Positions 1-64,000 are shown, counted from the stretch's first letter. The stretch: DNA of 64,000 nucleotides from an uncultured bacterium (GCA_964619725.1 CAZUFC010000003.1:49763-113762); one strand, 5' to 3'. Made by a program: numbers and translations. Notes: a model not told the origin generated them from the letters alone.

Positions 1-2
1 AC

Positions 3-1298
3 ACGGGTCCGCTGGGTCCCCAAGGTGTTACTGGTTTGACAGGTCCTCAGGGCGATACGGGTCCGCTGGGTCCCCAAGGTGTTACTGGTTTGACAGGTCC
101 TCAGGGCGACACGGGCCCGCTGGGTCCTCAAGGCGATACGGGTCCGCTGGGTCCCCAAGGTGTTACTGGTTTGACAGGTCCTCAAGGCGATACCGGACCG
201 CTGGGCCCTCAGGGCGAAACGGGACCGTCAGGCGAACAGGGTCACCAGGGCGATACGGGTCCGGTGGGCATGCAGGGCCCTCAAGGCGATACAGGTCCGA
301 GGGGTGAACAGGGTATGAAGGGTGACACCGGCCCGGTCGGCATTCAAGGCTTTCAAGGCGACACAGGTCCCGCAGGTCCGCAAGGTCCGACAGGTGCAAC
401 GGGTCCGCAGGGTATCCCTGGGGACCAGGGAGCGACCGGCCCTACCGGCGCGCAGGGGCCTCAAGGCGAGTTGGGTCCGACAGGTCCGACGGGACCGCAA
501 GGTATCCCTGGGGACCAGGGAGCGACCGGTCCTACCGGCGCGCAGGGGCCTCAAGGCGACCTTGGGCCGACTGGACCCACCGGTCCTATTGCAGGCACGA
601 ATAAACAATTAATTTACAATGACGACGGCGATGCCGGCGGAGCGGAAATTTACTATGACGGTACGAACGCATATTTGGGCATCGGAACGGACACCCCGAC
701 AGCAGAATTGGATATCGACGGCAAATTTTACAACCGGGGCAAGACATTGAGCGGGTGGATGGAAGACGGCGACTGGTGGGATTTACAGTATAACGGCCCC
801 GATACCGTCGGGCAAACTATCATTGATATATTGACTGACCCCGCTTGTTTTACAGGAAGCTGCAATCCAAGCGTTCAAGAGATTTGGGTATATCAGAATG
901 GATCATGGTATTCTTACGTACCCGGCTGGCCAGAAAATGAACTTGACACATTGCCGATTCCAGACGGTCAGTTAGTCTGTTTTCGATTGCAGACGAGCGG
1001 CGATTGCTACGGAACAATAAATTTCCCCGGTGAAATAAGTTTCACGGGAGGACGACAGACGACGACAATCGGAGAGTTATGGGTAGGAGGCGACATCAGC
1101 GTAAGCGGCGGACAAATCAGCGTAGACGGCTCAACACACGTCACGGGAGGTCAGGTCAACGTAGGCGGAAAAATTTATATTTCAAACTCGACAAGTCCAG
1201 GAAATGCGCCGGCCGGCTCGGTGATAATCTTTTTCGACGGTCAGGACTTGAAATGCAAGAATGAAAACGGAACGGTAAGAACTATAGCCGATTTTTAA
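3..1298 (+). CDS. Collagen-like (Gly-X-Y) fibre/surface protein, 5'-truncated by the window edge
   Basis: Frame open from position 3; uninterrupted GXY repeats (GPQ/GDT/GPT) up to ~nt 590, then a fibre-shaft-like motif ([17 protein letters not shown]) and a globular C-terminus; stop TAA at 1296-1298. Confidence 0.85.
384..563 (+). repeat. 90-bp near-identical tandem duplication within the collagen region (plus 54/27-bp units in nt 1-210)
   Basis: 384-473 and 474-563 encode GPTG(A/P)[23 protein letters not shown](E/D)L with near-identical DNA; the [18 protein letters not shown] unit recurs at the start of the window. Confidence 0.85.
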
Positions 1299-1641
1299 GC
1301 TGCATTGTTCAATTAATGGGCATTGAACAAATATAGGTATTTTGAGATTACAATTCGGTCAGTACGAAATCTGCAAAGGGCCGGGAGAGATAATAATTCT
1401 ATACGCGTTTGCGGTTCCGTGAGAAGAAAATCAACCCCTGATACGCTCATGCCCACGCTTCGTCGCGAGCGACTCGCATCGAGATAAGCCTCTCTGCCCC
1501 ATTTGATAATGGAAATTTCACTCAGTCAATTTTTTTGCAGGCAAAAACTGTTACCCCTGTTTGATCAGCCCCAAATAATGTTTTTCAGAGTTCACGCCGT
1601 TTATTGAACTTTATTATTTGACGGCAAAGAATATTAAGGCA

Positions 1642-2610
1642 TTAATTTTTATGATTGATGAATCTGGAATCTGAAGTTTCCGGAATTTCCGCCCTGTCAT
1701 GCAGTTCTTCGATCAGGCGTCTGTTGACGCCGATAAGATCGGCCAGAACTCCGATTAAAATAAGGAAAAAACCGAAAATAAAAAAAATGGCGGCGATGAG
1801 GAGGGATTGAACTTTGCCGGACGGCTCAGGCCAGGAGATCAGGTAATAGTAGAAGAACCGGAAAAAGAGGGCGCTGCCGAGGACCAGACAGATAAAGCCG
1901 CTTCTGGAAAACAGTTTGACCGGGCTGTAAAGAGCCCATACTCTCAGGATGGTTCCGGTTTGTTTTCGCACGTAATACCAGTTGCCTCGAAAAAGCCGGC
2001 TGGGTCGCGTCGGCGGGTTGGTTTTAATGGGGACGGTCGCTACCCTTAAACCGCTTTTAGCCGCTTGAATAAGCGTTTCAACGGTGTAGGTGAAATCGGA
2101 AAAAATTTTCATTCTTCTAGCGGCTGTGCGCGAATAAGCACGGAATCCCGTCGTAACGTCAGGAATTTTCACTCCGGTCAGAAACTGCACCACACGGCTT
2201 CCCGCCTTCTGCAGAAACGTCTTTATGCGTGAAAAATGTTCGATTTCATCGAAGGGGCGGCATCCTATAACCATATCGGCATCGCCTTTTATGACAGGTT
2301 GTATCAGATTCGATATGAAACGTCCCTGATACTGATTATCGCCGTCGGTATTGACGATAATATCCGCGCCCATCGACAAAGCATGCCTGATGCCGGAAGC
2401 GAAAGCATGCGCCAATCCCTGATGATATGGCATGGAAAGAACTTCGGCCCCCATTTTTCTGGCGATCTCAACCGTATCGTCCGTTGAACCGTCATCAATA
2501 ATCAAAATCTTCAGTTCATCAATGCCCGGAATTTCTTTGGGAATATCCTCAATCGTCCGGGCCAAAGTGCCGGCTTCATTATAGCAGGGAATCTGTATGA
2601 CAAGTTTCAT
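1642..2610 (-). CDS. Glycosyltransferase family 2 (DPM1/GtrB-like) with C-terminal TM helices
   Basis: IPCYNE, IIDDGSTD, DGDNQY (DxD) and DVTTGFRAY motifs; two hydrophobic C-terminal helices. Confidence 0.9.
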   Translation of the reverse strand: MKLVIQIPCYNEAGTLARTIEDIPKEIPGIDELKILIIDDGSTDDTVEIARKMGAEVLSMPYHQGLAHAFASGIRHALSMGADIIVNTDGDNQYQGRFISNLIQPVIKGDADMVIGCRPFDEIEHFSRIKTFLQKAGSRVVQFLTGVKIPDVTTGFRAYSRTAARRMKIFSDFTYTVETLIQAAKSGLRVATVPIKTNPPTRPSRLFRGNWYYVRKQTGTILRVWALYSPVKLFSRSGFICLVLGSALFFRFFYYYLISWPEPSGKVQSLLIAAIFFIFGFFLILIGVLADLIGVNRRLIEELHDRAEIPETSDSRFINHKN

Positions 2611-2934
2611 TTGAATTCATGATTTATGAAGATACGATTGAAAAACGCTTAAATCCAAAATCATTCATTCTATAAGAGACAATGCCGCAAATGTCAAGAG
2701 GCTGCGCCGGCTCGACTCGCTTTCACTGCCCGGAATCAAACCGGACGGCGAAGAACGGTTTCCTTATTTGGGGAACAGGAATCCTTAAATGAGGAATGAT
2801 TGGAAAACGAATCCGCATACGAGGTGATTTCGGAATCCAATCGACAAGATTTTTTCAAAACACATGCATTTATCTTATTGATAATAAAAAACTTTTCATA
2901 TATTCTTCGTCGCGTCGGCTAAGAAAGCCTGAAC

Positions 2935-2950
2935 TGGCACGGCAGTTGCT
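2935..2950 (+). promoter_or_regulatory. sigma54 (-24/-12) promoter
   Basis: TGGCAC-GGCAG-TTGCT is an exact match to TGGCAC-N5-TTGCW, ~70 nt upstream of the ATG at 3020 (SD AAGGAGG). Confidence 0.85.
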
Positions 2951-3019
2951 TTATCATCAAGCGAAGAGGCTCTTCGCTGAAGCAGAGTTAGTTTTTCATT
3001 TTTTCTAAGGAGGTTAACA

Positions 3020-4054
3020 ATGTCTGTACAATTCAAGAGATGGGTCGGTTTAACGGTCGTTTTCCTGATGTCCTGTCTGGTCGTCGGATGGATCAGCGGC
3101 GCAGAAAAAGACGGAAAAGAAACAAAGGAGAAAAGAATAATCATTATGGGAGACGATGAATTAGGTTTAGATGATCTGAAAGACGGCGAAACGAAAGTTA
3201 TTGAAAGAGAAGACAAAATCATTAAAGCGACCAGGGACGGCGAGATGTTGACGATAGAAGTTGAAGAAAAGAACGGCGAAGGAGAAAAGACGTCCATCGT
3301 TATGAACGAGGAAGAGGAAATGGAAGTCGTCGTTCGAAAAAGTGATGGTGAGAAGCAGGTGAAAAAGATTGTGATAAAGGGAGCTGAAGGAAAAGAATGC
3401 CGGAAAACGCGAAAAATCATTATTGATGAGATGGATGATTCGGAAGGCGAGGAAGCGAAAACGAGGACGGTCGTGGTCGACGAGGACGGAACTATTGTCA
3501 TCAACGGCGAAAAGATCATTGACAAAGGGGAAGTGACCTCTATGAAAAATGTGGACGTAAATGAAATTACAGAGCAGGTTATGAAGAGCCTGGAGGAAGC
3601 AGGCATCCTTAACGGCGAATTTGCTTACTCAATTGACGGAGATAAAATTGCGATGACTGTAAAGAAGAAACTTGAAGGTCTCGATGCGCTGGAGGAGCTT
3701 GCAGATTTGGCAGCGTTGCAGGAATTGAAAAACATCGACCTGTCTGGTTTGAAGGAGCTGGAAAATCTCCTAATTTTAAAGGATATTGATTTGTCGGGTT
3801 TAGAGGAGCTTGAAGACCTTGAAGTCGAACTTGAAGAAATGATGAAAACGATTGAGGGGCGGGGGAACGAAGAACATTATGAAACGTTTAAATGTCCGGA
3901 AGACAATACCGTTGTGAAAATACCTTCGGAGGAATTCACGGGAAACAATCCGCGCTGCCCTGTGTGCGGGGGTGAGATGGAGAAGATTGAGACCCCGAAA
4001 ACCAAAGTGATCAAGATGCGTCGTCAAAAAACGGAAAGAGAGAATCAGGAGTAA
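3020..4054 (+). CDS. Exported low-complexity Glu/Lys-rich protein with C-terminal Cys knuckle (heavy-metal-binding-domain-like)
   Basis: N-terminal signal/TM; repeated LK(N/D)IDLSGL(K/E)ELE(N/D)L; C-terminal FKCPED...PRCPVCGGEM; strong SD. Confidence 0.7.
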   Translation: MSVQFKRWVGLTVVFLMSCLVVGWISGAEKDGKETKEKRIIIMGDDELGLDDLKDGETKVIEREDKIIKATRDGEMLTIEVEEKNGEGEKTSIVMNEEEEMEVVVRKSDGEKQVKKIVIKGAEGKECRKTRKIIIDEMDDSEGEEAKTRTVVVDEDGTIVINGEKIIDKGEVTSMKNVDVNEITEQVMKSLEEAGILNGEFAYSIDGDKIAMTVKKKLEGLDALEELADLAALQELKNIDLSGLKELENLLILKDIDLSGLEELEDLEVELEEMMKTIEGRGNEEHYETFKCPEDNTVVKIPSEEFTGNNPRCPVCGGEMEKIETPKTKVIKMRRQKTERENQE

Positions 4055-4092
4055 ATTTTTATCTGAAATCGCTTTTTCGCATTATAAAAAAT

Positions 4093-4129
4093 CGACGGAA
4101 GCTCATCCGGGAAAAAGGGGTTTCCGTCG
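4093..4129. terminator. Hairpin between convergent genes (probable terminator)
   Basis: CGACGGAAGCTC...GGGTTTCCGTCG stem flanked by A and T runs. Confidence 0.5.
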
Positions 4130-4131
4130 TT

Positions 4132-5847
4132 TTAATTTCTGATAAAGGCTTGATAGATATAAGTCAGGATTTTTTCTTCACCGGGTTTAAGTGAGAGTTC
4201 CCAAATCAGGCGATGTTTGGGATTGACCTGTTTGAGCCCTTTGTTGATCTTCAAGTCTTCGGCTTCAAGTGAAGTATCCAGGACTTCGCCTGATAGTTCT
4301 TTCGTGATTTCGATATCGGCTGTTTTATCCAGGCGTGAGCGAATTTTGCATTCGCCGCGGATTCTGACCAGATCGTAGGTCCAACCGTGGATACGCTGGG
4401 CATCCCTTTTTCTTTCAACCTCAAATTCAGCCTGTTCTGCCAGGATATTCATGGCGCGATTGATGCGTATGGTGGTTTCAGCTCCTGGGGCAGTGTAATA
4501 GCAGACGTCCTGTCCGGTAAAGGAACCGTTTTTGATGAAGGCCGCCGGGGCGGTAGTGAGCGGCATTTCTAATTGATTGACCAGCCTGCAGGAGTGCCAG
4601 ATTTCCTCCTCCCTTTTACCGTCCGGACGAGAACTTTCATATTGGTAGCGTTCTTCCTGATCAAGGTAATCTTTGATTTTCCAAGTATAAATGTGTTTAT
4701 AAGGCATTTCGGACGAAAACAAGGGTAGATAAGCTCTTTTTCCTTTCAAAAGCGAGAAGTCGTCTACGGGATATAAATAAAGGTCTTCAGAGACCTGTCC
4801 TTTCATTTTTGTCGAAAAATCCGCTGCATCACCTTCAGCATAACTCATTAAAGCGCTTTGATTGAGCACGTATGCTGCCTGGCTCCTCATACCGCTTCTT
4901 CCATACTGATCGTCCAGGTTATTGAGAGAGTTTATGAATTCGGCGAGTGATCCTTTCATACTCAAAGGACTCGTAACGTCGCTGAATTTGATGTTCGGGT
5001 ATCCGCTGATCAGGTTCAGTTCAACGCTGGTCAGATTCATAGCTTCGTTGATGACGACAGCTTTTGCCGTAAAGAGGGCGTTTTCCGGTTGCGAAAGATC
5101 AATCAGGTAAGAGGGCGCCCAGGAAATGCCTTTCGCCAGGAAAGCGACGTCGATCTCCTGGTCGGGTGCAGGATTCTCAAGTTCAATAATTATACAGGAA
5201 TGTTGAGTTGCGGTTTCTGCATGCGTTTCTATCTGTGAATGATTGAAATCAACCCGATTGATCATGCCTGATTTTAAAACCGTCACTCCGTCTGAAGTCT
5301 CCAGCATGATCAGGTCCGAACCCGTGCCGCCGGCGCTGGAAGAAAGTCGGGGAATATAGGCGGGGGAAGGATTGGAGATATCCAATAAAGTCGATTCGCC
5401 TGCTGCGGCGGGTCGCGCAACAGGAATATTTACGAGAATTCCTCGGATCGTGTTTTTTTCTTCCATTCCCGTACTCAGGACGACTTCCCGGCCCGGATTT
5501 TTCTGCAATAGCGCTCCCAAATCCTTAACGGGTCTTCTTTCCGTCTTACTTTCAATATCGCTTATGACGCGTTTCAGTTCGACTTCCGGAGAGTGATTCA
5601 GCCAGAATGCCCCGTGTGCCGCCGGGGGGATATCTCTAATAACCAGTTTCGTTTCTTTTTCCGGCAGTTTTATCTTTCCCTTGAAGAAACCTAATCCGTT
5701 TTTGAATAATGAAATGGACTGCATGGACAGCCCGGTATCATGACCCGGCGCATGATGTTCCTCCTGAGCCTGACATGGAAGTGAAGCGCAGGTTATAATC
5801 ATGATGCAATATAGGGAAAATATCGTTCTGATGAATCCAGTTTTCAT
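4132..5847 (-). CDS. Secreted DUF4140/DUF4139-like protein
   Basis: Signal peptide (CQA|Q); SLFKNGLGFF, GISWAPSY, C-terminal WELSLKPGEEKILTY typical of this family; SD GAGG. Confidence 0.7.
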   Translation of the reverse strand: MKTGFIRTIFSLYCIMIITCASLPCQAQEEHHAPGHDTGLSMQSISLFKNGLGFFKGKIKLPEKETKLVIRDIPPAAHGAFWLNHSPEVELKRVISDIESKTERRPVKDLGALLQKNPGREVVLSTGMEEKNTIRGILVNIPVARPAAAGESTLLDISNPSPAYIPRLSSSAGGTGSDLIMLETSDGVTVLKSGMINRVDFNHSQIETHAETATQHSCIIIELENPAPDQEIDVAFLAKGISWAPSYLIDLSQPENALFTAKAVVINEAMNLTSVELNLISGYPNIKFSDVTSPLSMKGSLAEFINSLNNLDDQYGRSGMRSQAAYVLNQSALMSYAEGDAADFSTKMKGQVSEDLYLYPVDDFSLLKGKRAYLPLFSSEMPYKHIYTWKIKDYLDQEERYQYESSRPDGKREEEIWHSCRLVNQLEMPLTTAPAAFIKNGSFTGQDVCYYTAPGAETTIRINRAMNILAEQAEFEVERKRDAQRIHGWTYDLVRIRGECKIRSRLDKTADIEITKELSGEVLDTSLEAEDLKINKGLKQVNPKHRLIWELSLKPGEEKILTYIYQAFIRN

Positions 5848-6062
5848 TTGACTTAACCTCCGATAAATGCTTTTTTAACCGATATTCCGAATTGACCAGA
5901 ACCTCTTTCATCGCTGACCTGCATCAGCCGTATTGAGGTCCTTGAAGCTTTCAACCTGCATTATGATGTGATTTTCGGCAATTCTCAACAGGCTGCCGGA
6001 TCGCATGAGGATTATATTTGCACAAGCCGGCGGAAAATGTTATACGGGAGAGGGAGTTTAAG

Positions 6063-7487
6063 ATGGCGTCCGGCAAGAAAATTTTATTGTTCAGACCTTA
6101 CAACAGGACATCAATGCTTATACCCAATCATGGTTTGGGATATCTTGCCGCTGCATTGAGAAATAGTGGTTATGACGTTGAATTGACGGATTGCATCCGT
6201 GAGAGAATGACTCACGAAATGTTCGCTGAATTTATCAGGGATAGAGAAGACCTGTTAATAGGCGTTCAGGTTTTCACTTTCGATTTGAACTCGACCGCGC
6301 AGCATCTGAAAACAATAAGAGTAAGATTCCCCGATGTTCCCATCTGCCTGGGAGGACCTCATCCTTCCGCGATGCCGGAGCAAACCTTGAAAGACTTTCC
6401 GGAGGCTGATTTCGTTTTTAACGGCGAGGCAGACAGGAGTTTGCCTGCTCTGGCTGAAAAGATTGCGGGAGGAGCTGCGCCGGGCAGGGAGGATTTTTCC
6501 GGCATCGCAAACCTGGTGTGGCGGAGGAATGGAGAGTTCGTTCATAACGAAAGGGAAGTGATAGAGGACCTGGATTCTCTGGGAATGCCCGCCTGGGACC
6601 TGATCGATCCTTTATCTTATCCCCTGGCCCCGCAAGGAACCTTTTTAAAGAAAGTCCCTTTCGCACCGATAATCGTTACCAGAGGTTGTCCTTTCAAATG
6701 CACTTTTTGCGCAGGATACATCATCGGAGGGCGCCGGCTGAGAAGCCGGTCGGTTGAAAACGTCATTGATGAGATAGAATATCTCGTTAAAAACTACGGC
6801 ATTAAAGAAATTCATATCCAGGACGACAACTTTACATTTTACCGCGATTTCGTCGTTAATTTCTGCCAGAGTTTATTGAAAAAGAACCTGGGTATCGTAT
6901 GGGCCTGCCCTAACGGAGTTCGACTGGATACTCTGGATGAAGAAGTTTTACGATTGATGGAAGATTCAGGTTGCTGGTCTATCGCCGTCGGAATTGAATC
7001 TGGAAGCCAGAGAATCCTGAAACTCATGAAAAAAAATTTAACCCTGGACAAAGTTCGTGAAAAACTGGCTCTCATCAGAAAGACGACACGTATTCGCGTC
7101 ACGGGCTTTTTTATCCTGGGTTACCCTTCAGAAACTCCCGAAGAAATGAAGAAAACTGTGGATTTTTCCTTGAAACTCGACATAGATAAAGTTAATTTCG
7201 GAATCCTCATGCCGCTGCCGGGCACGGAAGTGACCCGTTTGCTGCAAAAAAAAGGATTACTGGGGGACGATATAGACTGGAGCCGAATGTCTGAATACAG
7301 AAGTCCTTATACGCCGCCCGGATTCACTGAAAAAAGTTTCCGCAAGATTTTTCAGAAGGCCTTCTTCCGTTTCTATTTTCGGCCTCACATCATATATCGT
7401 TTTTTAGGCGAAATACGGTCATGGGACCAGGTAAAGATATTATGGAACAGATTCAAAGATGTGTTTGAACAAGGAAAAGATGCATGA
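6063..7487 (+). CDS. B12-binding radical SAM protein (class B methyltransferase-like)
   Basis: GLGYLAAAL and GGPHPS cobalamin domain; RGCPFKCTFC (CxxxCxxC); GIESGS. ATG 6063 behind GGGAG preferred over TTG 6018. Confidence 0.92.
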   Translation: MASGKKILLFRPYNRTSMLIPNHGLGYLAAALRNSGYDVELTDCIRERMTHEMFAEFIRDREDLLIGVQVFTFDLNSTAQHLKTIRVRFPDVPICLGGPHPSAMPEQTLKDFPEADFVFNGEADRSLPALAEKIAGGAAPGREDFSGIANLVWRRNGEFVHNEREVIEDLDSLGMPAWDLIDPLSYPLAPQGTFLKKVPFAPIIVTRGCPFKCTFCAGYIIGGRRLRSRSVENVIDEIEYLVKNYGIKEIHIQDDNFTFYRDFVVNFCQSLLKKNLGIVWACPNGVRLDTLDEEVLRLMEDSGCWSIAVGIESGSQRILKLMKKNLTLDKVREKLALIRKTTRIRVTGFFILGYPSETPEEMKKTVDFSLKLDIDKVNFGILMPLPGTEVTRLLQKKGLLGDDIDWSRMSEYRSPYTPPGFTEKSFRKIFQKAFFRFYFRPHIIYRFLGEIRSWDQVKILWNRFKDVFEQGKDA

Positions 7488-8566
7488 AACTGACGCGTAT
7501 GGGGGTTCGATTACCATTATCCAGGATACTGAAAAGACCTTATTCCTGTAATTTTAAGATAACGGAAAGGTGCAATCTCCGCTGCCCCATGTGCAACATC
7601 TGGAAAATCGCAAACAAAAGCAAAGAACTGTCCTTTGATCAAATGTGGACTGTTCGGGACAGGATAACGAATCTGGGCGTCGCACGGGTAGTAATTACAG
7701 GAGGAGAGCCTTTTTTGAGATCAGACCTGGAAAATATCACAGCGCTTTTCACTGGAGGCGGATTCTCCACTACGCTTCTGACGAACGGACTGGCAGCCTC
7801 TCCTGAACGACTGGAAAAAATGGTACAGGTTGGCCTGGATGATATCGGCATAAGCATAGACAGTCTGGACGCCGGCACGCAGGATGAAATGACGGGAGGC
7901 AAAAACGTCCTGGGAAAGATACTGGAAACCCTGAAAACAGCCGTAAGATTGCTCCCGGACGGAATCGTCCAGGTTATGACGACGGTTACGCCTAAAAATA
8001 TTAAAGAGGTACCCGGAATTGTCGAATTCGTCGCAGATGCCGGGGCATTATCGGTGATTAATCCCGTTAATTTACCGGCTGAAAAGGATGAGAATCGTTT
8101 ATTGAGTCGCGACAGCGAATACTTTCAATCGACGAAGTTTGATCCTGCCGAAGTCGATAATATTTACGATCGTATCGAAGATATGAAAGAGAAGGGCTAT
8201 CCGATTATTGTGTCCGACCGCTTCCTGAGAGAATCGCGACGCTATCTTAAAACGGGATATTTTAACTGGAAATGCCATGCCGGGATTCATTACTTCACTA
8301 TTTTCTCGGACGGCAGTCTTGCCGCCTGCAGCGACCTGGAACCGAAAATCAATATTTTGGATCCCGATTTCAAAAGGAAATTCCATTCCGCTGAGATGAA
8401 AAACGCTTTCGCTCAACAGAGAGCTGCCTGTTCGGGGTGCATATATTCCTGCTGGAGGGAAATTTCTTATTTACTTTATGATCCCTCTGTCGTCTACGAA
8501 CGTCTAAAATTGGGCGTTTCGCTGCTGAAAAAGAAAAAAAAACGGAAACCGGGAAAGACGAGTTGA
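7484..8566 (+). CDS. Radical SAM protein with SPASM/Twitch domain
   Basis: CNLRCPMC, ITGGEP, C-terminal CHAG...DG...C...CSGCIYSC; ATGA overlap with the upstream gene. Confidence 0.9.
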   Translation: MKLTRMGVRLPLSRILKRPYSCNFKITERCNLRCPMCNIWKIANKSKELSFDQMWTVRDRITNLGVARVVITGGEPFLRSDLENITALFTGGGFSTTLLTNGLAASPERLEKMVQVGLDDIGISIDSLDAGTQDEMTGGKNVLGKILETLKTAVRLLPDGIVQVMTTVTPKNIKEVPGIVEFVADAGALSVINPVNLPAEKDENRLLSRDSEYFQSTKFDPAEVDNIYDRIEDMKEKGYPIIVSDRFLRESRRYLKTGYFNWKCHAGIHYFTIFSDGSLAACSDLEPKINILDPDFKRKFHSAEMKNAFAQQRAACSGCIYSCWREISYLLYDPSVVYERLKLGVSLLKKKKKRKPGKTS

Positions 8567-8573
8567 AACGACA

Positions 8574-10061
8574 ATGAAGATACTGCTTGTAAGACCGCCT
8601 TATACGCGAATAAGAGGCGTCGGACAGACGTCATTTTTTCCGCTGGGGATCGGACATCTGGCTGCTGTTCTAAGGCAGGAGGGTCACGAAACTTACATTT
8701 ACTATGCGGAAAACCCGGGGCCCGGAGATGAGGTTCCTGTGCATCATAAACAGAAGGTGTTTGAAAGCAGGCATGAGGCTCATCAGCAATATGTAAAGTC
8801 AATTGAAAACGATGAATTGCCGGTCTGGCAGGAGTTTCGAAATATCGTCCAGGAGATTAAACCCGATGTGACGGGTATAAGTCTGCTTTCCGTCGAAGTC
8901 GCATCATCCCTGAAATTGACGAAAATAGCTAAACGCGAGCATCCCGAAACTTTCGTCGTGTGGGGAGGATCGCATCCCACGTTCATGCCGGAAGACTGCC
9001 TTGGATTCGATGAAGTGGATGCCGTAATTCGCGGCGAGGGGGAAAACACGATCAAAGACCTGGTTCAAGCTCTGGAATCAGGCGCAGATATCCAAAAAGT
9101 CCGCGGATTGTCCTTCAAGCTTAATAAATCCTTTATTCACAACAACATCGGTCCTCTTATCGAATCGCTCGATTCCATTCCTTTTCCCGCACGCGATGCC
9201 GTTTTGTTTCCGGAAAGATTCCCAACACCCTCTATGGGCGTCATTATGACAAGCAGAGGATGCCCCTGGCGATGCGGCTTCTGTTCTTCCCGCATTTTCT
9301 GGCAGAAAATAGTGCGTTTCCGGTCCGCAGAAAATGTTATGAAGGAAATTAAAGAAGTTCATGAGAAATACGGCACAAGATACTTCACCTTCTGGGATGA
9401 CGCCTTTACCATGGAAAGAGACAAAGCCGTCAGAATCTGCGAGCAGATTGAAAAACTTCGTCTGCCCATTTTCTGGAGAACAGCGACTCGCCTCGATCTG
9501 ATCGATCCGCCCCTCCTGAAATTGATGAAAAAAGCCGGATGCGTGCAGTTGGAAGTCGGCATTGAATCAGGAAGCCCCAGGATTCTCGATCTGATATGCA
9601 AAGACATTCAGTTATCCAAAGTGCGTTCCGCCATCGATATGGTAAACGATCACGGCATGGCTTGCGGAGTATTCTTCATGGCCGGATTTCCCGATGAAAC
9701 AGAAGAGGACCTAAGGTTGACGCTGAATACAATGGAAAAACTGAATACCTCCGAAATAGTGCTGAACGTATTCGATCCCATGCCCGGCAGCGATCAATAT
9801 GAACGACTCAAGGAACTCGATCTCATAAAAGAACCGGTCGACTGGCTGAATTTTGCTCTATGGCCTGATGCTCATTACGTTAAAAATATAACGCCCGAAA
9901 GATTCAACGAATTAATTGAAATGATCTCGGTATACGTCTTTAAATATAATAGAAGCTTCCCCGCCATTAAGCGACGGGCAATTCCTGAAATAAAAGCGTT
10001 GCTCAAAAAGGACCCGAAATTGCTCCTCAATAAAGCCTGGAGATTTTTGACGAAAAGATGA
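8574..10061 (+). CDS. B12-binding radical SAM protein
   Basis: PLGIGHLAAVL, GGSHPT, RGCPWRCGFC, GIESGS motifs. Confidence 0.92.
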   Translation: MKILLVRPPYTRIRGVGQTSFFPLGIGHLAAVLRQEGHETYIYYAENPGPGDEVPVHHKQKVFESRHEAHQQYVKSIENDELPVWQEFRNIVQEIKPDVTGISLLSVEVASSLKLTKIAKREHPETFVVWGGSHPTFMPEDCLGFDEVDAVIRGEGENTIKDLVQALESGADIQKVRGLSFKLNKSFIHNNIGPLIESLDSIPFPARDAVLFPERFPTPSMGVIMTSRGCPWRCGFCSSRIFWQKIVRFRSAENVMKEIKEVHEKYGTRYFTFWDDAFTMERDKAVRICEQIEKLRLPIFWRTATRLDLIDPPLLKLMKKAGCVQLEVGIESGSPRILDLICKDIQLSKVRSAIDMVNDHGMACGVFFMAGFPDETEEDLRLTLNTMEKLNTSEIVLNVFDPMPGSDQYERLKELDLIKEPVDWLNFALWPDAHYVKNITPERFNELIEMISVYVFKYNRSFPAIKRRAIPEIKALLKKDPKLLLNKAWRFLTKR

Positions 10062-10195
10062 TTAAAGATCAGCGTCTGAACGGAAGTAATTTTTAACTCG
10101 GCATGATGGGGCGGCCAGGCGCCGGGCAGCGCCTGACCAGCAGTAAAATTTTAATCGGTACTCGAATTTACGGCCAGGCGCGAGATGGCTTTAAC

Positions 10196-10399
10196 TAGTG
10201 TCTGTCCAAAAAATCGAAACTCGATTCAAAATTTTATGCTGGACAGCCACTGCGGTTTTTGATCCATAAACGAGCGAATTTTTCTTAAGACAAGGATGGT
10301 AAGGATTTGAGAGGCAGGGATGTTGCTTATACGTTGACTGAGCAAATCCGAAGACTGACGCAGAATTGGGGAAAATTCGCCGTTTATGGACAAAAACTA
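10196..10399. mobile_element. ~204-bp MITE-like non-autonomous repeat, copy 1
   Basis: Imperfect terminal inverted repeats TAGTGTCTGTCCAAAAA / TTTATGGACAAAAACTA; internal inverted repeat TCCATAAACG(A)GCGAATTTT / AAAATTCGCCGTTTATGGA; highly similar inverted copy at 63027-63230. Confidence 0.85.
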
Positions 10400-10452
10400 A
10401 CTAATAAACTTGATCCGGGTTGACCGAAGGAGAAAAGAACGAAATGGGCGAT

Positions 10453-11928
10453 TCAACGCCAGCAAGGATGCCTGTCTCCTGCCTGCTGTTGAGTCAGCGG
10501 TTTCAATCCTGTGCCGTCGATGTTCACTATCCACAGGTCCCATTTGGATTTTCCGTTGTTTCCTCTGGCAAAACATAATTTTTGTCCATCCGGGGACCAG
10601 CAGGGATCATAATCATAATCCATTGTGGAAACCGCGCGGCGAAGATTTCTTCCTGCGGAGGAAAAAATCCAGATGTCTGAGGCATCTCGGTGGCCGTCTG
10701 AAACATAGGCCAGGTATTTGCCGTCAGGGGACCATTTTGCCCGGCAGCCGCTCTGAGGAGATATCCTTTCCGGTTCGTCCGAATTTCCCATGATTCGGTA
10801 AATATGCCAGAGGGGAAACAAGGGAGAACGGCTTGTGTAGGCAATGGCGCCGGTTTTCGGACACACTGCAGGCAACAAATCGCGTGCGCTTCCATTCGGA
10901 GAAAGTTGAACGATATCAGAACCGTCATTTGCATTCATGGAAAATACCTTGGATTTCCCGTTTCGTTCGGAACTGAAAATAATGCGTTTGCCGTCCTTCG
11001 ACCAGCATGGCGATTTATCCTCCGAAGTTTCTCTGGTCAGCCTTTTTAAGTCCGATCCGTCGCTGCTCATACGGAATATGTCCCAATTGCCATATCGGAA
11101 GCTTTGGAAAACGATGCTTTTCCCGTCAAACGACCACACCGGCCATTCATCTTCAGCTTCGTGATTAGTCAATCGCCTTAAATCGCTTCCGTCGGGTTTG
11201 ATTAGAAAAATATCCTTGTTCCCGTCACGGAATCCTGAAAAAAGTATCCCGTCACGGCCCGTTTGCGTCTTGACGCCGCTTGTCTCGATTTTACCCAGAT
11301 ATTCAGTCATCTGCTCTTCGGCCGCTCGATTTAACGGATTATGAAATAAAACTGCAGCAGTTCCGAAGACAAGACTAGCAACTAATACGGCGCTTCTTTG
11401 CTTAAACCAAATTCCCTTAAACCACGTTACTCCGAAAAGTAAAAACCCTCCCGCTGCAGTTTCTCTCAAACCCGCCTCTATATTATGATATCCGAAAATA
11501 AGTGCGGGGGTTCCTCTCCAGATATCAAGGAAAAATGGAAAAGGAGATATGAAATACTTGTCCGTAACAGGCCAGAACAACATTAATCCATAAGATTTCG
11601 AAGTGTCTACCGTGAAAAAATCCATTGCTGCATGCGAACCCGATAAAAGCAAACACAAAAAGAAAAACCTCAGAGAAAAGCGTCCGGCGATAAGACGATT
11701 GACTAACATGGCCGAGGCTGAAAAAAATAAAGCAAAGGCCAGGGTATGCATATGCGCATGATGATAATTGCTGCCCAGGGCTGCGCTGACGAGAAAATCA
11801 AAATCCATTGAATTCGCCGCAACCGCTGAAAAAACCAACATCGGCGTGCTCACCTTTTTTGCTTCCCGGGGCAGCGATGCAAGGTAAATCGACACTCCCA
11901 GCAACGTATGTCCTACCGGACTGGCCAC
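10453..11928 (-). CDS. Fusion: YbcI/YdjM-like membrane metal-dependent hydrolase + TolB-like PD40 beta-propeller
   Basis: N-terminal SPVGH...DFD...HHAHMHT...SHAAMD motif set; C-terminal PxWSxDG repeats; GTG 11928 behind GGAGG. Confidence 0.8.
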   Translation of the reverse strand: MASPVGHTLLGVSIYLASLPREAKKVSTPMLVFSAVAANSMDFDFLVSAALGSNYHHAHMHTLAFALFFSASAMLVNRLIAGRFSLRFFFLCLLLSGSHAAMDFFTVDTSKSYGLMLFWPVTDKYFISPFPFFLDIWRGTPALIFGYHNIEAGLRETAAGGFLLFGVTWFKGIWFKQRSAVLVASLVFGTAAVLFHNPLNRAAEEQMTEYLGKIETSGVKTQTGRDGILFSGFRDGNKDIFLIKPDGSDLRRLTNHEAEDEWPVWSFDGKSIVFQSFRYGNWDIFRMSSDGSDLKRLTRETSEDKSPCWSKDGKRIIFSSERNGKSKVFSMNANDGSDIVQLSPNGSARDLLPAVCPKTGAIAYTSRSPLFPLWHIYRIMGNSDEPERISPQSGCRAKWSPDGKYLAYVSDGHRDASDIWIFSSAGRNLRRAVSTMDYDYDPCWSPDGQKLCFARGNNGKSKWDLWIVNIDGTGLKPLTQQQAGDRHPCWR

Positions 11929-12278
11929 AGGACCTCCTTCCGCCGCCAAATACTAACATCGCATGCTGAGATCGGCAAGAAAATCAACAATGCAAGCGCT
12001 TTAAAACTCCTTCTTTTATCCGCGATTTTTCGGGACTCATCAAATAGGGATTACGAAATTCTGAGAATCACTTCTTCTCTTATCCATGATCATCAGGGCT
12101 ACCCGCGGTTACGGAGTCTATGTCTTGCTTCCCCCAAATCCGGGTTTTTTGGTCATCTCCGAACCTTTTGTATCGACAACCGAAATCCGGAATGCCTTTG
12201 TCAAAAGCGTCCGAAACCCGGACTGCCGTCAAAGAAAAAAGAATAACTGATACGCCGTCCGAAAACCTTAAAAAACTC

Positions 12279-12307
12279 TTGACAAGGTTTCGTAATCGTG
12301 CTAAACA
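12279..12307 (+). promoter_or_regulatory. sigma70-type promoter of tRNA-Phe
   Basis: TTGACA-17 nt-TAAACA with extended -10 TG, 15 nt upstream of the tRNA. Confidence 0.6.
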
Positions 12308-12322
12308 TTGCCTGCTTTTGAT

Positions 12323-12395
12323 GCCGGGATAGCTCAGTCGGTAGAGCGAGGGACTGAAAATCCCTGCGTCCCCAGTTCAATTCTGGGTCCCGGCA
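12323..12395 (+). tRNA. tRNA-Phe (GAA), CCA not encoded
   Basis: Full cloverleaf: acceptor GCCGGGA/TCCCGGC, D arm GCTC/GAGC, anticodon arm AGGGA-CTGAAAA-TCCCT, T arm CCCAG-TTCAATT-CTGGG. Confidence 0.97.
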
Positions 12396-12433
12396 TTCTC
12401 CTCGATAAATCGCATTCTCGTGATGCTTATGTT

Positions 12434-12477
12434 AAGGCCTCTGACCGATTTTCGACGAATTACGGCAGGGGCTTTTT
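12434..12477 (+). terminator. Probable intrinsic terminator after the tRNA
   Basis: AAGGCCTCTG...CAGGGGCTT stem followed by a T run. Confidence 0.55.
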
Positions 12478-12544
12478 GATTTCTTGATTGACCCGGAATT
12501 TCTTCAATTTAGCTCTATGAATCGCGCGACCGAACGGATTTAAT

Positions 12545-13840
12545 ATGAACCTCAGTGACGAAAAAATTGATGCCTTGGTCCTCGCAGGAACTCATCAGAA
12601 TCCCAAACGTCTGATTTTAGGAAAAAATAAAGGCTTTATTCGCCTCAGGGGACATCCCGCTCTGGAATACGTGATACGCGCTCTTCATTTTGCCGAGTCT
12701 GTCAACGATATTATCGTCGTCGGACCCATTGACCAGTTGGAACTTCTTAAAAAAGAAACAGATTATCCCTTCATCCCCGTCCCGGAACGCAACTCTTTTC
12801 TGAACAACGCCTGGGCAGGTTTTCTGCAGAGCCTGGAAAAACAGAAAATTTTCAGTCGTTTGGGTGATATTTCTAAAAAATTGAATTTTCCTGTTTCAAA
12901 TATAAGAAATTTTTTTTCAATCGAGCCCAAATATTTGATTATGGCGAACCTGGCCGCTGAATTTAAAAAACAAAATGACGAAAAACTCCACGTCTACAGA
13001 ATGGAAAAGGCCGTCGACAACTATATTATTAAAAATAAAATGGTCGGTGAATCCTTTCCCGGAGATTTTAAGGCTGAGTTAATCAAAAAACTGAAAGAAG
13101 ACCGCAGCGTTTTTTGCTTCGATAATCGACATTTCCGTTTCCAGTCCGATGAGATTCTGAACTTTTTTGTCACAATATATAAATGGACGAATAAACCGCT
13201 GCTGTTCCTCGGATGCGATATACCGCTCCTCACCCCGGTGGCCGTCGACGATTTTATCCGCCGCTGCAGACCCTTCGATGAAGACTTCTACTTCGGCGCC
13301 AACGAAGAACGGGACCTTATGCCCTATTATCCTAAAGACGGAAAAAGAGGAATTAAAAGACCATACCTCAGGTTTTATGAGTTCAACATCAGAGTCGCCA
13401 ACATAAACGTGGTTAAGCCCGCTCTAATTCGAAACGCCAAGCTCATCCAGAAAAGTTTCGACGTCAGAAAACTGAAAGAATGGCGAAACATCATCAAACT
13501 GACAAGGATCCTCGCAGATACCAGAGGAAAATTTAAAGCGCTTTATTACCTGGGCCTGTTTACTGCCGCATATGCCCTTGAAAAACACGGACTCGTCAAT
13601 GTCGTCAACAGCTTCCAAAAACTCCTTCCCGCCTACAAAATTGAAGCGCTTGCCTCCAGAATACTCGGTACCTCACTCACTATCGTTCTCTCACCCTTCG
13701 GCGGCATCTCTGTGGATATAGATTCTGAAGAAGATTTGAATATTATCGGCGCTAACTTCGAAGAATGGTTCGACTACCAATATGAAATCGCTGAACAACT
13801 CGGATACAGAGTCGATTATCAAAAAGCCTCACTCGAATGA
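12545..13840 (+). CDS. MobA-like NTP-transferase-fold protein with a large internal insertion
   Basis: DALVLAG...NKGF, LGCDIPLL and DIDSEEDL motifs. Confidence 0.75.
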   Translation: MNLSDEKIDALVLAGTHQNPKRLILGKNKGFIRLRGHPALEYVIRALHFAESVNDIIVVGPIDQLELLKKETDYPFIPVPERNSFLNNAWAGFLQSLEKQKIFSRLGDISKKLNFPVSNIRNFFSIEPKYLIMANLAAEFKKQNDEKLHVYRMEKAVDNYIIKNKMVGESFPGDFKAELIKKLKEDRSVFCFDNRHFRFQSDEILNFFVTIYKWTNKPLLFLGCDIPLLTPVAVDDFIRRCRPFDEDFYFGANEERDLMPYYPKDGKRGIKRPYLRFYEFNIRVANINVVKPALIRNAKLIQKSFDVRKLKEWRNIIKLTRILADTRGKFKALYYLGLFTAAYALEKHGLVNVVNSFQKLLPAYKIEALASRILGTSLTIVLSPFGGISVDIDSEEDLNIIGANFEEWFDYQYEIAEQLGYRVDYQKASLE

Positions 13841-14241
13841 TTTGTCGCCCCATGATTAAAAAATTCCTTAAGAAAATATTTTCCGAAGATTTCTTCTCCG
13901 ATTTTGAAACTGTCGTCGTTACGCGGAAAAGTCCTCTCGAATCCTGTAAACACTTCAATGGTGGTCCGCAGAAATACCGGTTTAAATTCGTTTCCAGACA
14001 AAACAGCGTTTTTTCCGTTAAAATCGGTAAAGCCGTCAAAAAGAAAAACAGGTTTGCAGGAGTCCCGGCCGATTCTCAAAAAATCGCCGGCAAGGATCGT
14101 ACAGTCGAAGTCATTGTCGACGGCAACCGTTTCTGTATGAAAAACGATGATTACTGGTTAGTAAAGATCAGGTGCCTTACTTTAGACCCCGATGTTAAAC
14201 AAAATATCCTGGATATCTACGTATCGCTACTCGAATCCTGA
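13837..14241 (+). CDS. Hypothetical protein
   Basis: 134-aa ORF with ATGA overlap on the upstream stop; no recognised motif. Confidence 0.55.
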   Translation: MICRPMIKKFLKKIFSEDFFSDFETVVVTRKSPLESCKHFNGGPQKYRFKFVSRQNSVFSVKIGKAVKKKNRFAGVPADSQKIAGKDRTVEVIVDGNRFCMKNDDYWLVKIRCLTLDPDVKQNILDIYVSLLES

Positions 14242-14299
14242 TAGTCCTTTGCAGCATGGCTTCAATAAAATGCACCCATAGAGAATTAATTGATTTCTC

Positions 14300-14406
14300 T
14301 CCATAAACGGCGAATTTTTTCTAATGATGCGTCAGGCTGCGCAAGAATAGCGGCGAAATGTTGAGCAAGTCCGTAAGAGCAGCGCTTGAAGACGCAGGGA
14401 TATGGA
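14300..14406. repeat. Degenerate relative of the MITE-like repeat
   Basis: TCCATAAACGGCGAATTTTT..TGCGTCAG matches the element end; internal TGAGCAAGTCCG; closes with inverted TATGGA. Confidence 0.55.
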
Positions 14407-14483
14407 CGGTCGTGACAGCTTTTTTGTATGAGAAATCAGGGCTGATCGATTCCCAGGCCCATCACGCTCAATATTCGCCGGAA

Positions 14484-14777
14484 CTACAATTCGTAACACG
14501 AATCAATACCATATTTGTATTTCGGCTCTTTTATCGGGATTATCCAGTCAATCGCATTCTTGTTCACAAGCATAAATTTCTTCTCGTCAATCTTCTCTTT
14601 TGTGCCTACGTCTATTATTCTCGCATCATTCACCGGTACAAATGATACTTCAGCCCTGTTCACATAATCAGATAAACGCCCCCTTCTGAATTCCTTCTCA
14701 GTCACGAGAACTTTCCCCACTATGATTAAATTCCTGGAATGCATCTCCACGACTGCATATCCGCGTTCAACTTCCAT
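14484..14777 (-). CDS. Small hypothetical protein (DUF6812-like)
   Basis: RLSDYVN...FVPVNDA...FMLVNKNAI pattern; SD GAGGTG. Confidence 0.7.
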   Translation of the reverse strand: MEVERGYAVVEMHSRNLIIVGKVLVTEKEFRRGRLSDYVNRAEVSFVPVNDARIIDVGTKEKIDEKKFMLVNKNAIDWIIPIKEPKYKYGIDSCYEL

Positions 14778-14962
14778 CTCGGCACCTCATCTTTGCTTCT
14801 GTTTTCAAAATGTATCCGCCTTATCCTAAACCGCCCATACTCTTCAAATCACTCCTTAACGCACGCTTTCTCATGTCTGCCGGCCTCAACCTTAAAATAA
14901 CGATCCCAAACTCTCTCCGCACACCCGGTTACTGCGCAATTCAAAATTCTACGACAGCAGAA

Positions 14963-14991
14963 ATTATATGCAAGCATCCCTTTGCTGTCAA
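14963..14991 (-). promoter_or_regulatory. Perfect-consensus sigma70 promoter
   Basis: Minus strand reads TTGACA-gcaaagggatgcttgca (17 nt)-TATAAT. Confidence 0.8.
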
Positions 14992-15090
14992 ATATCGAAC
15001 TCAGCCGTCTTCGAACGAGTTGAATTTCTCGATTTTTTGCGTAATAGTATAATTTTTTTCACTTTTTTTGAAATTACAAGAGGATTGATA

Positions 15091-15119
15091 TTGACATTTC
15101 ATTAAAATGCATATATTTT
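15091..15119 (+). promoter_or_regulatory. sigma70-type promoter (divergent partner)
   Basis: TTGACA-17 nt-TATTTT upstream of the PAS protein gene. Confidence 0.55.
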
Positions 15120-15241
15120 TACAAAAGACTTAGTTTTCCTGGTGTGGGGCCCGGAAGCGTCAGATAAGTCAAAAAGCCGATCAACGATTTTTATTTAACA
15201 GGGGCATTTTCAAAGAATTCCAAACAATCGATAAAGCCAGT

Positions 15242-16498
15242 ATGAAGCTAGAACAAAGAATCTTAGTGTTTGATCGTACGGGCGGGGAGCAAAATGAAAT
15301 AGAAAAGTGGTTCAGGAGAAACCTGAAGGATTTCAACGTTTATTTTTTCAAAGATCGCGAGAAGTGCATGCGCGAATTGAAGCGCGGCCGGAATTACTTC
15401 AATGTTCTTATTGCATGTTATTCTCGTTTGGAGGGTGTTGAGGACATCAGGTGGATAAATTCTCTTCAGGAGAATCAGCATTCCATAATACCGATAATTT
15501 TTTTCAAGGAAGAAGGCTGGGAGGAATCCAGTCGAATTTGTACTGAGATGGGATTAAGGAATATATTGATTTGGAGCGAAGCGGAAGCGGGCAAGAATTA
15601 TTATAGGAATTTGATCAGACAATATATAAAGCGTGAATTGCAGATTTTAAAATTGGAAGAGAAGAAGGATGCTATGAGGAAACTAATGCAGTCCAATGAA
15701 GAGCAATATGACGTGATAATGGATAATTTATCGGAGCTTGTATTCATTACGGATATGAGCGGGAGCATTACCTATGTGAATTCAGCCTGCATGGAAATTT
15801 TAGGCTACGAGCCGGATGAGATGGTGGGGCAATTATTTGATTCTTTTTGTATGCCGGAGCAATCTTCTACAGTGCGAGAGTTGATGCAGGATATGCTGAG
15901 AGGGCGGGAGCCGCTTGTTCATATGGCAGATTTTATGACGAAATCGGGAGAGAAGAAGAACCTGCAATTTTGTTTGATTCCTTTAAAGTCGCCGGAGGAG
16001 GATATCCAGGGAGTCATGGGGACAGTGATAGATTTGACGGAACTGGTGCGCGCATGCGCAACGTATAATGAGAGCCGTCATATGTTTTATACTCTTTCTG
16101 AGCACGTATCGGAAGCGGTCGCCCTTATTAACGGGGAAAAGTTTATTTTCGTCAATTCCCAATGGGCTAATTTAACGGGTTATTCAAAGGAGACGTTCCT
16201 TTTTACGTTTCGTTTTGAAACGCTGGTAGAAGACGGCAGTTTGGATCAAGTCAGAAGAGAGATAAATGATTTGCTGATCGGAAAAAGGATGTATTCCGTT
16301 TTCCGGTTCAATATTAAAACCCGCCATGCCGGATCAAAATTTTGCGAATGCACGGCGCTGAGAACGGAATACGCCGGACAGGCGGCAATTATATTGAAAT
16401 GCAACGAAATATCAGATTCTCCGCTATATGATTTTCCGATTAATCAGGAAAGCGACAGGGGGCCGGAGCCAATAAATCCTGAAGAGTATTTTTCCTGA
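15242..16498 (+). CDS. Degenerate receiver-like domain + two PAS domains, no output domain
   Basis: PAS S-box motifs ITYVNSACMEILGYEPDEMVG and FIFVNSQWANLTGYS; N-terminal alpha/beta REC-like region without a clear acidic pocket. Confidence 0.75.
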   Translation: MKLEQRILVFDRTGGEQNEIEKWFRRNLKDFNVYFFKDREKCMRELKRGRNYFNVLIACYSRLEGVEDIRWINSLQENQHSIIPIIFFKEEGWEESSRICTEMGLRNILIWSEAEAGKNYYRNLIRQYIKRELQILKLEEKKDAMRKLMQSNEEQYDVIMDNLSELVFITDMSGSITYVNSACMEILGYEPDEMVGQLFDSFCMPEQSSTVRELMQDMLRGREPLVHMADFMTKSGEKKNLQFCLIPLKSPEEDIQGVMGTVIDLTELVRACATYNESRHMFYTLSEHVSEAVALINGEKFIFVNSQWANLTGYSKETFLFTFRFETLVEDGSLDQVRREINDLLIGKRMYSVFRFNIKTRHAGSKFCECTALRTEYAGQAAIILKCNEISDSPLYDFPINQESDRGPEPINPEEYFS

Positions 16499-16609
16499 TG
16501 ACGTCAAGCATGCCGGCATAGGAAAAATGCAGACTCGTTGCAGCAAATAAGCATGTAAGAGGTTTGTTTTTTATTGATTCGCAGCGCTTGTCCTCCCCGG
16601 CATGACGAA

Positions 16610-16725
16610 TTTAAAATTACTTTTCGGTCGGGCGTCGTGCCGGCAAATATCACTTTTGCGCCGCAAGAGGGATCAGAAACTTCAACCGCCTTTTCGTCCA
16701 TGCCAGAAGGATCAAAAACGATTTT
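16610..16725 (-). pseudogene. Possible decayed moaE (molybdopterin synthase large subunit) fragment
   Basis: Translates to VSDPSCGAKVIFAGTTPDRKV, resembling the MoaE N-terminal VxxPxCGAxxxFxGTxR motif; the remainder is missing. Confidence 0.3.
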
Positions 16726-16824
16726 ACGGACAGTTTCAGGGTACGGTTTTAAGGTTGAATTCAGGAACAAATTCGGTGAGAATAGAGCGGACAGTTTGAT
16801 TTAATTAATCGAAAAGGTGGGGCA

Positions 16825-17931
16825 ATGGCGGCGATATCGAATAAGAAGTTGAGATTCTTAAAGGCGGCGGCATTTATGGTGAGTCTAGTCGTTTCGCTGT
16901 TGACTGCTGAGATAATCATCAGGATAATCGATTTTCAGCCGAAGGGGCGAACGGGAGTAAGGAACGCGCAGCGGACATCGAGTATTCCGGGCGTTTTTTT
17001 TGAGTTAAGACCGAACAATGAATTTGAATGGATTTACGGTAAGAAAAGTTTTTGGGGTGAAGATTACAATATCCCGGTGAAGGTGAATTCTCTTGGCTTC
17101 AGGGATGAGGAGCTACTTATCCCCAAACCTGCCGGATTTTTGCGGATACTGGCGATTGGGGATTCTTTCACTCTGGGAATGGGGGTTGAGGCTGAGGAGG
17201 TTTATGTCGAACAGTTGGAAGTCATATTGAACGAACAGAGCGGCGGAGATTCTGATATAGAAGTAATAAACGCCGGCGTCGGAGGTTATGATACTAATCA
17301 GGAATTGGCATTTTTCAAGGCGCGCGGGGCAGCATTAGAACCTGATATGGTCATTCTGGGTTTCTATGTGAACGACGTGATTGAGAAAAAAAAACTGACC
17401 GTTGATCACAGAGGGCTTCTCACGGAAAGAGAAACCGGAGCGCGAGAACAGAAATACCGGGACTTGCTTTATGATCCCGAAGAGGAGAGGAGCTGGTTGG
17501 AGTATGTCGTTGAAGAAAGTCATCTGATAAGATGGTTGTCCCGGAGAAAGACGGCCGATCAGGATCAGTTGGTCCAGGTTTCGCCGGGCAAAAGAAACAG
17601 AGAAAGAACAGCGTCAGCCCTGCTTGAATTTAAGGAAATAATTGATAAGATGGGTATTCCGCTTTTAGTCCTGGTTTTTCCAACGCTTGAGGATTTACCT
17701 GAGAACAGCTTTGATGTTATGGATTATCATTGGGCTGTAGAATTTTGCCGAGATAACGGCATGGCGACGCTTCCCATGGCCGATGCCGTGAAGGAGATTC
17801 CCTGGAATGAGCTCTGGGCTCATCCCCGAGACCATCATCCCGGTCCGGTCGCTCATAGACTTTTCGCCGATATGATCAGCAGGCATATCGATGTTGACGA
17901 CGGCGAGTTAACCTTAAAGATGGAAACGTGA
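16825..17931 (+). CDS. Membrane-anchored SGNH/GDSL hydrolase
   Basis: NSLGFRD, IGDSFT, INAGVGGY, YVND, DHHP catalytic blocks. Confidence 0.88.
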   Translation: MAAISNKKLRFLKAAAFMVSLVVSLLTAEIIIRIIDFQPKGRTGVRNAQRTSSIPGVFFELRPNNEFEWIYGKKSFWGEDYNIPVKVNSLGFRDEELLIPKPAGFLRILAIGDSFTLGMGVEAEEVYVEQLEVILNEQSGGDSDIEVINAGVGGYDTNQELAFFKARGAALEPDMVILGFYVNDVIEKKKLTVDHRGLLTERETGAREQKYRDLLYDPEEERSWLEYVVEESHLIRWLSRRKTADQDQLVQVSPGKRNRERTASALLEFKEIIDKMGIPLLVLVFPTLEDLPENSFDVMDYHWAVEFCRDNGMATLPMADAVKEIPWNELWAHPRDHHPGPVAHRLFADMISRHIDVDDGELTLKMET

Positions 17932-17987
17932 GCTTCAGAATGAGCAGTTAACCCGCCGTTTACACGGTCTGAAAAAAAGGAGAAAAG

Positions 17988-18956
17988 ATGAGCAGCATTA
18001 AGTCGTTTTTTACTGGAAGAAACCGGCAAGTCATTTTTTGCATTGTCTGCATAAGCGTCAGCGGTTTTACATCCTTGTGCCGGAGCGAGAACGGGGAAAA
18101 AGCCGGCGAAACGGACGATAAATGGAAATTTATGGCTGTCATAAGCGGGGCGCTGGCTTTTGCCCATTACGATAACTGGCAGGCGGGCGGAACGGATTCA
18201 ATCAACCTTAACGGTAAATTGACGGCAGGCGCCGAGTGGAAATCGGCAAAATCCAGCTGGGATAACCTTCTTGAGGCCGAATATGGAATGTCGAAAGTCG
18301 AAGAAGAGGATTCCAGAAAATCGGTCGATAAATTAAAATTGGAGACCCGTTATTTATATGAACTAAGGAAAAATTGGGCCGCGTATCTGAGACTGACCGG
18401 GAAAGCGCCGATGACGGAAGGCTATCTTTACTATGAGGAACCTGTTGATGCTGTTTTTGATGATGAGCGCCGGGACCTTTACGGCGTAGAGCGCGTCAAA
18501 ATAGCCGATGCCTTCGAACCTCTGACGCTCAATGAGGGATTGGGAATAGAGGTTATTGCATTTCAGGAAGAAGAAAGTCTCGAACTTAAGTTCCATGCTG
18601 GGGCGGGAATGAGTCAACTGTTTTGCATGAATTACTACCAGGAAGAAGATGATGAAGAAACGGAATCGGTTCTGGAATTTTCAGAAGTGGAATCTTATCA
18701 GGATTACGGAGCGGAAAGCGGTTTTGATTTCAGGAAAAATTTTTCTGAAATCGCCTACATGACGTCAAAAATGGATGGATTCTACGGCATAGACAATAAT
18801 TTTTTTCAATTAAGCTGGGAGAACGCGATTTCAGTAAGCATCAGCGATTATTTCGGCATAACGGTTACCGCGGAAATGGCATATGATGAACTGATAATTG
18901 AAGAAACTCAATGGAAAACCGGAACTCTTCTGACTCTCAGTTATAAATTTCTTTGA
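17988..18956 (+). CDS. Outer-membrane beta-barrel protein (DUF3078/DUF481-like)
   Basis: NWQAGG, WDNLLEAEYG, RKSVDKL motifs; C-terminal amphipathic strand LSYKFL. Confidence 0.75.
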   Translation: MSSIKSFFTGRNRQVIFCIVCISVSGFTSLCRSENGEKAGETDDKWKFMAVISGALAFAHYDNWQAGGTDSINLNGKLTAGAEWKSAKSSWDNLLEAEYGMSKVEEEDSRKSVDKLKLETRYLYELRKNWAAYLRLTGKAPMTEGYLYYEEPVDAVFDDERRDLYGVERVKIADAFEPLTLNEGLGIEVIAFQEEESLELKFHAGAGMSQLFCMNYYQEEDDEETESVLEFSEVESYQDYGAESGFDFRKNFSEIAYMTSKMDGFYGIDNNFFQLSWENAISVSISDYFGITVTAEMAYDELIIEETQWKTGTLLTLSYKFL

Positions 18957-19004
18957 AAAAGCAGGGGTTTATTGTCCTCTGTCAAGTAAGGAGGATAAAC
19001 CGCC

Positions 19005-19056
19005 ACCCGCATTTTATATGTCATTTTTTAAGGAAATGAGCATAAGAAATGCGGGT
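19005..19056. terminator. Long hairpin between convergent genes
   Basis: ACCCGCATTT...TCATTT/AAATGA...AAATGCGGGT nested stem. Confidence 0.5.
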
Positions 19057-19086
19057 TAAAATTTCAGGTCGGATTCAGGGTAAGCC

Positions 19087-22000
19087 TCAGTTTACGGTTT
19101 TAAATTTGTAAAGCGTGCCGTGAGGTCCGGAAGCTTCGGAATAGCCTCTGCCGCCGATTTCTGTGATAAAGGCTGTTTCTCCGTCGCCGGGATTTCCGAC
19201 GTCAAGACCGCTGAGAACGTCAGGTCCAAGTCCCGTATCATAAACAGTGAGCAAGTCGCCCTGACTGTTGAATTCCAGGACGTTTCCGCTGCCCTTGCAG
19301 GCCATGAAGAGATTGCGGCTCGCTTTACTGTAAGCGAGGGCGCATGGATTTTTGACGCGATGATCTCCAATCGATTTAATGGGGACATCCTGTGAATAAT
19401 CAATAGCCGGAACGGTTCCAGCGGATCCAACGGCGCCTGATGGAGCGATGTGTATCATGTGGAATGCGTTTTCAAAGGTCGTCACAGCCAGAATACCGGT
19501 TCCCGGTATAATGTTTCCGGCCTCATCAAGCTCAGGGATATATTCGATAGCTGAAATTTCCTCAATTTCCGCGGTCAGAACGTAAATACCGTCGTCGTAA
19601 TCCACGATGTATATGTTGTCGTAATAAGAATTGAACGCGTAGAAAATCGAGCTGAAGGGACCGGGATTGTCGGGCGCCGGGCCGCCGTAAGATATTCCGC
19701 CGATGCCTGCGACTTGCTTTTCGTCGGCATTAGCCCGGCCGCCTATTGAAGCGCCTACGGTGCAATAGGGATCATTGGAAGAATTAATGGTTGCGGTCTG
19801 TTGTACCCAATCATCGACGTCTGAATCCGAATCCTTTCCGTTAGGACAACGGGCAACGGCTTCATCCGTGATGGAATCCGCTCCGCCCTCCGGAGCATTA
19901 TTCGAAGTCCCGTCGCCTTTGAAATCTTTATCGCCTATTTCTACATCGTCTATCAGGACCCCGCCGTCATCGTATAATTTGACGTAACAGCTCTGATTCA
20001 TCGTGCCAGAAGGATTCCCCACTACGATGTATCCGAGTTCAGGAACATTGCTCAGATCATAAGGTCCGCCGGTTACCACGACCGTTCCGTCAGGAGGATC
20101 GCCCAGAGTGAAAGGGGCTTCCGGTGAAGAGTCTATTACTTCGATCATATAGTTCGACAGGTCTGTCTGGCCGGATTTTAAGTTGAAAAGTTCGATCCAC
20201 TCATCACTGTTGCCGGGATTGGCGGTACCCGGCACATCATTAAACGGAACTCCGTCACCGCCTTCGTCGTCGCTCCAATCCTGGATAGGGTCAACTACTA
20301 TTTCATTAATAAGCACGTCTCCCTCGCCGGTCCAAAATGAGTATTCTATTCCGGGTCCCTCATCCCCGTCATTGTCTCCGTCTACTGACAGACCATACAC
20401 GTCACGCACATCGGTGGTTATGACGACCATATGCTGAGTATTTTCCGACAGCAGGGAGGCGGGATTGAATGTTATGCAATTATAATCCACGGTATATCCC
20501 GAAAAAGGATCGGGCGGTACTTTTCCCATTTCGTCCAATACGTAAAAAGTATCGGAGTTGATCGTGTCCACAGCCATTTCTTTGGAGAAACATACCGTCA
20601 CGATCGATGTTATCGGAACATCCGTCGCTCCCGGCGCCGGAACTGCGCTTACCATTGTGGGGGGTACGTCCTGAGTCTCAAAACCAGTCTTGAAACAGCA
20701 CTCAAAAGGCGTCAATCCGTTTAAAGGATTTCTGTCAGCATCAAGATAATTTCCCTGTCTATCCTTGGCGTAAATGGTCACATGCAGGCAATAGTCCGTC
20801 AGAGAATCCCAGAAATCGGCGCCTGATGGTGAAATTGTCGCAGTCGTATATCCGGCTGTGTCCTGAAGCTGAATTGTTATGTCGGTATATTCCGTCCCAT
20901 CCGTTAAAAGTATCGTTTCCTCGTTTAAACTGCCCCAGTCCATCTCTTCAGAAAAATTGATCACAAACGGGTGATTGACGGGAACGTTCTGAGTTCCGCA
21001 AGCCGGACTCGTCGATGCTACATAAGGATTTTCACAGACTACGTAAAAACTCGCATTATAATTCTGACCCGTACCGTCGCAACCTCCGTCCAAAGATTCT
21101 CCGTTAATATCCCTTATGCCCGTCGTCAACGTCAGATTGATCTGATCGCACTGGGCCAGATTCGAGGAAGGATCGAAGGTGAAGCCGTAAGATAACGGGA
21201 TTAAAGACCCCGGTACGGCTCCGCCGCCGGAGCGAGTGAATCGCACGGTATCATTCAGAACAAGAGTCGATTGATCTACTTCCCGGTTGAATGTGACGGA
21301 AAAGGCCGTATCCACCGGTATCTGTCCGCCTGCCGGATCAGGAGTTACTTCCTGTACGCAGAAATATTCTCCCGTCGGGGCTCCCGTGCAAAAGAAACTC
21401 TGAAAGCTGTCCAGGCTTCCTCCAGGTATCTGATCCAGAGGATTGCCCATCAAATCAGTAATTTCAGAAGTCGCCTGAATATAATAACATTTGTCCTCAT
21501 CCAGAGGTTGCCGGAGATTGATATAAGCCGTCATGAGGTCCTCGCTCATCGTGATGAACTGGCCCGAAGGTTTGGTGAAAGATTCTTCATTTCTTATAGC
21601 CAGGGCTTCAGACGATGGTTTTTTTATAGGCTTGGAGAATCTGACCTGTACCGTAACCCAGATACTGACGTTCGAGGCGCCGTCTTCAGGATACACCCAT
21701 ACGACCTGCGGATTCGAGCCTTTTCCTGTGGCGAAAAAGCAATATCCGCTGTCCGGTCCGGGGCTGCGTGAAAGCACATCCAGCGGATTACCGTACATAT
21801 CCTCAATATCGTCGTCGGCCGTTATCCTGTATACTGTATTTTCTCCCAGCGATTGATAATGCTGATAACGGAACTCCACCAGCCGATTCTCTTCCGAAAA
21901 AACGAAATCATAAATCGGGTCGTCTAATTTCGCAGGACTGTCTTCCACTTCGAGTTCCAGCGAATTGATCGTCACCGTCAACGGATTAACCGGCTGAGAA

Positions 22001-22629
22001 AAACGGACGTATACCCTGGCAGATGTGGAAACGTTCTCTTCGCCGCAAGGTATCATGTCCAATACGGTGAAGCCGAAATCCTCGTGATTGAATACGCCGG
22101 TTCCCAAAGGTCCTGTTACGGGTTCTCCGGCCCTTTGATTCGGCCCGTTAGGCTCCAGGCAGGGATTGGGGTCTAATACGGAAATCGATCCCAGATAGTC
22201 GGCTATATTCGATACCCATACAAAATGCCCCTGGAAGTCGACTCCCGTCGGCCTGTCTACGGCAGGCTGACCAAACCCGTCCAGAAATGTCCAGTCAGAA
22301 AATAAAAATTTTCCCCCCGTATTCGGATCAACTCGAACCACCGATTCAGCAAAATTGCCGGCAATGCCTGAGTTGGCCGTCAGCAAATGGTTTACTGGTA
22401 ATACGCTGCACTCGCCTATGCCTGCCGGATGCTCGTTGTCTATGAAATCCACTCCTACTGGATAATTCAACCCGCCCGTTACAAACTGCAATTCCGCTTC
22501 AATCGTCTCAGGATCGTTGAAAAAATCTTCCATCTCGATATCCGTGTCCGTGCAGCCGATACCAAACAGCATTGCAAAAATTCCTGAAAAAATTAAAAAG
22601 TTTGCCGGAAAAACTCTTCTTATGCCCAT
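19087..22629 (-). CDS. Large lipoprotein: five Big_5/SbsA Ig-like domains, lamin-tail domain, flanking beta-propeller-like segments
   Basis: Lipobox FGIGC; five repeats of PxVxxxxPxxGAxNV...vxFS(k/e)x(m/i)d; LTD motif VLINEIVVDP...DEWIELFN. Confidence 0.8.
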   Translation of the reverse strand: MGIRRVFPANFLIFSGIFAMLFGIGCTDTDIEMEDFFNDPETIEAELQFVTGGLNYPVGVDFIDNEHPAGIGECSVLPVNHLLTANSGIAGNFAESVVRVDPNTGGKFLFSDWTFLDGFGQPAVDRPTGVDFQGHFVWVSNIADYLGSISVLDPNPCLEPNGPNQRAGEPVTGPLGTGVFNHEDFGFTVLDMIPCGEENVSTSARVYVRFSQPVNPLTVTINSLELEVEDSPAKLDDPIYDFVFSEENRLVEFRYQHYQSLGENTVYRITADDDIEDMYGNPLDVLSRSPGPDSGYCFFATGKGSNPQVVWVYPEDGASNVSIWVTVQVRFSKPIKKPSSEALAIRNEESFTKPSGQFITMSEDLMTAYINLRQPLDEDKCYYIQATSEITDLMGNPLDQIPGGSLDSFQSFFCTGAPTGEYFCVQEVTPDPAGGQIPVDTAFSVTFNREVDQSTLVLNDTVRFTRSGGGAVPGSLIPLSYGFTFDPSSNLAQCDQINLTLTTGIRDINGESLDGGCDGTGQNYNASFYVVCENPYVASTSPACGTQNVPVNHPFVINFSEEMDWGSLNEETILLTDGTEYTDITIQLQDTAGYTTATISPSGADFWDSLTDYCLHVTIYAKDRQGNYLDADRNPLNGLTPFECCFKTGFETQDVPPTMVSAVPAPGATDVPITSIVTVCFSKEMAVDTINSDTFYVLDEMGKVPPDPFSGYTVDYNCITFNPASLLSENTQHMVVITTDVRDVYGLSVDGDNDGDEGPGIEYSFWTGEGDVLINEIVVDPIQDWSDDEGGDGVPFNDVPGTANPGNSDEWIELFNLKSGQTDLSNYMIEVIDSSPEAPFTLGDPPDGTVVVTGGPYDLSNVPELGYIVVGNPSGTMNQSCYVKLYDDGGVLIDDVEIGDKDFKGDGTSNNAPEGGADSITDEAVARCPNGKDSDSDVDDWVQQTATINSSNDPYCTVGASIGGRANADEKQVAGIGGISYGGPAPDNPGPFSSIFYAFNSYYDNIYIVDYDDGIYVLTAEIEEISAIEYIPELDEAGNIIPGTGILAVTTFENAFHMIHIAPSGAVGSAGTVPAIDYSQDVPIKSIGDHRVKNPCALAYSKASRNLFMACKGSGNVLEFNSQGDLLTVYDTGLGPDVLSGLDVGNPGDGETAFITEIGGRGYSEASGPHGTLYKFKTVN

Positions 22630-22759
22630 GAGTACCTGCCTTTCTCCTGATGCCGAAAAAGAAAAATCAATCTCTTTTACTCCTTAAAACCGCAACTCTT
22701 CGGAGTATAAAATCTAACTCGTCAAATCAATGAGATATCAATAAGAAATCTCAAGAAAA

Positions 22760-23995
22760 TTAATCAAAATAAAACGTTATGTAATCGTAATCGATCAGAT
22801 TATATGTATCGATTTCCGTTAATGCCCCATGAACGTAAAAAGGTCCTCCGGGAGTCAAAAAGGCAGGCAGAGAATTTATCCGCAGTATATTTTCCCGATG
22901 TGTTCCTCTGAACAGGGATTTCGTGACGTAGTTCAGGTCTGATGACCAGTCAGGAGCGAAATACAAAGCGCCGTAAACATCAATTATGGCGTAGTAGTTC
23001 ACGTTGGAAATTTCCAGCGGATTCGTCATCGAAGCGTCGAAACTTAAATAATCATGAGGAAAATAAATCGTTTTGTTCGATGAAAGGTCTATCTCAGGAC
23101 AATTATTCTGGCCTTCTGCAGAAAGATAAAGCTGCCATAAAGCCGCTGCGCACATGTGGGCTGAACGGCTTAACGAATCGCTGACGCTTAAATAAAAGTC
23201 ATAGGAATCCCAGTCATAACAATGGTTAAGCATCCAAATGCAGTCGCGAGTCCAGCCTCCGCCCGAATTAAAATTTCCTCCGTCCGTAATTGATCCGACG
23301 TTGACGCTTGCCTGATAGGCGCTCACTGGCTCCAGCCCTTCGCAAGGTAAAAAAGCGAAATAATTCCAATCCGTTGCCAGCATTTCTTCAATCCAGTTTT
23401 CGTAGTCGCCGTGACAAGGCCATTCTTCTATATCGAATACTTTGTGAAAACAGGCATCATCATCAAAAACATGAGCAAAAACGCCGGGGTCCGCTATATA
23501 ATGCGTCATAGCTCCGGCAAAAAAAGCGGCACGGCGATACTCACATCGACCCATCGCCTCCAGCGCCTTCTCGAATTCCTCTTCAGCCCTTTCCGCAGCC
23601 GCATCATCGCAAACCGTCGTATTGTCCTCTTCAAAAAAGATGTGGTGCTTGATGGTGTCTCCAAAATCCTCTTTTTCCTCATCAGAAAAATCAAAAGAGT
23701 CCACGCCATCAAAACAATTTGACACCTGAACCCGGTCAGGAGCCTCACTGCCCAGGAAGAAGAAATTCTCATTGTTCTCCAGCCATTGCCATGCTCCGGC
23801 AGGCGCAGCCGAATTCTTCAAAAGCTTTATAGCTTCCATGCATATCCTGTCATGCGTTCCCAGCCTGGGATTGAAAGCGTCACTGCTATCTCCCCCGTTT
23901 GACCACGAAAAGACATATCCGTTATTCAGAGCTAAAAAACTCAAAATTCCAACGAGTACACAATATTTTTTTATCGAATTTTTTCTTTTTCTCAT
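22760..23995 (-). CDS. Secreted zinc-dependent phospholipase C / S1-P1-fold protein with C-terminal accessory domain
   Basis: Mature N-terminal Trp (VFS|WSNGG), GTHD, EAPD, HH, GAMTHYIAD..HV, HGDYE Zn ligands. Confidence 0.8.
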   Translation of the reverse strand: MRKRKNSIKKYCVLVGILSFLALNNGYVFSWSNGGDSSDAFNPRLGTHDRICMEAIKLLKNSAAPAGAWQWLENNENFFFLGSEAPDRVQVSNCFDGVDSFDFSDEEKEDFGDTIKHHIFFEEDNTTVCDDAAAERAEEEFEKALEAMGRCEYRRAAFFAGAMTHYIADPGVFAHVFDDDACFHKVFDIEEWPCHGDYENWIEEMLATDWNYFAFLPCEGLEPVSAYQASVNVGSITDGGNFNSGGGWTRDCIWMLNHCYDWDSYDFYLSVSDSLSRSAHMCAAALWQLYLSAEGQNNCPEIDLSSNKTIYFPHDYLSFDASMTNPLEISNVNYYAIIDVYGALYFAPDWSSDLNYVTKSLFRGTHRENILRINSLPAFLTPGGPFYVHGALTEIDTYNLIDYDYITFYFD

Positions 23996-24094
23996 TTATT
24001 CGTTCCCTTAAAAAGTTTCAAACTCCCATCGCCTGTTTTTGATATGAGACGATTTTGAGATGGAGTCATTTTCTTCTCCCGTGAAAACAAGAAA

Positions 24095-24123
24095 GATTTA
24101 ACAAAATTTTCTAATGATGTCAA
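24095..24123 (-). promoter_or_regulatory. sigma70-type promoter for the phospholipase C gene
   Basis: Minus strand TTGACA-17 nt-TAAATC with extended TG. Confidence 0.5.
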
Positions 24124-24340
24124 GAAGTGAGGTCGGTTTACGATACTCTGTCTCTTTTGAGTGCAGACGGCGAAAGCAGAGCCGGAACGCGCCTTCGGGA
24201 AGCATGATCGAAGTCGGACAAGGCTTGAATCTTGATTTATCCTGGAAAACGAGTATGATCATTTGAAGCGGGTTGTTATTTGGTAATAAACCGGCTTAAT
24301 AAGAGCGGCGCTGGATTAAACGAGGAGACAGGAGAGAAAA

Positions 24341-25279
24341 ATGTGCAAGGAAAATCATCACAAAGTCGTAATTTTAGGAAGCGGACCTGCCGGATTGACA
24401 TCAGCGATTTATACGGGACGAGCCTTGCTGGAACCGATGGTGCTGGAGGGACTTCAACCCGGCGGACAACTGATGATAACTTCCGAGGTTGAGAATTTTC
24501 CAGGCTTTGAAAACGGGATTTCGGGTCCGGAGTTAATGGCAAATATGAGACGTCAGGCGGAACGGTTCGGAGCGAAGTTCATAACGAACATTGCCGAAAA
24601 AGCGGACCTGAGTGAAAGACCGTTTAAAATAATCGTTGATGAAAAGATGCTGACGGCAGACGCCCTGATAATCGCTACCGGCGCATCAGCTCGAAAACTG
24701 GGATTGGATTCTGAAAAAAAATATTCCGGTAAAGGCGTTTCCTATTGCGCTACATGCGACGGATTCTTTTTCCGCGACAAGGAAATCGTCGTCATCGGCG
24801 GCGGAGACTCGGCTCTGGAGGACGCTCTCTTCCTGACCAGGTTCGCAAAAAAAGTTTCGATTATTCACAGAAGAGACCGGTTCAGGGCATCGATGATTAT
24901 GCAGGAAAGAGCCTTCAGCAATGAAAAAATCGACATTCTGTTCGATTTCGTCTTAGACGAAATTCTGGGTAACGACTCAGACACGGCTGTCGGCGGCGTA
25001 AGACTGAGGAACGTGAAATCGGACCGCATGACGGAATTAAGTTGCGAAGGGGTTTTCATCGCTATCGGGCATGAACCGAATACGAAGATTTTCAGAGATT
25101 ACATCGATATGGATGAATTCGGTTACATCAAGCTTTACAAAGGCTGCAGAACGAATGTCCAGGGAGTGTTTGCGGCCGGCGACGTCCATGATCCTATTTA
25201 TCGGCAAGCTATCACTGCCGCCGGATGCGGCTGCCGGGCGGCCCTGGATGCCGAGAAATTCTTGTTGCTGGGCGATTAA
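24341..25279 (+). CDS. trxB: Thioredoxin-disulfide reductase
   Basis: GSGPAG, GGQL, CATCDGFFF, GGGDSA, HRRD, AAGDV, RQAITAAG. Confidence 0.97.
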   Translation: MCKENHHKVVILGSGPAGLTSAIYTGRALLEPMVLEGLQPGGQLMITSEVENFPGFENGISGPELMANMRRQAERFGAKFITNIAEKADLSERPFKIIVDEKMLTADALIIATGASARKLGLDSEKKYSGKGVSYCATCDGFFFRDKEIVVIGGGDSALEDALFLTRFAKKVSIIHRRDRFRASMIMQERAFSNEKIDILFDFVLDEILGNDSDTAVGGVRLRNVKSDRMTELSCEGVFIAIGHEPNTKIFRDYIDMDEFGYIKLYKGCRTNVQGVFAAGDVHDPIYRQAITAAGCGCRAALDAEKFLLLGD

Positions 25280-25417
25280 AATTCAGCAAAATGTTACTGC
25301 AGGTAACAACTGCGCCTGATATTCCCTTTGACGTCCCATTCCTTCGACGCACGACTGAAGAAAAATTACGAAACCGGCCAGATGCCTCATGGCTTCAGGC
25401 GCATTAAGTCCCGGACG

Positions 25418-26707
25418 TCATTTATAGACAAGACGGTGAAACTTATTGTAAAAATGTAATAATTCCCGTTTGTCAATGCTCTTATGCTTTAATACGGATA
25501 CGGGCGAGTAATAACTTCCTCCCGCTTGCTTTATAATTAAATTATCACGGAGGCATTTTTCGTGGAGTTCCGTCCCTGGATATGGATTGAAAATCGAACA
25601 AATGACCCAATTCGGCTTGACCTTCCTGTTTAATTCTATCGTTTTACGAATGGAATCAACGGTTTCGCCCGGCAAGCCCAATATATTGAATGATACTGTT
25701 TTCAATCCTGTTTTTTTGGCCTGAAAAAAGGCATCGATGATTTTTTCCCGGGAAATGTTTCTGTGAAGGATGTTTTTCCTTATTTCGTCATCGCCCGATT
25801 CAATGCCCATATGGACGCGTTCACAACCGGAATGTTTTAACAAACGAGCCGTCTTTTCGTTCATGGAATCCGGCCTTAAATTACACCAGTATGGGATTTG
25901 GACTTTTTTACGATAGATATCCGCAAATGCTTCAAACCATTCGAATGGATAATTGAAACAATCGTCATGAAATCCTATAAGGGGGGCTTTCCTATACCGT
26001 TTCAATAAGCCCTCTATTTCTTTTATTACATTCTCAGGACTTCTTTTGCGGACCGGCATTCTAGCGCCGTACAATTCATCCAGACTCTCATGAACGCAAT
26101 ATGAACAGCGATGAGGACAGCCTCGGCCTGCAACTATTTCCAGCCCCATAATTCGTCCAGCCCTGACCGAAAAATATTTATCGTAATCGAATATTTCTCT
26201 GTCGGGAAAAGGCAATGAATCAAGGTTATCTATAACAGGGGCCGGGCTGAGGTCAGGATCAGGATCGTTCTTTTCTGCGAATCCTTTTACTTTGGAGGAG
26301 ACTTTGTTTTTTGAAATCATTGCTGCCGTATGAGGCAATACGTTTTCTCCCTCGCCTATGACGATTCCAAAAATGCCGGGGACTTTCAAAGATTCAGCAG
26401 GAAGCAATGTGGGATGGATGCCGCCGTATATGATGGGAATGTCATAGTCTTTCAGAAAGGCAACAGTTTTTTTCGCTAATTCGCTTTGAGGGGAATTTAC
26501 GGAAAACGCCAGCATTTCGGGAGAATAATCATTCAGGCATTTCCGTAAATTTTTTTTTATCGACTCACTCAGACACCCTACTGTAAAAAGTTTCGTGGAA
26601 TGTCCGGCCAGCTTCATTACAGAAGACAACGCCCCTATTCCCTGGGGAAAACCCAAATAATCCTTCGGGGAGTCCGCTGCAAAAGGATATATGAATAGTA
26701 TCCGCAA
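25418..26707 (-). CDS. B12-binding radical SAM protein
   Basis: PQGIGALSS, GGIHPT, RGCPHRCSYC, GIESG; start is a TTG without an obvious SD. Confidence 0.88.
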   Translation of the reverse strand: MRILFIYPFAADSPKDYLGFPQGIGALSSVMKLAGHSTKLFTVGCLSESIKKNLRKCLNDYSPEMLAFSVNSPQSELAKKTVAFLKDYDIPIIYGGIHPTLLPAESLKVPGIFGIVIGEGENVLPHTAAMISKNKVSSKVKGFAEKNDPDPDLSPAPVIDNLDSLPFPDREIFDYDKYFSVRAGRIMGLEIVAGRGCPHRCSYCVHESLDELYGARMPVRKRSPENVIKEIEGLLKRYRKAPLIGFHDDCFNYPFEWFEAFADIYRKKVQIPYWCNLRPDSMNEKTARLLKHSGCERVHMGIESGDDEIRKNILHRNISREKIIDAFFQAKKTGLKTVSFNILGLPGETVDSIRKTIELNRKVKPNWVICSIFNPYPGTELHEKCLRDNLIIKQAGGSYYSPVSVLKHKSIDKRELLHFYNKFHRLVYK

Positions 26708-26740
26708 ATCTGTTAAAACGGCTGCGGTTGAGTTGATCCA

Positions 26741-27037
26741 TCAATCGTCAAGATCATCCAGGTCGTCGAATTCGTCAAACTCCTCATCCAACTCATCGTA
26801 GTCTTCATCATCTTCCAGATCATCGTCTTCCAGATCGTCATCGTCAAATTCATCAAACTCCTCATACTCGTCTAATTCCTCATCAAGATAATCCTCTTCA
26901 TCCAGGTCCTCATCAAAGTCATCATCAAATTCATCATCAAAGTCGTCATCAAATTCCTCGTCCAACTCGTCTTCCAGCTCCTCTTCAAATTCGTCATCTT
27001 CCAGCTCCTCTTCAAATTCGTCATATTCTTCTTTCAT
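26741..27037 (-). CDS. Extremely acidic 98-aa protein (71/98 Asp/Glu)
   Basis: Strong SD AAGGAG 9 nt before ATG; only residues M,K,D,E,F,L,Y; 27-bp tandem duplication at 26970-27023. Confidence 0.75.
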   Translation of the reverse strand: MKEEYDEFEEELEDDEFEEELEDELDEEFDDDFDDEFDDDFDEDLDEEDYLDEELDEYEEFDEFDDDDLEDDDLEDDEDYDELDEEFDEFDDLDDLDD

Positions 27038-27133
27038 TTAATCAAACTCCTTAAAAATCTCATTTTCGATTTCCGTTTACTCAGTTATTAATATTCTCAG
27101 CCGCTTAAGCAAAGAGGCTGAAGAATTTTTTTC

Positions 27134-27162
27134 AATATGAGCGATAGAAAACGACTTGTCAA
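27134..27162 (-). promoter_or_regulatory. sigma70-type promoter for the acidic protein/radical SAM pair
   Basis: Minus strand TTGACA-17 nt-CATATT. Confidence 0.5.
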
Positions 27163-27307
27163 TGAAAAATCTTTAATGGAAGGTAATAATATATTCACAA
27201 AATCGATTTTTTGACGTTAAAAGAAAAAGGCCGATATGCTATAGTGACTGAGGATCGGTTTTTCGCCCTTTTTGCAAAGGAATCTTTGATCGCCTTGTTG
27301 GAACCTC

Positions 27308-28285
27308 ATGAAAGCGTTTTTAACTGCAGCAGGATACGGCACTCGATTAAGACCTTTAACGGAATACATGGCCAAAGCTGCCGTACCGGTCGCTAACCGC
27401 CCTTTGATCCATTACGTCATTGACGAGTTAAAAAGAAATAAAATCAGCGAATTCGCCGTCAATGTCCATTATAAACCGCAGACCGTTCGCTCAGCGACGC
27501 TTTCGCACCTTCAAGTCTGTGAAAAGGATGTCTATTTCTCATTTGAAAAAAAAATCCTGGGGACTGCCGGCGGCGTAAAAAAATGCGAACATTTTTTTTC
27601 CGAAAGTCCCTTCTTAATCGTTAACGCAGACGTGATAACGCGCTTTTGCCTGCAAAGAATGTGGGATTTCCATAAAAAAAGAAAGGCGGAAATCACGTTG
27701 CTCCTGAAAAAATTTCCCGGTTTCGAAAAATACGGAGTCCTGGGGACGGATAAACAGGGACGTTTGATTAAATTTCTCGAATTAAGTCAGACATCCGATG
27801 AAATCAGGGAATGCGGAATGTTCGCCGGCGTGCAGATTTGGGAAACATCCGTATTCAACCTGATACCCTCAGGACGCTTTTCCGGCAGCTCTGAAACGGT
27901 TTATCCGAAAATGATTGAACAGAATCGGCCCGTATTCGGTTACTTTTGTGAAAATCCATGGTTGGATGTCGGGCATGTTCAGGGTTACCTGGATACTAAC
28001 TTTGTCGTGTTGGACCGGTTATTCTCTTCTTATCAAAAGGGCGGTCGCCTGCTGAAGCATGGATACCTGAAAGCGACGGAAAATGGAAAAATATTGCTGG
28101 GCGAAAATACTGCTTTCCAGGGCGACTCTGAATTCCAGGGTTCATGCATTCTGGGAGATGATTGCATAGTGGGCGGCGATTCCCGATTGCAAGATACCGT
28201 GATCTGGAGCGGCTGCAGAGTTCCGGAGCGCTCGATATTAAAAAACTGCGTCGTTATGCCGCCTTTTCGCGTCGTAGCGCCATGA
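27308..28285 (+). CDS. NDP-sugar pyrophosphorylase (mannose-1-phosphate guanylyltransferase-like)
   Basis: AAGYGTRLRPLT...K, ILGTAGG, VNAD, WLDVG, C-terminal hexapeptide repeats. Confidence 0.88.
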   Translation: MKAFLTAAGYGTRLRPLTEYMAKAAVPVANRPLIHYVIDELKRNKISEFAVNVHYKPQTVRSATLSHLQVCEKDVYFSFEKKILGTAGGVKKCEHFFSESPFLIVNADVITRFCLQRMWDFHKKRKAEITLLLKKFPGFEKYGVLGTDKQGRLIKFLELSQTSDEIRECGMFAGVQIWETSVFNLIPSGRFSGSSETVYPKMIEQNRPVFGYFCENPWLDVGHVQGYLDTNFVVLDRLFSSYQKGGRLLKHGYLKATENGKILLGENTAFQGDSEFQGSCILGDDCIVGGDSRLQDTVIWSGCRVPERSILKNCVVMPPFRVVAP

Positions 28286-28396
28286 ATGCCTGACAGCGTG
28301 GATTCTGAGATTCGTACACCGGATAGAATAGCGGAGGACCGTCGCCGGAATTCGACTCCATGTCGCAGGCGCCCGGAAACGACCGCTGTTATTCTT

Positions 28397-28843
28397 TTAA
28401 AGTCGCTCGGGAAGGCGGCTGGTCGTTGTCCAGTATTTCCATAACTTCTGTATCGTTACAGAAAATGCGCCTATGCCGTTCGGCTTGGTTATGTAACTGT
28501 TGGCGCCCAGTTCATAACTCTTCAGAATATCCCTGTCCTGGGAAGAGGTCGTGAACACGATAACCGGTATGTTCTTTAACTCAGAATCCGACTTGATTAC
28601 GCTGAGCACTTCAATACCGTCTATTTTCGGAAGTTTCAGGTCCAAAAAAATGATATCGGGTCGAGGAAATTTTTCCTTGTCCTGGTAATCGCCTTTGTTT
28701 AGAAGAAAGTCGAGAGCTTCCTTCCCGTCTTTTACGCAAAAGAAATTTATGGAGGACTTGAAGCCGCGCAATAAAGACATTTTTATCAAGGTGATGTGAT
28801 CCAGATTGTCCTCTATCAGGAGCAACTTATGCCGCTGCATCAT
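28397..28843 (-). CDS. Single-domain response regulator (Rcp1-like)
   Basis: IEDN, PDIIFLDLKLPKIDG, FTTS, GANSYITKP; ATG 28843 behind GAGGAG. Confidence 0.92.
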   Translation of the reverse strand: MMQRHKLLLIEDNLDHITLIKMSLLRGFKSSINFFCVKDGKEALDFLLNKGDYQDKEKFPRPDIIFLDLKLPKIDGIEVLSVIKSDSELKNIPVIVFTTSSQDRDILKSYELGANSYITKPNGIGAFSVTIQKLWKYWTTTSRLPERL

Positions 28844-28985
28844 TATTCTCCTCAACCTTTCAGTTCATGGTGAAAAAGTGTCATCATGCTTCCTTTATGA
28901 ATTTACATAATATCGAAGAAAAAACAAAGATTTTTCCAACTATTTCGGAAATTTTTTTCCAGAAGCTATTTCTACGATGAAAAAA

Positions 28986-30971
28986 CTATCCGTAGGTCCT
29001 TTGAAAACTCACCACAAAGCGAGAGCCTCCTTTTTTAGGGGTATGGAGCTGGATATCGGCGTGATGCAAATCCAATATTTTTTGAACGAAATTCAATCCC
29101 ATACCGGTTTTTCCCCGGGATGGGTCAAGTCTTTGGAACGCTTGAAAAACCTTTTCGTGATATTCATCAGGAATGCCCTGTCCGTTGTCTTCCACCCAGA
29201 GCTGGTAACTGTTTTCTGAGAGCCCGGCCCCGATGAGGATTCTGGGTTTTTCTGTTTCGCCCATGTGAATGCAGGAGTTTTCGATAAGATGAAAAAGCAC
29301 TTTATAGATGCGGTTTTTCTCGCCGTTTATAAAATTAAATTTTCCGCGCTTTTCAAAGCTTATTCCGGGATATTTATCTTTGAATTCTCTGAGAAGACGA
29401 TCGACCATCTCGTTCAAATCAATAACCTGGCGTTTTTCCCGGACGGTGCTGATCCTGTAATATTCCGCCAGGTCTCTGACCACATTGTTGATATGACCTA
29501 AATTATACCGGATGCGATCGGAAAGAAAAGCAGCGTCAGCATCATTCTCCATTTCGACGTGGTCGAAAAACATATGGATCAATCCGTCCAGAGAAACCAG
29601 AGGATTTTTCAAATCGTGGGAAATTCCCGATATAAAATCTTCTAATTCTTTATTTTTTGCCTTTATCAAAACCCTGCTTTCGCTCAACTTGTCGCTTAAA
29701 CCGTTAATTTCCTTCAGGTAAGATTTTATTTCATGACGCGAATCATTTAATTTTTTTTGCGTTGAAAAAAAACGTTCCAGGGCCCAGCTTTCAACATAAG
29801 CCATTCCGATTATCGGCGTCAGTTTTCCCAAAAAATTGAGCTGTTCTTTCGTAAGCTTTTCGGGGCCCGGCTGGATCAATATGCACATTCTTATGTCGTC
29901 CGATTTATGCCACGGCTGTAACGCAAGTCTCGGCATACTTTCATCCGCTCGATCTTCTTCAGTTTCTCCATTTTTATTGACTGCCGGTTCCTGTATAAGT
30001 TGCAGGGAGTCCATGCCAAGTCCGAAAGCAGCCTTTTCCAGGAGAAACTCTCTGGTTGATCCGTCCAGCGAATTTATCTCACGCTTGTTGGCGCATTGAA
30101 GAGGTTCCTGGCCGTACCTGAAGAAAATCATGACTCTTTTCGCCCGAAAAAATCGCTTGAGATATTCAGAAGCATATATTGCCCGGGCGCTAGCCGGATT
30201 CCTTTTAAGAAGATTTCTGACCAGGTGCAGAGTTTCCGATAATTCTTTCCCCTTTTCCTTCAGGCCCTCTTCAACATCTCCCGCTTCCTCAGGCGTTCCT
30301 ATACACAGTATACTCACGTCATTCTCATCAACGGCCGTTCGAAAAAACCATTTCACCATCTTCGTGGTATCATCGCCTTGCATCATCGGCAGCGTTATTT
30401 GTACCGTTTCATCAGCTTCAGTGTTCCAGAGTCTTCGCAGAGGAATATTAGGAATTATTTTTCTGACGGTTTCGTTTCTCAGACGCTCATTCGTCCAGTT
30501 CCCCGATTCAAGAAAATAGTTGTTCCAGTAACTGATTTTATTCGGTTTTTTGATTACAAGGATCGGTTCGGGTATCTGGTCCCAATATGTCCTGAAGAAG
30601 TCTGTTTTTCTTTTAAAAAAGTCTATCTTGCGTTTGTTGATTCTGTCGCGCTTTATTTTTTCTTTTAAATTTTTCTGAATGATGAGAGTGCCGAGATAAT
30701 AGAAGATCAGCCGAAAAAGAGCCGGAAGGAAGAATTCCAGGTATACGTTTACATTCGGGCGGCGTAATGCAGAATTGATTGAATATCCCGACCACGAAAG
30801 ATCGAAAATTATCAATATGAAAAGAAAAAGAAAATAAGAGCGATAAAGTTTTCTGTCAGAACTCGTTGTCGGAACGAAACCGCGACTCAGCCTTAGAATG
30901 AATCGTCCCAGGCAGATCAGGATTCCGACATAAGAAAGAATAAGAAAAGCAAGAGGAAACAAAATATTCAT
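28986..30971 (-). CDS. Membrane sensor histidine kinase
   Basis: Three N-terminal TMs, PAS/GAF-like middle, H-box ISHDLKNPL, DNGQGI, FQAFQRL, GMGL. Confidence 0.9.
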   Translation of the reverse strand: MNILFPLAFLILSYVGILICLGRFILRLSRGFVPTTSSDRKLYRSYFLFLFILIIFDLSWSGYSINSALRRPNVNVYLEFFLPALFRLIFYYLGTLIIQKNLKEKIKRDRINKRKIDFFKRKTDFFRTYWDQIPEPILVIKKPNKISYWNNYFLESGNWTNERLRNETVRKIIPNIPLRRLWNTEADETVQITLPMMQGDDTTKMVKWFFRTAVDENDVSILCIGTPEEAGDVEEGLKEKGKELSETLHLVRNLLKRNPASARAIYASEYLKRFFRAKRVMIFFRYGQEPLQCANKREINSLDGSTREFLLEKAAFGLGMDSLQLIQEPAVNKNGETEEDRADESMPRLALQPWHKSDDIRMCILIQPGPEKLTKEQLNFLGKLTPIIGMAYVESWALERFFSTQKKLNDSRHEIKSYLKEINGLSDKLSESRVLIKAKNKELEDFISGISHDLKNPLVSLDGLIHMFFDHVEMENDADAAFLSDRIRYNLGHINNVVRDLAEYYRISTVREKRQVIDLNEMVDRLLREFKDKYPGISFEKRGKFNFINGEKNRIYKVLFHLIENSCIHMGETEKPRILIGAGLSENSYQLWVEDNGQGIPDEYHEKVFQAFQRLDPSRGKTGMGLNFVQKILDLHHADIQLHTPKKGGSRFVVSFQRTYG

Positions 30972-31119
30972 TTTTGATGCGACTCTATATCTGAATATTG
31001 CAAAAGGCTGCGCTTGCCCGGAGGCTATGATTTTCTAGCGTATTTCGAATGTTCCTGGGAACTTTTTGAAACCGATTGCCCGCGCAATTTTAACGCTGAG
31101 ACGACAGCATAAAATAGGT

Positions 31120-32112
31120 TTATTCCGCTTCCGCAGCCACCGTCGCCGCACTTTTCTGGATTCGTTGAGAAAACCACCCGCCCGTATAGCCGTCAAGCGC
31201 CGCTGTGAGTTCCTCTATCTTTAATTCATTCTTTATCCTGACTTCCAAACGCGCTCCGGGGTTCATGATAACGTCGATCAGTATCCGCTTCCTGTCAAAA
31301 TAAAGTTTCGTAACTTCTTCGAGTATATCTTCCCTTAACTCAACCAGGTCTTCTGATTCATTCGCTACCCGAAGCATATCGGAGTTGAACACAAAATCGT
31401 CCAAATCCCAGGTGAACTGAAATTGCAGTTCCCAATCGTCATCCGTATCTTCTCTCTTAGTAATATCGTCGGGTCCGATTACGACATTTCCCGTACTGGA
31501 CGAGATGCTGATGTTAGTGCGTCTTTGATATGAGCGGTCCATTTCCGTGTCGCGGTCCAGGGTAAACTTGAACCTGGGAAGCAGCGCTTTGTTTTTTGAA
31601 TTCCGGTACCAGCGACGAATGCGAGACGGATCAATATCGGCATATCTCAGGACAGCGCGATGCACTTCGTCTATACCCGGTTCACCCTCAAAATGCTGAA
31701 AAACTTCTTCCAGGGTCATTTGAGGTTCAGGCGTGGGCATTGGAAGAACTTCTTTTTCCTCCATGGAAGGTTCATAAGGTTCCGCTTCCGCTTCCTCTTT
31801 CTCCTCCATTTCAGGCTTCTTTTCAGCCTCAGCAGCAGGCTCGCCGGCAGTGATTAACTCCCTGAGTTTTTCGAGCGTTTTTTCTCCTATCCCTGGTACA
31901 TCTGTCAGTTGTTCTATACTGCTGAACGCCCCGTGTTCCTGTCTGTAATTGATTATTTTTTGCGCAGTCGCAGGTCCTATCCCGGGTAAAGTGGTAAGTT
32001 CCTCAATCCCCGCCGTGTTTATATTCACCGCTCCGTAAGTTGAACTGACAGCAAAAATGATAATCATCGAAAAAAGCAGATTTGCAATTCCAACGAGTCG
32101 GCTATGCTTCAT
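31120..32112 (-). CDS. Secreted ComEA-type helix-hairpin-helix protein fused to a TolC-like single-repeat domain
   Basis: Signal peptide; VNINTAGIEELTTLPGIGPATAQKII..R...G.FSSIEQL.DVPGIGEKT (ComEA); acidic/Pro linker; ~185-aa C-terminal domain paralogous to that of 32207-33817. Confidence 0.85.
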   Translation of the reverse strand: MKHSRLVGIANLLFSMIIIFAVSSTYGAVNINTAGIEELTTLPGIGPATAQKIINYRQEHGAFSSIEQLTDVPGIGEKTLEKLRELITAGEPAAEAEKKPEMEEKEEAEAEPYEPSMEEKEVLPMPTPEPQMTLEEVFQHFEGEPGIDEVHRAVLRYADIDPSRIRRWYRNSKNKALLPRFKFTLDRDTEMDRSYQRRTNISISSSTGNVVIGPDDITKREDTDDDWELQFQFTWDLDDFVFNSDMLRVANESEDLVELREDILEEVTKLYFDRKRILIDVIMNPGARLEVRIKNELKIEELTAALDGYTGGWFSQRIQKSAATVAAEAE

Positions 32113-32206
32113 GACTAGCTACTCTCCTTTCAAAAAAAAACGGCCATAGCTTTTATTTTGCGATTCCGGAAATGTGCTGAGAACCGAAATCCTTTCATTA
32201 CTTGTA

Positions 32207-33817
32207 TTATTCATTAACATTGACGTAACTCGAAAAAAAGCCCCCTGTCAAGTTATCGATTCGAGCTGAAGTTTCCTCAATTTCTAAAGCCAGCAGAATC
32301 CGTTCTTCCATCGAAATAGTTTTTTCGTTTTCCTTGTAAGAGGTTATAAGTTTTTTCCTTTCGCTGTATAGCTGAAGAACAGTTGCTGAAATTTCACGTT
32401 CTCTGTCCGATAAATGCCTTATCAACTTTGCAGTCCGGGGTAAATCCCTGTTGAAAAGCAATTCGCCCGGATTCCATACCAGGCTGACCTGAAAACTATA
32501 TGCTTCCTGCTCCGTTTCGTCATAGTCGATTTGATCAGGGCCCAGGACCACTGTTCCATCGCTGGAAATCCCCAGACTGTTTTCTATGCTGAGCGATTTT
32601 GTTTTTTTATCGCTGTAGTCAAAAGTAATCTTTAATGAGGGGAGATAGCGGCTTCTCGACGCGTTTTTCAGCCAGCGACGGTTTTTGTTCGGAGATAAAT
32701 CATAGAACTGGAGCGCCGCCATCTGAATTTGCCTGCCTGAAGGTTCTTCGAAAGCTGTTTCGTCGTTTTCCGGCAACCTGGAGGAAAAGAATCTCGTTTT
32801 TGTATTGACGAGCCTCTCTTCTCGAAACTGGAAAATTCCTCGATTCGTCGCAGCCAATATATGTTCATCGGCTTTAAAGGCGAGGTCGTTTATTGTAATT
32901 CCACGGTCGATTTTCGTTGTGACCGACCATTCTCCTTTTTTAGCATCATATGAGTAAATTTCACCTTTATCCGTGACTGCCGCCACGCCCAGACTCTCAG
33001 AATCAGCATGCAATGACTGAAGGCAATTCAAGCCGGCAATCCGGTTCCACGTCGAACCTTGGTCCCCGGAGTAAAAAACATCACCGTCAGATGCCGCCAG
33101 ATAGTAGTTCTCCTTCAGACAATCGAACGCTTTTATTTCATCCATTCCCAGGTCCTGAGCATACAATATCCTTTCGAAACTCAGATGCGGACGCTCCGTT
33201 CTGTATAGTCCTTCAGAAGTGACGATAAGAATTTCGCCTTTTTCTCTATGAGCTATAATCCTGTGAAATTTCTCCCGCTCGGAAAACCGGATTAGCGGAC
33301 GCCTTATATTTTCTTCACCGGTCATTATCTCCCAGGCTTCTCTCCCGTTCGCCGCTAATAAAGACGTTCCCGATACGATCAAAATGTCGCTTATGCTTTT
33401 TTCCCTCGCTGTTTCCCGCGCCCAGGTCACTCCCATATCGCTGCTCATGATAATGCCTTTGTCCGTCACGCAACACAAAAGTCCGGAATCCGGATCGAAA
33501 GAATATGAAACCGGCTTCGCACACACTGATGCATCCTCCCCAGGATAGACAACCCTCCATTTCATATCCCCGGACGCGCTCATTAACACTCTGTCACGCG
33601 TTAACGCAATTATGATTTCTTCGTCACCATGACGGATCATCTCAAGCGACAGCATTTCCCGCACAAAAAAACCGGGAGTTCTGGAACTCCAGGAAGATTG
33701 CGCTTTATCGACGATCCCGTTCGACGAAAGGATAAAAACCAGGGAAAAAATGAAAATAACGCGGCGAAATAAACATGATATCCTGAAAAAATTCAAAATA
33801 CTAATTGGATGATCCAT
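32207..33817 (-). CDS. Secreted Asp-box (BNR/YCF48-like) beta-propeller fused to a TolC-like single-repeat domain
   Basis: SSDMGVTW, SGDQGSTW Asp-box motifs; C-terminal EPS..QIQ.AAL...W...LP...W....LF...LY.ERK...IEE..A.ID.LTGG.FS. Confidence 0.75.
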   Translation of the reverse strand: MDHPISILNFFRISCLFRRVIFIFSLVFILSSNGIVDKAQSSWSSRTPGFFVREMLSLEMIRHGDEEIIIALTRDRVLMSASGDMKWRVVYPGEDASVCAKPVSYSFDPDSGLLCCVTDKGIIMSSDMGVTWARETAREKSISDILIVSGTSLLAANGREAWEIMTGEENIRRPLIRFSEREKFHRIIAHREKGEILIVTSEGLYRTERPHLSFERILYAQDLGMDEIKAFDCLKENYYLAASDGDVFYSGDQGSTWNRIAGLNCLQSLHADSESLGVAAVTDKGEIYSYDAKKGEWSVTTKIDRGITINDLAFKADEHILAATNRGIFQFREERLVNTKTRFFSSRLPENDETAFEEPSGRQIQMAALQFYDLSPNKNRRWLKNASRSRYLPSLKITFDYSDKKTKSLSIENSLGISSDGTVVLGPDQIDYDETEQEAYSFQVSLVWNPGELLFNRDLPRTAKLIRHLSDREREISATVLQLYSERKKLITSYKENEKTISMEERILLALEIEETSARIDNLTGGFFSSYVNVNE

Positions 33818-33845
33818 TCGTATTGGTCCCGGTGTTGCTAAGGGT

Positions 33846-33889
33846 AACTAACATTACTAAAACTAACATTTTAATCCATTAAATGTCAA
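33846..33889 (-). promoter_or_regulatory. sigma70-type promoter with direct-repeat (AACTAACATT x2) operator candidate
   Basis: Minus-strand TTGACA at 33884-33889; AACTAACATT at 33846-33855 and 33861-33870 over the -10/+1 region. Confidence 0.45.
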
Positions 33890-33949
33890 GACTCGAAAAA
33901 AAGTTCCGCGTTGCCGTCGGGAGCAGTGCGGTAATGAAGCTGAAGATGT

Positions 33950-35590
33950 TTATGGGTAATAAGTTTGAGGCGGATAAGGCGAATCGGTCTGGTCCTGCAA
34001 GGCTGGAGTCTGTGGATAAGGCGCATGAATTATTTTTTCTTTTTCAGAGCGTGATTCGCCTTCACTTACGACTCTTATCGCGGCCCTTGTTTTAAGCGGG
34101 CATTTATTTTCACAGATTCCGCACCCGATACAGCGATCATATTCGACCTCAGGCAGAAACAGAGTTTTTTTTCTACCGTTTCTCAGAACGATTTCGTCTT
34201 TTTTAAACCAGATGGCTTTCGGCGAAACGGGACAGTGTTCCTCGCATACGATGCAGGGAATCCCCCGGGCGTATGGTATGCAAATATTTTTATCAATAAA
34301 GGCTTTGCCGATAATGTTTTTTTTCTTTTCTTCCTTCGTAAGGGACTGAAGTGCGCCGGTGGGGCAAATTTGCCCGCAAAGGGTGCAATTATATTCGCAA
34401 TACCCGATACGCGGCACCAGAATGGGCGTCCAAATTCCTCGAATTCCGGCATCGATCAGAGAGGGTTGAACGGCATTGGTGGGACAAATTTTCATGCAGG
34501 CGCCGCAACGAATGCATATATCCAGAAATTTTTCTTCTTCAAGCGCTCCCGGAGGCCTGATGCGTTTAGGCTGGATTTCTTTTCCTGCTATTTTTTCGCT
34601 GAGGAAAAAACTCAGCAGAAAAGATGATGCGACGGAAACGAGGAAAGAACGTTTGGTCAGGTCAATAGGGTGGACTTTGGATTTCCATGGAGGCGTCAGA
34701 CGGAATTTTACCGCATCATCGGGACATGCGGCATTGCAGTCCATACACATGAAACATTCCGAAGGCCTCCATGCTTCCTCTCCTGATCCCGGTTCAGCTC
34801 CGCTCATGCAGGGGGATTCGCATAACCCGCATTTTCTGCAATTGGTTTTTTCAACCCGCCTGAGCCAGCTCCATCTGGAAAAAAGACCCAACAAGGCGCC
34901 GAGAGGACAGATGAAACGGCACCAGAACCTGGGTATGACGAAATTGAGGCCGGCCAGGATAAGAAAGAACAGAAGAAGAATCCAGGAAAATCTGAACAGA
35001 GGCTGATGAAAAGAAAGATAATGATCTTTCAGGAAGCTGTATGCAGGTTCCGAGATGCCGGTTATTAGGCCTATGTCGGTTTCATAGAGAGCATCGAAGA
35101 AAGCCCTGAAGCCGTAATTTATCATCGGGTTGACTGCGACGGTTAATGACCTGAGAAAAATGCTTATCGGATCAAATATTCCGACGATTGAGGTAGAAAA
35201 AAACGCGGTGATCAGGAGGAACGCAAGAAAATAATATTTGAATTTTTGCGTCGGCCTGTAACTCGCCGCCGATTTCTTGTTCCGGGTTTTCTCCGCTATA
35301 AACGAAATGCCGTGGAAAGTCGTACCGAGGGGACAAATCCATCCGCAAAAAATCCGCCCCAGAAAAAGAGTGACAAGAATAAGAAAAAGAGAGAGAAAAA
35401 CGCCGGGGATGAGGAAATCCGCAACGCGGTGCAGGCTTATAACGGAAGAAAACAGAACCAGAGGATTTAGTTGCGGGAGCAGTTCTATCGATATGCCGAG
35501 TTGATCGTTTCCCCGATATTCTGCGCCGGCGAATAAAAGAATGAAAAGTATGAGAAAAAGGATTTGGGAAGCAAGCCTGAGACGAGCCAT
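33950..35590 (-). CDS. Membrane 4Fe-4S polyferredoxin (NapH/MauN-like + NapG/MauM-like)
   Basis: GRIFCGWICPLG, RFWCRFICPLG, IRPPGA, multiple CxxCxxCxxxCP motifs. Confidence 0.9.
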   Translation of the reverse strand: MARLRLASQILFLILFILLFAGAEYRGNDQLGISIELLPQLNPLVLFSSVISLHRVADFLIPGVFLSLFLILVTLFLGRIFCGWICPLGTTFHGISFIAEKTRNKKSAASYRPTQKFKYYFLAFLLITAFFSTSIVGIFDPISIFLRSLTVAVNPMINYGFRAFFDALYETDIGLITGISEPAYSFLKDHYLSFHQPLFRFSWILLLFFLILAGLNFVIPRFWCRFICPLGALLGLFSRWSWLRRVEKTNCRKCGLCESPCMSGAEPGSGEEAWRPSECFMCMDCNAACPDDAVKFRLTPPWKSKVHPIDLTKRSFLVSVASSFLLSFFLSEKIAGKEIQPKRIRPPGALEEEKFLDICIRCGACMKICPTNAVQPSLIDAGIRGIWTPILVPRIGYCEYNCTLCGQICPTGALQSLTKEEKKKNIIGKAFIDKNICIPYARGIPCIVCEEHCPVSPKAIWFKKDEIVLRNGRKKTLFLPEVEYDRCIGCGICENKCPLKTRAAIRVVSEGESRSEKEKIIHAPYPQTPALQDQTDSPYPPQTYYP

Positions 35591-36525
35591 TATGAATTGA
35601 TTTTAATATCCTTGAAGTTCATGTCCCTGAAGTCGGTTTTTCCGTAGCCTCTTTTTTCAGCAATTTGCAAATACTCAGGCATGGAAGATTTGTCTGAAAA
35701 AAGTTCTGTTCCGCAGGCGTCGACGGCAATCTGATCCGTTCCGGCGACAAGCGTAGTCGCTTTTTTGACGTCCGATTCGTTTCCCCCCGTAGGACCGTTT
35801 CGGAAAAGTATGCGGTAGGCATCCAGAATGGTCAGAGCGGGTTTGAAATATCCGGCAAGGTCTGCCAGACAGTGATCCATATTACGATGAAGATAGCCGC
35901 GATTTCCGCCCAGAACGCCCATCCAGTTTTTGACGGCCATGGTCAAACCGGCCAGGGAATGATGCTTGGCGATGGGCACGTTGATGACTTTATCCGCCTC
36001 GATTATTTCTTTATAAACAGGCCATTTCGATAAACACGTTCCGCTGAAGTCAACCTCGGCGTATTTTCTGTCGTCGACATAGGAAACTTCTCCGTCAACC
36101 TTCTTCACGGCATCGGCGATCCCGCTCGAGCTGTAACACCTTCTTGCGTCCATGCATGTCCTGTCGAAAACTTTGACTTTTCGCGCCCCCGCCTCGTAAG
36201 CCGCTTCCACCACCGCTGCAGTCAGTATCGGATTAGTATTTGCCGCCTGTTCCGGCGTCCTGTCCCAGCCGATGTTGGGCTTCACTACCACTATATCGCC
36301 CCGCTTGACGAACCTTCCCATTCCGCCTAATTCCGACAGCGTTCGAGCAAGCAGCTTCTTTATGGAATCCTCACCGGAAACTCGGACGATTTGAACCCCT
36401 GAAAGTCCACTCCCGGCTTTTCCCTGTGCCAAGGAATTTCCAATATCGAAAATCAAAGGATAAGCCGCGCAGCCGCAACCTATCGCCGCCAATTTCCGTA
36501 AAGCATCGCGTCGGGTTATATCCAT
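35590..36525 (-). CDS. Tat-exported DUF362 family protein
   Basis: TRRDAL Tat motif; VVVKPNI, TNP, INVPIAKHH, TMAVKN; TAATG overlap with the ferredoxin gene. Confidence 0.88.
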   Translation of the reverse strand: MDITRRDALRKLAAIGCGCAAYPLIFDIGNSLAQGKAGSGLSGVQIVRVSGEDSIKKLLARTLSELGGMGRFVKRGDIVVVKPNIGWDRTPEQAANTNPILTAAVVEAAYEAGARKVKVFDRTCMDARRCYSSSGIADAVKKVDGEVSYVDDRKYAEVDFSGTCLSKWPVYKEIIEADKVINVPIAKHHSLAGLTMAVKNWMGVLGGNRGYLHRNMDHCLADLAGYFKPALTILDAYRILFRNGPTGGNESDVKKATTLVAGTDQIAVDACGTELFSDKSSMPEYLQIAEKRGYGKTDFRDMNFKDIKINS

Positions 36526-36713
36526 TTTTTTTCTCCCTTTTGAGATTTTGTCGTTCTTAACGCCGGCTCATGCCGTCCAACATCTACTTGTACTAGCAGA
36601 AACAACGCAAAAAATGAAGCCGATTCCTTCCTGCCCACGGCTCATGTCCCGCTCCGGCTTTTATGAACTCCCTTTTCAGTGTCGGACATGCTTCCAGGGA
36701 GACTCCACGTTTC

Positions 36714-36742
36714 TTGACTTCCCGCAGGAAATCCTGTAAAAA
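36714..36742 (+). promoter_or_regulatory. sigma70-type promoter of clpX
   Basis: TTGACT-17 nt-TAAAAC. Confidence 0.5.
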
Positions 36743-36819
36743 CAAAGCAGAAGTGGGTGGAGAATCGCCGGATTCTTTGCAGTCGAAGCGAAGTAGGAAT
36801 TTAAGGAGATAAAAGATTC

Positions 36820-38061
36820 ATGAGCAGGAAAAATGAGGGTTATACTCGATGTTCTTTTTGCGGAAAAACAAAGGATCAAGTTCGCAAGATGCTGGCAGGG
36901 CCTACAGTTTGCATCTGTAATGAATGCATTCAGCTTTGTTATGAAATAGTCTATCAGGATGAATTGAATAATAAAGATTCTATTCCTGAAACGCATGTCC
37001 TTCCGAAACCGATAGAAATAAAAAATTTTCTGGATCAATACGTCATCGGGCAGGAAAAAGCCAAACGAATTCTGTCTGTCGCTGTTCATAATCATTACAA
37101 ACGGATAGAAGCGAATTACAATTGCGGGGACGTCGAACTTGAAAAAAGCAATATCATGCTGATCGGACCTTCCGGAAGCGGAAAAACCCTTCTGGCTCAA
37201 TGCCTGGCAAAAATATTGGATGTCCCTTTCGCCATAGCCGATGCCACAACCCTTACCGAAGCGGGTTATGTGGGCGAAGACGTCGAAACCATTCTGCTGA
37301 AATTGATACAATCTGCCGGAGGCAATATCGCACGAGCTGAAAAAGGGATTATTTATGTAGATGAAATTGATAAAGTAAGCAGGAAAAGCGAAAACGTTTC
37401 CATTACGCGAGACGTTTCCGGAGAAGGCGTTCAGCAGGCTCTGTTAAAAATTATCGAGGGAACGATGGCTTCCGTTCCGCCTCAGGGAGGCAGAAAGCAC
37501 CCCCACCAGGAAACTTACCAGATCAATACCGCCAATATACTTTTCATCGTCGGCGGCGCTTTCTGCTCACTCGATAAAATAATAGAAAAGAGGATCAATA
37601 CAAAGGTTATGGGATTCGGCGCCGATATTCAAAGTAAAACGGACAGGCCGCTGGGGGCTGTTTTAGCCCATGTGCAGCCCCAGGACCTTATCCAATACGG
37701 ATTGATCCCGGAATTCGTGGGTCGCGTACCCATAATTGCGCCGTTGCATGAGCTGACGGAATTGAATTTAGTGCAGATATTGAAAGAACCCAAAAATTCC
37801 CTGGTGAAACAATATGAAAAATTATTCGACTTCGAAAACGTCAAACTGAAATTTACCCAGGAGGCTCTCATGGAAATAGCCAAGGAAGCCCACAAAAGGG
37901 ACCTGGGGGCCAGAGGTTTGAAGGCGGTGATGGAAGAAGTTATGCTGGATATTATGTTTGAATTGCCGTCAAAGGAATTAGTCGATACCTGCCTTATCAA
38001 CAAGGGCGTGATCAATGGCGAAGAAAAACCGATCCTTGAATATAAACACGCTGCGGGATAA
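36820..38061 (+). CDS. clpX: ATP-dependent Clp protease ATP-binding subunit ClpX
   Basis: C4 zinc finger [36 protein letters not shown] loop, GARGL. Confidence 0.97.
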
Positions 38062-38078
38062 TTCGGGTTAAAAAGTAA

Positions 38079-38118
38079 AAAAAAAGACCTGCGATTGAAG
38101 AATCGCAGGTCTTTTTTT
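38079..38118. terminator. Bidirectional intrinsic terminator
   Basis: AAAAAAAGACCTGCGATT-GAAG-AATCGCAGGTCTTTTTTT perfect stem between convergent genes. Confidence 0.9.
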
Positions 38119-38127
38119 ATCGGCTTA

Positions 38128-39402
38128 TCATTCCCAGCCGAACTGCACGTATCCGATTTCGCCGATCAAATGTTCGACGTCCAGGAATCCCTGGTTGAAC
38201 ATGGCGGCATAAAATTCCACGCAGCAGAACGAACCGGCTCCGGTAGGCCAGGTGAAATCAAGTATATCCAGCGTTTGATCGCTTCCCCCCGGCAGGCCTT
38301 GCGTCGTCCAGTCGATATTCTGCGTCCAGCCGGGATACCAGAAAATCTCGCTTCCCACCATCATCAGGATATAAAGATCAACGTCCACAGCCCCTTCGTT
38401 GTTGATCAGACGGCAATCAAGATTGAAAGGTTCCCCCGCGCTGAAAGTATCGTCGTTTAATGATAAATATGCTCCTGTCTCTTCAGGCGGCGGCGTCGGC
38501 GTCGGATCGGAACCGTTGTTGATGAAATAATTCACATCCATCGTCAACTCGTCTATCGTTATGTTCGTTCCCGATTCAGGATCATCGAAAGCCAGTTGCT
38601 GGATCGTCAAGCCCGAAAACCATAAATAGGATGGGGCATACCAGTAATTCTGGAACATCTCCGAACCGGGAGCCGTATCCGTCGCTACGGCCTTGTATGA
38701 AAATTCTCCGTTCTTCGTTTCCGTCCCTACCGTCTCGGCATCCAAAACAAAATCTGTCGAAATGTCGAATTCTTCGCTGATCGGATCGATAGGCATACCA
38801 GGAATGTCAAGCTCCGCTCCTATCATTCCGTATGCGTATACAGTCATGTTTACATTCCACGTATCTCCTACGTTCGGCTCCATCTGGATGTTCACGAAAG
38901 GCGGCACATAATCCTCGCTCTCCTCAAGCGAAAAAGAACCTACGTTCACGAATCCTCCCCCGAAATCAGCTTCAAGGTCTCCGGAAATCACTCTTTTTCT
39001 CATCACAGATGCCAAATCCGCAGTCCTTACCCAAAACTCGCCGTTTATACTCGCTCCCTGTATCCGGGCGGGCGTCTCCGGCAATGGCGGATATGTCACG
39101 GAACCCGTTGCGTCCGCCGTCCCTGTATAGGTCACGACATATACTTCATGCGAACCTCCGCCGTGATTCATCGCCTTCGTTTCTATCGAACTCACCGTAA
39201 AAGTATTTCCGGATGCGGTGAAATCCAGACTGAAACTGCCGTCAGCCTTCTCATCAAATGAAAATTCTCCTGATGCCCTCAGTACCTGATCGATTCCATA
39301 TTCATTTCCTACCGTCCATACAGGCACCGTCGCAGATGCCCAAGGCGCCGCATTCATCAAAAAAATGATGCCCGACAATGCTAAAAGCGTTCTCCTCAAC
39401 AT
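38128..39402 (-). CDS. Secreted hypothetical protein with PTPTPP linker and C-terminal accessory domain
   Basis: Signal peptide (ASA|T), SD GGAGG before ATG 39402; C-terminal ~115 aa similar to that of 22760-23995. Confidence 0.8.
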
Positions 39403-39533
39403 TCCAAAACCTCCCTTGTAATTCGTAAAAAATTGATTATTCCTCATACTTCCGAACGAATCAAATCTATTATAAATCTCATCACTCCCCTCATCTTCCG
39501 GATTAATTGTACTGAACCTTGTGTTCCTGAATC

Positions 39534-39562
39534 TTCATACCACCCCGGAGCCGCTTTGTCAA
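39534..39562 (-). promoter_or_regulatory. sigma70-type promoter
   Basis: Minus strand TTGACA-17 nt-TATGAA with extended TG. Confidence 0.55.
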
Positions 39563-39689
39563 GACAACTGAAAAACTTTTGCCGCAAATACAGCAACCTT
39601 CTCTGAAATGATTTTTCGGGCCGCAGCCGGCTTTTAATCTCTTTTTTTCGTTCAATGCCTCAGCAGCGCTTTAAAATTTCGATGTTAAC

Positions 39690-39719
39690 TTGACAGGATA
39701 GAGTCGAATAATGTACCTT
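39690..39719 (+). promoter_or_regulatory. sigma70-type promoter of the pil operon
   Basis: TTGACA-18 nt-TACCTT. Confidence 0.45.
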
Positions 39720-39807
39720 AAAAGGGCAAAATCAGGATTTCACTGACAGAAAGAAATCCGAATATCGGCGGGAAATTGATAGACCGCGGAACGAGGTGAC
39801 GAACCCA

Positions 39808-41613
39808 ATGAGTCTTAAAATAGGCGAGCAATTAGTAAAGGCTGATCTAATATCTGAAGAACAGTTGGAGCAGGCGCTGGCCCATCAGAAAAAGACGAAC
39901 AGCGGAAGGCTGGGCAGCATTTTAATCAAACTCGGTTTTGTATCGGAGGAAGAGGTTACGGAAGCGTTGGCGGAGCAGTTTGGCGTGCCGGCGATCAACC
40001 TGTCGGACTTTGAAATCGATCCCAACGTATTAAAATTGGTTTCTGCCGATGTTGCTCGAAGATATCAACTTATTCCGATTTCCAGGACGGGTTCTTCTCT
40101 GACGATCGCCATGGCTGATCCGACCAACGTATTCGCCCAGGACGACATAAAATTTATTACGGGGTATCATGTGGAGGCTGTGGTGGCTTCTGAGGCAGCG
40201 GTTCAGGAGGCTATAAAAAAGTATTACGGAACAGGAAAAAGCATCGTAGGGACATCGTTCGATCTGGATGACCCGGCGGAACTGGAAATCGAAGACTACA
40301 AGCAGTTCGACGAGGAATTGGACGAAGAATTCGATGAAGAGATGATCAACATAGGCGATTTTGAAGACCTGGTTACTCAGTCAGTGGATGAGCTGGAAAT
40401 AGCGGAAGAGACAGATGAGATAGATACTTTGCGTGAAGAGGATGTCGACGCTCCGATCGTCAAGCTGGTAAACGGCATTTTAATCAAAGCGATCAATTCG
40501 GGTGTGAGCGACATACACTTTGAACCTTATGAAAAGCAATTCAGGGTGCGATACAGGTTGGACGGAGTGCTTCGCAAGGAGCTGGCTCTTCCGATGAGGA
40601 TCAAAAACGCGGTTACGTCGCGATTAAAGATTATGGCGAGTTTGGACATTTCCGAGAAGAGGCTTCCCCAGGACGGTCGTATTAAAATGAAGCTGGGACC
40701 GAGAAGGGAGATCGATTTCCGCGTTTCTGCCATGCCGACGCTTTACGGCGAAAAAGTGGTGCTCAGAATTCTGGATAAAGCCAGCCTGAAACTCGACATG
40801 ACCCAACTGGGATTTGAATCGCAGCAATTGGCGGAGTTTCAGGAGGCTATTCACAAGCCTTACGGAATGGTGCTGGTCAGCGGACCTACAGGAAGCGGGA
40901 AAACTACGACGCTTTACTCCGCTCTCAGTCAGCTGAATTCTGTCGCTGACAACATCATGACCGCTGAAGACCCTGTGGAATATAACCTGATGGGGATTAA
41001 TCAGGTTCAGATGAAAGACGATATCGGACTCAATTTTGCCGCAGCGCTGCGCTCTTTTTTAAGGCAGGACCCGGATATCATCATGGTGGGTGAGATTCGA
41101 GATTTTGAAACCGCTGAAATCGGGATCAAGGCCGCCTTGACAGGACATCTGGTTTTAAGTACTATTCATACTAACGACGCTCCGAGCACGATTAACCGTC
41201 TTTTGAACATGGGTATTGAACCGTTCCTCGTTTCGAGTTCCCTGATTCTGGTTCAGGCACAAAGATTGGCGCGAAGAGTCTGTAAAAATTGCGCCGAACC
41301 CGTTCATCTGCCGCCGGAAGCTTTGCTGGACATTGGATTCGATGAGGAAGAAATCGACGAATTGGTGATATATAAAGGAAGAGGCTGTCAGGAATGCGGC
41401 GAAACCGGATATAAAGGGAGAATAGCTCTGTTTGAAGTGATGCCGATTACGGATGAGTTGAGAGAACTGATCCTGAGAGGAGCTTCTTCCATGGAAATAA
41501 AAGAAACTGCCATGGCTTTAGGAATGAGAACATTGCGAGATTCCGGATTGGAAAAGATTCGCGAGGGAATAACAAGCGTTGAGGAAATCGTGCGCGTAAC
41601 TTTCGGTAATTAG
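39808..41613 (+). CDS. pilB: Type IV pilus assembly ATPase PilB
   Basis: MshEN-like N-terminus (KIGEQL, RLGSIL), SDIHFEP, RLPQDG, GPTGSGKTT, LRQDPD, TGHLV, Cys4 zinc motif; alternative GTG start at 39796. Confidence 0.96.
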   Translation: MSLKIGEQLVKADLISEEQLEQALAHQKKTNSGRLGSILIKLGFVSEEEVTEALAEQFGVPAINLSDFEIDPNVLKLVSADVARRYQLIPISRTGSSLTIAMADPTNVFAQDDIKFITGYHVEAVVASEAAVQEAIKKYYGTGKSIVGTSFDLDDPAELEIEDYKQFDEELDEEFDEEMINIGDFEDLVTQSVDELEIAEETDEIDTLREEDVDAPIVKLVNGILIKAINSGVSDIHFEPYEKQFRVRYRLDGVLRKELALPMRIKNAVTSRLKIMASLDISEKRLPQDGRIKMKLGPRREIDFRVSAMPTLYGEKVVLRILDKASLKLDMTQLGFESQQLAEFQEAIHKPYGMVLVSGPTGSGKTTTLYSALSQLNSVADNIMTAEDPVEYNLMGINQVQMKDDIGLNFAAALRSFLRQDPDIIMVGEIRDFETAEIGIKAALTGHLVLSTIHTNDAPSTINRLLNMGIEPFLVSSSLILVQAQRLARRVCKNCAEPVHLPPEALLDIGFDEEEIDELVIYKGRGCQECGETGYKGRIALFEVMPITDELRELILRGASSMEIKETAMALGMRTLRDSGLEKIREGITSVEEIVRVTFGN

Positions 41614-41630
41614 GCTTTCGGGAGATTATT

Positions 41631-42734
41631 ATGCTGAGTTTGACGACTCTTTTATCTGTTTTGCTGGAGAAGAAGGCTACGGATTTACATATAACGACAG
41701 GCGTCTGTCCGCATTTAAGAATAGACGGCATACTGCATCCGTTGTCTCAATTTCCCGTTCTGGGGCCCAAAGATACCAAGCAACTGGCTTACAGTATTTT
41801 AACCGACGTTCAGAAACACAAGTTGGAAGCGGATAAGGAATTGGACTTTTCATTCGGGATAAGAGGATTGAGCCGCTTTCGCGCCAACGTATTCATGCAG
41901 CGCGGGGCTGTGGCTATGGCCATCAGAACCATCCCTTTCCGCATACCCAGTTTTGAAGAGTTGGGTTTGCCCAGGGTTATCTCTGATTTGGCTCATAAGC
42001 CTAAAGGGCTCATACTGGTGACAGGTCCGACCGGATGCGGGAAATCGACTACTCTGGCGGCCATCATTGACAAAATCAACCGAGAGAAAAAATTACATGT
42101 CGTAACGATAGAAGACCCGATCGAATATCTGCATCAGCATCACGGGTGCGTGGTTAATCAGAGAGAAATCCTGGCCGACACGAAATCATTCGCCGCCGCT
42201 CTTCGATCTATTCTCAGGCAAGACCCGGACGTGATACTCGTCGGAGAGATGAGAGACCTGGAAACCATTCAGGCCGCTTTGCGATGCGCTGAAACCGGTC
42301 ACCTTACCTTCGCCACGCTCCACACCAACTCAACCGTCGAAACGGTCAACCGTATTATCGATGTTTTTCCGCCTCATCAGCAACAGCAAATTCGCACCCA
42401 GTTGTCATTCGTCCTCGAAGGCATCGTCTGTCAAACGCTCCTCCCCAGAAGAAGCGGTAAAGGCCGCGTCCTCGCTCTTGAAATTATGTGCCCCAACGAT
42501 GCCATCAGAAATCTGGTCAGAGAAGACAAGATTCATCAAATTTATTCCATTATGCAGATGGGACAGGATCGATACGGGATGGTCACTTTTAATCAGTCTT
42601 TGCTTGCGCTCTATTTAAGAAAACAGATTTCCCTCCAGGAAGCCAGAAATAGAACGATGAAACCCCAGGAATTCGAGCAAATGTTGCTGAAATCCGGAGA
42701 GACTCAGGTTTCTTCTCGCCATAGAAGAATTTGA
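41631..42734 (+). CDS. pilT: Type IV pilus retraction ATPase PilT
   Basis: GPTGCGKST, EDPIE, LRQDPD, AETGHL, AIRNLVRE. Confidence 0.96.
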   Translation: MLSLTTLLSVLLEKKATDLHITTGVCPHLRIDGILHPLSQFPVLGPKDTKQLAYSILTDVQKHKLEADKELDFSFGIRGLSRFRANVFMQRGAVAMAIRTIPFRIPSFEELGLPRVISDLAHKPKGLILVTGPTGCGKSTTLAAIIDKINREKKLHVVTIEDPIEYLHQHHGCVVNQREILADTKSFAAALRSILRQDPDVILVGEMRDLETIQAALRCAETGHLTFATLHTNSTVETVNRIIDVFPPHQQQQIRTQLSFVLEGIVCQTLLPRRSGKGRVLALEIMCPNDAIRNLVREDKIHQIYSIMQMGQDRYGMVTFNQSLLALYLRKQISLQEARNRTMKPQEFEQMLLKSGETQVSSRHRRI

Positions 42735-42807
42735 CATTTTTTAACAGAGGACAAGACTTTGTTTAGAAAACAATTCCTTTCAAATCTTTAGATGGAGGAA
42801 AATCAAA

Positions 42808-44022
42808 ATGGCCGAATTCAAATGGATCGGTAAGGATCAGACCGGTAAGGAAGTAAAAGGAGTCATGTCGGCCGAAACCTCCGATCAAGTTAAACTCCAA
42901 TTGCGCCGACAGAAAATAGAGCCCGTCAATGTTAAGAAGAGATTGAAGGACATTCAGATTGTTATTCCGGGACTGTCTTATCGTATTACGGAGAGAGATC
43001 TGGTGGTTTTTACCCGAACCTTTTCCACAATGGTCGATGCCGGGCTTCCGCTGGTGCAATGCCTGGAAATCCTTTCACAGCAGACGGAGAACCCGGTTTT
43101 CGCCAAGGCGATCAATGATATTCGACAAAATGTCGAATCCGGAAGTACATACGCCGATGCTTTGCGTAAACATCCCAAAATTTTCAATGAATTGTATTGC
43201 AATATGGTGGAAGCGGGCGAAACGGGCGGTATTCTCGACACTATCTTGAACCGACTTGCCTCATACATGGAAAAAAATATATCGTTGAAGCGACAGGTCA
43301 AATCCGCACTGGTTTATCCCGGATTCATCATCACGGCTGCAGTGATCGTTATTTCATTCATGATGTACTATGTGATACCGACTTTTACCCAGATTTTCGT
43401 CCAGTTGGGCAGCACGCTTCCTTTGCCGACGAAAATAGTTATGGGCATCTCTTCCGTAGTCAAATCGTATATTCACTTTTTCATCTTGGGCATCATATTG
43501 ATCATTTTGGGCATTCGAGCGATTCACAAGCGGGAGAAAGGCGCATTGTTCATTGACGGACTTCTTTTAAAATTACCGGTTCTGGGCTCGTTGTTCAGAA
43601 AAGTCGCTGTCGCCAAGTTCACGAGAACTCTGGGAACTCTCATCAGTTCGGGCGTTTCCATCCTCGATGGTCTGGAAATTACGGCGAAAACGTCAGGAAA
43701 TAAAGTCGTTGAGGAAGCCGTGATGAAAACGCGTGTCAGCATTAGCGAAGGAAAAACCATTTCCGAACCATTGGCTCAGACCGAAGTCTTTCCTCCCATG
43801 GTCGTTCAGATGATTGCCGTGGGAGAATCTACCGGTGCGCTGGATTCCATGTTGGAAAAAATTGCAGACTTTTACGATGAAGAAGTCGATGTGGCCGTCG
43901 CTAATCTTACGCAGTTGCTGGAACCGTTTATGGTGGTTTTTCTGGGGGTTACCGTAGGCGGCATCGTCGTCGCCATGTACATGCCGCTGTTTAAATTAAT
44001 CGGCGAGTTGTCCATGCGCTGA
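42808..44022 (+). CDS. pilC: Type IV pilus inner-membrane platform PilC
   Basis: Two T2SSF repeats (AGLPL...AGETGG; FPPMV...VGESTG), AMYMP. Confidence 0.95.
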   Translation: MAEFKWIGKDQTGKEVKGVMSAETSDQVKLQLRRQKIEPVNVKKRLKDIQIVIPGLSYRITERDLVVFTRTFSTMVDAGLPLVQCLEILSQQTENPVFAKAINDIRQNVESGSTYADALRKHPKIFNELYCNMVEAGETGGILDTILNRLASYMEKNISLKRQVKSALVYPGFIITAAVIVISFMMYYVIPTFTQIFVQLGSTLPLPTKIVMGISSVVKSYIHFFILGIILIILGIRAIHKREKGALFIDGLLLKLPVLGSLFRKVAVAKFTRTLGTLISSGVSILDGLEITAKTSGNKVVEEAVMKTRVSISEGKTISEPLAQTEVFPPMVVQMIAVGESTGALDSMLEKIADFYDEEVDVAVANLTQLLEPFMVVFLGVTVGGIVVAMYMPLFKLIGELSMR

Positions 44023-44072
44023 TAATTTCTTCACGAAAAATTCCGGATCGAGGATGCACGTTTGTTTACAAC

Positions 44073-45836
44073 GTGATGGTTGATATCGATAGTGATCGAA
44101 AAAGAATACGGACATTAATCGCAGTCCGTGTCGTCGTCGCTCTTACACTTCTCCTGGGATCGGGAATACCTCTTTACATCGGGAGCGAATTCACTAAATC
44201 CGTATCGCTTATCCTGTTTAAATTCGTGTTCGTTATTTTCGCCGTTTCTCTGGTTTATTCCCTTTTATTAAACAGGATCAGGAGAGTTCTTTTTTTCGGT
44301 TGCATTCAGATTATCGTCGACGTTATTTTGGAATCGGTCATCGTTTTCTATACCGGTCAGACTGGCAGTCCTTTCACCATCCTATACATTTTTACAATTA
44401 TCTACGCCGGGATTATTCTCAGAAAACATTCCTGCTTCATCTTTGCTGCGCTCTGTTCGAGCATGTACGTCTGGATGGTCGCAGGAAAAATGCTGAATGT
44501 TCTTCCCTTGAAAGAGACCGTTTTCACTCATTTGAACGTCACGATGCCGGTTTCCGAGCTGGTTTATTTCACAATCGTCAATTTGATCGGCTTTTTTACC
44601 GTCGCTTATTTTACCGACTACATATCCGGAAAATTGGAACACACGGATAAACTGCTCAATCAGCAGATTTCTCTCGTCGGAGATTTGCAATCTCTAAGAT
44701 CGAATATACTGCAAAGTATGGCCAATGGCCTCATAACTCTGAACGGCAATGGAGAAATAGACCTCGTCAACAACGCTGGGGAGCGTATCCTCGGTTTGCG
44801 AGAAGAACAGCTCCAAAGAAAACTCATTGAAGAGATTTTTCCTGATTCTACGGCTGAAAAAATTAAAAATATAATTAAAAATTTGTCGCAATCAGGAGAG
44901 CTCAACGAAGAATTCGAATATATAAAGGAAGGCAAAAATATTCCTCTGGGGCTGGCGGCGTCTCCTCTGAAAGATGCCAGAGGAAGACAAGTCGGCGCGC
45001 TGATATTGCTCAATGATTTGACAAACAAAAAAGAGCTGGAGAAGCACAAGCAGGCGGCCGACCGGTGGGCTGCAGTTGCTGAACTCGCAGCCAACATGGC
45101 CCATGAAATCAGGAATCCCCTGGCCGCGATCAGCGGCAGCATTGAAGTCTTGCAGGAATCCATGAAGCTGGACGATACCGATACCCGGCTCATGGACATT
45201 ATTCTGCGCGAATCGAGCCGACTGAATACACTGATTTCAGACTTCCTGAATTACGCTAAACCGCCCGTACTTGAGAAAAACCAATGCGACCTTATTAAGC
45301 TGCTCAAAGAAACATCTACTCTCGCCGAATCGGATACTGGAAGGAAGAATCAATTGAAAATAATCAGCGATTACAGGATTTCTTCCTTGTATATTCCTCT
45401 TGATGCCAAGCAGATTAAACAGGTTTTCTGGAACTTGATTCGTAACGCTATGGAAGCCATGCCTGAAGGCGGAATTTTAAAAATTTCAGTCACTAAGGAA
45501 AAATATATTAATTCCTCTGACCAGCCTGCCAATTCCAGGGATAAATTTTTCGTCATAGGAGCCGATGCGATAGAGAATATGGAATATGCCTGCATTTCTT
45601 TTAAAGATAACGGGATAGGGATTTCCGAGGAGAATCTGAGTTCTATTTTTAATCCATTCACAAGCTTTAAAGAGAACGGATCGGGTTTGGGATTAGCCAT
45701 CTCATATCGTATAATAAAAGATCATGGAGGAAGGATTGCCGTTAAAAGCATCCCGAATGTCGGAACGGTTATTGATCTATTCCTTCCTTTGGAACAAACC
45801 GCCGAAATGCTGACGGCCGTTACCCAGGAGATTTGA
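44073..45836 (+). CDS. pilS: Sensor histidine kinase PilS
   Basis: Multi-TM N-terminus (TG..SPF), PAS, AHEIRNPL, NLIRNA, DNGIGI, GSGLGL; synteny between pilC and pilR. Confidence 0.88.
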   Translation: MMVDIDSDRKRIRTLIAVRVVVALTLLLGSGIPLYIGSEFTKSVSLILFKFVFVIFAVSLVYSLLLNRIRRVLFFGCIQIIVDVILESVIVFYTGQTGSPFTILYIFTIIYAGIILRKHSCFIFAALCSSMYVWMVAGKMLNVLPLKETVFTHLNVTMPVSELVYFTIVNLIGFFTVAYFTDYISGKLEHTDKLLNQQISLVGDLQSLRSNILQSMANGLITLNGNGEIDLVNNAGERILGLREEQLQRKLIEEIFPDSTAEKIKNIIKNLSQSGELNEEFEYIKEGKNIPLGLAASPLKDARGRQVGALILLNDLTNKKELEKHKQAADRWAAVAELAANMAHEIRNPLAAISGSIEVLQESMKLDDTDTRLMDIILRESSRLNTLISDFLNYAKPPVLEKNQCDLIKLLKETSTLAESDTGRKNQLKIISDYRISSLYIPLDAKQIKQVFWNLIRNAMEAMPEGGILKISVTKEKYINSSDQPANSRDKFFVIGADAIENMEYACISFKDNGIGISEENLSSIFNPFTSFKENGSGLGLAISYRIIKDHGGRIAVKSIPNVGTVIDLFLPLEQTAEMLTAVTQEI

Positions 45837-47239
45837 TGGGAAAACTACTTGTCGTCGATGATGAGCCGAGCATCTGCGCTATGCTCAGCATAATGTTTGA
45901 GAAACAGGGACATTCGGTCAAATCATGCACCAGCGCTCAAAAAGCCCTCGCCTCTATCCAGGACGAAAATGAATTCGATGTTCTGATTTCCGATATCAAG
46001 ATGCCTGAAATGGATGGTCTGGAGCTTTTGAAGTCAGTTAAAAACATAAATCCCAATCTTCCGGTCATTTTAATTACGGCTCATGACAATAAAGAAACCG
46101 CCGTTTCCGCGTTGAAACACGGCGCCGAGGATTACATTGTTAAGCCTTGGAAAAAGGAGGAATTGAGGTTTCTGGTTGAGAGGGCCATTCGGAACCGTCG
46201 ACTGAAAGAAGAGAATTTGATTCTCAAGCAGGAATTACAAACGCATTATCGATTTGAAAATATTATCGGTAACAGCAAAAAAATTAGAAATATTTGGGGT
46301 ACGATAAGAAAAGTGGCGGACCTGGATGCCACTGTTCTGATTACGGGCGAAAGCGGTACCGGAAAAGAGCTCATAGCATCGGCCATTCATTATGCAGGAG
46401 CCCGAAAAGAGAAGCCTTTCGTCACCGTCAATTGCGGCGCTTTACCTGAAAGCCTGCTTGAATCGGAACTTTTCGGACATAAAAAAGGAGCTTTTACAGG
46501 CGCTTATCAGAATAAGCCGGGTTTATGCGAAGTGGCGCATACCGGGACAGTGTTTCTTGATGAAATCGGTGAAATAAGTCCCTCATTTCAGATAAAACTG
46601 CTCCGTTTCCTCAACGATAAAAAGTTGAAAAGATTGGGCAGCGTGGACGACATTACCGTGGACGTCAGAGTTATAGCCGCTACAAATAAAGACCTCCAGG
46701 CCGCAGTAAACGAGGATAAATTCCGCCAGGACCTCTTCTATCGGCTGAACGTCATTCCTATACACGTGCCGCCGCTGAGGGAAAGGAAGGAAGATGTTCC
46801 TCTTCTCGCCGAATTTTTTCTTCAAAAATATTGTGAAAGATGTCGATGTGAATTGAAAAGATGTTCTTCAGAAGCCATAAATCTCATGATAGAATACAAA
46901 TGGCCGGGCAATGTGAGGGAACTGGAAAACGTCATCGAAAGAACGGTGGCTTTGGAACCGAAGCCTTTGATCATTCCGGAAAGTCTGCCTCCGGAGATTC
47001 GTCAAGCCGGCAGAAAAAAATATTATTCGATAAACGATATAGAAAAAGAACCGGCCAGTCTTGACGATATTCTCAGCAATATTGAGAAGAATATTCTGGT
47101 CGATGCGTTAAAGAAAACCGACGGGGTAAAAATGAAAGCCGCAGAATATTTGAAGATCAGTTTCCGTTCATTAAGATATCGGTTGCAAAAACACGGATTA
47201 GGCGATAACAATAACGTCGATGAAACGAAGGAGTTATAG
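45836..47239 (+). CDS. pilR: sigma54-dependent response regulator PilR
   Basis: REC (VDD, SDIKMP), GESGTGKE, GAFTGA, FLDEI, WPGNVREL, HTH ISFRSLRYRL; TGATG coupling to pilS. Confidence 0.9.
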   Translation: MGKLLVVDDEPSICAMLSIMFEKQGHSVKSCTSAQKALASIQDENEFDVLISDIKMPEMDGLELLKSVKNINPNLPVILITAHDNKETAVSALKHGAEDYIVKPWKKEELRFLVERAIRNRRLKEENLILKQELQTHYRFENIIGNSKKIRNIWGTIRKVADLDATVLITGESGTGKELIASAIHYAGARKEKPFVTVNCGALPESLLESELFGHKKGAFTGAYQNKPGLCEVAHTGTVFLDEIGEISPSFQIKLLRFLNDKKLKRLGSVDDITVDVRVIAATNKDLQAAVNEDKFRQDLFYRLNVIPIHVPPLRERKEDVPLLAEFFLQKYCERCRCELKRCSSEAINLMIEYKWPGNVRELENVIERTVALEPKPLIIPESLPPEIRQAGRKKYYSINDIEKEPASLDDILSNIEKNILVDALKKTDGVKMKAAEYLKISFRSLRYRLQKHGLGDNNNVDETKEL

Positions 47240-47278
47240 AACAACAAGGATGAGGTTCATTAAAGTTGGGAGGAAAAT

Positions 47279-47689
47279 ATGTCAGAGAGAATTAAAAATG
47301 TTTTGAAAAAACAAGAGGGGAAAGCGGATTCCAAGCTGCCTTCCATTATCTTGCTGATCATTATAATCGTTGGGGCTTTTGCGGCATACAAGTTCGTTCC
47401 GCCTTACTTTCAGAAGATGAAATTTGAACAGGAAATAACGGAAATATTGAATTGGGACCAGTTTCATCAAGGTTCAAGACCTCCTGACGAAAAAAAAGTG
47501 TTCCAGGAAGTGACGGACCTGGCGAAAAAAATGCAAGTGCCGCTCAAGGATGAAAATCTTGATGTCAAAAGGACGGAAGACAAGCCATATCGGATCGCCG
47601 TTAATCTGAATTACACGGTTGAAGTATCCTTGCCGATAATCGGCGCCAAACCCTTGCAATTCTATATTCATAAGGTGCAGGACAAATAA
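47279..47689 (+). CDS. Small single-TM protein with prepilin-like leader (DUF4845-like)
   Basis: LKKQEG followed by a hydrophobic helix and KFVPPY; SD GGAGG. Confidence 0.7.
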   Translation: MSERIKNVLKKQEGKADSKLPSIILLIIIIVGAFAAYKFVPPYFQKMKFEQEITEILNWDQFHQGSRPPDEKKVFQEVTDLAKKMQVPLKDENLDVKRTEDKPYRIAVNLNYTVEVSLPIIGAKPLQFYIHKVQDK

Positions 47690-47753
47690 GTTTTTCAGGA
47701 ACCCACCAATTTTTCACGTTAGTAGCCTTTTTTCTGCGAATTACAGGAAAAAA

Positions 47754-48800
47754 GTGAACGTATCTATCTTTTCCCCAAGCTTTCCCTTTATCGACGGCGG
47801 TTGCGAACTTTTAGGAAAAAGCCTTGAAAAAAAATTGAATCAGAAAGGTTTCAGAAGCCGTTTACTCTATTCGCCGCAGCATCGTTTTGACCGGCAATGG
47901 TCCTCTTACCTGTGTCATTGGTTGTGGAGGGCAGAAGAGAGCGAAAATGGGGAATCGAGCGACGCCGTGATTTCGCTGAAATATCCCGCTTTCCTGGTCC
48001 GTCATCCCAATCACATACTCTGGCTGACTCACAGGATGAGGGTGTATTACGACCTGTGGCCGCAATTTTATTCTTCTTTAGCATCCTTGCCGGCACGGGT
48101 ATCGGCGCTGGCGAGAAAAAGGATAATTCATCGGATTGATTATCGGGCCATAACAAGAGTCAAGAAAGTTTTTGCTATATCGGCCTGCGTTGCCGATCGA
48201 CTGAAAAAATGGGGCGGCATACGCGCTGAAGTGCTGAATCCTCCGCCGCCTGAACGGGATTATGCATCCCGGGATTACGGAAATTACTTTCTGGCGGTTT
48301 CAAGACTGGAAAAATTGAAGAGACTGCAACTCTTTATAGAAGCGGTCGGCTTAATGAAAAACAAAGACTTCAAGGCACATATTATCGGGGATGGACCTTA
48401 CAAAAAAAAACTGATCGATTTAATTAATGAAAGGCGGCTGAATCATCGCGTTATTCTTATGGGAAATCTATCAGACGAATCCCTTGTCGACGGATATGGA
48501 AGGGCCCGCGCTGTCTTTTTCGGTCCTTTTCAGGAGGACTACGGTTTCGTGAGTCTGGAAGCTTTTCGTTCTGAAAAACCGGTCATTACCTGTTCAGACA
48601 GTGGAGGAACCCTGCAATGGGTTAAAAATGAGAAGACGGGATTCGTCACCGAACCCCAGGCAGGATCAATCGCCGCCGTTCTGGATTTGCTGGCTGAAAA
48701 CCCGGATGTTGCAAAAGAATTAGGGAAAGCAGCGGCAAAATCCATAAAGAATCTGAACTGGGACTCAACCGTTGAAACTTTAATACGATCTATGCAGTGA
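47754..48800 (+). CDS. Glycosyltransferase family 4
   Basis: GGCE, SRLEKLKR, EDYGFVSLEA (EX7E) motifs. Confidence 0.9.
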   Translation: MNVSIFSPSFPFIDGGCELLGKSLEKKLNQKGFRSRLLYSPQHRFDRQWSSYLCHWLWRAEESENGESSDAVISLKYPAFLVRHPNHILWLTHRMRVYYDLWPQFYSSLASLPARVSALARKRIIHRIDYRAITRVKKVFAISACVADRLKKWGGIRAEVLNPPPPERDYASRDYGNYFLAVSRLEKLKRLQLFIEAVGLMKNKDFKAHIIGDGPYKKKLIDLINERRLNHRVILMGNLSDESLVDGYGRARAVFFGPFQEDYGFVSLEAFRSEKPVITCSDSGGTLQWVKNEKTGFVTEPQAGSIAAVLDLLAENPDVAKELGKAAAKSIKNLNWDSTVETLIRSMQ

Positions 48801-48808
48801 GGATTTTT

Positions 48809-49486
48809 ATGCTTTCTGTCATTATTCCAGTTTACAACGAAGAAAATACCCTCGAAATCATAGTAAGGCGTTTGTTGGACCTGAAACTGGACCTGCAAAT
48901 CATTATCGTCGACGACGGTTCCGACGACGCTACCCCCCTCGTTATGGATCGTCTCGCCAATACCCCGAAAGTCATTGCCCTCAGGCATAATGAAAATAAA
49001 GGCAAAGGCAGCGCCGTCATAACCGGCCTTACTCGCGCCCAGGGTGAAATTACCGTGATCCAGGATGCCGATCTCGAATACGATCCCATTGACCTTGTTA
49101 CTATGTACCATTACATGACCGAAAAAAAACTCGACGTTCTCTACGGTTCAAGGATTCTGGCCGGCTCCTCCATGTCCCACTTAAGATTCTGGCTGGGTGG
49201 ACGACTAATAACCTTTATCACTAATCTGCTTTTCAAAAGTCATATCACGGATGAACCAACCTGCTATAAAATGATCAGAACTCCACTGCTGAAAGATTTG
49301 AAACTGGAATCAACAGGATTTGAATTCTGTCCGGAAGCGACCGCCAAGATATTGAAGAGAAATATTAAAATTCCCGAACTGCCTGTAGCTTATTACCCGC
49401 GCAAAAAAAGCGAAGGAAAAAAAATAAATTGGCGCGACGGTTACCGGGCCGTGATCACACTCCTCAAATATAAATTAAAAAAATAA
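48809..49486 (+). CDS. Glycosyltransferase family 2 (polyprenol-phosphate glycosyltransferase-like)
   Basis: IPVYNEE, VDDGSDD, NKGKG, QDADLEYDP, TCYK, EGKKI.W.DG. Confidence 0.92.
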   Translation: MLSVIIPVYNEENTLEIIVRRLLDLKLDLQIIIVDDGSDDATPLVMDRLANTPKVIALRHNENKGKGSAVITGLTRAQGEITVIQDADLEYDPIDLVTMYHYMTEKKLDVLYGSRILAGSSMSHLRFWLGGRLITFITNLLFKSHITDEPTCYKMIRTPLLKDLKLESTGFEFCPEATAKILKRNIKIPELPVAYYPRKKSEGKKINWRDGYRAVITLLKYKLKK

Positions 49487-49699
49487 TCAAAATTTTCCGA
49501 GTCATTCCCTCCAGAGAAACATAGGATTCCTGCAAATTAATGTCAAAGGGCAGAAAAGTGTGAAACAGAAAAATTACACGTTCGCGTAAAGTTACCCCTC
49601 TGCAGAACTGAATCTGCAAAAAAAGCGACTCCCTTTAAATCTTCTTGCTTGTTTAATGCAGGGCACGCAACCCGTTGATGAAAATCTTTACCGGTTTAT

Positions 49700-50581
49700 T
49701 TATTCTTCCGGAGCCAATCCTTTCTCAATCAAAAATGAAAGGTCTTCCGTCTTTATTCTTCCAGAAGAACCGGAGCCGTTTCTGTAAATGTGTCTGATCG
49801 ACTTTTTCAATTCATTGATGTTGCCCGGCCAGGGATAATCCATCAATAATTGCATCGCTCCATCGGTGAATCCCCTCAATTCCTTGCCGTATTCCTGGTT
49901 GAATATCTGAGTGAAACGGTTGACCAGATGAGGAATGTCGTTGACGCGCTCACGCAAAGGCAATAATTTGAAATCCAATACATTTAACCGGACGTAAAGT
50001 TCCCTGTTCATCATTCCCGTATCGACAAGCTTCGATAAATCGTCCGTTGTGCTGCCTATCACTCGATACTTATCCGTTATCGATCGTTTGGAAAGTCCCC
50101 TCAAATGATCCAGGAAATAAATAGTCGTCTTCTGAAAATCAGCTTCCAGATGCTCGATGCCGTCCAGATAAATCGTCACTAGTTTGTCCAGGTAACCGGC
50201 TGCAGGCGGATTGTAAAAATAATCCGTTTCGATTTTTATTATCCCTTTACGCTCGTATCTTTTTAATAGCTCCATGGACAAAGTCTGACGCTCATGGACA
50301 TGCTGCAATATCTTCTCCTTCTCCCTTGAAGGCAATTCCTTGCACATCTTCCTGCATGAAACGTCCACAAAATGTTTTTTCGGCGCCGCACTCTGATTAT
50401 GAATAACACGCGCTAAAAGTTTCTTGCCTGTTCCCACTTCGCCATACAGCATCAACGGTCCGTCAATGCGCTTCGAAATGTCGGCAAATTCCACCATCTT
50501 CTCGATGAATTTCGTGCTTCCCAGAATGTCCTTTACCGTATAACCGTCCCTTCGCTTTTTCGTTTTCCGCACTTTGTTCAT
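49700..50581 (-). CDS. Degenerate sigma54-activator-like AAA+ domain without GAFTGA, sensor or HTH (pseudo-bEBP)
   Basis: GEVGTGKK Walker A, LYVRLN, PLRER, YPWPGN retained; Walker B LDGIE, sensor II GNINEL, no GAFTGA. Confidence 0.85.
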   Translation of the reverse strand: MNKVRKTKKRRDGYTVKDILGSTKFIEKMVEFADISKRIDGPLMLYGEVGTGKKLLARVIHNQSAAPKKHFVDVSCRKMCKELPSREKEKILQHVHERQTLSMELLKRYERKGIIKIETDYFYNPPAAGYLDKLVTIYLDGIEHLEADFQKTTIYFLDHLRGLSKRSITDKYRVIGSTTDDLSKLVDTGMMNRELYVRLNVLDFKLLPLRERVNDIPHLVNRFTQIFNQEYGKELRGFTDGAMQLLMDYPWPGNINELKKSIRHIYRNGSGSSGRIKTEDLSFLIEKGLAPEE

Positions 50582-50688
50582 AACCTTTGCTTCCTTTCCT
50601 ATTGCTTCATCGATGCCGACGTACCCTTCTACTGTTCCTCATCAAACGAATACTCATAAAAATCTTCGCTCAATCGAAAATTATCCTT

Positions 50689-50946
50689 TTAAAATAATTC
50701 CAACGGAACTACAAAATTAAAAAGCTCTTCCCAGAATCCAGCAGGAGCATATCCGCCGTCCCCTTCTTCCTCTTCGTCTCCCGTATCACCGGATGAATTG
50801 TCTCCGTTTCCCTGATCGTCATAATTGGAAGGATCCATTGATAATGCTCCCCCTCCGTCAGCATAAATGCTCTCCAAAGCTCCTCCGACAAGGCAAATCA
50901 CCAGCATTGCCGTCATTACGGAAATTATAAGTTTGTAATCTCTCAC
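50689..50946 (-). CDS. 85-aa exported acidic peptide
   Basis: GTG behind AGGGGGA; signal peptide (IYA|D); D/G/E-rich middle; amphipathic C-terminus FWEELFNFVVPLELF; preceded by a sigma54 promoter. Confidence 0.7.
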   Translation of the reverse strand: MRDYKLIISVMTAMLVICLVGGALESIYADGGGALSMDPSNYDDQGNGDNSSGDTGDEEEEGDGGYAPAGFWEELFNFVVPLELF

Positions 50947-51025
50947 AGCATCTTCCCCCTTTCAGGAACTCCTTTGTTTGTCGGTTTTTTCATTTTTTGA
51001 AATTGAAAATCCCGTCTATGCTAAA

Positions 51026-51041
51026 AGCAATAACTGTACCA
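51026..51041 (-). promoter_or_regulatory. sigma54 (-24/-12) promoter
   Basis: Minus strand TGGTAC-AGTTA-TTGCT, correct GG-N10-GC spacing, ~80 nt upstream of the peptide gene. Confidence 0.8.
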
Positions 51042-51254
51042 ACAGCAAAAAAAGAGTTAAAAAGACTGAAAAAACAATGACTTAATAAAAAGACGCGTTT
51101 CCAGAGTCTTAAAATGAAAATTTCTGCCTCCATCATCAAGCAAAAGAACGTTACAAAAATTTATTCAAGTTATTGAATTTAAAGGGAAACGAATAAAAAG
51201 AACAAAACTTTACAATGTCACAAAATATAACATTTATAAAAAGAATTCATGGAC

Positions 51255-54200
51255 TCAATGTTGCTTTTTGGGCCAGGGAATTCTGTATTCTTCCATTTTT
51301 CTGTCAAGCGTCGGTCGAGAAATGCCAAGGACTCTGGCAGCATCAATTTTTCTCCAACGAAGTTTTTTGAGAGTTCTTTGGATGTGTTTTTTTTCCATTT
51401 CAGCGAGAGAAAAGAGTTCATGCTCTTCTGTTTCGTCGACTTCTTCAACGGAGACGTTTTTAATACGAGGCGGAAGGTCTTTTCTTTTGATGAGCGGCGG
51501 TTTTCCGTAGACGACGGCGAATTCGACAACGTTTTCTAGGTCTCTGACATTCCCAGGCCAATTATATTTTTTAAGGCATGTAATGGCTTCTCTGGTAAAG
51601 CCCTTGAACATTTTATTCATGCGTTTCATTTTTCTGGCGAGGAATTCAGCAGCAAGGATGGGGATGTCGTCTTTTCTTTCCCGGAGAGGGGGAAGCCGCA
51701 GGGGTAGCACATTGATGCGGTAGAAGAGGTCTTCCCTGAAATTACCATTTTTGACTTCTTTGATGAGGTCTTTGTTGGTAGCGGTAATGATACGGACGTC
51801 GACTTTACGTTTTTTACCGGCGCCGAGCTTTTGAATTTCTCCGTCATTGAGCGCTCTGAGCAATTTTGATTGAACGATGAAATTCAACTCAGCGATTTCA
51901 TCGAGGAAGAGCGTGCCGCCGTCAGCGATTTCGAAGGCTCCTTTTTGATCTCTGTAAGCGCCGGTAAAGGAGCCTTTGACATGTCCGAAAATCTGGGATT
52001 CGAGCAATGATTCCGGAATAGCGGCGCAGTTAACAGGGTGAAAAGGTTTATCTCTTCTGGCGCTGTTCAGGTGAATGGCTCTGGCGAAAAGGTCCTTGCC
52101 TGTGCCCATTTCTCCTTCAATGAGGACCGTAGAATCGCTTTGAGAAATGTTGGGCAATTGTTTAAAAAGGTCCAGCATTTTTTTGCTGTTTCCGATGATA
52201 AGGTTCTGATAGCTGTATTTTTGTTCCACGTTCTTTTTGAACAGGAGGAATTCTTCCTGTTGCTGCTTGTAATAATTCGATCTGTCGATGGCGACCGCGG
52301 CAAGATTGGCGAAAGCGGAAAGAAAATCCCTGTCTCTTTCGCTGAACAAGTCCTGACTTTTTCTGCTGTCGACGTAAATAGTACCGATGATTTTATTTTC
52401 GATGAACATAGGGACGCACAGAAGCGACAATATATTGTACATCTGAACGCTTCTGAATCTGAAGAAACGTTCGTCCGACAGGGCATTGTTTGAGAATAAG
52501 GGTTCATTTTTTTCGAGTGTGGAGCGGACGATGTTTCTGCTGTAGTCCTTGGCGTCCTCCATGGTTTTAGGGTCCAGATTCTTGGTAACCTGAGGATAAA
52601 GTTCACCGCTGCTGTCGTCCAAAAGAAATATCATGCCTCTTTCGGCTCCCACAAAACGAATGGCCTGTTCCAATATACGTTCCAGCAGGTCTTCCGGCTC
52701 GGTTAAAGAATTAAGAATCGAAGCGATCTGAGAAAAAGTGTCGAGCAGCACGTAAACGTCTGTTTGCGTTTTAGTCTGCATCTCGCTTTCAATTTTTTTC
52801 ACCAGCCCCTGAGCTTTAGCCAGCTCCGATTGAGCTTCCAGACGCTGGAAATTGTCGACAGCATTTTTGGAAAATCTCAACGCTTTTTCATAATCCTTCA
52901 ATTCTATAAAAAGATTGGCGAATGTTAAATAAACGCGACTCAATCCCGCCACCGAATCCAGTTCCTGGAAAAATTTGAGCGCTTTATCCAGGTCGCTTCT
53001 GGCTTTATTGAACTGCTTCTGTTTCAGCCGGATTTTTCCGAGAAGATGATGGATTTCAGAAGATTCCATTTTATGGCCGACTTGCTCAGCAAGCTCAAGC
53101 GCCTTATCGCATAAATCAACGGCCTGATCCACATCATCCTGCGCCAGCTTTACCTCTGCCAGTATCCTCGTGTTCTTCGCCAGATTCTTGCCGGCCTCCA
53201 TTTCACTGTAGAGGTTGATCGATTTGTTGAGGAACTTTTCGGCCAGGGGATATTCGCCTTTCTCTTTGTATATGTTGCCGATATGCGAAAAACAATCCGC
53301 CATGCCGCCCTGATCCTTGGAACGAATCCAGATTTCCAGGCTCTCGTTGAAAAACTTCAACGCATCATCCCAGCGTCCTGTTCGCTGCTTCAGAAAACCC
53401 AAATTTAAAAGATTTCGCGCTATCTCAATGTGCTGATTATACTTCTCCGCCAAACTCAGCGCCTTCCTGAAACAGCTCTCCGCTTTTTTCCACTGTCCTA
53501 TATCCTCGAACAACAGTCCGAGATTGGTGTTGGAACTTATGATCAGGCGGTGATCGTTCATTTTTTGGCCGATCATTATGGCCAAATTGAAAAATTCCTC
53601 AGCCTTCGCCACTTCGCCCAGTTCCCGATGTGTGTTGGCTAAAAATTGATAGATTTTCGCCAGTTGAAAAAAATTCCCCGTTTTATGGAATATCTCCAGG
53701 CTGTAATTAAAGTGTTCGAGAGCTTGATGATACTGACTTTTTTTGAAAAAAACCAGTCCCAAATTTAAATAATTCACCGCCCGTACATCGATATTCTTGT
53801 TCGCATCCAACAAAGAAAGAGCCTGACGATAAGTGTCCCTCGCATCATCAAGTTTTCCCAGAGAAAGATAAGCGCTTCCCATAGCATTATATATTTTGCT
53901 CTTCTGAAGGTCCATCTGCTTTTGACTTTTGACCTTGCTGAGCGTCTCTTCGCATATTTCCAACGCTTGATCGATTTCCCTTTTTTCAATATGCTGCCAG
54001 GCTAAATCCATCTTTAATGAAACGCCTGTTCGACTCTTGCTCCAATCGGGAAGAACCTCCAATCCCTTCTCCATAATTTCTCTGGCTTTTTCCGCGTTCC
54101 CTTTTCTTTTTTGCAGCCTGGCAAGATTCATGTAGAGAGAACTGATTTTCTCCGCGGAAAATTTGCGGTTTTTAACTATCTGAAGAGCCTTATTGTAAGC

Positions 54201-56564
54201 ATCTTCCGACTCGCTGTACCGCCCCGTTCGTCCCAGTAACTGGCCCATGGATTTCAGCGCCTCAAATTTGTGTTTCAGCGCTCCTTTTTTCCTCATCATT
54301 TCCAGGGACCACTGATAATAGGTCAATGCCTGCTGGATATTATAAATCGACGCAGACTGATGACCGGCTCTCAGCGCATACAACGCCCCCTTCTGATAAT
54401 TGTTCGAATGGTAATGATGGTAAGCTAGGTCTCCCGCCTTCTTCTCCTGATCCTCTTGAGTCTTCTTCTCATAATATTTGGCGACTCTTTTGTGGTACAA
54501 TTCTCTCGTTTTTTTATCAATCGCCGAATAGATGTATTCTTTCATCGGAAGATAACTGAACCTGTATCTTAAATCGCCGTTGGCGGATACCGTCGTGATC
54601 AGTCGCCGGTTCATCAGCTTCGAGAGACTTTCCAATACCAGGTAGGAATCGATGTTGGCCAAACCCACTATGTCCTCCACCGTGAAATCGCCCCTCAATA
54701 CTGAAGCATGACGAAGCAATTCCCAATCCGTTTTGAATAAACCCTCCAGACGTCCCTCCATCGATTGCTGTAAAGATTGTGGAATTTTATGCTGCTTGGA
54801 TTTTCCGGATTGAAATATCCAGCTTTCCCCACGTAACTCGATGACTCCCTTCTCGATCATTGAATAGAGTATCTCTTCAACAAAAAGAGGATTGCCGCTT
54901 GTCGCCTTGTACGCCTCATCCGTTATCACTTCTTCAAAATTCGCAGCGCCGAGCATCGACGAAAGCATCTCCTGCGTGCTCTTTTTGTCGAAAGGTTCAA
55001 GGTTCACCACGTTCGAATACAAATCCTCGCTATGAACCGACTCTCTTCCCGGCGAACCCATGCCCGAACGCGTTTCGAAATAATCGTCGTCCATTGTCGC
55101 CAGTAACATTAAATGACAACGATCCTCCTTGTCAGTGTAATCCTCGTAGCGGTTCAACGTGTTCAAAAAATACTTCAGATAATCCAGGCTGCTCTGATCA
55201 GAAAAATGAATATCCTCTACCGCCAACACCAGCGGATCTACGCCGTTCTGAGGGTCCACGATTCTTTTAGTCATCTCCCAGATAAAATGAGATAAACTCT
55301 CAAAGAGAAGTATCTTGTCCTTTTCAGATTTGATCTCTAACGGCTGATTCCGCAAAGATGCCTCTTCACTCTCGTAAAATTCCGGCGCCAAACGGCTCAA
55401 TTGTACCTTGTACTTTTCAAGTATGCCGGATGCCTCAGCCCCCAAATACTTGACCATCTGATTCAGCAATTCAACTATCGTCTGATAAGCTTTGTCTTCA
55501 TCATGATGACAAACGCTCTTGAAAATCCGCGCTCCTCCTATCTGCACCTCGCGCTCAAACTCATTAAGAAGCCGCGTCTTCCCGACGCCGAACTCTCCCT
55601 TTATAAGACAGGATTGAGGCTTATTGTTCTTTACTTCCGATAAATACCGCTGAAGAGCCGAAAACTCCTCTTCGCGACCGATGAAACTGCTGTAAAATCT
55701 GAAAGTCGTCGGAGTCAGTATACGCTTCGCTTTCATCGGAGTCACCAAATCTCCCAGAACCTCAGTCGCATGCCGATATCGGAGAGCCGGGTCCTTCGCC
55801 AGCAATTTCTGAATCACCCCACTTAAACGCTGGGGCACCTCCTCGTTTATCTCTCGCGGCGGCGAAACCTCCTTTTCCAAATGCGCCATGCCCGTCTTTA
55901 ACGGCGTATCCATCAAAAAAGGATTCTTCCCCGTCACCAGCTCATAAGCTACTACTCCCAGTGAATATAAATCCGCTCGCTGATCCACCGGCTTGTTCGA
56001 AAAATATTCCGGCGCCGTATACCCTAAATTGCCGCGCAGCGTCGAAGCCCCCTTCTTCTGACTTAAAAGCTTGAACCAGCCCGCATGACCGAAATCCACC
56101 AGCTTCACGCTGTATGAACGACGGGCTTCGCCCGCTCCTGAATTCTGAAGCAATATGTTCCCCGGATTTATGTCGCCGTGAATTATACCCAACCTGTGCA
56201 TGTAAGACAACGCCTGGCATATCTGGACCATTAAACGGGAAAATAAAAAATAATCTGGCCGCCGCGCCTCAATCGCTTCCGTCATCTTCGGACCCTTGAT
56301 ATGCTCCATCGTGAAAAATACCCGGTAGCCGCTCAATATCCCGCCTCGATAAAAATCAAACGCACGCACGATGTTGGGATGACGTAATTGTGACAATATG
56401 CGATACTCGTTCTCCAGCGCCTTCACTTCTTCTTCCTCCACCGCCGTCTTCAGTATCGCCTCGCGCTCCTCGTAATCATCCCGAACAAGATAAAGATTGC
56501 CCCATCCCCCCTGGTCAATCTGCTCGATTATCTTGTATCTGCCCCCTAATATCACGCTTTCCAT
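51255..56564 (-). CDS. Giant sigma54 activator: Ser/Thr kinase - AAA (STAND-like) ATPase - TPR array - GAF - sigma54 AAA+ - Fis HTH
   Basis: Kinase HGDINPGN/DFG/APE; GEFGVGKT + AVEDIH; long TPR array; GAF (AERG..LLCVPM..GTIYVDS); GEMGTGKD, GSFTGA, FLDEI, WPGNVRDL; AARVLGISRPTLDRKM. Confidence 0.92.
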   Translation of the reverse strand: MESVILGGRYKIIEQIDQGGWGNLYLVRDDYEEREAILKTAVEEEEVKALENEYRILSQLRHPNIVRAFDFYRGGILSGYRVFFTMEHIKGPKMTEAIEARRPDYFLFSRLMVQICQALSYMHRLGIIHGDINPGNILLQNSGAGEARRSYSVKLVDFGHAGWFKLLSQKKGASTLRGNLGYTAPEYFSNKPVDQRADLYSLGVVAYELVTGKNPFLMDTPLKTGMAHLEKEVSPPREINEEVPQRLSGVIQKLLAKDPALRYRHATEVLGDLVTPMKAKRILTPTTFRFYSSFIGREEEFSALQRYLSEVKNNKPQSCLIKGEFGVGKTRLLNEFEREVQIGGARIFKSVCHHDEDKAYQTIVELLNQMVKYLGAEASGILEKYKVQLSRLAPEFYESEEASLRNQPLEIKSEKDKILLFESLSHFIWEMTKRIVDPQNGVDPLVLAVEDIHFSDQSSLDYLKYFLNTLNRYEDYTDKEDRCHLMLLATMDDDYFETRSGMGSPGRESVHSEDLYSNVVNLEPFDKKSTQEMLSSMLGAANFEEVITDEAYKATSGNPLFVEEILYSMIEKGVIELRGESWIFQSGKSKQHKIPQSLQQSMEGRLEGLFKTDWELLRHASVLRGDFTVEDIVGLANIDSYLVLESLSKLMNRRLITTVSANGDLRYRFSYLPMKEYIYSAIDKKTRELYHKRVAKYYEKKTQEDQEKKAGDLAYHHYHSNNYQKGALYALRAGHQSASIYNIQQALTYYQWSLEMMRKKGALKHKFEALKSMGQLLGRTGRYSESEDAYNKALQIVKNRKFSAEKISSLYMNLARLQKRKGNAEKAREIMEKGLEVLPDWSKSRTGVSLKMDLAWQHIEKREIDQALEICEETLSKVKSQKQMDLQKSKIYNAMGSAYLSLGKLDDARDTYRQALSLLDANKNIDVRAVNYLNLGLVFFKKSQYHQALEHFNYSLEIFHKTGNFFQLAKIYQFLANTHRELGEVAKAEEFFNLAIMIGQKMNDHRLIISSNTNLGLLFEDIGQWKKAESCFRKALSLAEKYNQHIEIARNLLNLGFLKQRTGRWDDALKFFNESLEIWIRSKDQGGMADCFSHIGNIYKEKGEYPLAEKFLNKSINLYSEMEAGKNLAKNTRILAEVKLAQDDVDQAVDLCDKALELAEQVGHKMESSEIHHLLGKIRLKQKQFNKARSDLDKALKFFQELDSVAGLSRVYLTFANLFIELKDYEKALRFSKNAVDNFQRLEAQSELAKAQGLVKKIESEMQTKTQTDVYVLLDTFSQIASILNSLTEPEDLLERILEQAIRFVGAERGMIFLLDDSSGELYPQVTKNLDPKTMEDAKDYSRNIVRSTLEKNEPLFSNNALSDERFFRFRSVQMYNILSLLCVPMFIENKIIGTIYVDSRKSQDLFSERDRDFLSAFANLAAVAIDRSNYYKQQQEEFLLFKKNVEQKYSYQNLIIGNSKKMLDLFKQLPNISQSDSTVLIEGEMGTGKDLFARAIHLNSARRDKPFHPVNCAAIPESLLESQIFGHVKGSFTGAYRDQKGAFEIADGGTLFLDEIAELNFIVQSKLLRALNDGEIQKLGAGKKRKVDVRIITATNKDLIKEVKNGNFREDLFYRINVLPLRLPPLRERKDDIPILAAEFLARKMKRMNKMFKGFTREAITCLKKYNWPGNVRDLENVVEFAVVYGKPPLIKRKDLPPRIKNVSVEEVDETEEHELFSLAEMEKKHIQRTLKKLRWRKIDAARVLGISRPTLDRKMEEYRIPWPKKQH

Positions 56565-56686
56565 TTTTTTTAATCTCCTTTCGGATTTTTATCACAATTA
56601 TTGTAACGAACTTTTACGCAGAAGACAAAGTGATTTTTGAGGTTTCAAGGGAAATTTTTAATTTTTTTTTCGAAAAAGTGCAGGTT

Positions 56687-58603
56687 TTATTCGAATTTTA
56701 TCGGTGAAATGTAAAGTTTTGGATTTTCAGGAGGGATAAGTGTAAGTGATCTAAGACTTATTTTTGACGGGGAGGCTGCAGGGTCTAAACGAATGCCGGT
56801 CAGATGAGTTTCCGGAGAGGAGGATTGAATGGGAGCGGCATCAACAGAGTAGATATGAAATTCAGAATCCTGGAAGATGTCGAATTCGATTTTTTTATTT
56901 TCGTCCCAGGTTGGGTCAAATTGAGTAATCCAGTAGATTTGGGCTTTGGACAGGTCATGAATTCCCGAAACGGCCATTTCAATTTTGAAGGAATGAATTA
57001 ATCCGATGGGCCATTGGATATGGAGAGTGAGGAGATGGGGGTCGCTGCCGTAAGAGATCAGAGACCAGTAGGGGGATGTACCGGTGAGTTCAAGTTCAGG
57101 GGAGGTAAACCAGTTATGTACAGGCATTGAGCTGTCGAATTTCCATTCTTTCCTGTAAAAAGAGGGCGGAACGATTTGAAGGATAGTTGAGCGGAAATCG
57201 TAAAGTCTTTTCAAGCGTTTTTCTTCTTTGAATCGGGAACCGGTCCAGGTGAGGAAACGGTATGAATGGTAAGGAGGCGGAGGCGGAATGTTGCGCATCT
57301 GAATTTCGGAGAATGTGTATGCGCGGATATCGTAGGGTTGGAATTCATATTTCATTTTGTAATAAAGCGAGGCGCCGCTTTTAACGACATGGGCGGGTCC
57401 GAAGGAGGATGGGAGGTTTTGAATGAAGATATGAGTATCTGGAGTGATTTTTCCTGTGCATTGTTCTATTTTTTGAGGAATTTGATCGATGAAGCTCCCG
57501 GCATAATGCCAATAGGGAAGAAGGGAGCGGATAATGAGGAGGGAGAAGAATCCGAAAAGGAGGAATGCTGTTGTAAATAGTGTGCGTGCGGTATGAGCGT
57601 TTATTTTTTTCAGTCCGGAAAAGAAACCGGCGGCTGCAACTGCAGCGCCTATCAGCGGCATGTAAAGGAAACGTTCTCCATAGATGCTTAAAGCCGGGGA
57701 TAATGCTGCTGTGAACCAGAATATCCCGGTCCGGGTTTTTCGGTTGAATGCCGCGAAAAAAAGAAAAAGCAATGCGAGCTGCATACTGGAAAGTTTAATT
57801 CCGTTTTTTGAAAGAAAGGGAGAAAACAGAGCTCCTGCATAGGTTTTCAGGTGTTCCCAAAGGTTAATTCCGAAACTGAAATGAACTTTGTTCCCGTAAA
57901 CGCCGACGCTGCCCAGAACGAAAATTCTATAGAGGAGATAAGCTGCGAGAATCATGAAAAAAGGAATGAGCGGGATGATCGCTTTTTTGATTGTCGTGGA
58001 CTTGCGACGAAAAAATGCCGCCAGTATAAGTATGAGCAGAGGAAGAGAAGTTGCCGTGCCTTTGCACAGCAGGGCGGCAACGAAAACGATATAAGCGGAT
58101 AGGATGAATCTGGCTTTATTGCGGTAAAAAAACAATAAAAACAGGTTCAGAGCACACAATTGAAAAAAGGCGCTGAAAAGTTCAAAAAGATTGGAAGCCC
58201 AGGGAATGATGTATGCCTGAAGCGGGTGAAAAGCGAAAATAACGCAGCCAAAGGCAGCATACCCGGAATCTTTCAGCATCCTTTTCATGATGACGAACGC
58301 CATGGATACATTCAGACAATGAATGATGAGACTCAAACAATGATAGGCCTGCGGACGGAATCCGAATATCCTGAACATGCAGGTGAATGCCAGCTCGCCG
58401 ACCGGACGATAAAAAAGTCCCTCACGCCCCTCCAGGAAATTTATGCCGATTTCCGAAATTCGTTGTTTCTTCAGATAATAGAAATCGTCTGCTGTAAAAT
58501 AATCGTCGATTACAGGCAGAAATATACCCCAAATCCCCAGGAGGATAAAAAACAAAATCACCTTGTCCAGCGTCCGGACTCTTGCTTCGCCGGCGATGTT
58601 CAT
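56687..58603 (-). CDS. Multi-pass membrane protein, GT-C-fold glycosyltransferase-like, with C-terminal periplasmic domain
   Basis: YFTADDF, FYRP, FAFHP, ALLCK, ERFLYMP motifs; many TMs; C-terminal DP...IRLDP beta domain. Confidence 0.75.
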   Translation of the reverse strand: MNIAGEARVRTLDKVILFFILLGIWGIFLPVIDDYFTADDFYYLKKQRISEIGINFLEGREGLFYRPVGELAFTCMFRIFGFRPQAYHCLSLIIHCLNVSMAFVIMKRMLKDSGYAAFGCVIFAFHPLQAYIIPWASNLFELFSAFFQLCALNLFLLFFYRNKARFILSAYIVFVAALLCKGTATSLPLLILILAAFFRRKSTTIKKAIIPLIPFFMILAAYLLYRIFVLGSVGVYGNKVHFSFGINLWEHLKTYAGALFSPFLSKNGIKLSSMQLALLFLFFAAFNRKTRTGIFWFTAALSPALSIYGERFLYMPLIGAAVAAAGFFSGLKKINAHTARTLFTTAFLLFGFFSLLIIRSLLPYWHYAGSFIDQIPQKIEQCTGKITPDTHIFIQNLPSSFGPAHVVKSGASLYYKMKYEFQPYDIRAYTFSEIQMRNIPPPPPYHSYRFLTWTGSRFKEEKRLKRLYDFRSTILQIVPPSFYRKEWKFDSSMPVHNWFTSPELELTGTSPYWSLISYGSDPHLLTLHIQWPIGLIHSFKIEMAVSGIHDLSKAQIYWITQFDPTWDENKKIEFDIFQDSEFHIYSVDAAPIQSSSPETHLTGIRLDPAASPSKISLRSLTLIPPENPKLYISPIKFE

Positions 58604-58640
58604 CTTTTCGGATTCAACGAGTTTCCTTATTCTATGAAAT

Positions 58641-59144
58641 TTATCTGAACAGCTTGTTCAGCAAATTGTTGATTTTTGGAATGTTTATATAGGAAGGACC
58701 GTAATCGCCCGTCATGTTCGGCCTGACGCCTTCTCCGCACAGAAAAATCGCATCCTCCTCAGAATAGATGCCCACCACGAAATTCTCTTCCCGGCATATG
58801 TCGGAAAAGTCTTTGATCAAAGGACGAAGATTTCTGAGAATCTTATTTACATCGTTTGAGCGGGGCTTGCTGTCTGCATCAAGGAGATTCAGAACAAAAA
58901 GAAACGGGCGGAAAAGAAGATTCAACCGGTCGGGAAGAAGAAAATTAATTTTCAGCTCCTTAGAGTCCCGTTTTAGGCTCAAAAGGGTTGATTTTCGGCT
59001 GTTAATTTGTAAATCCAGGGGCGTTTTTTTCGATTCCTCGATTATCTCGGGAAGTTCCGCAAAAATCTCAGCGAACTGATCCCCGGCCGCCATTTCATGA
59101 ATATTTTCCGTCAAGTGAGACAGTCGGTTTATTATATCGTTCAT
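58641..59144 (-). CDS. Hypothetical protein
   Basis: 167-aa ORF with SD AAGGAGG. Confidence 0.65.
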   Translation of the reverse strand: MNDIINRLSHLTENIHEMAAGDQFAEIFAELPEIIEESKKTPLDLQINSRKSTLLSLKRDSKELKINFLLPDRLNLLFRPFLFVLNLLDADSKPRSNDVNKILRNLRPLIKDFSDICREENFVVGIYSEEDAIFLCGEGVRPNMTGDYGPSYINIPKINNLLNKLFR

Positions 59145-59377
59145 TCAAGCCTCCTTTTGCTTTTCCGTATTTACCATAAAAAGAACCTTTTTTTCCAGAA
59201 ACTCTGATTGTTACCCGACAACAGGAATTTTGGAGACTGAGGAAACAGGGATGACTATTTTGACGAATCACTTCTTTTCTTTTCCGTGATATCTGCAGCG
59301 GCAGAGTCTCTGTCTTCCTTTCCAGAATGCTGTGCATTTTAATCACCACGAAATTTCGTTACTCAAAGAAGGGATAT

Positions 59378-59393
59378 TGGTACATATTTTGCT
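59378..59393 (+). promoter_or_regulatory. sigma54 (-24/-12) promoter
   Basis: TGGTAC-ATATT-TTGCT, ~90 nt upstream of ATG 59485. Confidence 0.7.
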
Positions 59394-59484
59394 GAGTTTT
59401 TTGATGTTTTGCAGAGTTCGACATCACAATTAAGGGCTTCGCTGAAGCTGAAACGCTTAATTTTTTTTCACTCGCTGGAGGTGT

Positions 59485-60060
59485 ATGGTGAAAACGAAAA
59501 ATCTCTGCAAAAAAGAGGAAATCGACAGCATTGAAAAATGCCGGAAAAAACTTTTTTCAAAGCAAAAAGTAAGAACTGACGAACTGGAGGAGGCTATGGT
59601 TTATCTGGCTCACGAAGGTTCGGATGAGGCAGTTTCGCTTTTAAAGGAGTATGGAAAGAATGTGCCGGAGAATTTGAAGTATTTTTACGACTGTGCTTAC
59701 GATGAAGCGGCATATTTTAATTTCGTGGAGAAAACGCAGGACATGAAAATTAAAGTGGAAACGCCCAAAAATTTCAAACCGGAAGAGAACGGGGAGAAAC
59801 TGGAGCAGTTGGAGAGAGACTGTCGTTCCATTGAGGAGCGTCTGGCGGAAAAGGGCATTATCGTTTCATTATGCGAAAAACTGCCGGTTGAGCTGAGGAA
59901 AAAATATGTGGAAAAACTGGATGAATTGCTGAAGGGATTTCGATTTAAATCTGATGGATTCATTCATTTCGACGGCTGTTCCGGATACTGCGAAGAATGT
60001 TTTCAGTTCCAGTGGTGCGATGTTGCTGCAGAAATTATGGGCAGCAGCCGTCTTATGTAG
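59485..60060 (+). CDS. Hypothetical protein with C-terminal four-Cys motif
   Basis: SD GGAGGTG; C-terminal HFDGCSGYCEECFQFQWC. Confidence 0.75.
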   Translation: MVKTKNLCKKEEIDSIEKCRKKLFSKQKVRTDELEEAMVYLAHEGSDEAVSLLKEYGKNVPENLKYFYDCAYDEAAYFNFVEKTQDMKIKVETPKNFKPEENGEKLEQLERDCRSIEERLAEKGIIVSLCEKLPVELRKKYVEKLDELLKGFRFKSDGFIHFDGCSGYCEECFQFQWCDVAAEIMGSSRLM

Positions 60061-60156
60061 TTTTTGTCCATTAACTCGTTCGCGTGCACAGGCGTGCGTG
60101 CGCCGGTTCATTCAGGCTCAAGGTTGAACAGAAAAGAATTAATGAGCGGGGCACTG
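60058..60156. repeat. Short degenerate MITE relative
   Basis: Begins TAGTTTTTGTCCAT (identical to the element terminus); ends TTAATGAGCGGGGCACTG (resembles TTTATGGACAGGCACTA). Confidence 0.45.
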
Positions 60157-60274
60157 ATTAAACGTTTGACTTTTTAAGCTTCGAAGCGCTAAATAAGAAA
60201 AGGTGAAAAGGTCAAATAGTCATTGCAACAAGAGTCGATTTTCAATGAACCGCAAACATCAAAGGAATAAAAAA

Positions 60275-62926
60275 ATGCGAAGAGTATGCATTATTTCTGC
60301 AATTTTGTCGACGTTTTTCGTCGGCGCAGGTATGAGTCGGGGAATAACGCCCGAGACTATAGGAGTCATAATAAATGAAGTTTATTATGATGCGCCGGGG
60401 ACGGATACGGGATATGAGTTTGTCGAATTGTACAACAATGCGCCCGATGCAGTGGATATGACGGGATATGTATTAGCGATGAACGACCGTTATACGTTTG
60501 GAAGTTATGTCCTGCCGGCTTACACGTATGTGGTGATACACAACAACGCCGACGCGCCGGACGAGGAGTTTGATCTTTACACGGGACCGGGTTTCGACAA
60601 TATGGGTGACAGTCACGCCAGCGTGGCGTTGTTTACGGGGGCTCCTGGAAGCAGCACCATAATAGATTTTCTTCAGTATGGGGAAGGCGACGGGGAGACC
60701 TGGGAGTCTGCGGCGGTGAGCGCAGGCATATGGACTGAAGGCGATTACGTGGATGACGTTGAGCCGGGGTATTCGATCAATTTGTACCCTGATCATCAGG
60801 ATAACGATACGCCGGAGGACTGGACGGACTGCATCCCGTCGGCGCATTACAGCAACTGTACGATTGAGCCGACGCCGGAGGGAAGTCCAACGCCGGAACC
60901 GACGATTACGCCGACTCCCACGTCATCGGGAACGCCCGGACCGTCGCCGACGCCTTATATTTATTCGCCAACGCCGTTTCCCACCCCGACACCCTGTATA
61001 TGCGGCGGACTAATCCTGAATGAAGTGATGTGCAACGCCGATGAGAACGACAACGATTTTGTCGAAATCATCAATTGTTCAATGGAAGCCGTCGATGTCG
61101 CTGACCCTCAAGTTTACATATCGGAAGAAGATTCCGACGCTGCGCCCGATAAATTGCTGCCTTTCTATTCAGGCGGAAATACCGTTATTCCGCCTCAGGG
61201 TTTCGGCGTTATATTGGACCCGAATCAGGAAGATTTTTATGACGTTCCTGAAGACGCCGTGCTGTTGAAGACGGATGATGACAGTATAGCGGACGCTAAC
61301 ATCAGTTGTGATGAAGTAATAGTTTTATGTTACGGTGCAACCGGCCAGGAATGCGAGGATTCGATTTTTTCGACATACGGAGGATACAACAGTCCCGCTA
61401 CGGCTCAATCCGTCGAAAGAACCGACCCCTGTGCAGACGATGAACCGGACAACTGGAATAATTCTTCATGCGAACCCTCTTCTACCGGCCGACATTCCAT
61501 AGGAGCTGCCAACTGTCCGCCAGTGGGACTGATTCCGCCGGGTTATTTGAACATTACCGAGGTTTGCCCCAAACCCGGAGAGACGGAAGGCGGAGGAAAT
61601 TGCTCGGAATTTATAGAAATACTTAATTGTTCCGATGAAACGATTGACTTGAGAAACGTTCTGCTGACCGACGGTGAGACTGACGGACCGGACGGACCGC
61701 TTATTTTCAATCTCCTGGTCCCTGTCTATCCGGATGAGAATCCATACCTGGAACCCGGGGAAATGGCCGTAATTCTGCAGGAAAGCTATTTTGAAACCGC
61801 GGATATATTTACCGATGGAGAATACTCCGACACCATCTGTCAGACCGGCACGAAACTTTTAACGACCGATTCCGGTTCTCTGACTAAGAACGGGATGGCC
61901 GAAGCCAATCCCTACCTGCTGTTGAATACGGATTTTTCTCGCATCTCCACTTACCTGTTTCCGGTCTCTCATGAGACGGGCAATTCTATCGAGAGAATCG
62001 ATCTTTGCGGTCCTGATACGGATGGCGCCTGGGCCGTCACTGCAGCCGATCAGCAAAAATGCGGACGCCATTCATGCGGAAGATGGAATACGGTCAGCCC
62101 TCCTGCGCCCTCAGACGCCCCCAGAATACTGATGGGCGGTTACATGGATTCGGAAATCTCGGAAAGATACGGCGGAGTGTTGAACCTGACCGCCATAGCC
62201 ATGGACCCGGACGGAGCTGAAACCATCGATTACATCGATATTCTGTTTTCAGGAATTTCCTATGGCTTCCACATGCCTCTTGTTGAAATTATTCCCCTGG
62301 ATGACATATCTTTTTCCAATATAGCCCTCTATTCGGTCGATTTCGCTGTACCGCCGGGCGCCGCTCCTTCCCATTTTTCCTTTTCGCTGATTCCTTACGA
62401 TGATGAAGGACATGTCGGAATCGAATGGCCATTTTTCCATATTAGGGGTACGGAATCCATTTGTCCTCCCTATAGTTACTCTTTCGCTCCGCCGGAATTC
62501 CACAGCCCGCTTAACTTTTACGCCTGCAGCAGCCAAACTCCCTCTGTCGGAGACGTTCTCTGCGGTTTCTCTGATCCTAAAATCCTCCTGGCCGGATACT
62601 GGACCACTGATTTAAACGCTATAACTTCATGCCGCCTGCAAATGGTCGCTGCCGCTCAACCCGCTCCAGGAAGAAGAATCGTTAAAGTCGAAATCTATTT
62701 TGCAGGATTGCCCACAGGCGTCTGTTTGCAGGATTTCGGCTTCTCTTCGGATGCGGACCTGGAATTCCTCGATGCACCCAACGACAATATCTTCGGCATT
62801 GAAATACCCCTGCAGCCTGGAGACTTGGAATATGAGGAGAATAATAGATATGCCCTGGGACTGGCAGCAGTAGACGATTTAGGAAATAAAAGCGCTATAT
62901 GGCCGCTCAGTCCGATTAATTTCTAA
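60275..62926 (+). CDS. Secreted protein with three lamin-tail domains, Pro/Thr linker and tandem C-terminal repeats
   Basis: Signal peptide; IINEVYYD..EFVELYN, ILNEVMCN..DFVEIIN, NITEVCP..EFIEILN; PTPTP linker; PRILMGGY / PKILLAGY repeats. ORF track start 60203. Confidence 0.85.
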   Translation: MRRVCIISAILSTFFVGAGMSRGITPETIGVIINEVYYDAPGTDTGYEFVELYNNAPDAVDMTGYVLAMNDRYTFGSYVLPAYTYVVIHNNADAPDEEFDLYTGPGFDNMGDSHASVALFTGAPGSSTIIDFLQYGEGDGETWESAAVSAGIWTEGDYVDDVEPGYSINLYPDHQDNDTPEDWTDCIPSAHYSNCTIEPTPEGSPTPEPTITPTPTSSGTPGPSPTPYIYSPTPFPTPTPCICGGLILNEVMCNADENDNDFVEIINCSMEAVDVADPQVYISEEDSDAAPDKLLPFYSGGNTVIPPQGFGVILDPNQEDFYDVPEDAVLLKTDDDSIADANISCDEVIVLCYGATGQECEDSIFSTYGGYNSPATAQSVERTDPCADDEPDNWNNSSCEPSSTGRHSIGAANCPPVGLIPPGYLNITEVCPKPGETEGGGNCSEFIEILNCSDETIDLRNVLLTDGETDGPDGPLIFNLLVPVYPDENPYLEPGEMAVILQESYFETADIFTDGEYSDTICQTGTKLLTTDSGSLTKNGMAEANPYLLLNTDFSRISTYLFPVSHETGNSIERIDLCGPDTDGAWAVTAADQQKCGRHSCGRWNTVSPPAPSDAPRILMGGYMDSEISERYGGVLNLTAIAMDPDGAETIDYIDILFSGISYGFHMPLVEIIPLDDISFSNIALYSVDFAVPPGAAPSHFSFSLIPYDDEGHVGIEWPFFHIRGTESICPPYSYSFAPPEFHSPLNFYACSSQTPSVGDVLCGFSDPKILLAGYWTTDLNAITSCRLQMVAAAQPAPGRRIVKVEIYFAGLPTGVCLQDFGFSSDADLEFLDAPNDNIFGIEIPLQPGDLEYEENNRYALGLAAVDDLGNKSAIWPLSPINF

Positions 62927-63026
62927 GGCTCTATCCAGGAAGCCGGCGATTCATAAATACTGCCGGGCGCCTTCGGCCCGGCCGCACCGGCATCGCTTCA
63001 CGCCAAATCCGTACCTGATAACTATC

Positions 63027-63230
63027 TCGTTTTTGTCCATAAACGGCGAATTTTTCCCAATACTGCGTCAGTCTTCGGATTTGCTCAGTCAAAGTATAAG
63101 CGCCGCCCCTGCCTCGCAAATCATTACCATCCTTGTCTTAAGAAAAATTCGCTCGTTTATGGATCAAAAACCGCAGTGACTGTCCAGCACTAAATTTTGA
63201 ATCGAGAATCGAGTTTATGGACAGGCACTA
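63027..63230. mobile_element. ~204-bp MITE-like repeat, copy 2 (inverted relative to copy 1)
   Basis: Reverse complement aligns end to end with 10196-10399 with scattered substitutions. Confidence 0.85.
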
Positions 63231-63311
63231 TCTCGTTTTTGGATCAAAAACCGCAGTGACTGTCCAGCATTAAATTTTGAATCGACAATCGAGTTTATGG
63301 ACAGGCACTAT
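63152..63311. repeat. 80-bp tandem duplication of the MITE end
   Basis: 63152-63231 and 63232-63311 are near-identical (CTCGTTT.TGGATCAAAAACCGCAGTGACTGTCCAGCA...GGACAGGCACTAT). Confidence 0.88.
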
Positions 63312-63404
63312 CTCGCTTGTGCAACAGAAGTTTACGCTTGAAAAGCTATACCAGTTTCTAATCACAAAATGAAACTTATATTCAATTGATTCCCGGGAAT
63401 GTCC

Positions 63405-63962
63405 TTAAGACTTGGGCGATGCCTCTTTTTCCTCTTCAATCGGCAATTTTATGCCTAATTTCTTCAAATCGGACTTTTTTAAATTTTCCAGAAGGTCCTC
63501 GTCTTCCTCCGCCTTCTTTTTTAATTCGGGCTCAATCTCGAAGGCTTGCGAAAGAAACTGCTTGACTTTGCGGCGGCTTCCGCCGACAGCATGCAAGCAG
63601 GCAAGATCATATTGGATTTCCGCATTGCTTTCATCCAATTTGACGGCCTTCTCCAGATACTTGATAGCCTGATCCAAATCGGAATGGTTATAGGCGTCGA
63701 TTCCTAGCTGGTGGAGTTCCTCCGGGTCGTTCGATCTGATTTTTTTCTTTTTTTCAGGATGGATATACTTTGAAAGATAAATGTTGGCCCGGTTGACTAT
63801 GTCCAATTGCGCCGCGTATTTCTTCTGGATTCTCAGAAACTCGGTTTCTGCTTCCTCATGCTTACCTTCCTGAAGGAGAGTTACCGCATGATCGAATTCC
63901 TGGAAGGCTTTTTTTCTCCGTTCCGGTACGTTTTTTTTTCTTGATGCCTTGGTTTCAGTCAT
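63405..63962 (-). CDS. TPR-repeat protein
   Basis: LGIDAYN...AIKYLEKAVKLD...YDLACLHA...A.E.EP..K..A..D.DL (TPR plus terminal cap); ATG 63962 preferred over TTG 63986. Confidence 0.8.
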   Translation of the reverse strand: MTETKASRKKNVPERRKKAFQEFDHAVTLLQEGKHEEAETEFLRIQKKYAAQLDIVNRANIYLSKYIHPEKKKKIRSNDPEELHQLGIDAYNHSDLDQAIKYLEKAVKLDESNAEIQYDLACLHAVGGSRRKVKQFLSQAFEIEPELKKKAEEDEDLLENLKKSDLKKLGIKLPIEEEKEASPKS

Positions 63963-64000
63963 ATGCTGCCCTTTCTTCAAACTCAAAACCGGCGAGAAGA

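Follow-up and report, generated by a model that had tools for sequence, protein, structure and literature searches.

A giant STAND-type enhancer-binding protein next to a sigma54 promoter, a small exported peptide and a loop-less AAA+ protein: a candidate regulatory cassette of uncultured bacteria

The promoters that enhancer-binding proteins activate commonly lie next to the activator gene. The locus described here raises the question of whether a giant regulator of this type controls the two genes that follow it, one for a small exported peptide and one for a reduced AAA+ protein, and what the products of these genes would do. It is located in a stretch of 64,000 nucleotides from an uncultured bacterium (GCA_964619725.1), referred to as the window. 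A previous sequence-only reading had described three co-oriented genes, and all three open reading frames were found exactly where it had placed them, on the minus strand (Table 1).

Table 1. Features of the locus in coordinates of the window.
Feature	Coordinates	Strand	Basis
Stand-alone AAA+ protein of enhancer-binding-protein type (P0003), 293 aa	49700..50581	minus	Pfam, AF2, Foldseek
Pre-peptide ORF (P0002), 85 aa	50689..50946	minus	ORF and codon usage
-24/-12 sigma54 promoter, TGGTACAGTTATTGCT	51041-51026	minus	Exact TGGYAC-N5-TTGCW match
Palindrome ATTCAA-N4-TTGAAT, candidate activator site (weak evidence)	51163..51178	.	About 120 nt ahead of the -24 box
Giant regulator, 1769 aa	51255..56564	minus	ORF, translation, Pfam, NCBIfam

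The giant regulator, its spacer and the two downstream genes

The giant protein contains, in this order, Pkinase, AAA_16, TPR, GAF, sigma54-AAA+ and HTH_8 domains, as identified with Pfam. The Ser/Thr-kinase-like domain covers residues 10-267 (137 bits) and AAA_16 residues 294-472 (76.9 bits versus a cut-off of 32.6), followed by a TPR array at about residues 735-1270 with matches to many TPR families (TPR_12, 202.7 bits; TPR_MalT, 116.5 bits), a GAF domain (1290-1426, 67.7 bits), Sigma54_activat (PF00158; 1456-1622, 233.8 bits), AAA_lid_14 and HTH_8 (1719-1760, 45.8 bits). With a NOD-type P-loop (AAA_16) ahead of a repeat sensor, the protein has the layout of a STAND NTPase. The translation and alignment gave GEMGTGKD for Walker A and LFLDEI for Walker B of the sigma54 AAA+ domain, and the GAFTGA loop reads GSFTGA, a variant common to many homologues. 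With this domain, a GAFTGA-type loop, an HTH domain and rpoN in the genome (Sigma54_DBD match on contig C28, 210 bits), the protein has the sequence characteristics of an enhancer-binding protein. Full-length relatives with 25-33% identity were found in several phyla, and GAF-AAA-HTH proteins of about 500 aa match the C-terminal part at 40-48% identity. The best NCBIfam match was the nifA model (TIGR01817, residues 1275-1726), but since its score of 391.6 bits is below the cut-off of 528.85 we do not consider the protein to be NifA. The TOMM kinase/cyclase fusion model (TIGR03903) was likewise rejected (203.5 bits, cut-off 705.75).

The clean -24/-12 promoter that had been reported about 215 nt beyond the stop codon of the giant was recovered as an exact match 214 nt past the stop and about 80 nt ahead of the GTG start of the small ORF. 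The window contains three exact matches to the consensus versus 0.03 expected, and none of 100 shuffles reached three; the other two are at 59378-59393 and 2935-2950. The palindrome listed in Table 1 is the only perfect one with 6-nt arms between the giant stop and the promoter, in an AT-rich region; apart from it, the window showed no upstream site that is repeated in a convincing way. Clearer, paired palindromes are located at the same place in the spacers of relatives, such as TGTAAA-N6-TTTACA, present twice in loci L079 and L167, and TCGTACGATCGTACGA, present twice in L082, while the spacers of L208 and L209 contain GTCTCAAGTTGAGAC. The palindromes are kept between the close relatives L079/L167 and L208/L209.

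The 85-aa ORF begins 308 nt past the giant stop and has a purine-rich, Shine-Dalgarno-like run 7-8 nt upstream of its start. Its codon-usage score was 0.13 in frame, whereas the five remaining frames scored between -0.37 and -0.69, and only 0.05% of off-frame windows from long ORFs scored higher. Judged by eye, the N-terminus resembles a signal peptide, with basic residues, 19 hydrophobic residues and a predicted cut at IYA|D. The middle part is very acidic and rich in Gly, Asp and Glu, and is followed by a hydrophobic or amphipathic C-terminal tail of about 16 residues; as read from the translation, the mature peptide would carry about 16 net negative charges. The pre-peptide had no match to Pfam, NCBIfam or PADLOC families and no paralogue in its own genome, and a search of 5.8 billion clustered proteins gave no relative.

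The third gene, P0003, starts 107 nt past the small ORF, and no terminator-like or sigma70-like site was found between the two on this strand. The match to Sigma54_activat is split (residues 20-83 and from about 136, 67.2 bits) and is followed by AAA_lid_14 (210-286, 67.4 bits). Walker A is intact (GEVGTGKK), while Walker B reads IYLDGI where hhhhDE is expected. Among 57 aligned proteins, at least 90% have Glu in place of Gly141 and at least 90% have Arg in place of Asn192; the first Arg finger is displaced. The motif G[AS][FY]T[GD]A is absent from the protein, the aligned segment being replaced by a longer, unrelated helical insert, and there was no Pfam match to HTH_8; the chain stops about 10 residues past the lid domain. 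The sequence-only reading had called this gene a broken activator-like AAA domain, a term that does not suit it. It is not a pseudogene: the protein is intact and folds well in the AF2 model (mean pLDDT 85.7), for which the top Foldseek matches were the AAA+ domains of NtrC1, FleQ, FlrC and PspF (E 1e-13 to 1e-16). One collinear relative, P0255, was found in a search of 1.84 billion representatives (E 8e-44, 30% identity), and because the collinearity includes the insert, P0003 is maintained rather than decaying. Its identity to the AAA+ domain of its own giant is 34%, no closer than to other activators (33-36%).

The idea that the locus is involved in danger sensing found no support. All PADLOC matches were generic ones, to a kinase (PD-T4-6) and to RtcR-type AAA-HTH domains, and no system-specific model for anti-phage defence was matched.

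Recurrence of the gene arrangement

To examine synteny in relatives, we considered 61 loci with a homologue of the giant and at least 700 nt of downstream sequence, and scored the 1 kb behind the giant gene for sigma54-like sites, defined as agreeing with the consensus at 9 or more of 12 positions with GG and GC invariant. Such sites were present on the same strand in 22 of the 61 loci and on the opposite strand in 4. One tight metagenome clade in the tree accounts for 26 of the 39 loci that lack a site; leaving out this clade, which was set apart only once the result was seen, gave 21 of 35 loci on the same strand versus 4 of 35 on the opposite strand, with a mean of 3.4 and a maximum of 9 in shuffles. 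At a threshold of at least 10 of 12 positions, the corresponding numbers for the 35 loci were 14 and 3, with a shuffle mean of 0.38.

About nine deep lineages have a small ORF after the giant, either exported or leaderless. An ORF of 66-101 aa with a ribosome-binding site and a signal-peptide-like N-terminus follows the sigma54 site in the window itself and in L044, L045, L079, L167/L168, L169, L208/L216, L209 and L210, where L044/L045, L167/L168 and L208/L216, like L049/L050 below, are near-duplicates and not independent. Small ORFs of the exported type were also found behind weaker sites (8/12) in L043 and L088, and without a clear site in L082. Loci L091-L095 contain Pro-rich ORFs of 18-20 codons without an export signal, while giants in sister lineages (L049/50/51, L080, L086/89) are followed at the same position by larger secreted proteins of 320-830 aa. 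No significant similarity was detected in alignments of the small ORFs across lineages (P0002 versus the L079 ORF, E 0.12), and conservation therefore refers to design and position only. The peptide-bearing giants are placed in several separate clades with long branches.

Only two other, distant loci have an AAA+ gene lacking both GAFTGA and HTH behind the peptide, L088 (237 aa) and L082 (201 aa, in which Walker A has also been lost); most peptide-bearing loci are without such a gene. The loop of the giant in L088, which has the AAA+ gene, reads KVATGV. The third gene of L079 encodes a 78-aa protein with HTH_8 only and that of L044/L045 a PAS-receiver protein, while L043, L091-L095 and L169 have no third gene. 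A fragment of an activator output module thus follows the peptide in four peptide-bearing lineages (the window, L088, L082 and L079). The synteny check proposed in the sequence-only reading was accordingly passed in part, and the lack of conserved synteny that this reading had named as a refutation was not observed. The combination of a giant gene, an adjoining sigma54 promoter and a small exported peptide is found repeatedly and is not a coincidence of this window, and the GAFTGA-less AAA+ gene is included in L088 and L082.

Models for the regulation of the locus

We consider it fairly probable that the giant, as a STAND-type enhancer-binding protein, activates the adjoining operon for peptide and AAA+ decoy, and that the decoy feeds back on its activator. 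The giant would be a cytoplasmic, receiver-less enhancer-binding protein in which a GAF-AAA+-HTH engine is joined to a kinase-STAND-TPR sensor of the PknK/MalT-like type. A cue sensed through the TPR, GAF or kinase domains may cause the STAND module to oligomerise, which would bring about an active AAA+ ring at sites in the 214-nt spacer, and this ring would open the sigma54 promoter. We infer from the spacing and the absence of a terminator that the promoter drives a two-gene operon; a search for RNA runs covering the stretch returned none. The first gene would yield a Sec-exported and cleaved peptide, highly acidic and with a hydrophobic tail at its C-terminus, as the output, and possibly as a signal too. 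P0003 probably still binds ATP and neighbouring subunits, and is predicted to be unable to touch sigma54, hydrolyse ATP or bind DNA. Mixed rings with GAFTGA- or Walker B-defective subunits have reportedly lost activity in studies of PspF and NtrC. The dominant-negative brake proposed in the sequence-only reading is a putative one, suggested by the missing motifs; the decoy would most likely enter or cap the ring of the giant and damp it, giving negative feedback.

That the genes are coincidental neighbours, with the giant regulating distant genes, seems very improbable. The genome holds about 37 full Sigma54_activat matches, including a PilR-type activator 4 kb from the locus, and another activator could therefore serve the promoter; sigma54 promoters are frequent in the window, and no clear shared upstream motif was found. 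Against this stand the same-strand sites right after the giant in many lineages, of a kind that the opposite strand and shuffled sequences seldom show, and the paired spacer palindromes kept among close relatives. We also regard it as quite unlikely that the peptide is purely an envelope or extracellular effector, for example membrane-anchored or cation-binding, with no signalling role, and that P0003, rather than being a brake, serves the ring of the giant as a positive partner or scaffold or functions together with a different AAA+ protein. The very different kinds of secreted products downstream of the giants, the charge of the mature peptide and the origin of the sequence from a microbial-mat metagenome agree with an effector. 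The ESM Atlas contains several clusters (55-333 members) of 250-340-aa proteins with only a sigma54-interaction domain, one of them commonest in Cyanobacteriota; such stand-alone domains are thus widespread and do not have to inhibit an activator encoded next to them. Yet the output-module fragments (loop-less AAA+ or HTH_8 alone) behind the peptide in four separate lineages are hard to explain unless they act on the activator or its DNA sites, and even a scaffold without the Walker B Glu and with the first Arg finger out of place would lower the ATPase activity of the ring.

An autoinducing loop of the RRNPP kind built on sigma54, in which the exported pre-peptide is trimmed outside, its tail re-imported and bound by the TPR array so that the STAND module oligomerises and more peptide is made, with the decoy limiting the burst, appears unlikely. 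In its favour, the locus fits the generic RRNPP signature (PMC10075063): a propeptide of 10-100 aa by a TPR receptor, a basic and hydrophobic signal, and informative last residues. In every exported small ORF the mature part finishes with a hydrophobic or amphipathic tail of 14-20 residues that include acidic ones, and in the close pair L044/L045 the tails diverge while the remainder is kept. The least conserved 60-residue windows were in the late TPR region (residues 1110-1226 of the giant in the window) in 4 of 6 close giant pairs by raw count, although it is usual in any case for sensor repeats to change faster than GAF and AAA+ domains. The peptides of L091-L095, however, are without an export signal, no oligopeptide permease or processing protease was found in the locus, and a receiver of 1769 aa with an enhancer-binding output is not of the RRNPP type. 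The secreted proteins of 320-830 aa in sister lineages cannot be re-imported ligands, and because they are produced from the same position, a role of the peptide as output fits at least as well as one as TPR ligand.

Comparison with known systems

The C-terminal 500 residues of the giant share the order of GAF, sigma54 AAA+ and Fis-type HTH domains with NifA, NorR and FhlA, to which the giant adds about 1270 N-terminal residues (kinase, STAND and TPR) and the GSFTGA form of the loop; its putative target is a peptide operon and not nif, nor or hyc genes. The N-terminal part resembles PknK/MalT/LAL-type STAND regulators, PknK also being the source name of a match. Members of that family have a kinase or none, AAA_16, MalT-like TPRs and a LuxR HTH, and control transcription by ligand-driven STAND oligomerisation. 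The giant keeps the order Pkinase, AAA_16 and TPR_MalT, but its output is a sigma54 AAA+ engine rather than a LuxR-type sigma70 activator, and two different P-loop oligomerisation modules are united in one chain.

In PspF-PspA, FleQ-FleN and NifA-NifL, the activator is shut off by a product that attaches to its AAA+ domain, to which P0003 would be a putative counterpart. In the Psp system the inhibitor is encoded in a sigma54 operon under the control of that same activator. It differs in being itself a crippled AAA+ paralogue, whereas those inhibitors are unrelated proteins. VpsR, Caulobacter NtrC, TyrR and HupR are GAFTGA-less homologues of enhancer-binding proteins that work with sigma70 and lack the sigma54 contact loop as P0003 does. 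All four function as transcription factors and retain a sensor as well as a DNA-binding domain, while P0003 has neither domain.

Known RRNPP systems are those of Firmicutes and their mobile elements, and their signature is a propeptide of 10-100 aa adjacent to a TPR receptor gene (PMC10075063). As in Rap/Phr, NprR/NprX, PlcR/PapR, PrgX and Rgg/SHP, a small exported pre-peptide gene adjoins the gene for a cytoplasmic TPR regulator; the spacing of the 85-aa ORF is in the range used by RRNPP_detector, and in both the variation lies in the hydrophobic C-terminal end (PMC10075063). The giant differs by its 1769 aa with STAND and enhancer-binding modules and by sigma54 control; Pfam identified enhancer-binding, kinase and STAND domains in it and no HTH_3/XRE domain, while RRNPP receptors have an HTH_XRE or phosphatase output.

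No description of a cassette of giant, peptide and decoy was found in a literature search, and the occurrence of like gene sets in several uncultured bacterial groups points to an undescribed regulatory unit. We tentatively raise the idea, doubtful as it is, of a new class of peptide switch in diderm or candidate-phylum bacteria, in which the tail would be the TPR ligand, STAND oligomerisation would directly assemble the sigma54 ring, and the co-induced AAA+ decoy (elsewhere HTH-only) would provide negative feedback. If true, such a switch would be RRNPP-like logic rebuilt on sigma54.

The giant activator and the adjacent sigma54 promoter

The three co-oriented ORFs named by the sequence-only reading were recovered on the minus strand, at exactly the positions it had assigned to them (table below). 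Pfam matches along the first of these, the giant, followed the order it had proposed, namely kinase, ATPase, TPR array, GAF, sigma54-type AAA+ and helix-turn-helix (HTH) domains. The top NCBIfam model was nifA, with a score of 391.6 bits against a cut-off of 528.85, and the giant is therefore a protein with a NifA-like output module rather than NifA, an identity that we rejected. The translation shows GSFTGA as the sigma54 loop and retains Walker A and B in each of the two P-loop modules. In the kinase catalytic loop, HGDINPGN, the HRD motif has lost its Arg and DxKxxN its Lys, whereas the VAIK-Lys, DFG and APE are retained; judged from these motifs, the kinase may be inactive or of the non-RD type. 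Enhancer-binding proteins usually take their switching signal from a receiver, from a small-molecule sensor or from a partner protein. In the giant, the sigma54 engine is joined to a kinase-STAND-TPR sensor of the MalT/PknK type.

Features of the window, with positions in nucleotides or, within the giant, in amino acid residues
Feature	Position	Strand	Description
Giant	51255-56564	-	1769 aa, first of the three ORFs
Giant, Pkinase	residues 10-267		Pfam
Giant, kinase catalytic loop	residues ~125-140; 56100-56200		HGDINPGN
Giant, AAA_16	residues 294-472		Pfam
Giant, long TPR array	residues ~735-1270		Pfam, includes MalT-like region
Giant, GAF	residues 1290-1426		Pfam
Giant, Sigma54_activat	residues 1456-1622		Pfam, followed by AAA_lid_14
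Giant, HTH_8	residues 1719-1760		Pfam
Palindrome in spacer	51163-51178		AT-rich
-24/-12 promoter	51041-51026	-	TGGTACAGTTATTGCT, 214 nt past the stop of the giant
Peptide	50689-50946	-	85 aa
Third gene	49700-50581	-	293 aa, AAA+
Second exact -24/-12 match	59378-59393	+	TGGTACATATTTTGCT, ~90 nt upstream of ORF 59485-60060
ORF	59485-60060	+	191 aa, no family
ORF	60203-62926	+	907 aa, Lamin-tail-domain protein
Third exact -24/-12 match	2935-2950	+	TGGCACGGCAGTTGCT, ~70 nt upstream of ORF 3020-4054
Type IV pilus gene set	39796-47239	+	PilB-like, PilT-like, PilC-like, PilS-like kinase, PilR-type activator; two glycosyltransferases after

The pattern TGGYAC-N5-TTGCW matched the window three times against an expectation of 0.03, a count that was reached in none of 100 shuffles. 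Behind the second match lie the ORF without a family and the Lamin-tail-domain protein. Since secreted proteins of the LTD-like kind are the sigma54-driven genes directly after the giants at two other loci (L086 and L089), the giant might also serve this second promoter. A search for a motif common to the giant-promoter spacer and the segment 59145-59377 at the second promoter returned only short AT-rich repeats and was dropped. The single palindrome found in the spacer of the window was rated weak. Paired palindromes were present in the corresponding spacers of relatives and were kept between close relatives: two copies of TGTAAA-N6-TTTACA in L079 and L167, GTCTCAAGTTGAGAC in L208 and L209, and two copies of a 16 nt palindrome in L082.

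The source genome (9.17 Mb in 344 contigs, 90.9% complete, 6.5% contamination) contains a single rpoN, and the sigma54 interaction domain is matched in full about 37 times; the pilus gene set of the window has its own sigma54 two-component pair. Its phylum is represented by 14 species genomes in the collection, none of which is closer than the phylum level. The window DNA was found in three DNA runs, all from one microbial-mat study, and their contigs showed 0 differences, so that neither population variation nor dN/dS could be obtained. No RNA run containing the segment 49600-52000 was listed among the sequencing runs searched. A 638-aa membrane protein and a 167-aa ORF upstream were considered as members of the unit and treated as unrelated, being absent from the vicinity of other giants and belonging to no Pfam family.

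The predicted exported peptide and the AAA+ protein

The frame of the peptide opens with GTG about 80 nt past the promoter, with a purine-rich ribosome site ahead. Judged by eye, its product starts with a putative signal peptide consisting of a basic stretch, a 19-residue hydrophobic core and the site IYA|D; about 40 residues rich in Gly, Asp, Glu, Ser and Asn follow, and then a hydrophobic or amphipathic end of 16 residues. A lipoprotein was rejected, also by eye, since the residues ahead of the sole Cys do not fit a lipobox. On a codon-usage log-odds scale derived from 1389 long ORFs of this genome, the frame scored 0.13 (giant, 0.176) and the other five frames -0.37 to -0.69; only 0.05% of off-frame windows of equal length scored higher, and the frame looks coding. 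Pfam, NCBIfam and PADLOC assign the peptide to no family; a search of 5.8 billion protein clusters returned no relative of it, and its own genome contains no paralogue.

The third gene starts 107 nt after the peptide ORF, and a search of the gap on the same strand revealed neither a terminator-like nor a sigma70-like site. Pfam matched the sigma54 interaction domain of its product in two pieces, plus the lid domain. Motifs were compared in a 57-row alignment with ordinary activators and in a 9-row alignment. Walker A is intact (GEVGTGKK), the GAFTGA segment is wholly replaced by a longer, unrelated insert, Gly takes the place of the Walker-B Glu at position 141, and the first Arg finger at position 192 is Asn with an Arg adjacent; the chain stops right after the lid, with no HTH. 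AlphaFold2 run on the single sequence yielded a pLDDT of 35, which was unusable, and we therefore used the 57-row alignment, for which the mean pLDDT was 85.7 and the pTM 0.84. The top Foldseek matches of this model were the AAA+ domains of NtrC1, FleQ, FlrC and PspF, and its insert takes the form of three helices with one short strand. Taken together, motifs and model indicate that the protein is a folded AAA+ domain predicted to be unable to contact sigma54, hydrolyse ATP or bind DNA.

Among 1.84 billion representatives scanned in full with HMMER, a single protein is built alike: P0255 (288 aa), which is collinear over 275 residues with 4 gap positions (30% identity, E = 8e-44), shares the insert and has neither GAFTGA nor HTH. 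Such collinearity speaks for a build that has long been maintained under selection. The missing motifs sit in a confidently predicted fold, and "broken", the word of the sequence-only reading for this AAA domain, does not fit the third gene; a pseudogene was ruled out by the in-frame codon usage (0.131), the fold and the collinear relative. All other searches returned ordinary activators only, at no more than 33% identity in a word-indexed search and no more than 36% elsewhere, and a two-row profile over 401 genomes added no further member, its top matches (about 140 bits) being ordinary activators of 400-500 aa. The ESM Atlas holds several clusters (55-333 members) of 250-340-aa proteins with only the sigma54 interaction and lid domains, for which we found no function; stand-alone domains of this sort are therefore not unique.

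Recurrence of the unit next to related giants

Full-length relatives of the giant, at 25-33% identity, occur in many uncultured lineages. We scanned the DNA 3' of every reachable giant uniformly, counting loci with at least 700 nt downstream after removal of five exact duplicates, and scored as sigma54-like any site in the first 1 kb with GG and GC fixed and a set number of the 12 consensus positions matched. At a threshold of at least 9/12, 22 of the 61 loci had a site on the same strand and 4 on the opposite strand. In the FastTree trees, 26 of the 39 site-less loci form one tight clade of metagenome contigs (L171-L202; support 100, internal branches at most 0.13) with giants of about 1770 aa, no sigma54-like site or small ORF downstream, and a divergently transcribed gene for an 816-825-aa Ser/Thr kinase upstream. 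With this clade removed, 21 of 35 loci had a same-strand site and 4 an opposite-strand site at 9/12 or better (shuffles: mean 3.4, maximum 9), and 14 and 3, respectively, at 10/12 or better (shuffle mean 0.38); these counts overstate independence, because the clade was set apart only after the result was seen and several site-positive loci are near-duplicates of one another.

What follows the giant differs among loci. A small ORF of 66-101 aa with a signal-peptide-like start is present in the window and at L043 (two identical tandem copies), L044/L045, L079/L167/L168, L169, L082, L088 and L208/L209/L210/L216. These ORFs have a common design. The signal peptide closes with A|D, A|G or A|S, the linker behind it is rich in Pro, Gly or acidic residues, and the tail is hydrophobic or amphipathic. 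Alignment revealed no significant sequence similarity among them; the one most similar to the window peptide, at L079, gave an E value of 0.12. At L208, L209, L210 and L216, with giants of about 1720 aa, the sigma54-driven exported proteins are 100 aa long and end in the repeated Cys motif GVGGCxPRAGVGGCKL. Leaderless Pro-rich ORFs of 18-20 codons were found at L091-L095; at L091, L092, L093 (two copies) and L095 they lie behind a sigma54-like site, with 1743-aa giants upstream and the housekeeping gene smpB as the next gene. Larger secreted proteins stand behind such a site at L049/L050/L051, L080 and L086/L089, and the remaining loci have a PP2C phosphatase or other genes and no such site.

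Sigma54-like site and small ORF recur in several lineages, but a GAFTGA-less AAA+ gene follows the peptide elsewhere only at L088 (237 aa, Walker A kept) and L082 (201 aa, Walker A also lost, Sigma54_activ_2 34.4 bits), whose giants are far from that of the window, on long branches of the FastTree trees. The peptide gene of L079 is directly followed by one for a 78-aa protein with only a Fis-type HTH_8 domain (L079:6078-6311), which may compete for the DNA sites of the activator; L044 and L045 have a PAS-receiver protein, and no comparable third gene was found at L043, L169 or L091-L095. With the third gene varying in this way, the putative AAA+ decoy is a recurrent and not a constant part of the unit, whose anatomy and recurrence are direct observations. 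The sigma54 contact loop is GAFTDA instead of GAFTGA in the giants of L043/L044/L045 and L082, and KVATGV in that of L088. In a Planctomycetota MAG (L132:8816-15944) the giant is split into a 1383-aa kinase-STAND-TPR protein and, directly after it, a second protein of 977 aa that carries the sigma54 AAA+ domain.

Possible mode of action and meaning

The best-supported reading is that the giant would activate the adjacent sigma54 promoter, from which peptide and decoy would be co-transcribed; the peptide would be exported and then cleaved, and the decoy would damp the AAA+ ring of the giant. We infer each of these steps from what is generally established for enhancer-binding proteins, for STAND NTPases and for AAA+ rings of mixed subunits. 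Four lineages encode, next to the peptide, a piece of the output module of an enhancer-binding protein, and this is the best hint to hand that the product of the third gene acts on the activator or its DNA sites.

In a stronger idea of the sequence-only reading, the TPR array would bind the peptide as its ligand, as happens in the RRNPP family of peptide quorum-sensing systems, a role that we consider rather improbable. The peptide-giant pair matches the generic signature of RRNPP pairs (PMC10075063). Against this, giants of sister lineages have large secreted proteins as the driven genes at the very same position. The peptide tails also vary between close relatives, and the late TPR region was the least conserved part of the giant in four of six close pairs, in a comparison made without a null model. 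A complex prediction for the TPR region (residues 730-1275) and the mature peptide (residues 30-85) scored 0.01, which speaks neither for nor against binding.

An enhancer-binding protein that has a putative sigma54 target beside it is a familiar arrangement; the undescribed, recurrent extras here are the large sensor, the peptide with its export signal, and the decoy. In a full-text search of the main literature, no kinase-STAND-TPR-GAF enhancer-binding protein was described together with either a peptide operon or an AAA+ decoy, and the word sigma does not occur in the accessible part of a survey of kinase architectures (PMC1262709). The position after the giants is repeatedly occupied by a tiny exported peptide, to which some lineages add a decoy derived from the output module of the activator itself. 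Should the decoy act as a brake, the unit would offer a simple example of a regulator held back by a crippled paralogue that its target operon encodes. Should the peptide be sensed, cytoplasmic TPR-based peptide signalling would extend beyond the Firmicutes and be tied to sigma54. Either way, small genes that are missed by annotation pipelines gain a regulator and a promoter.
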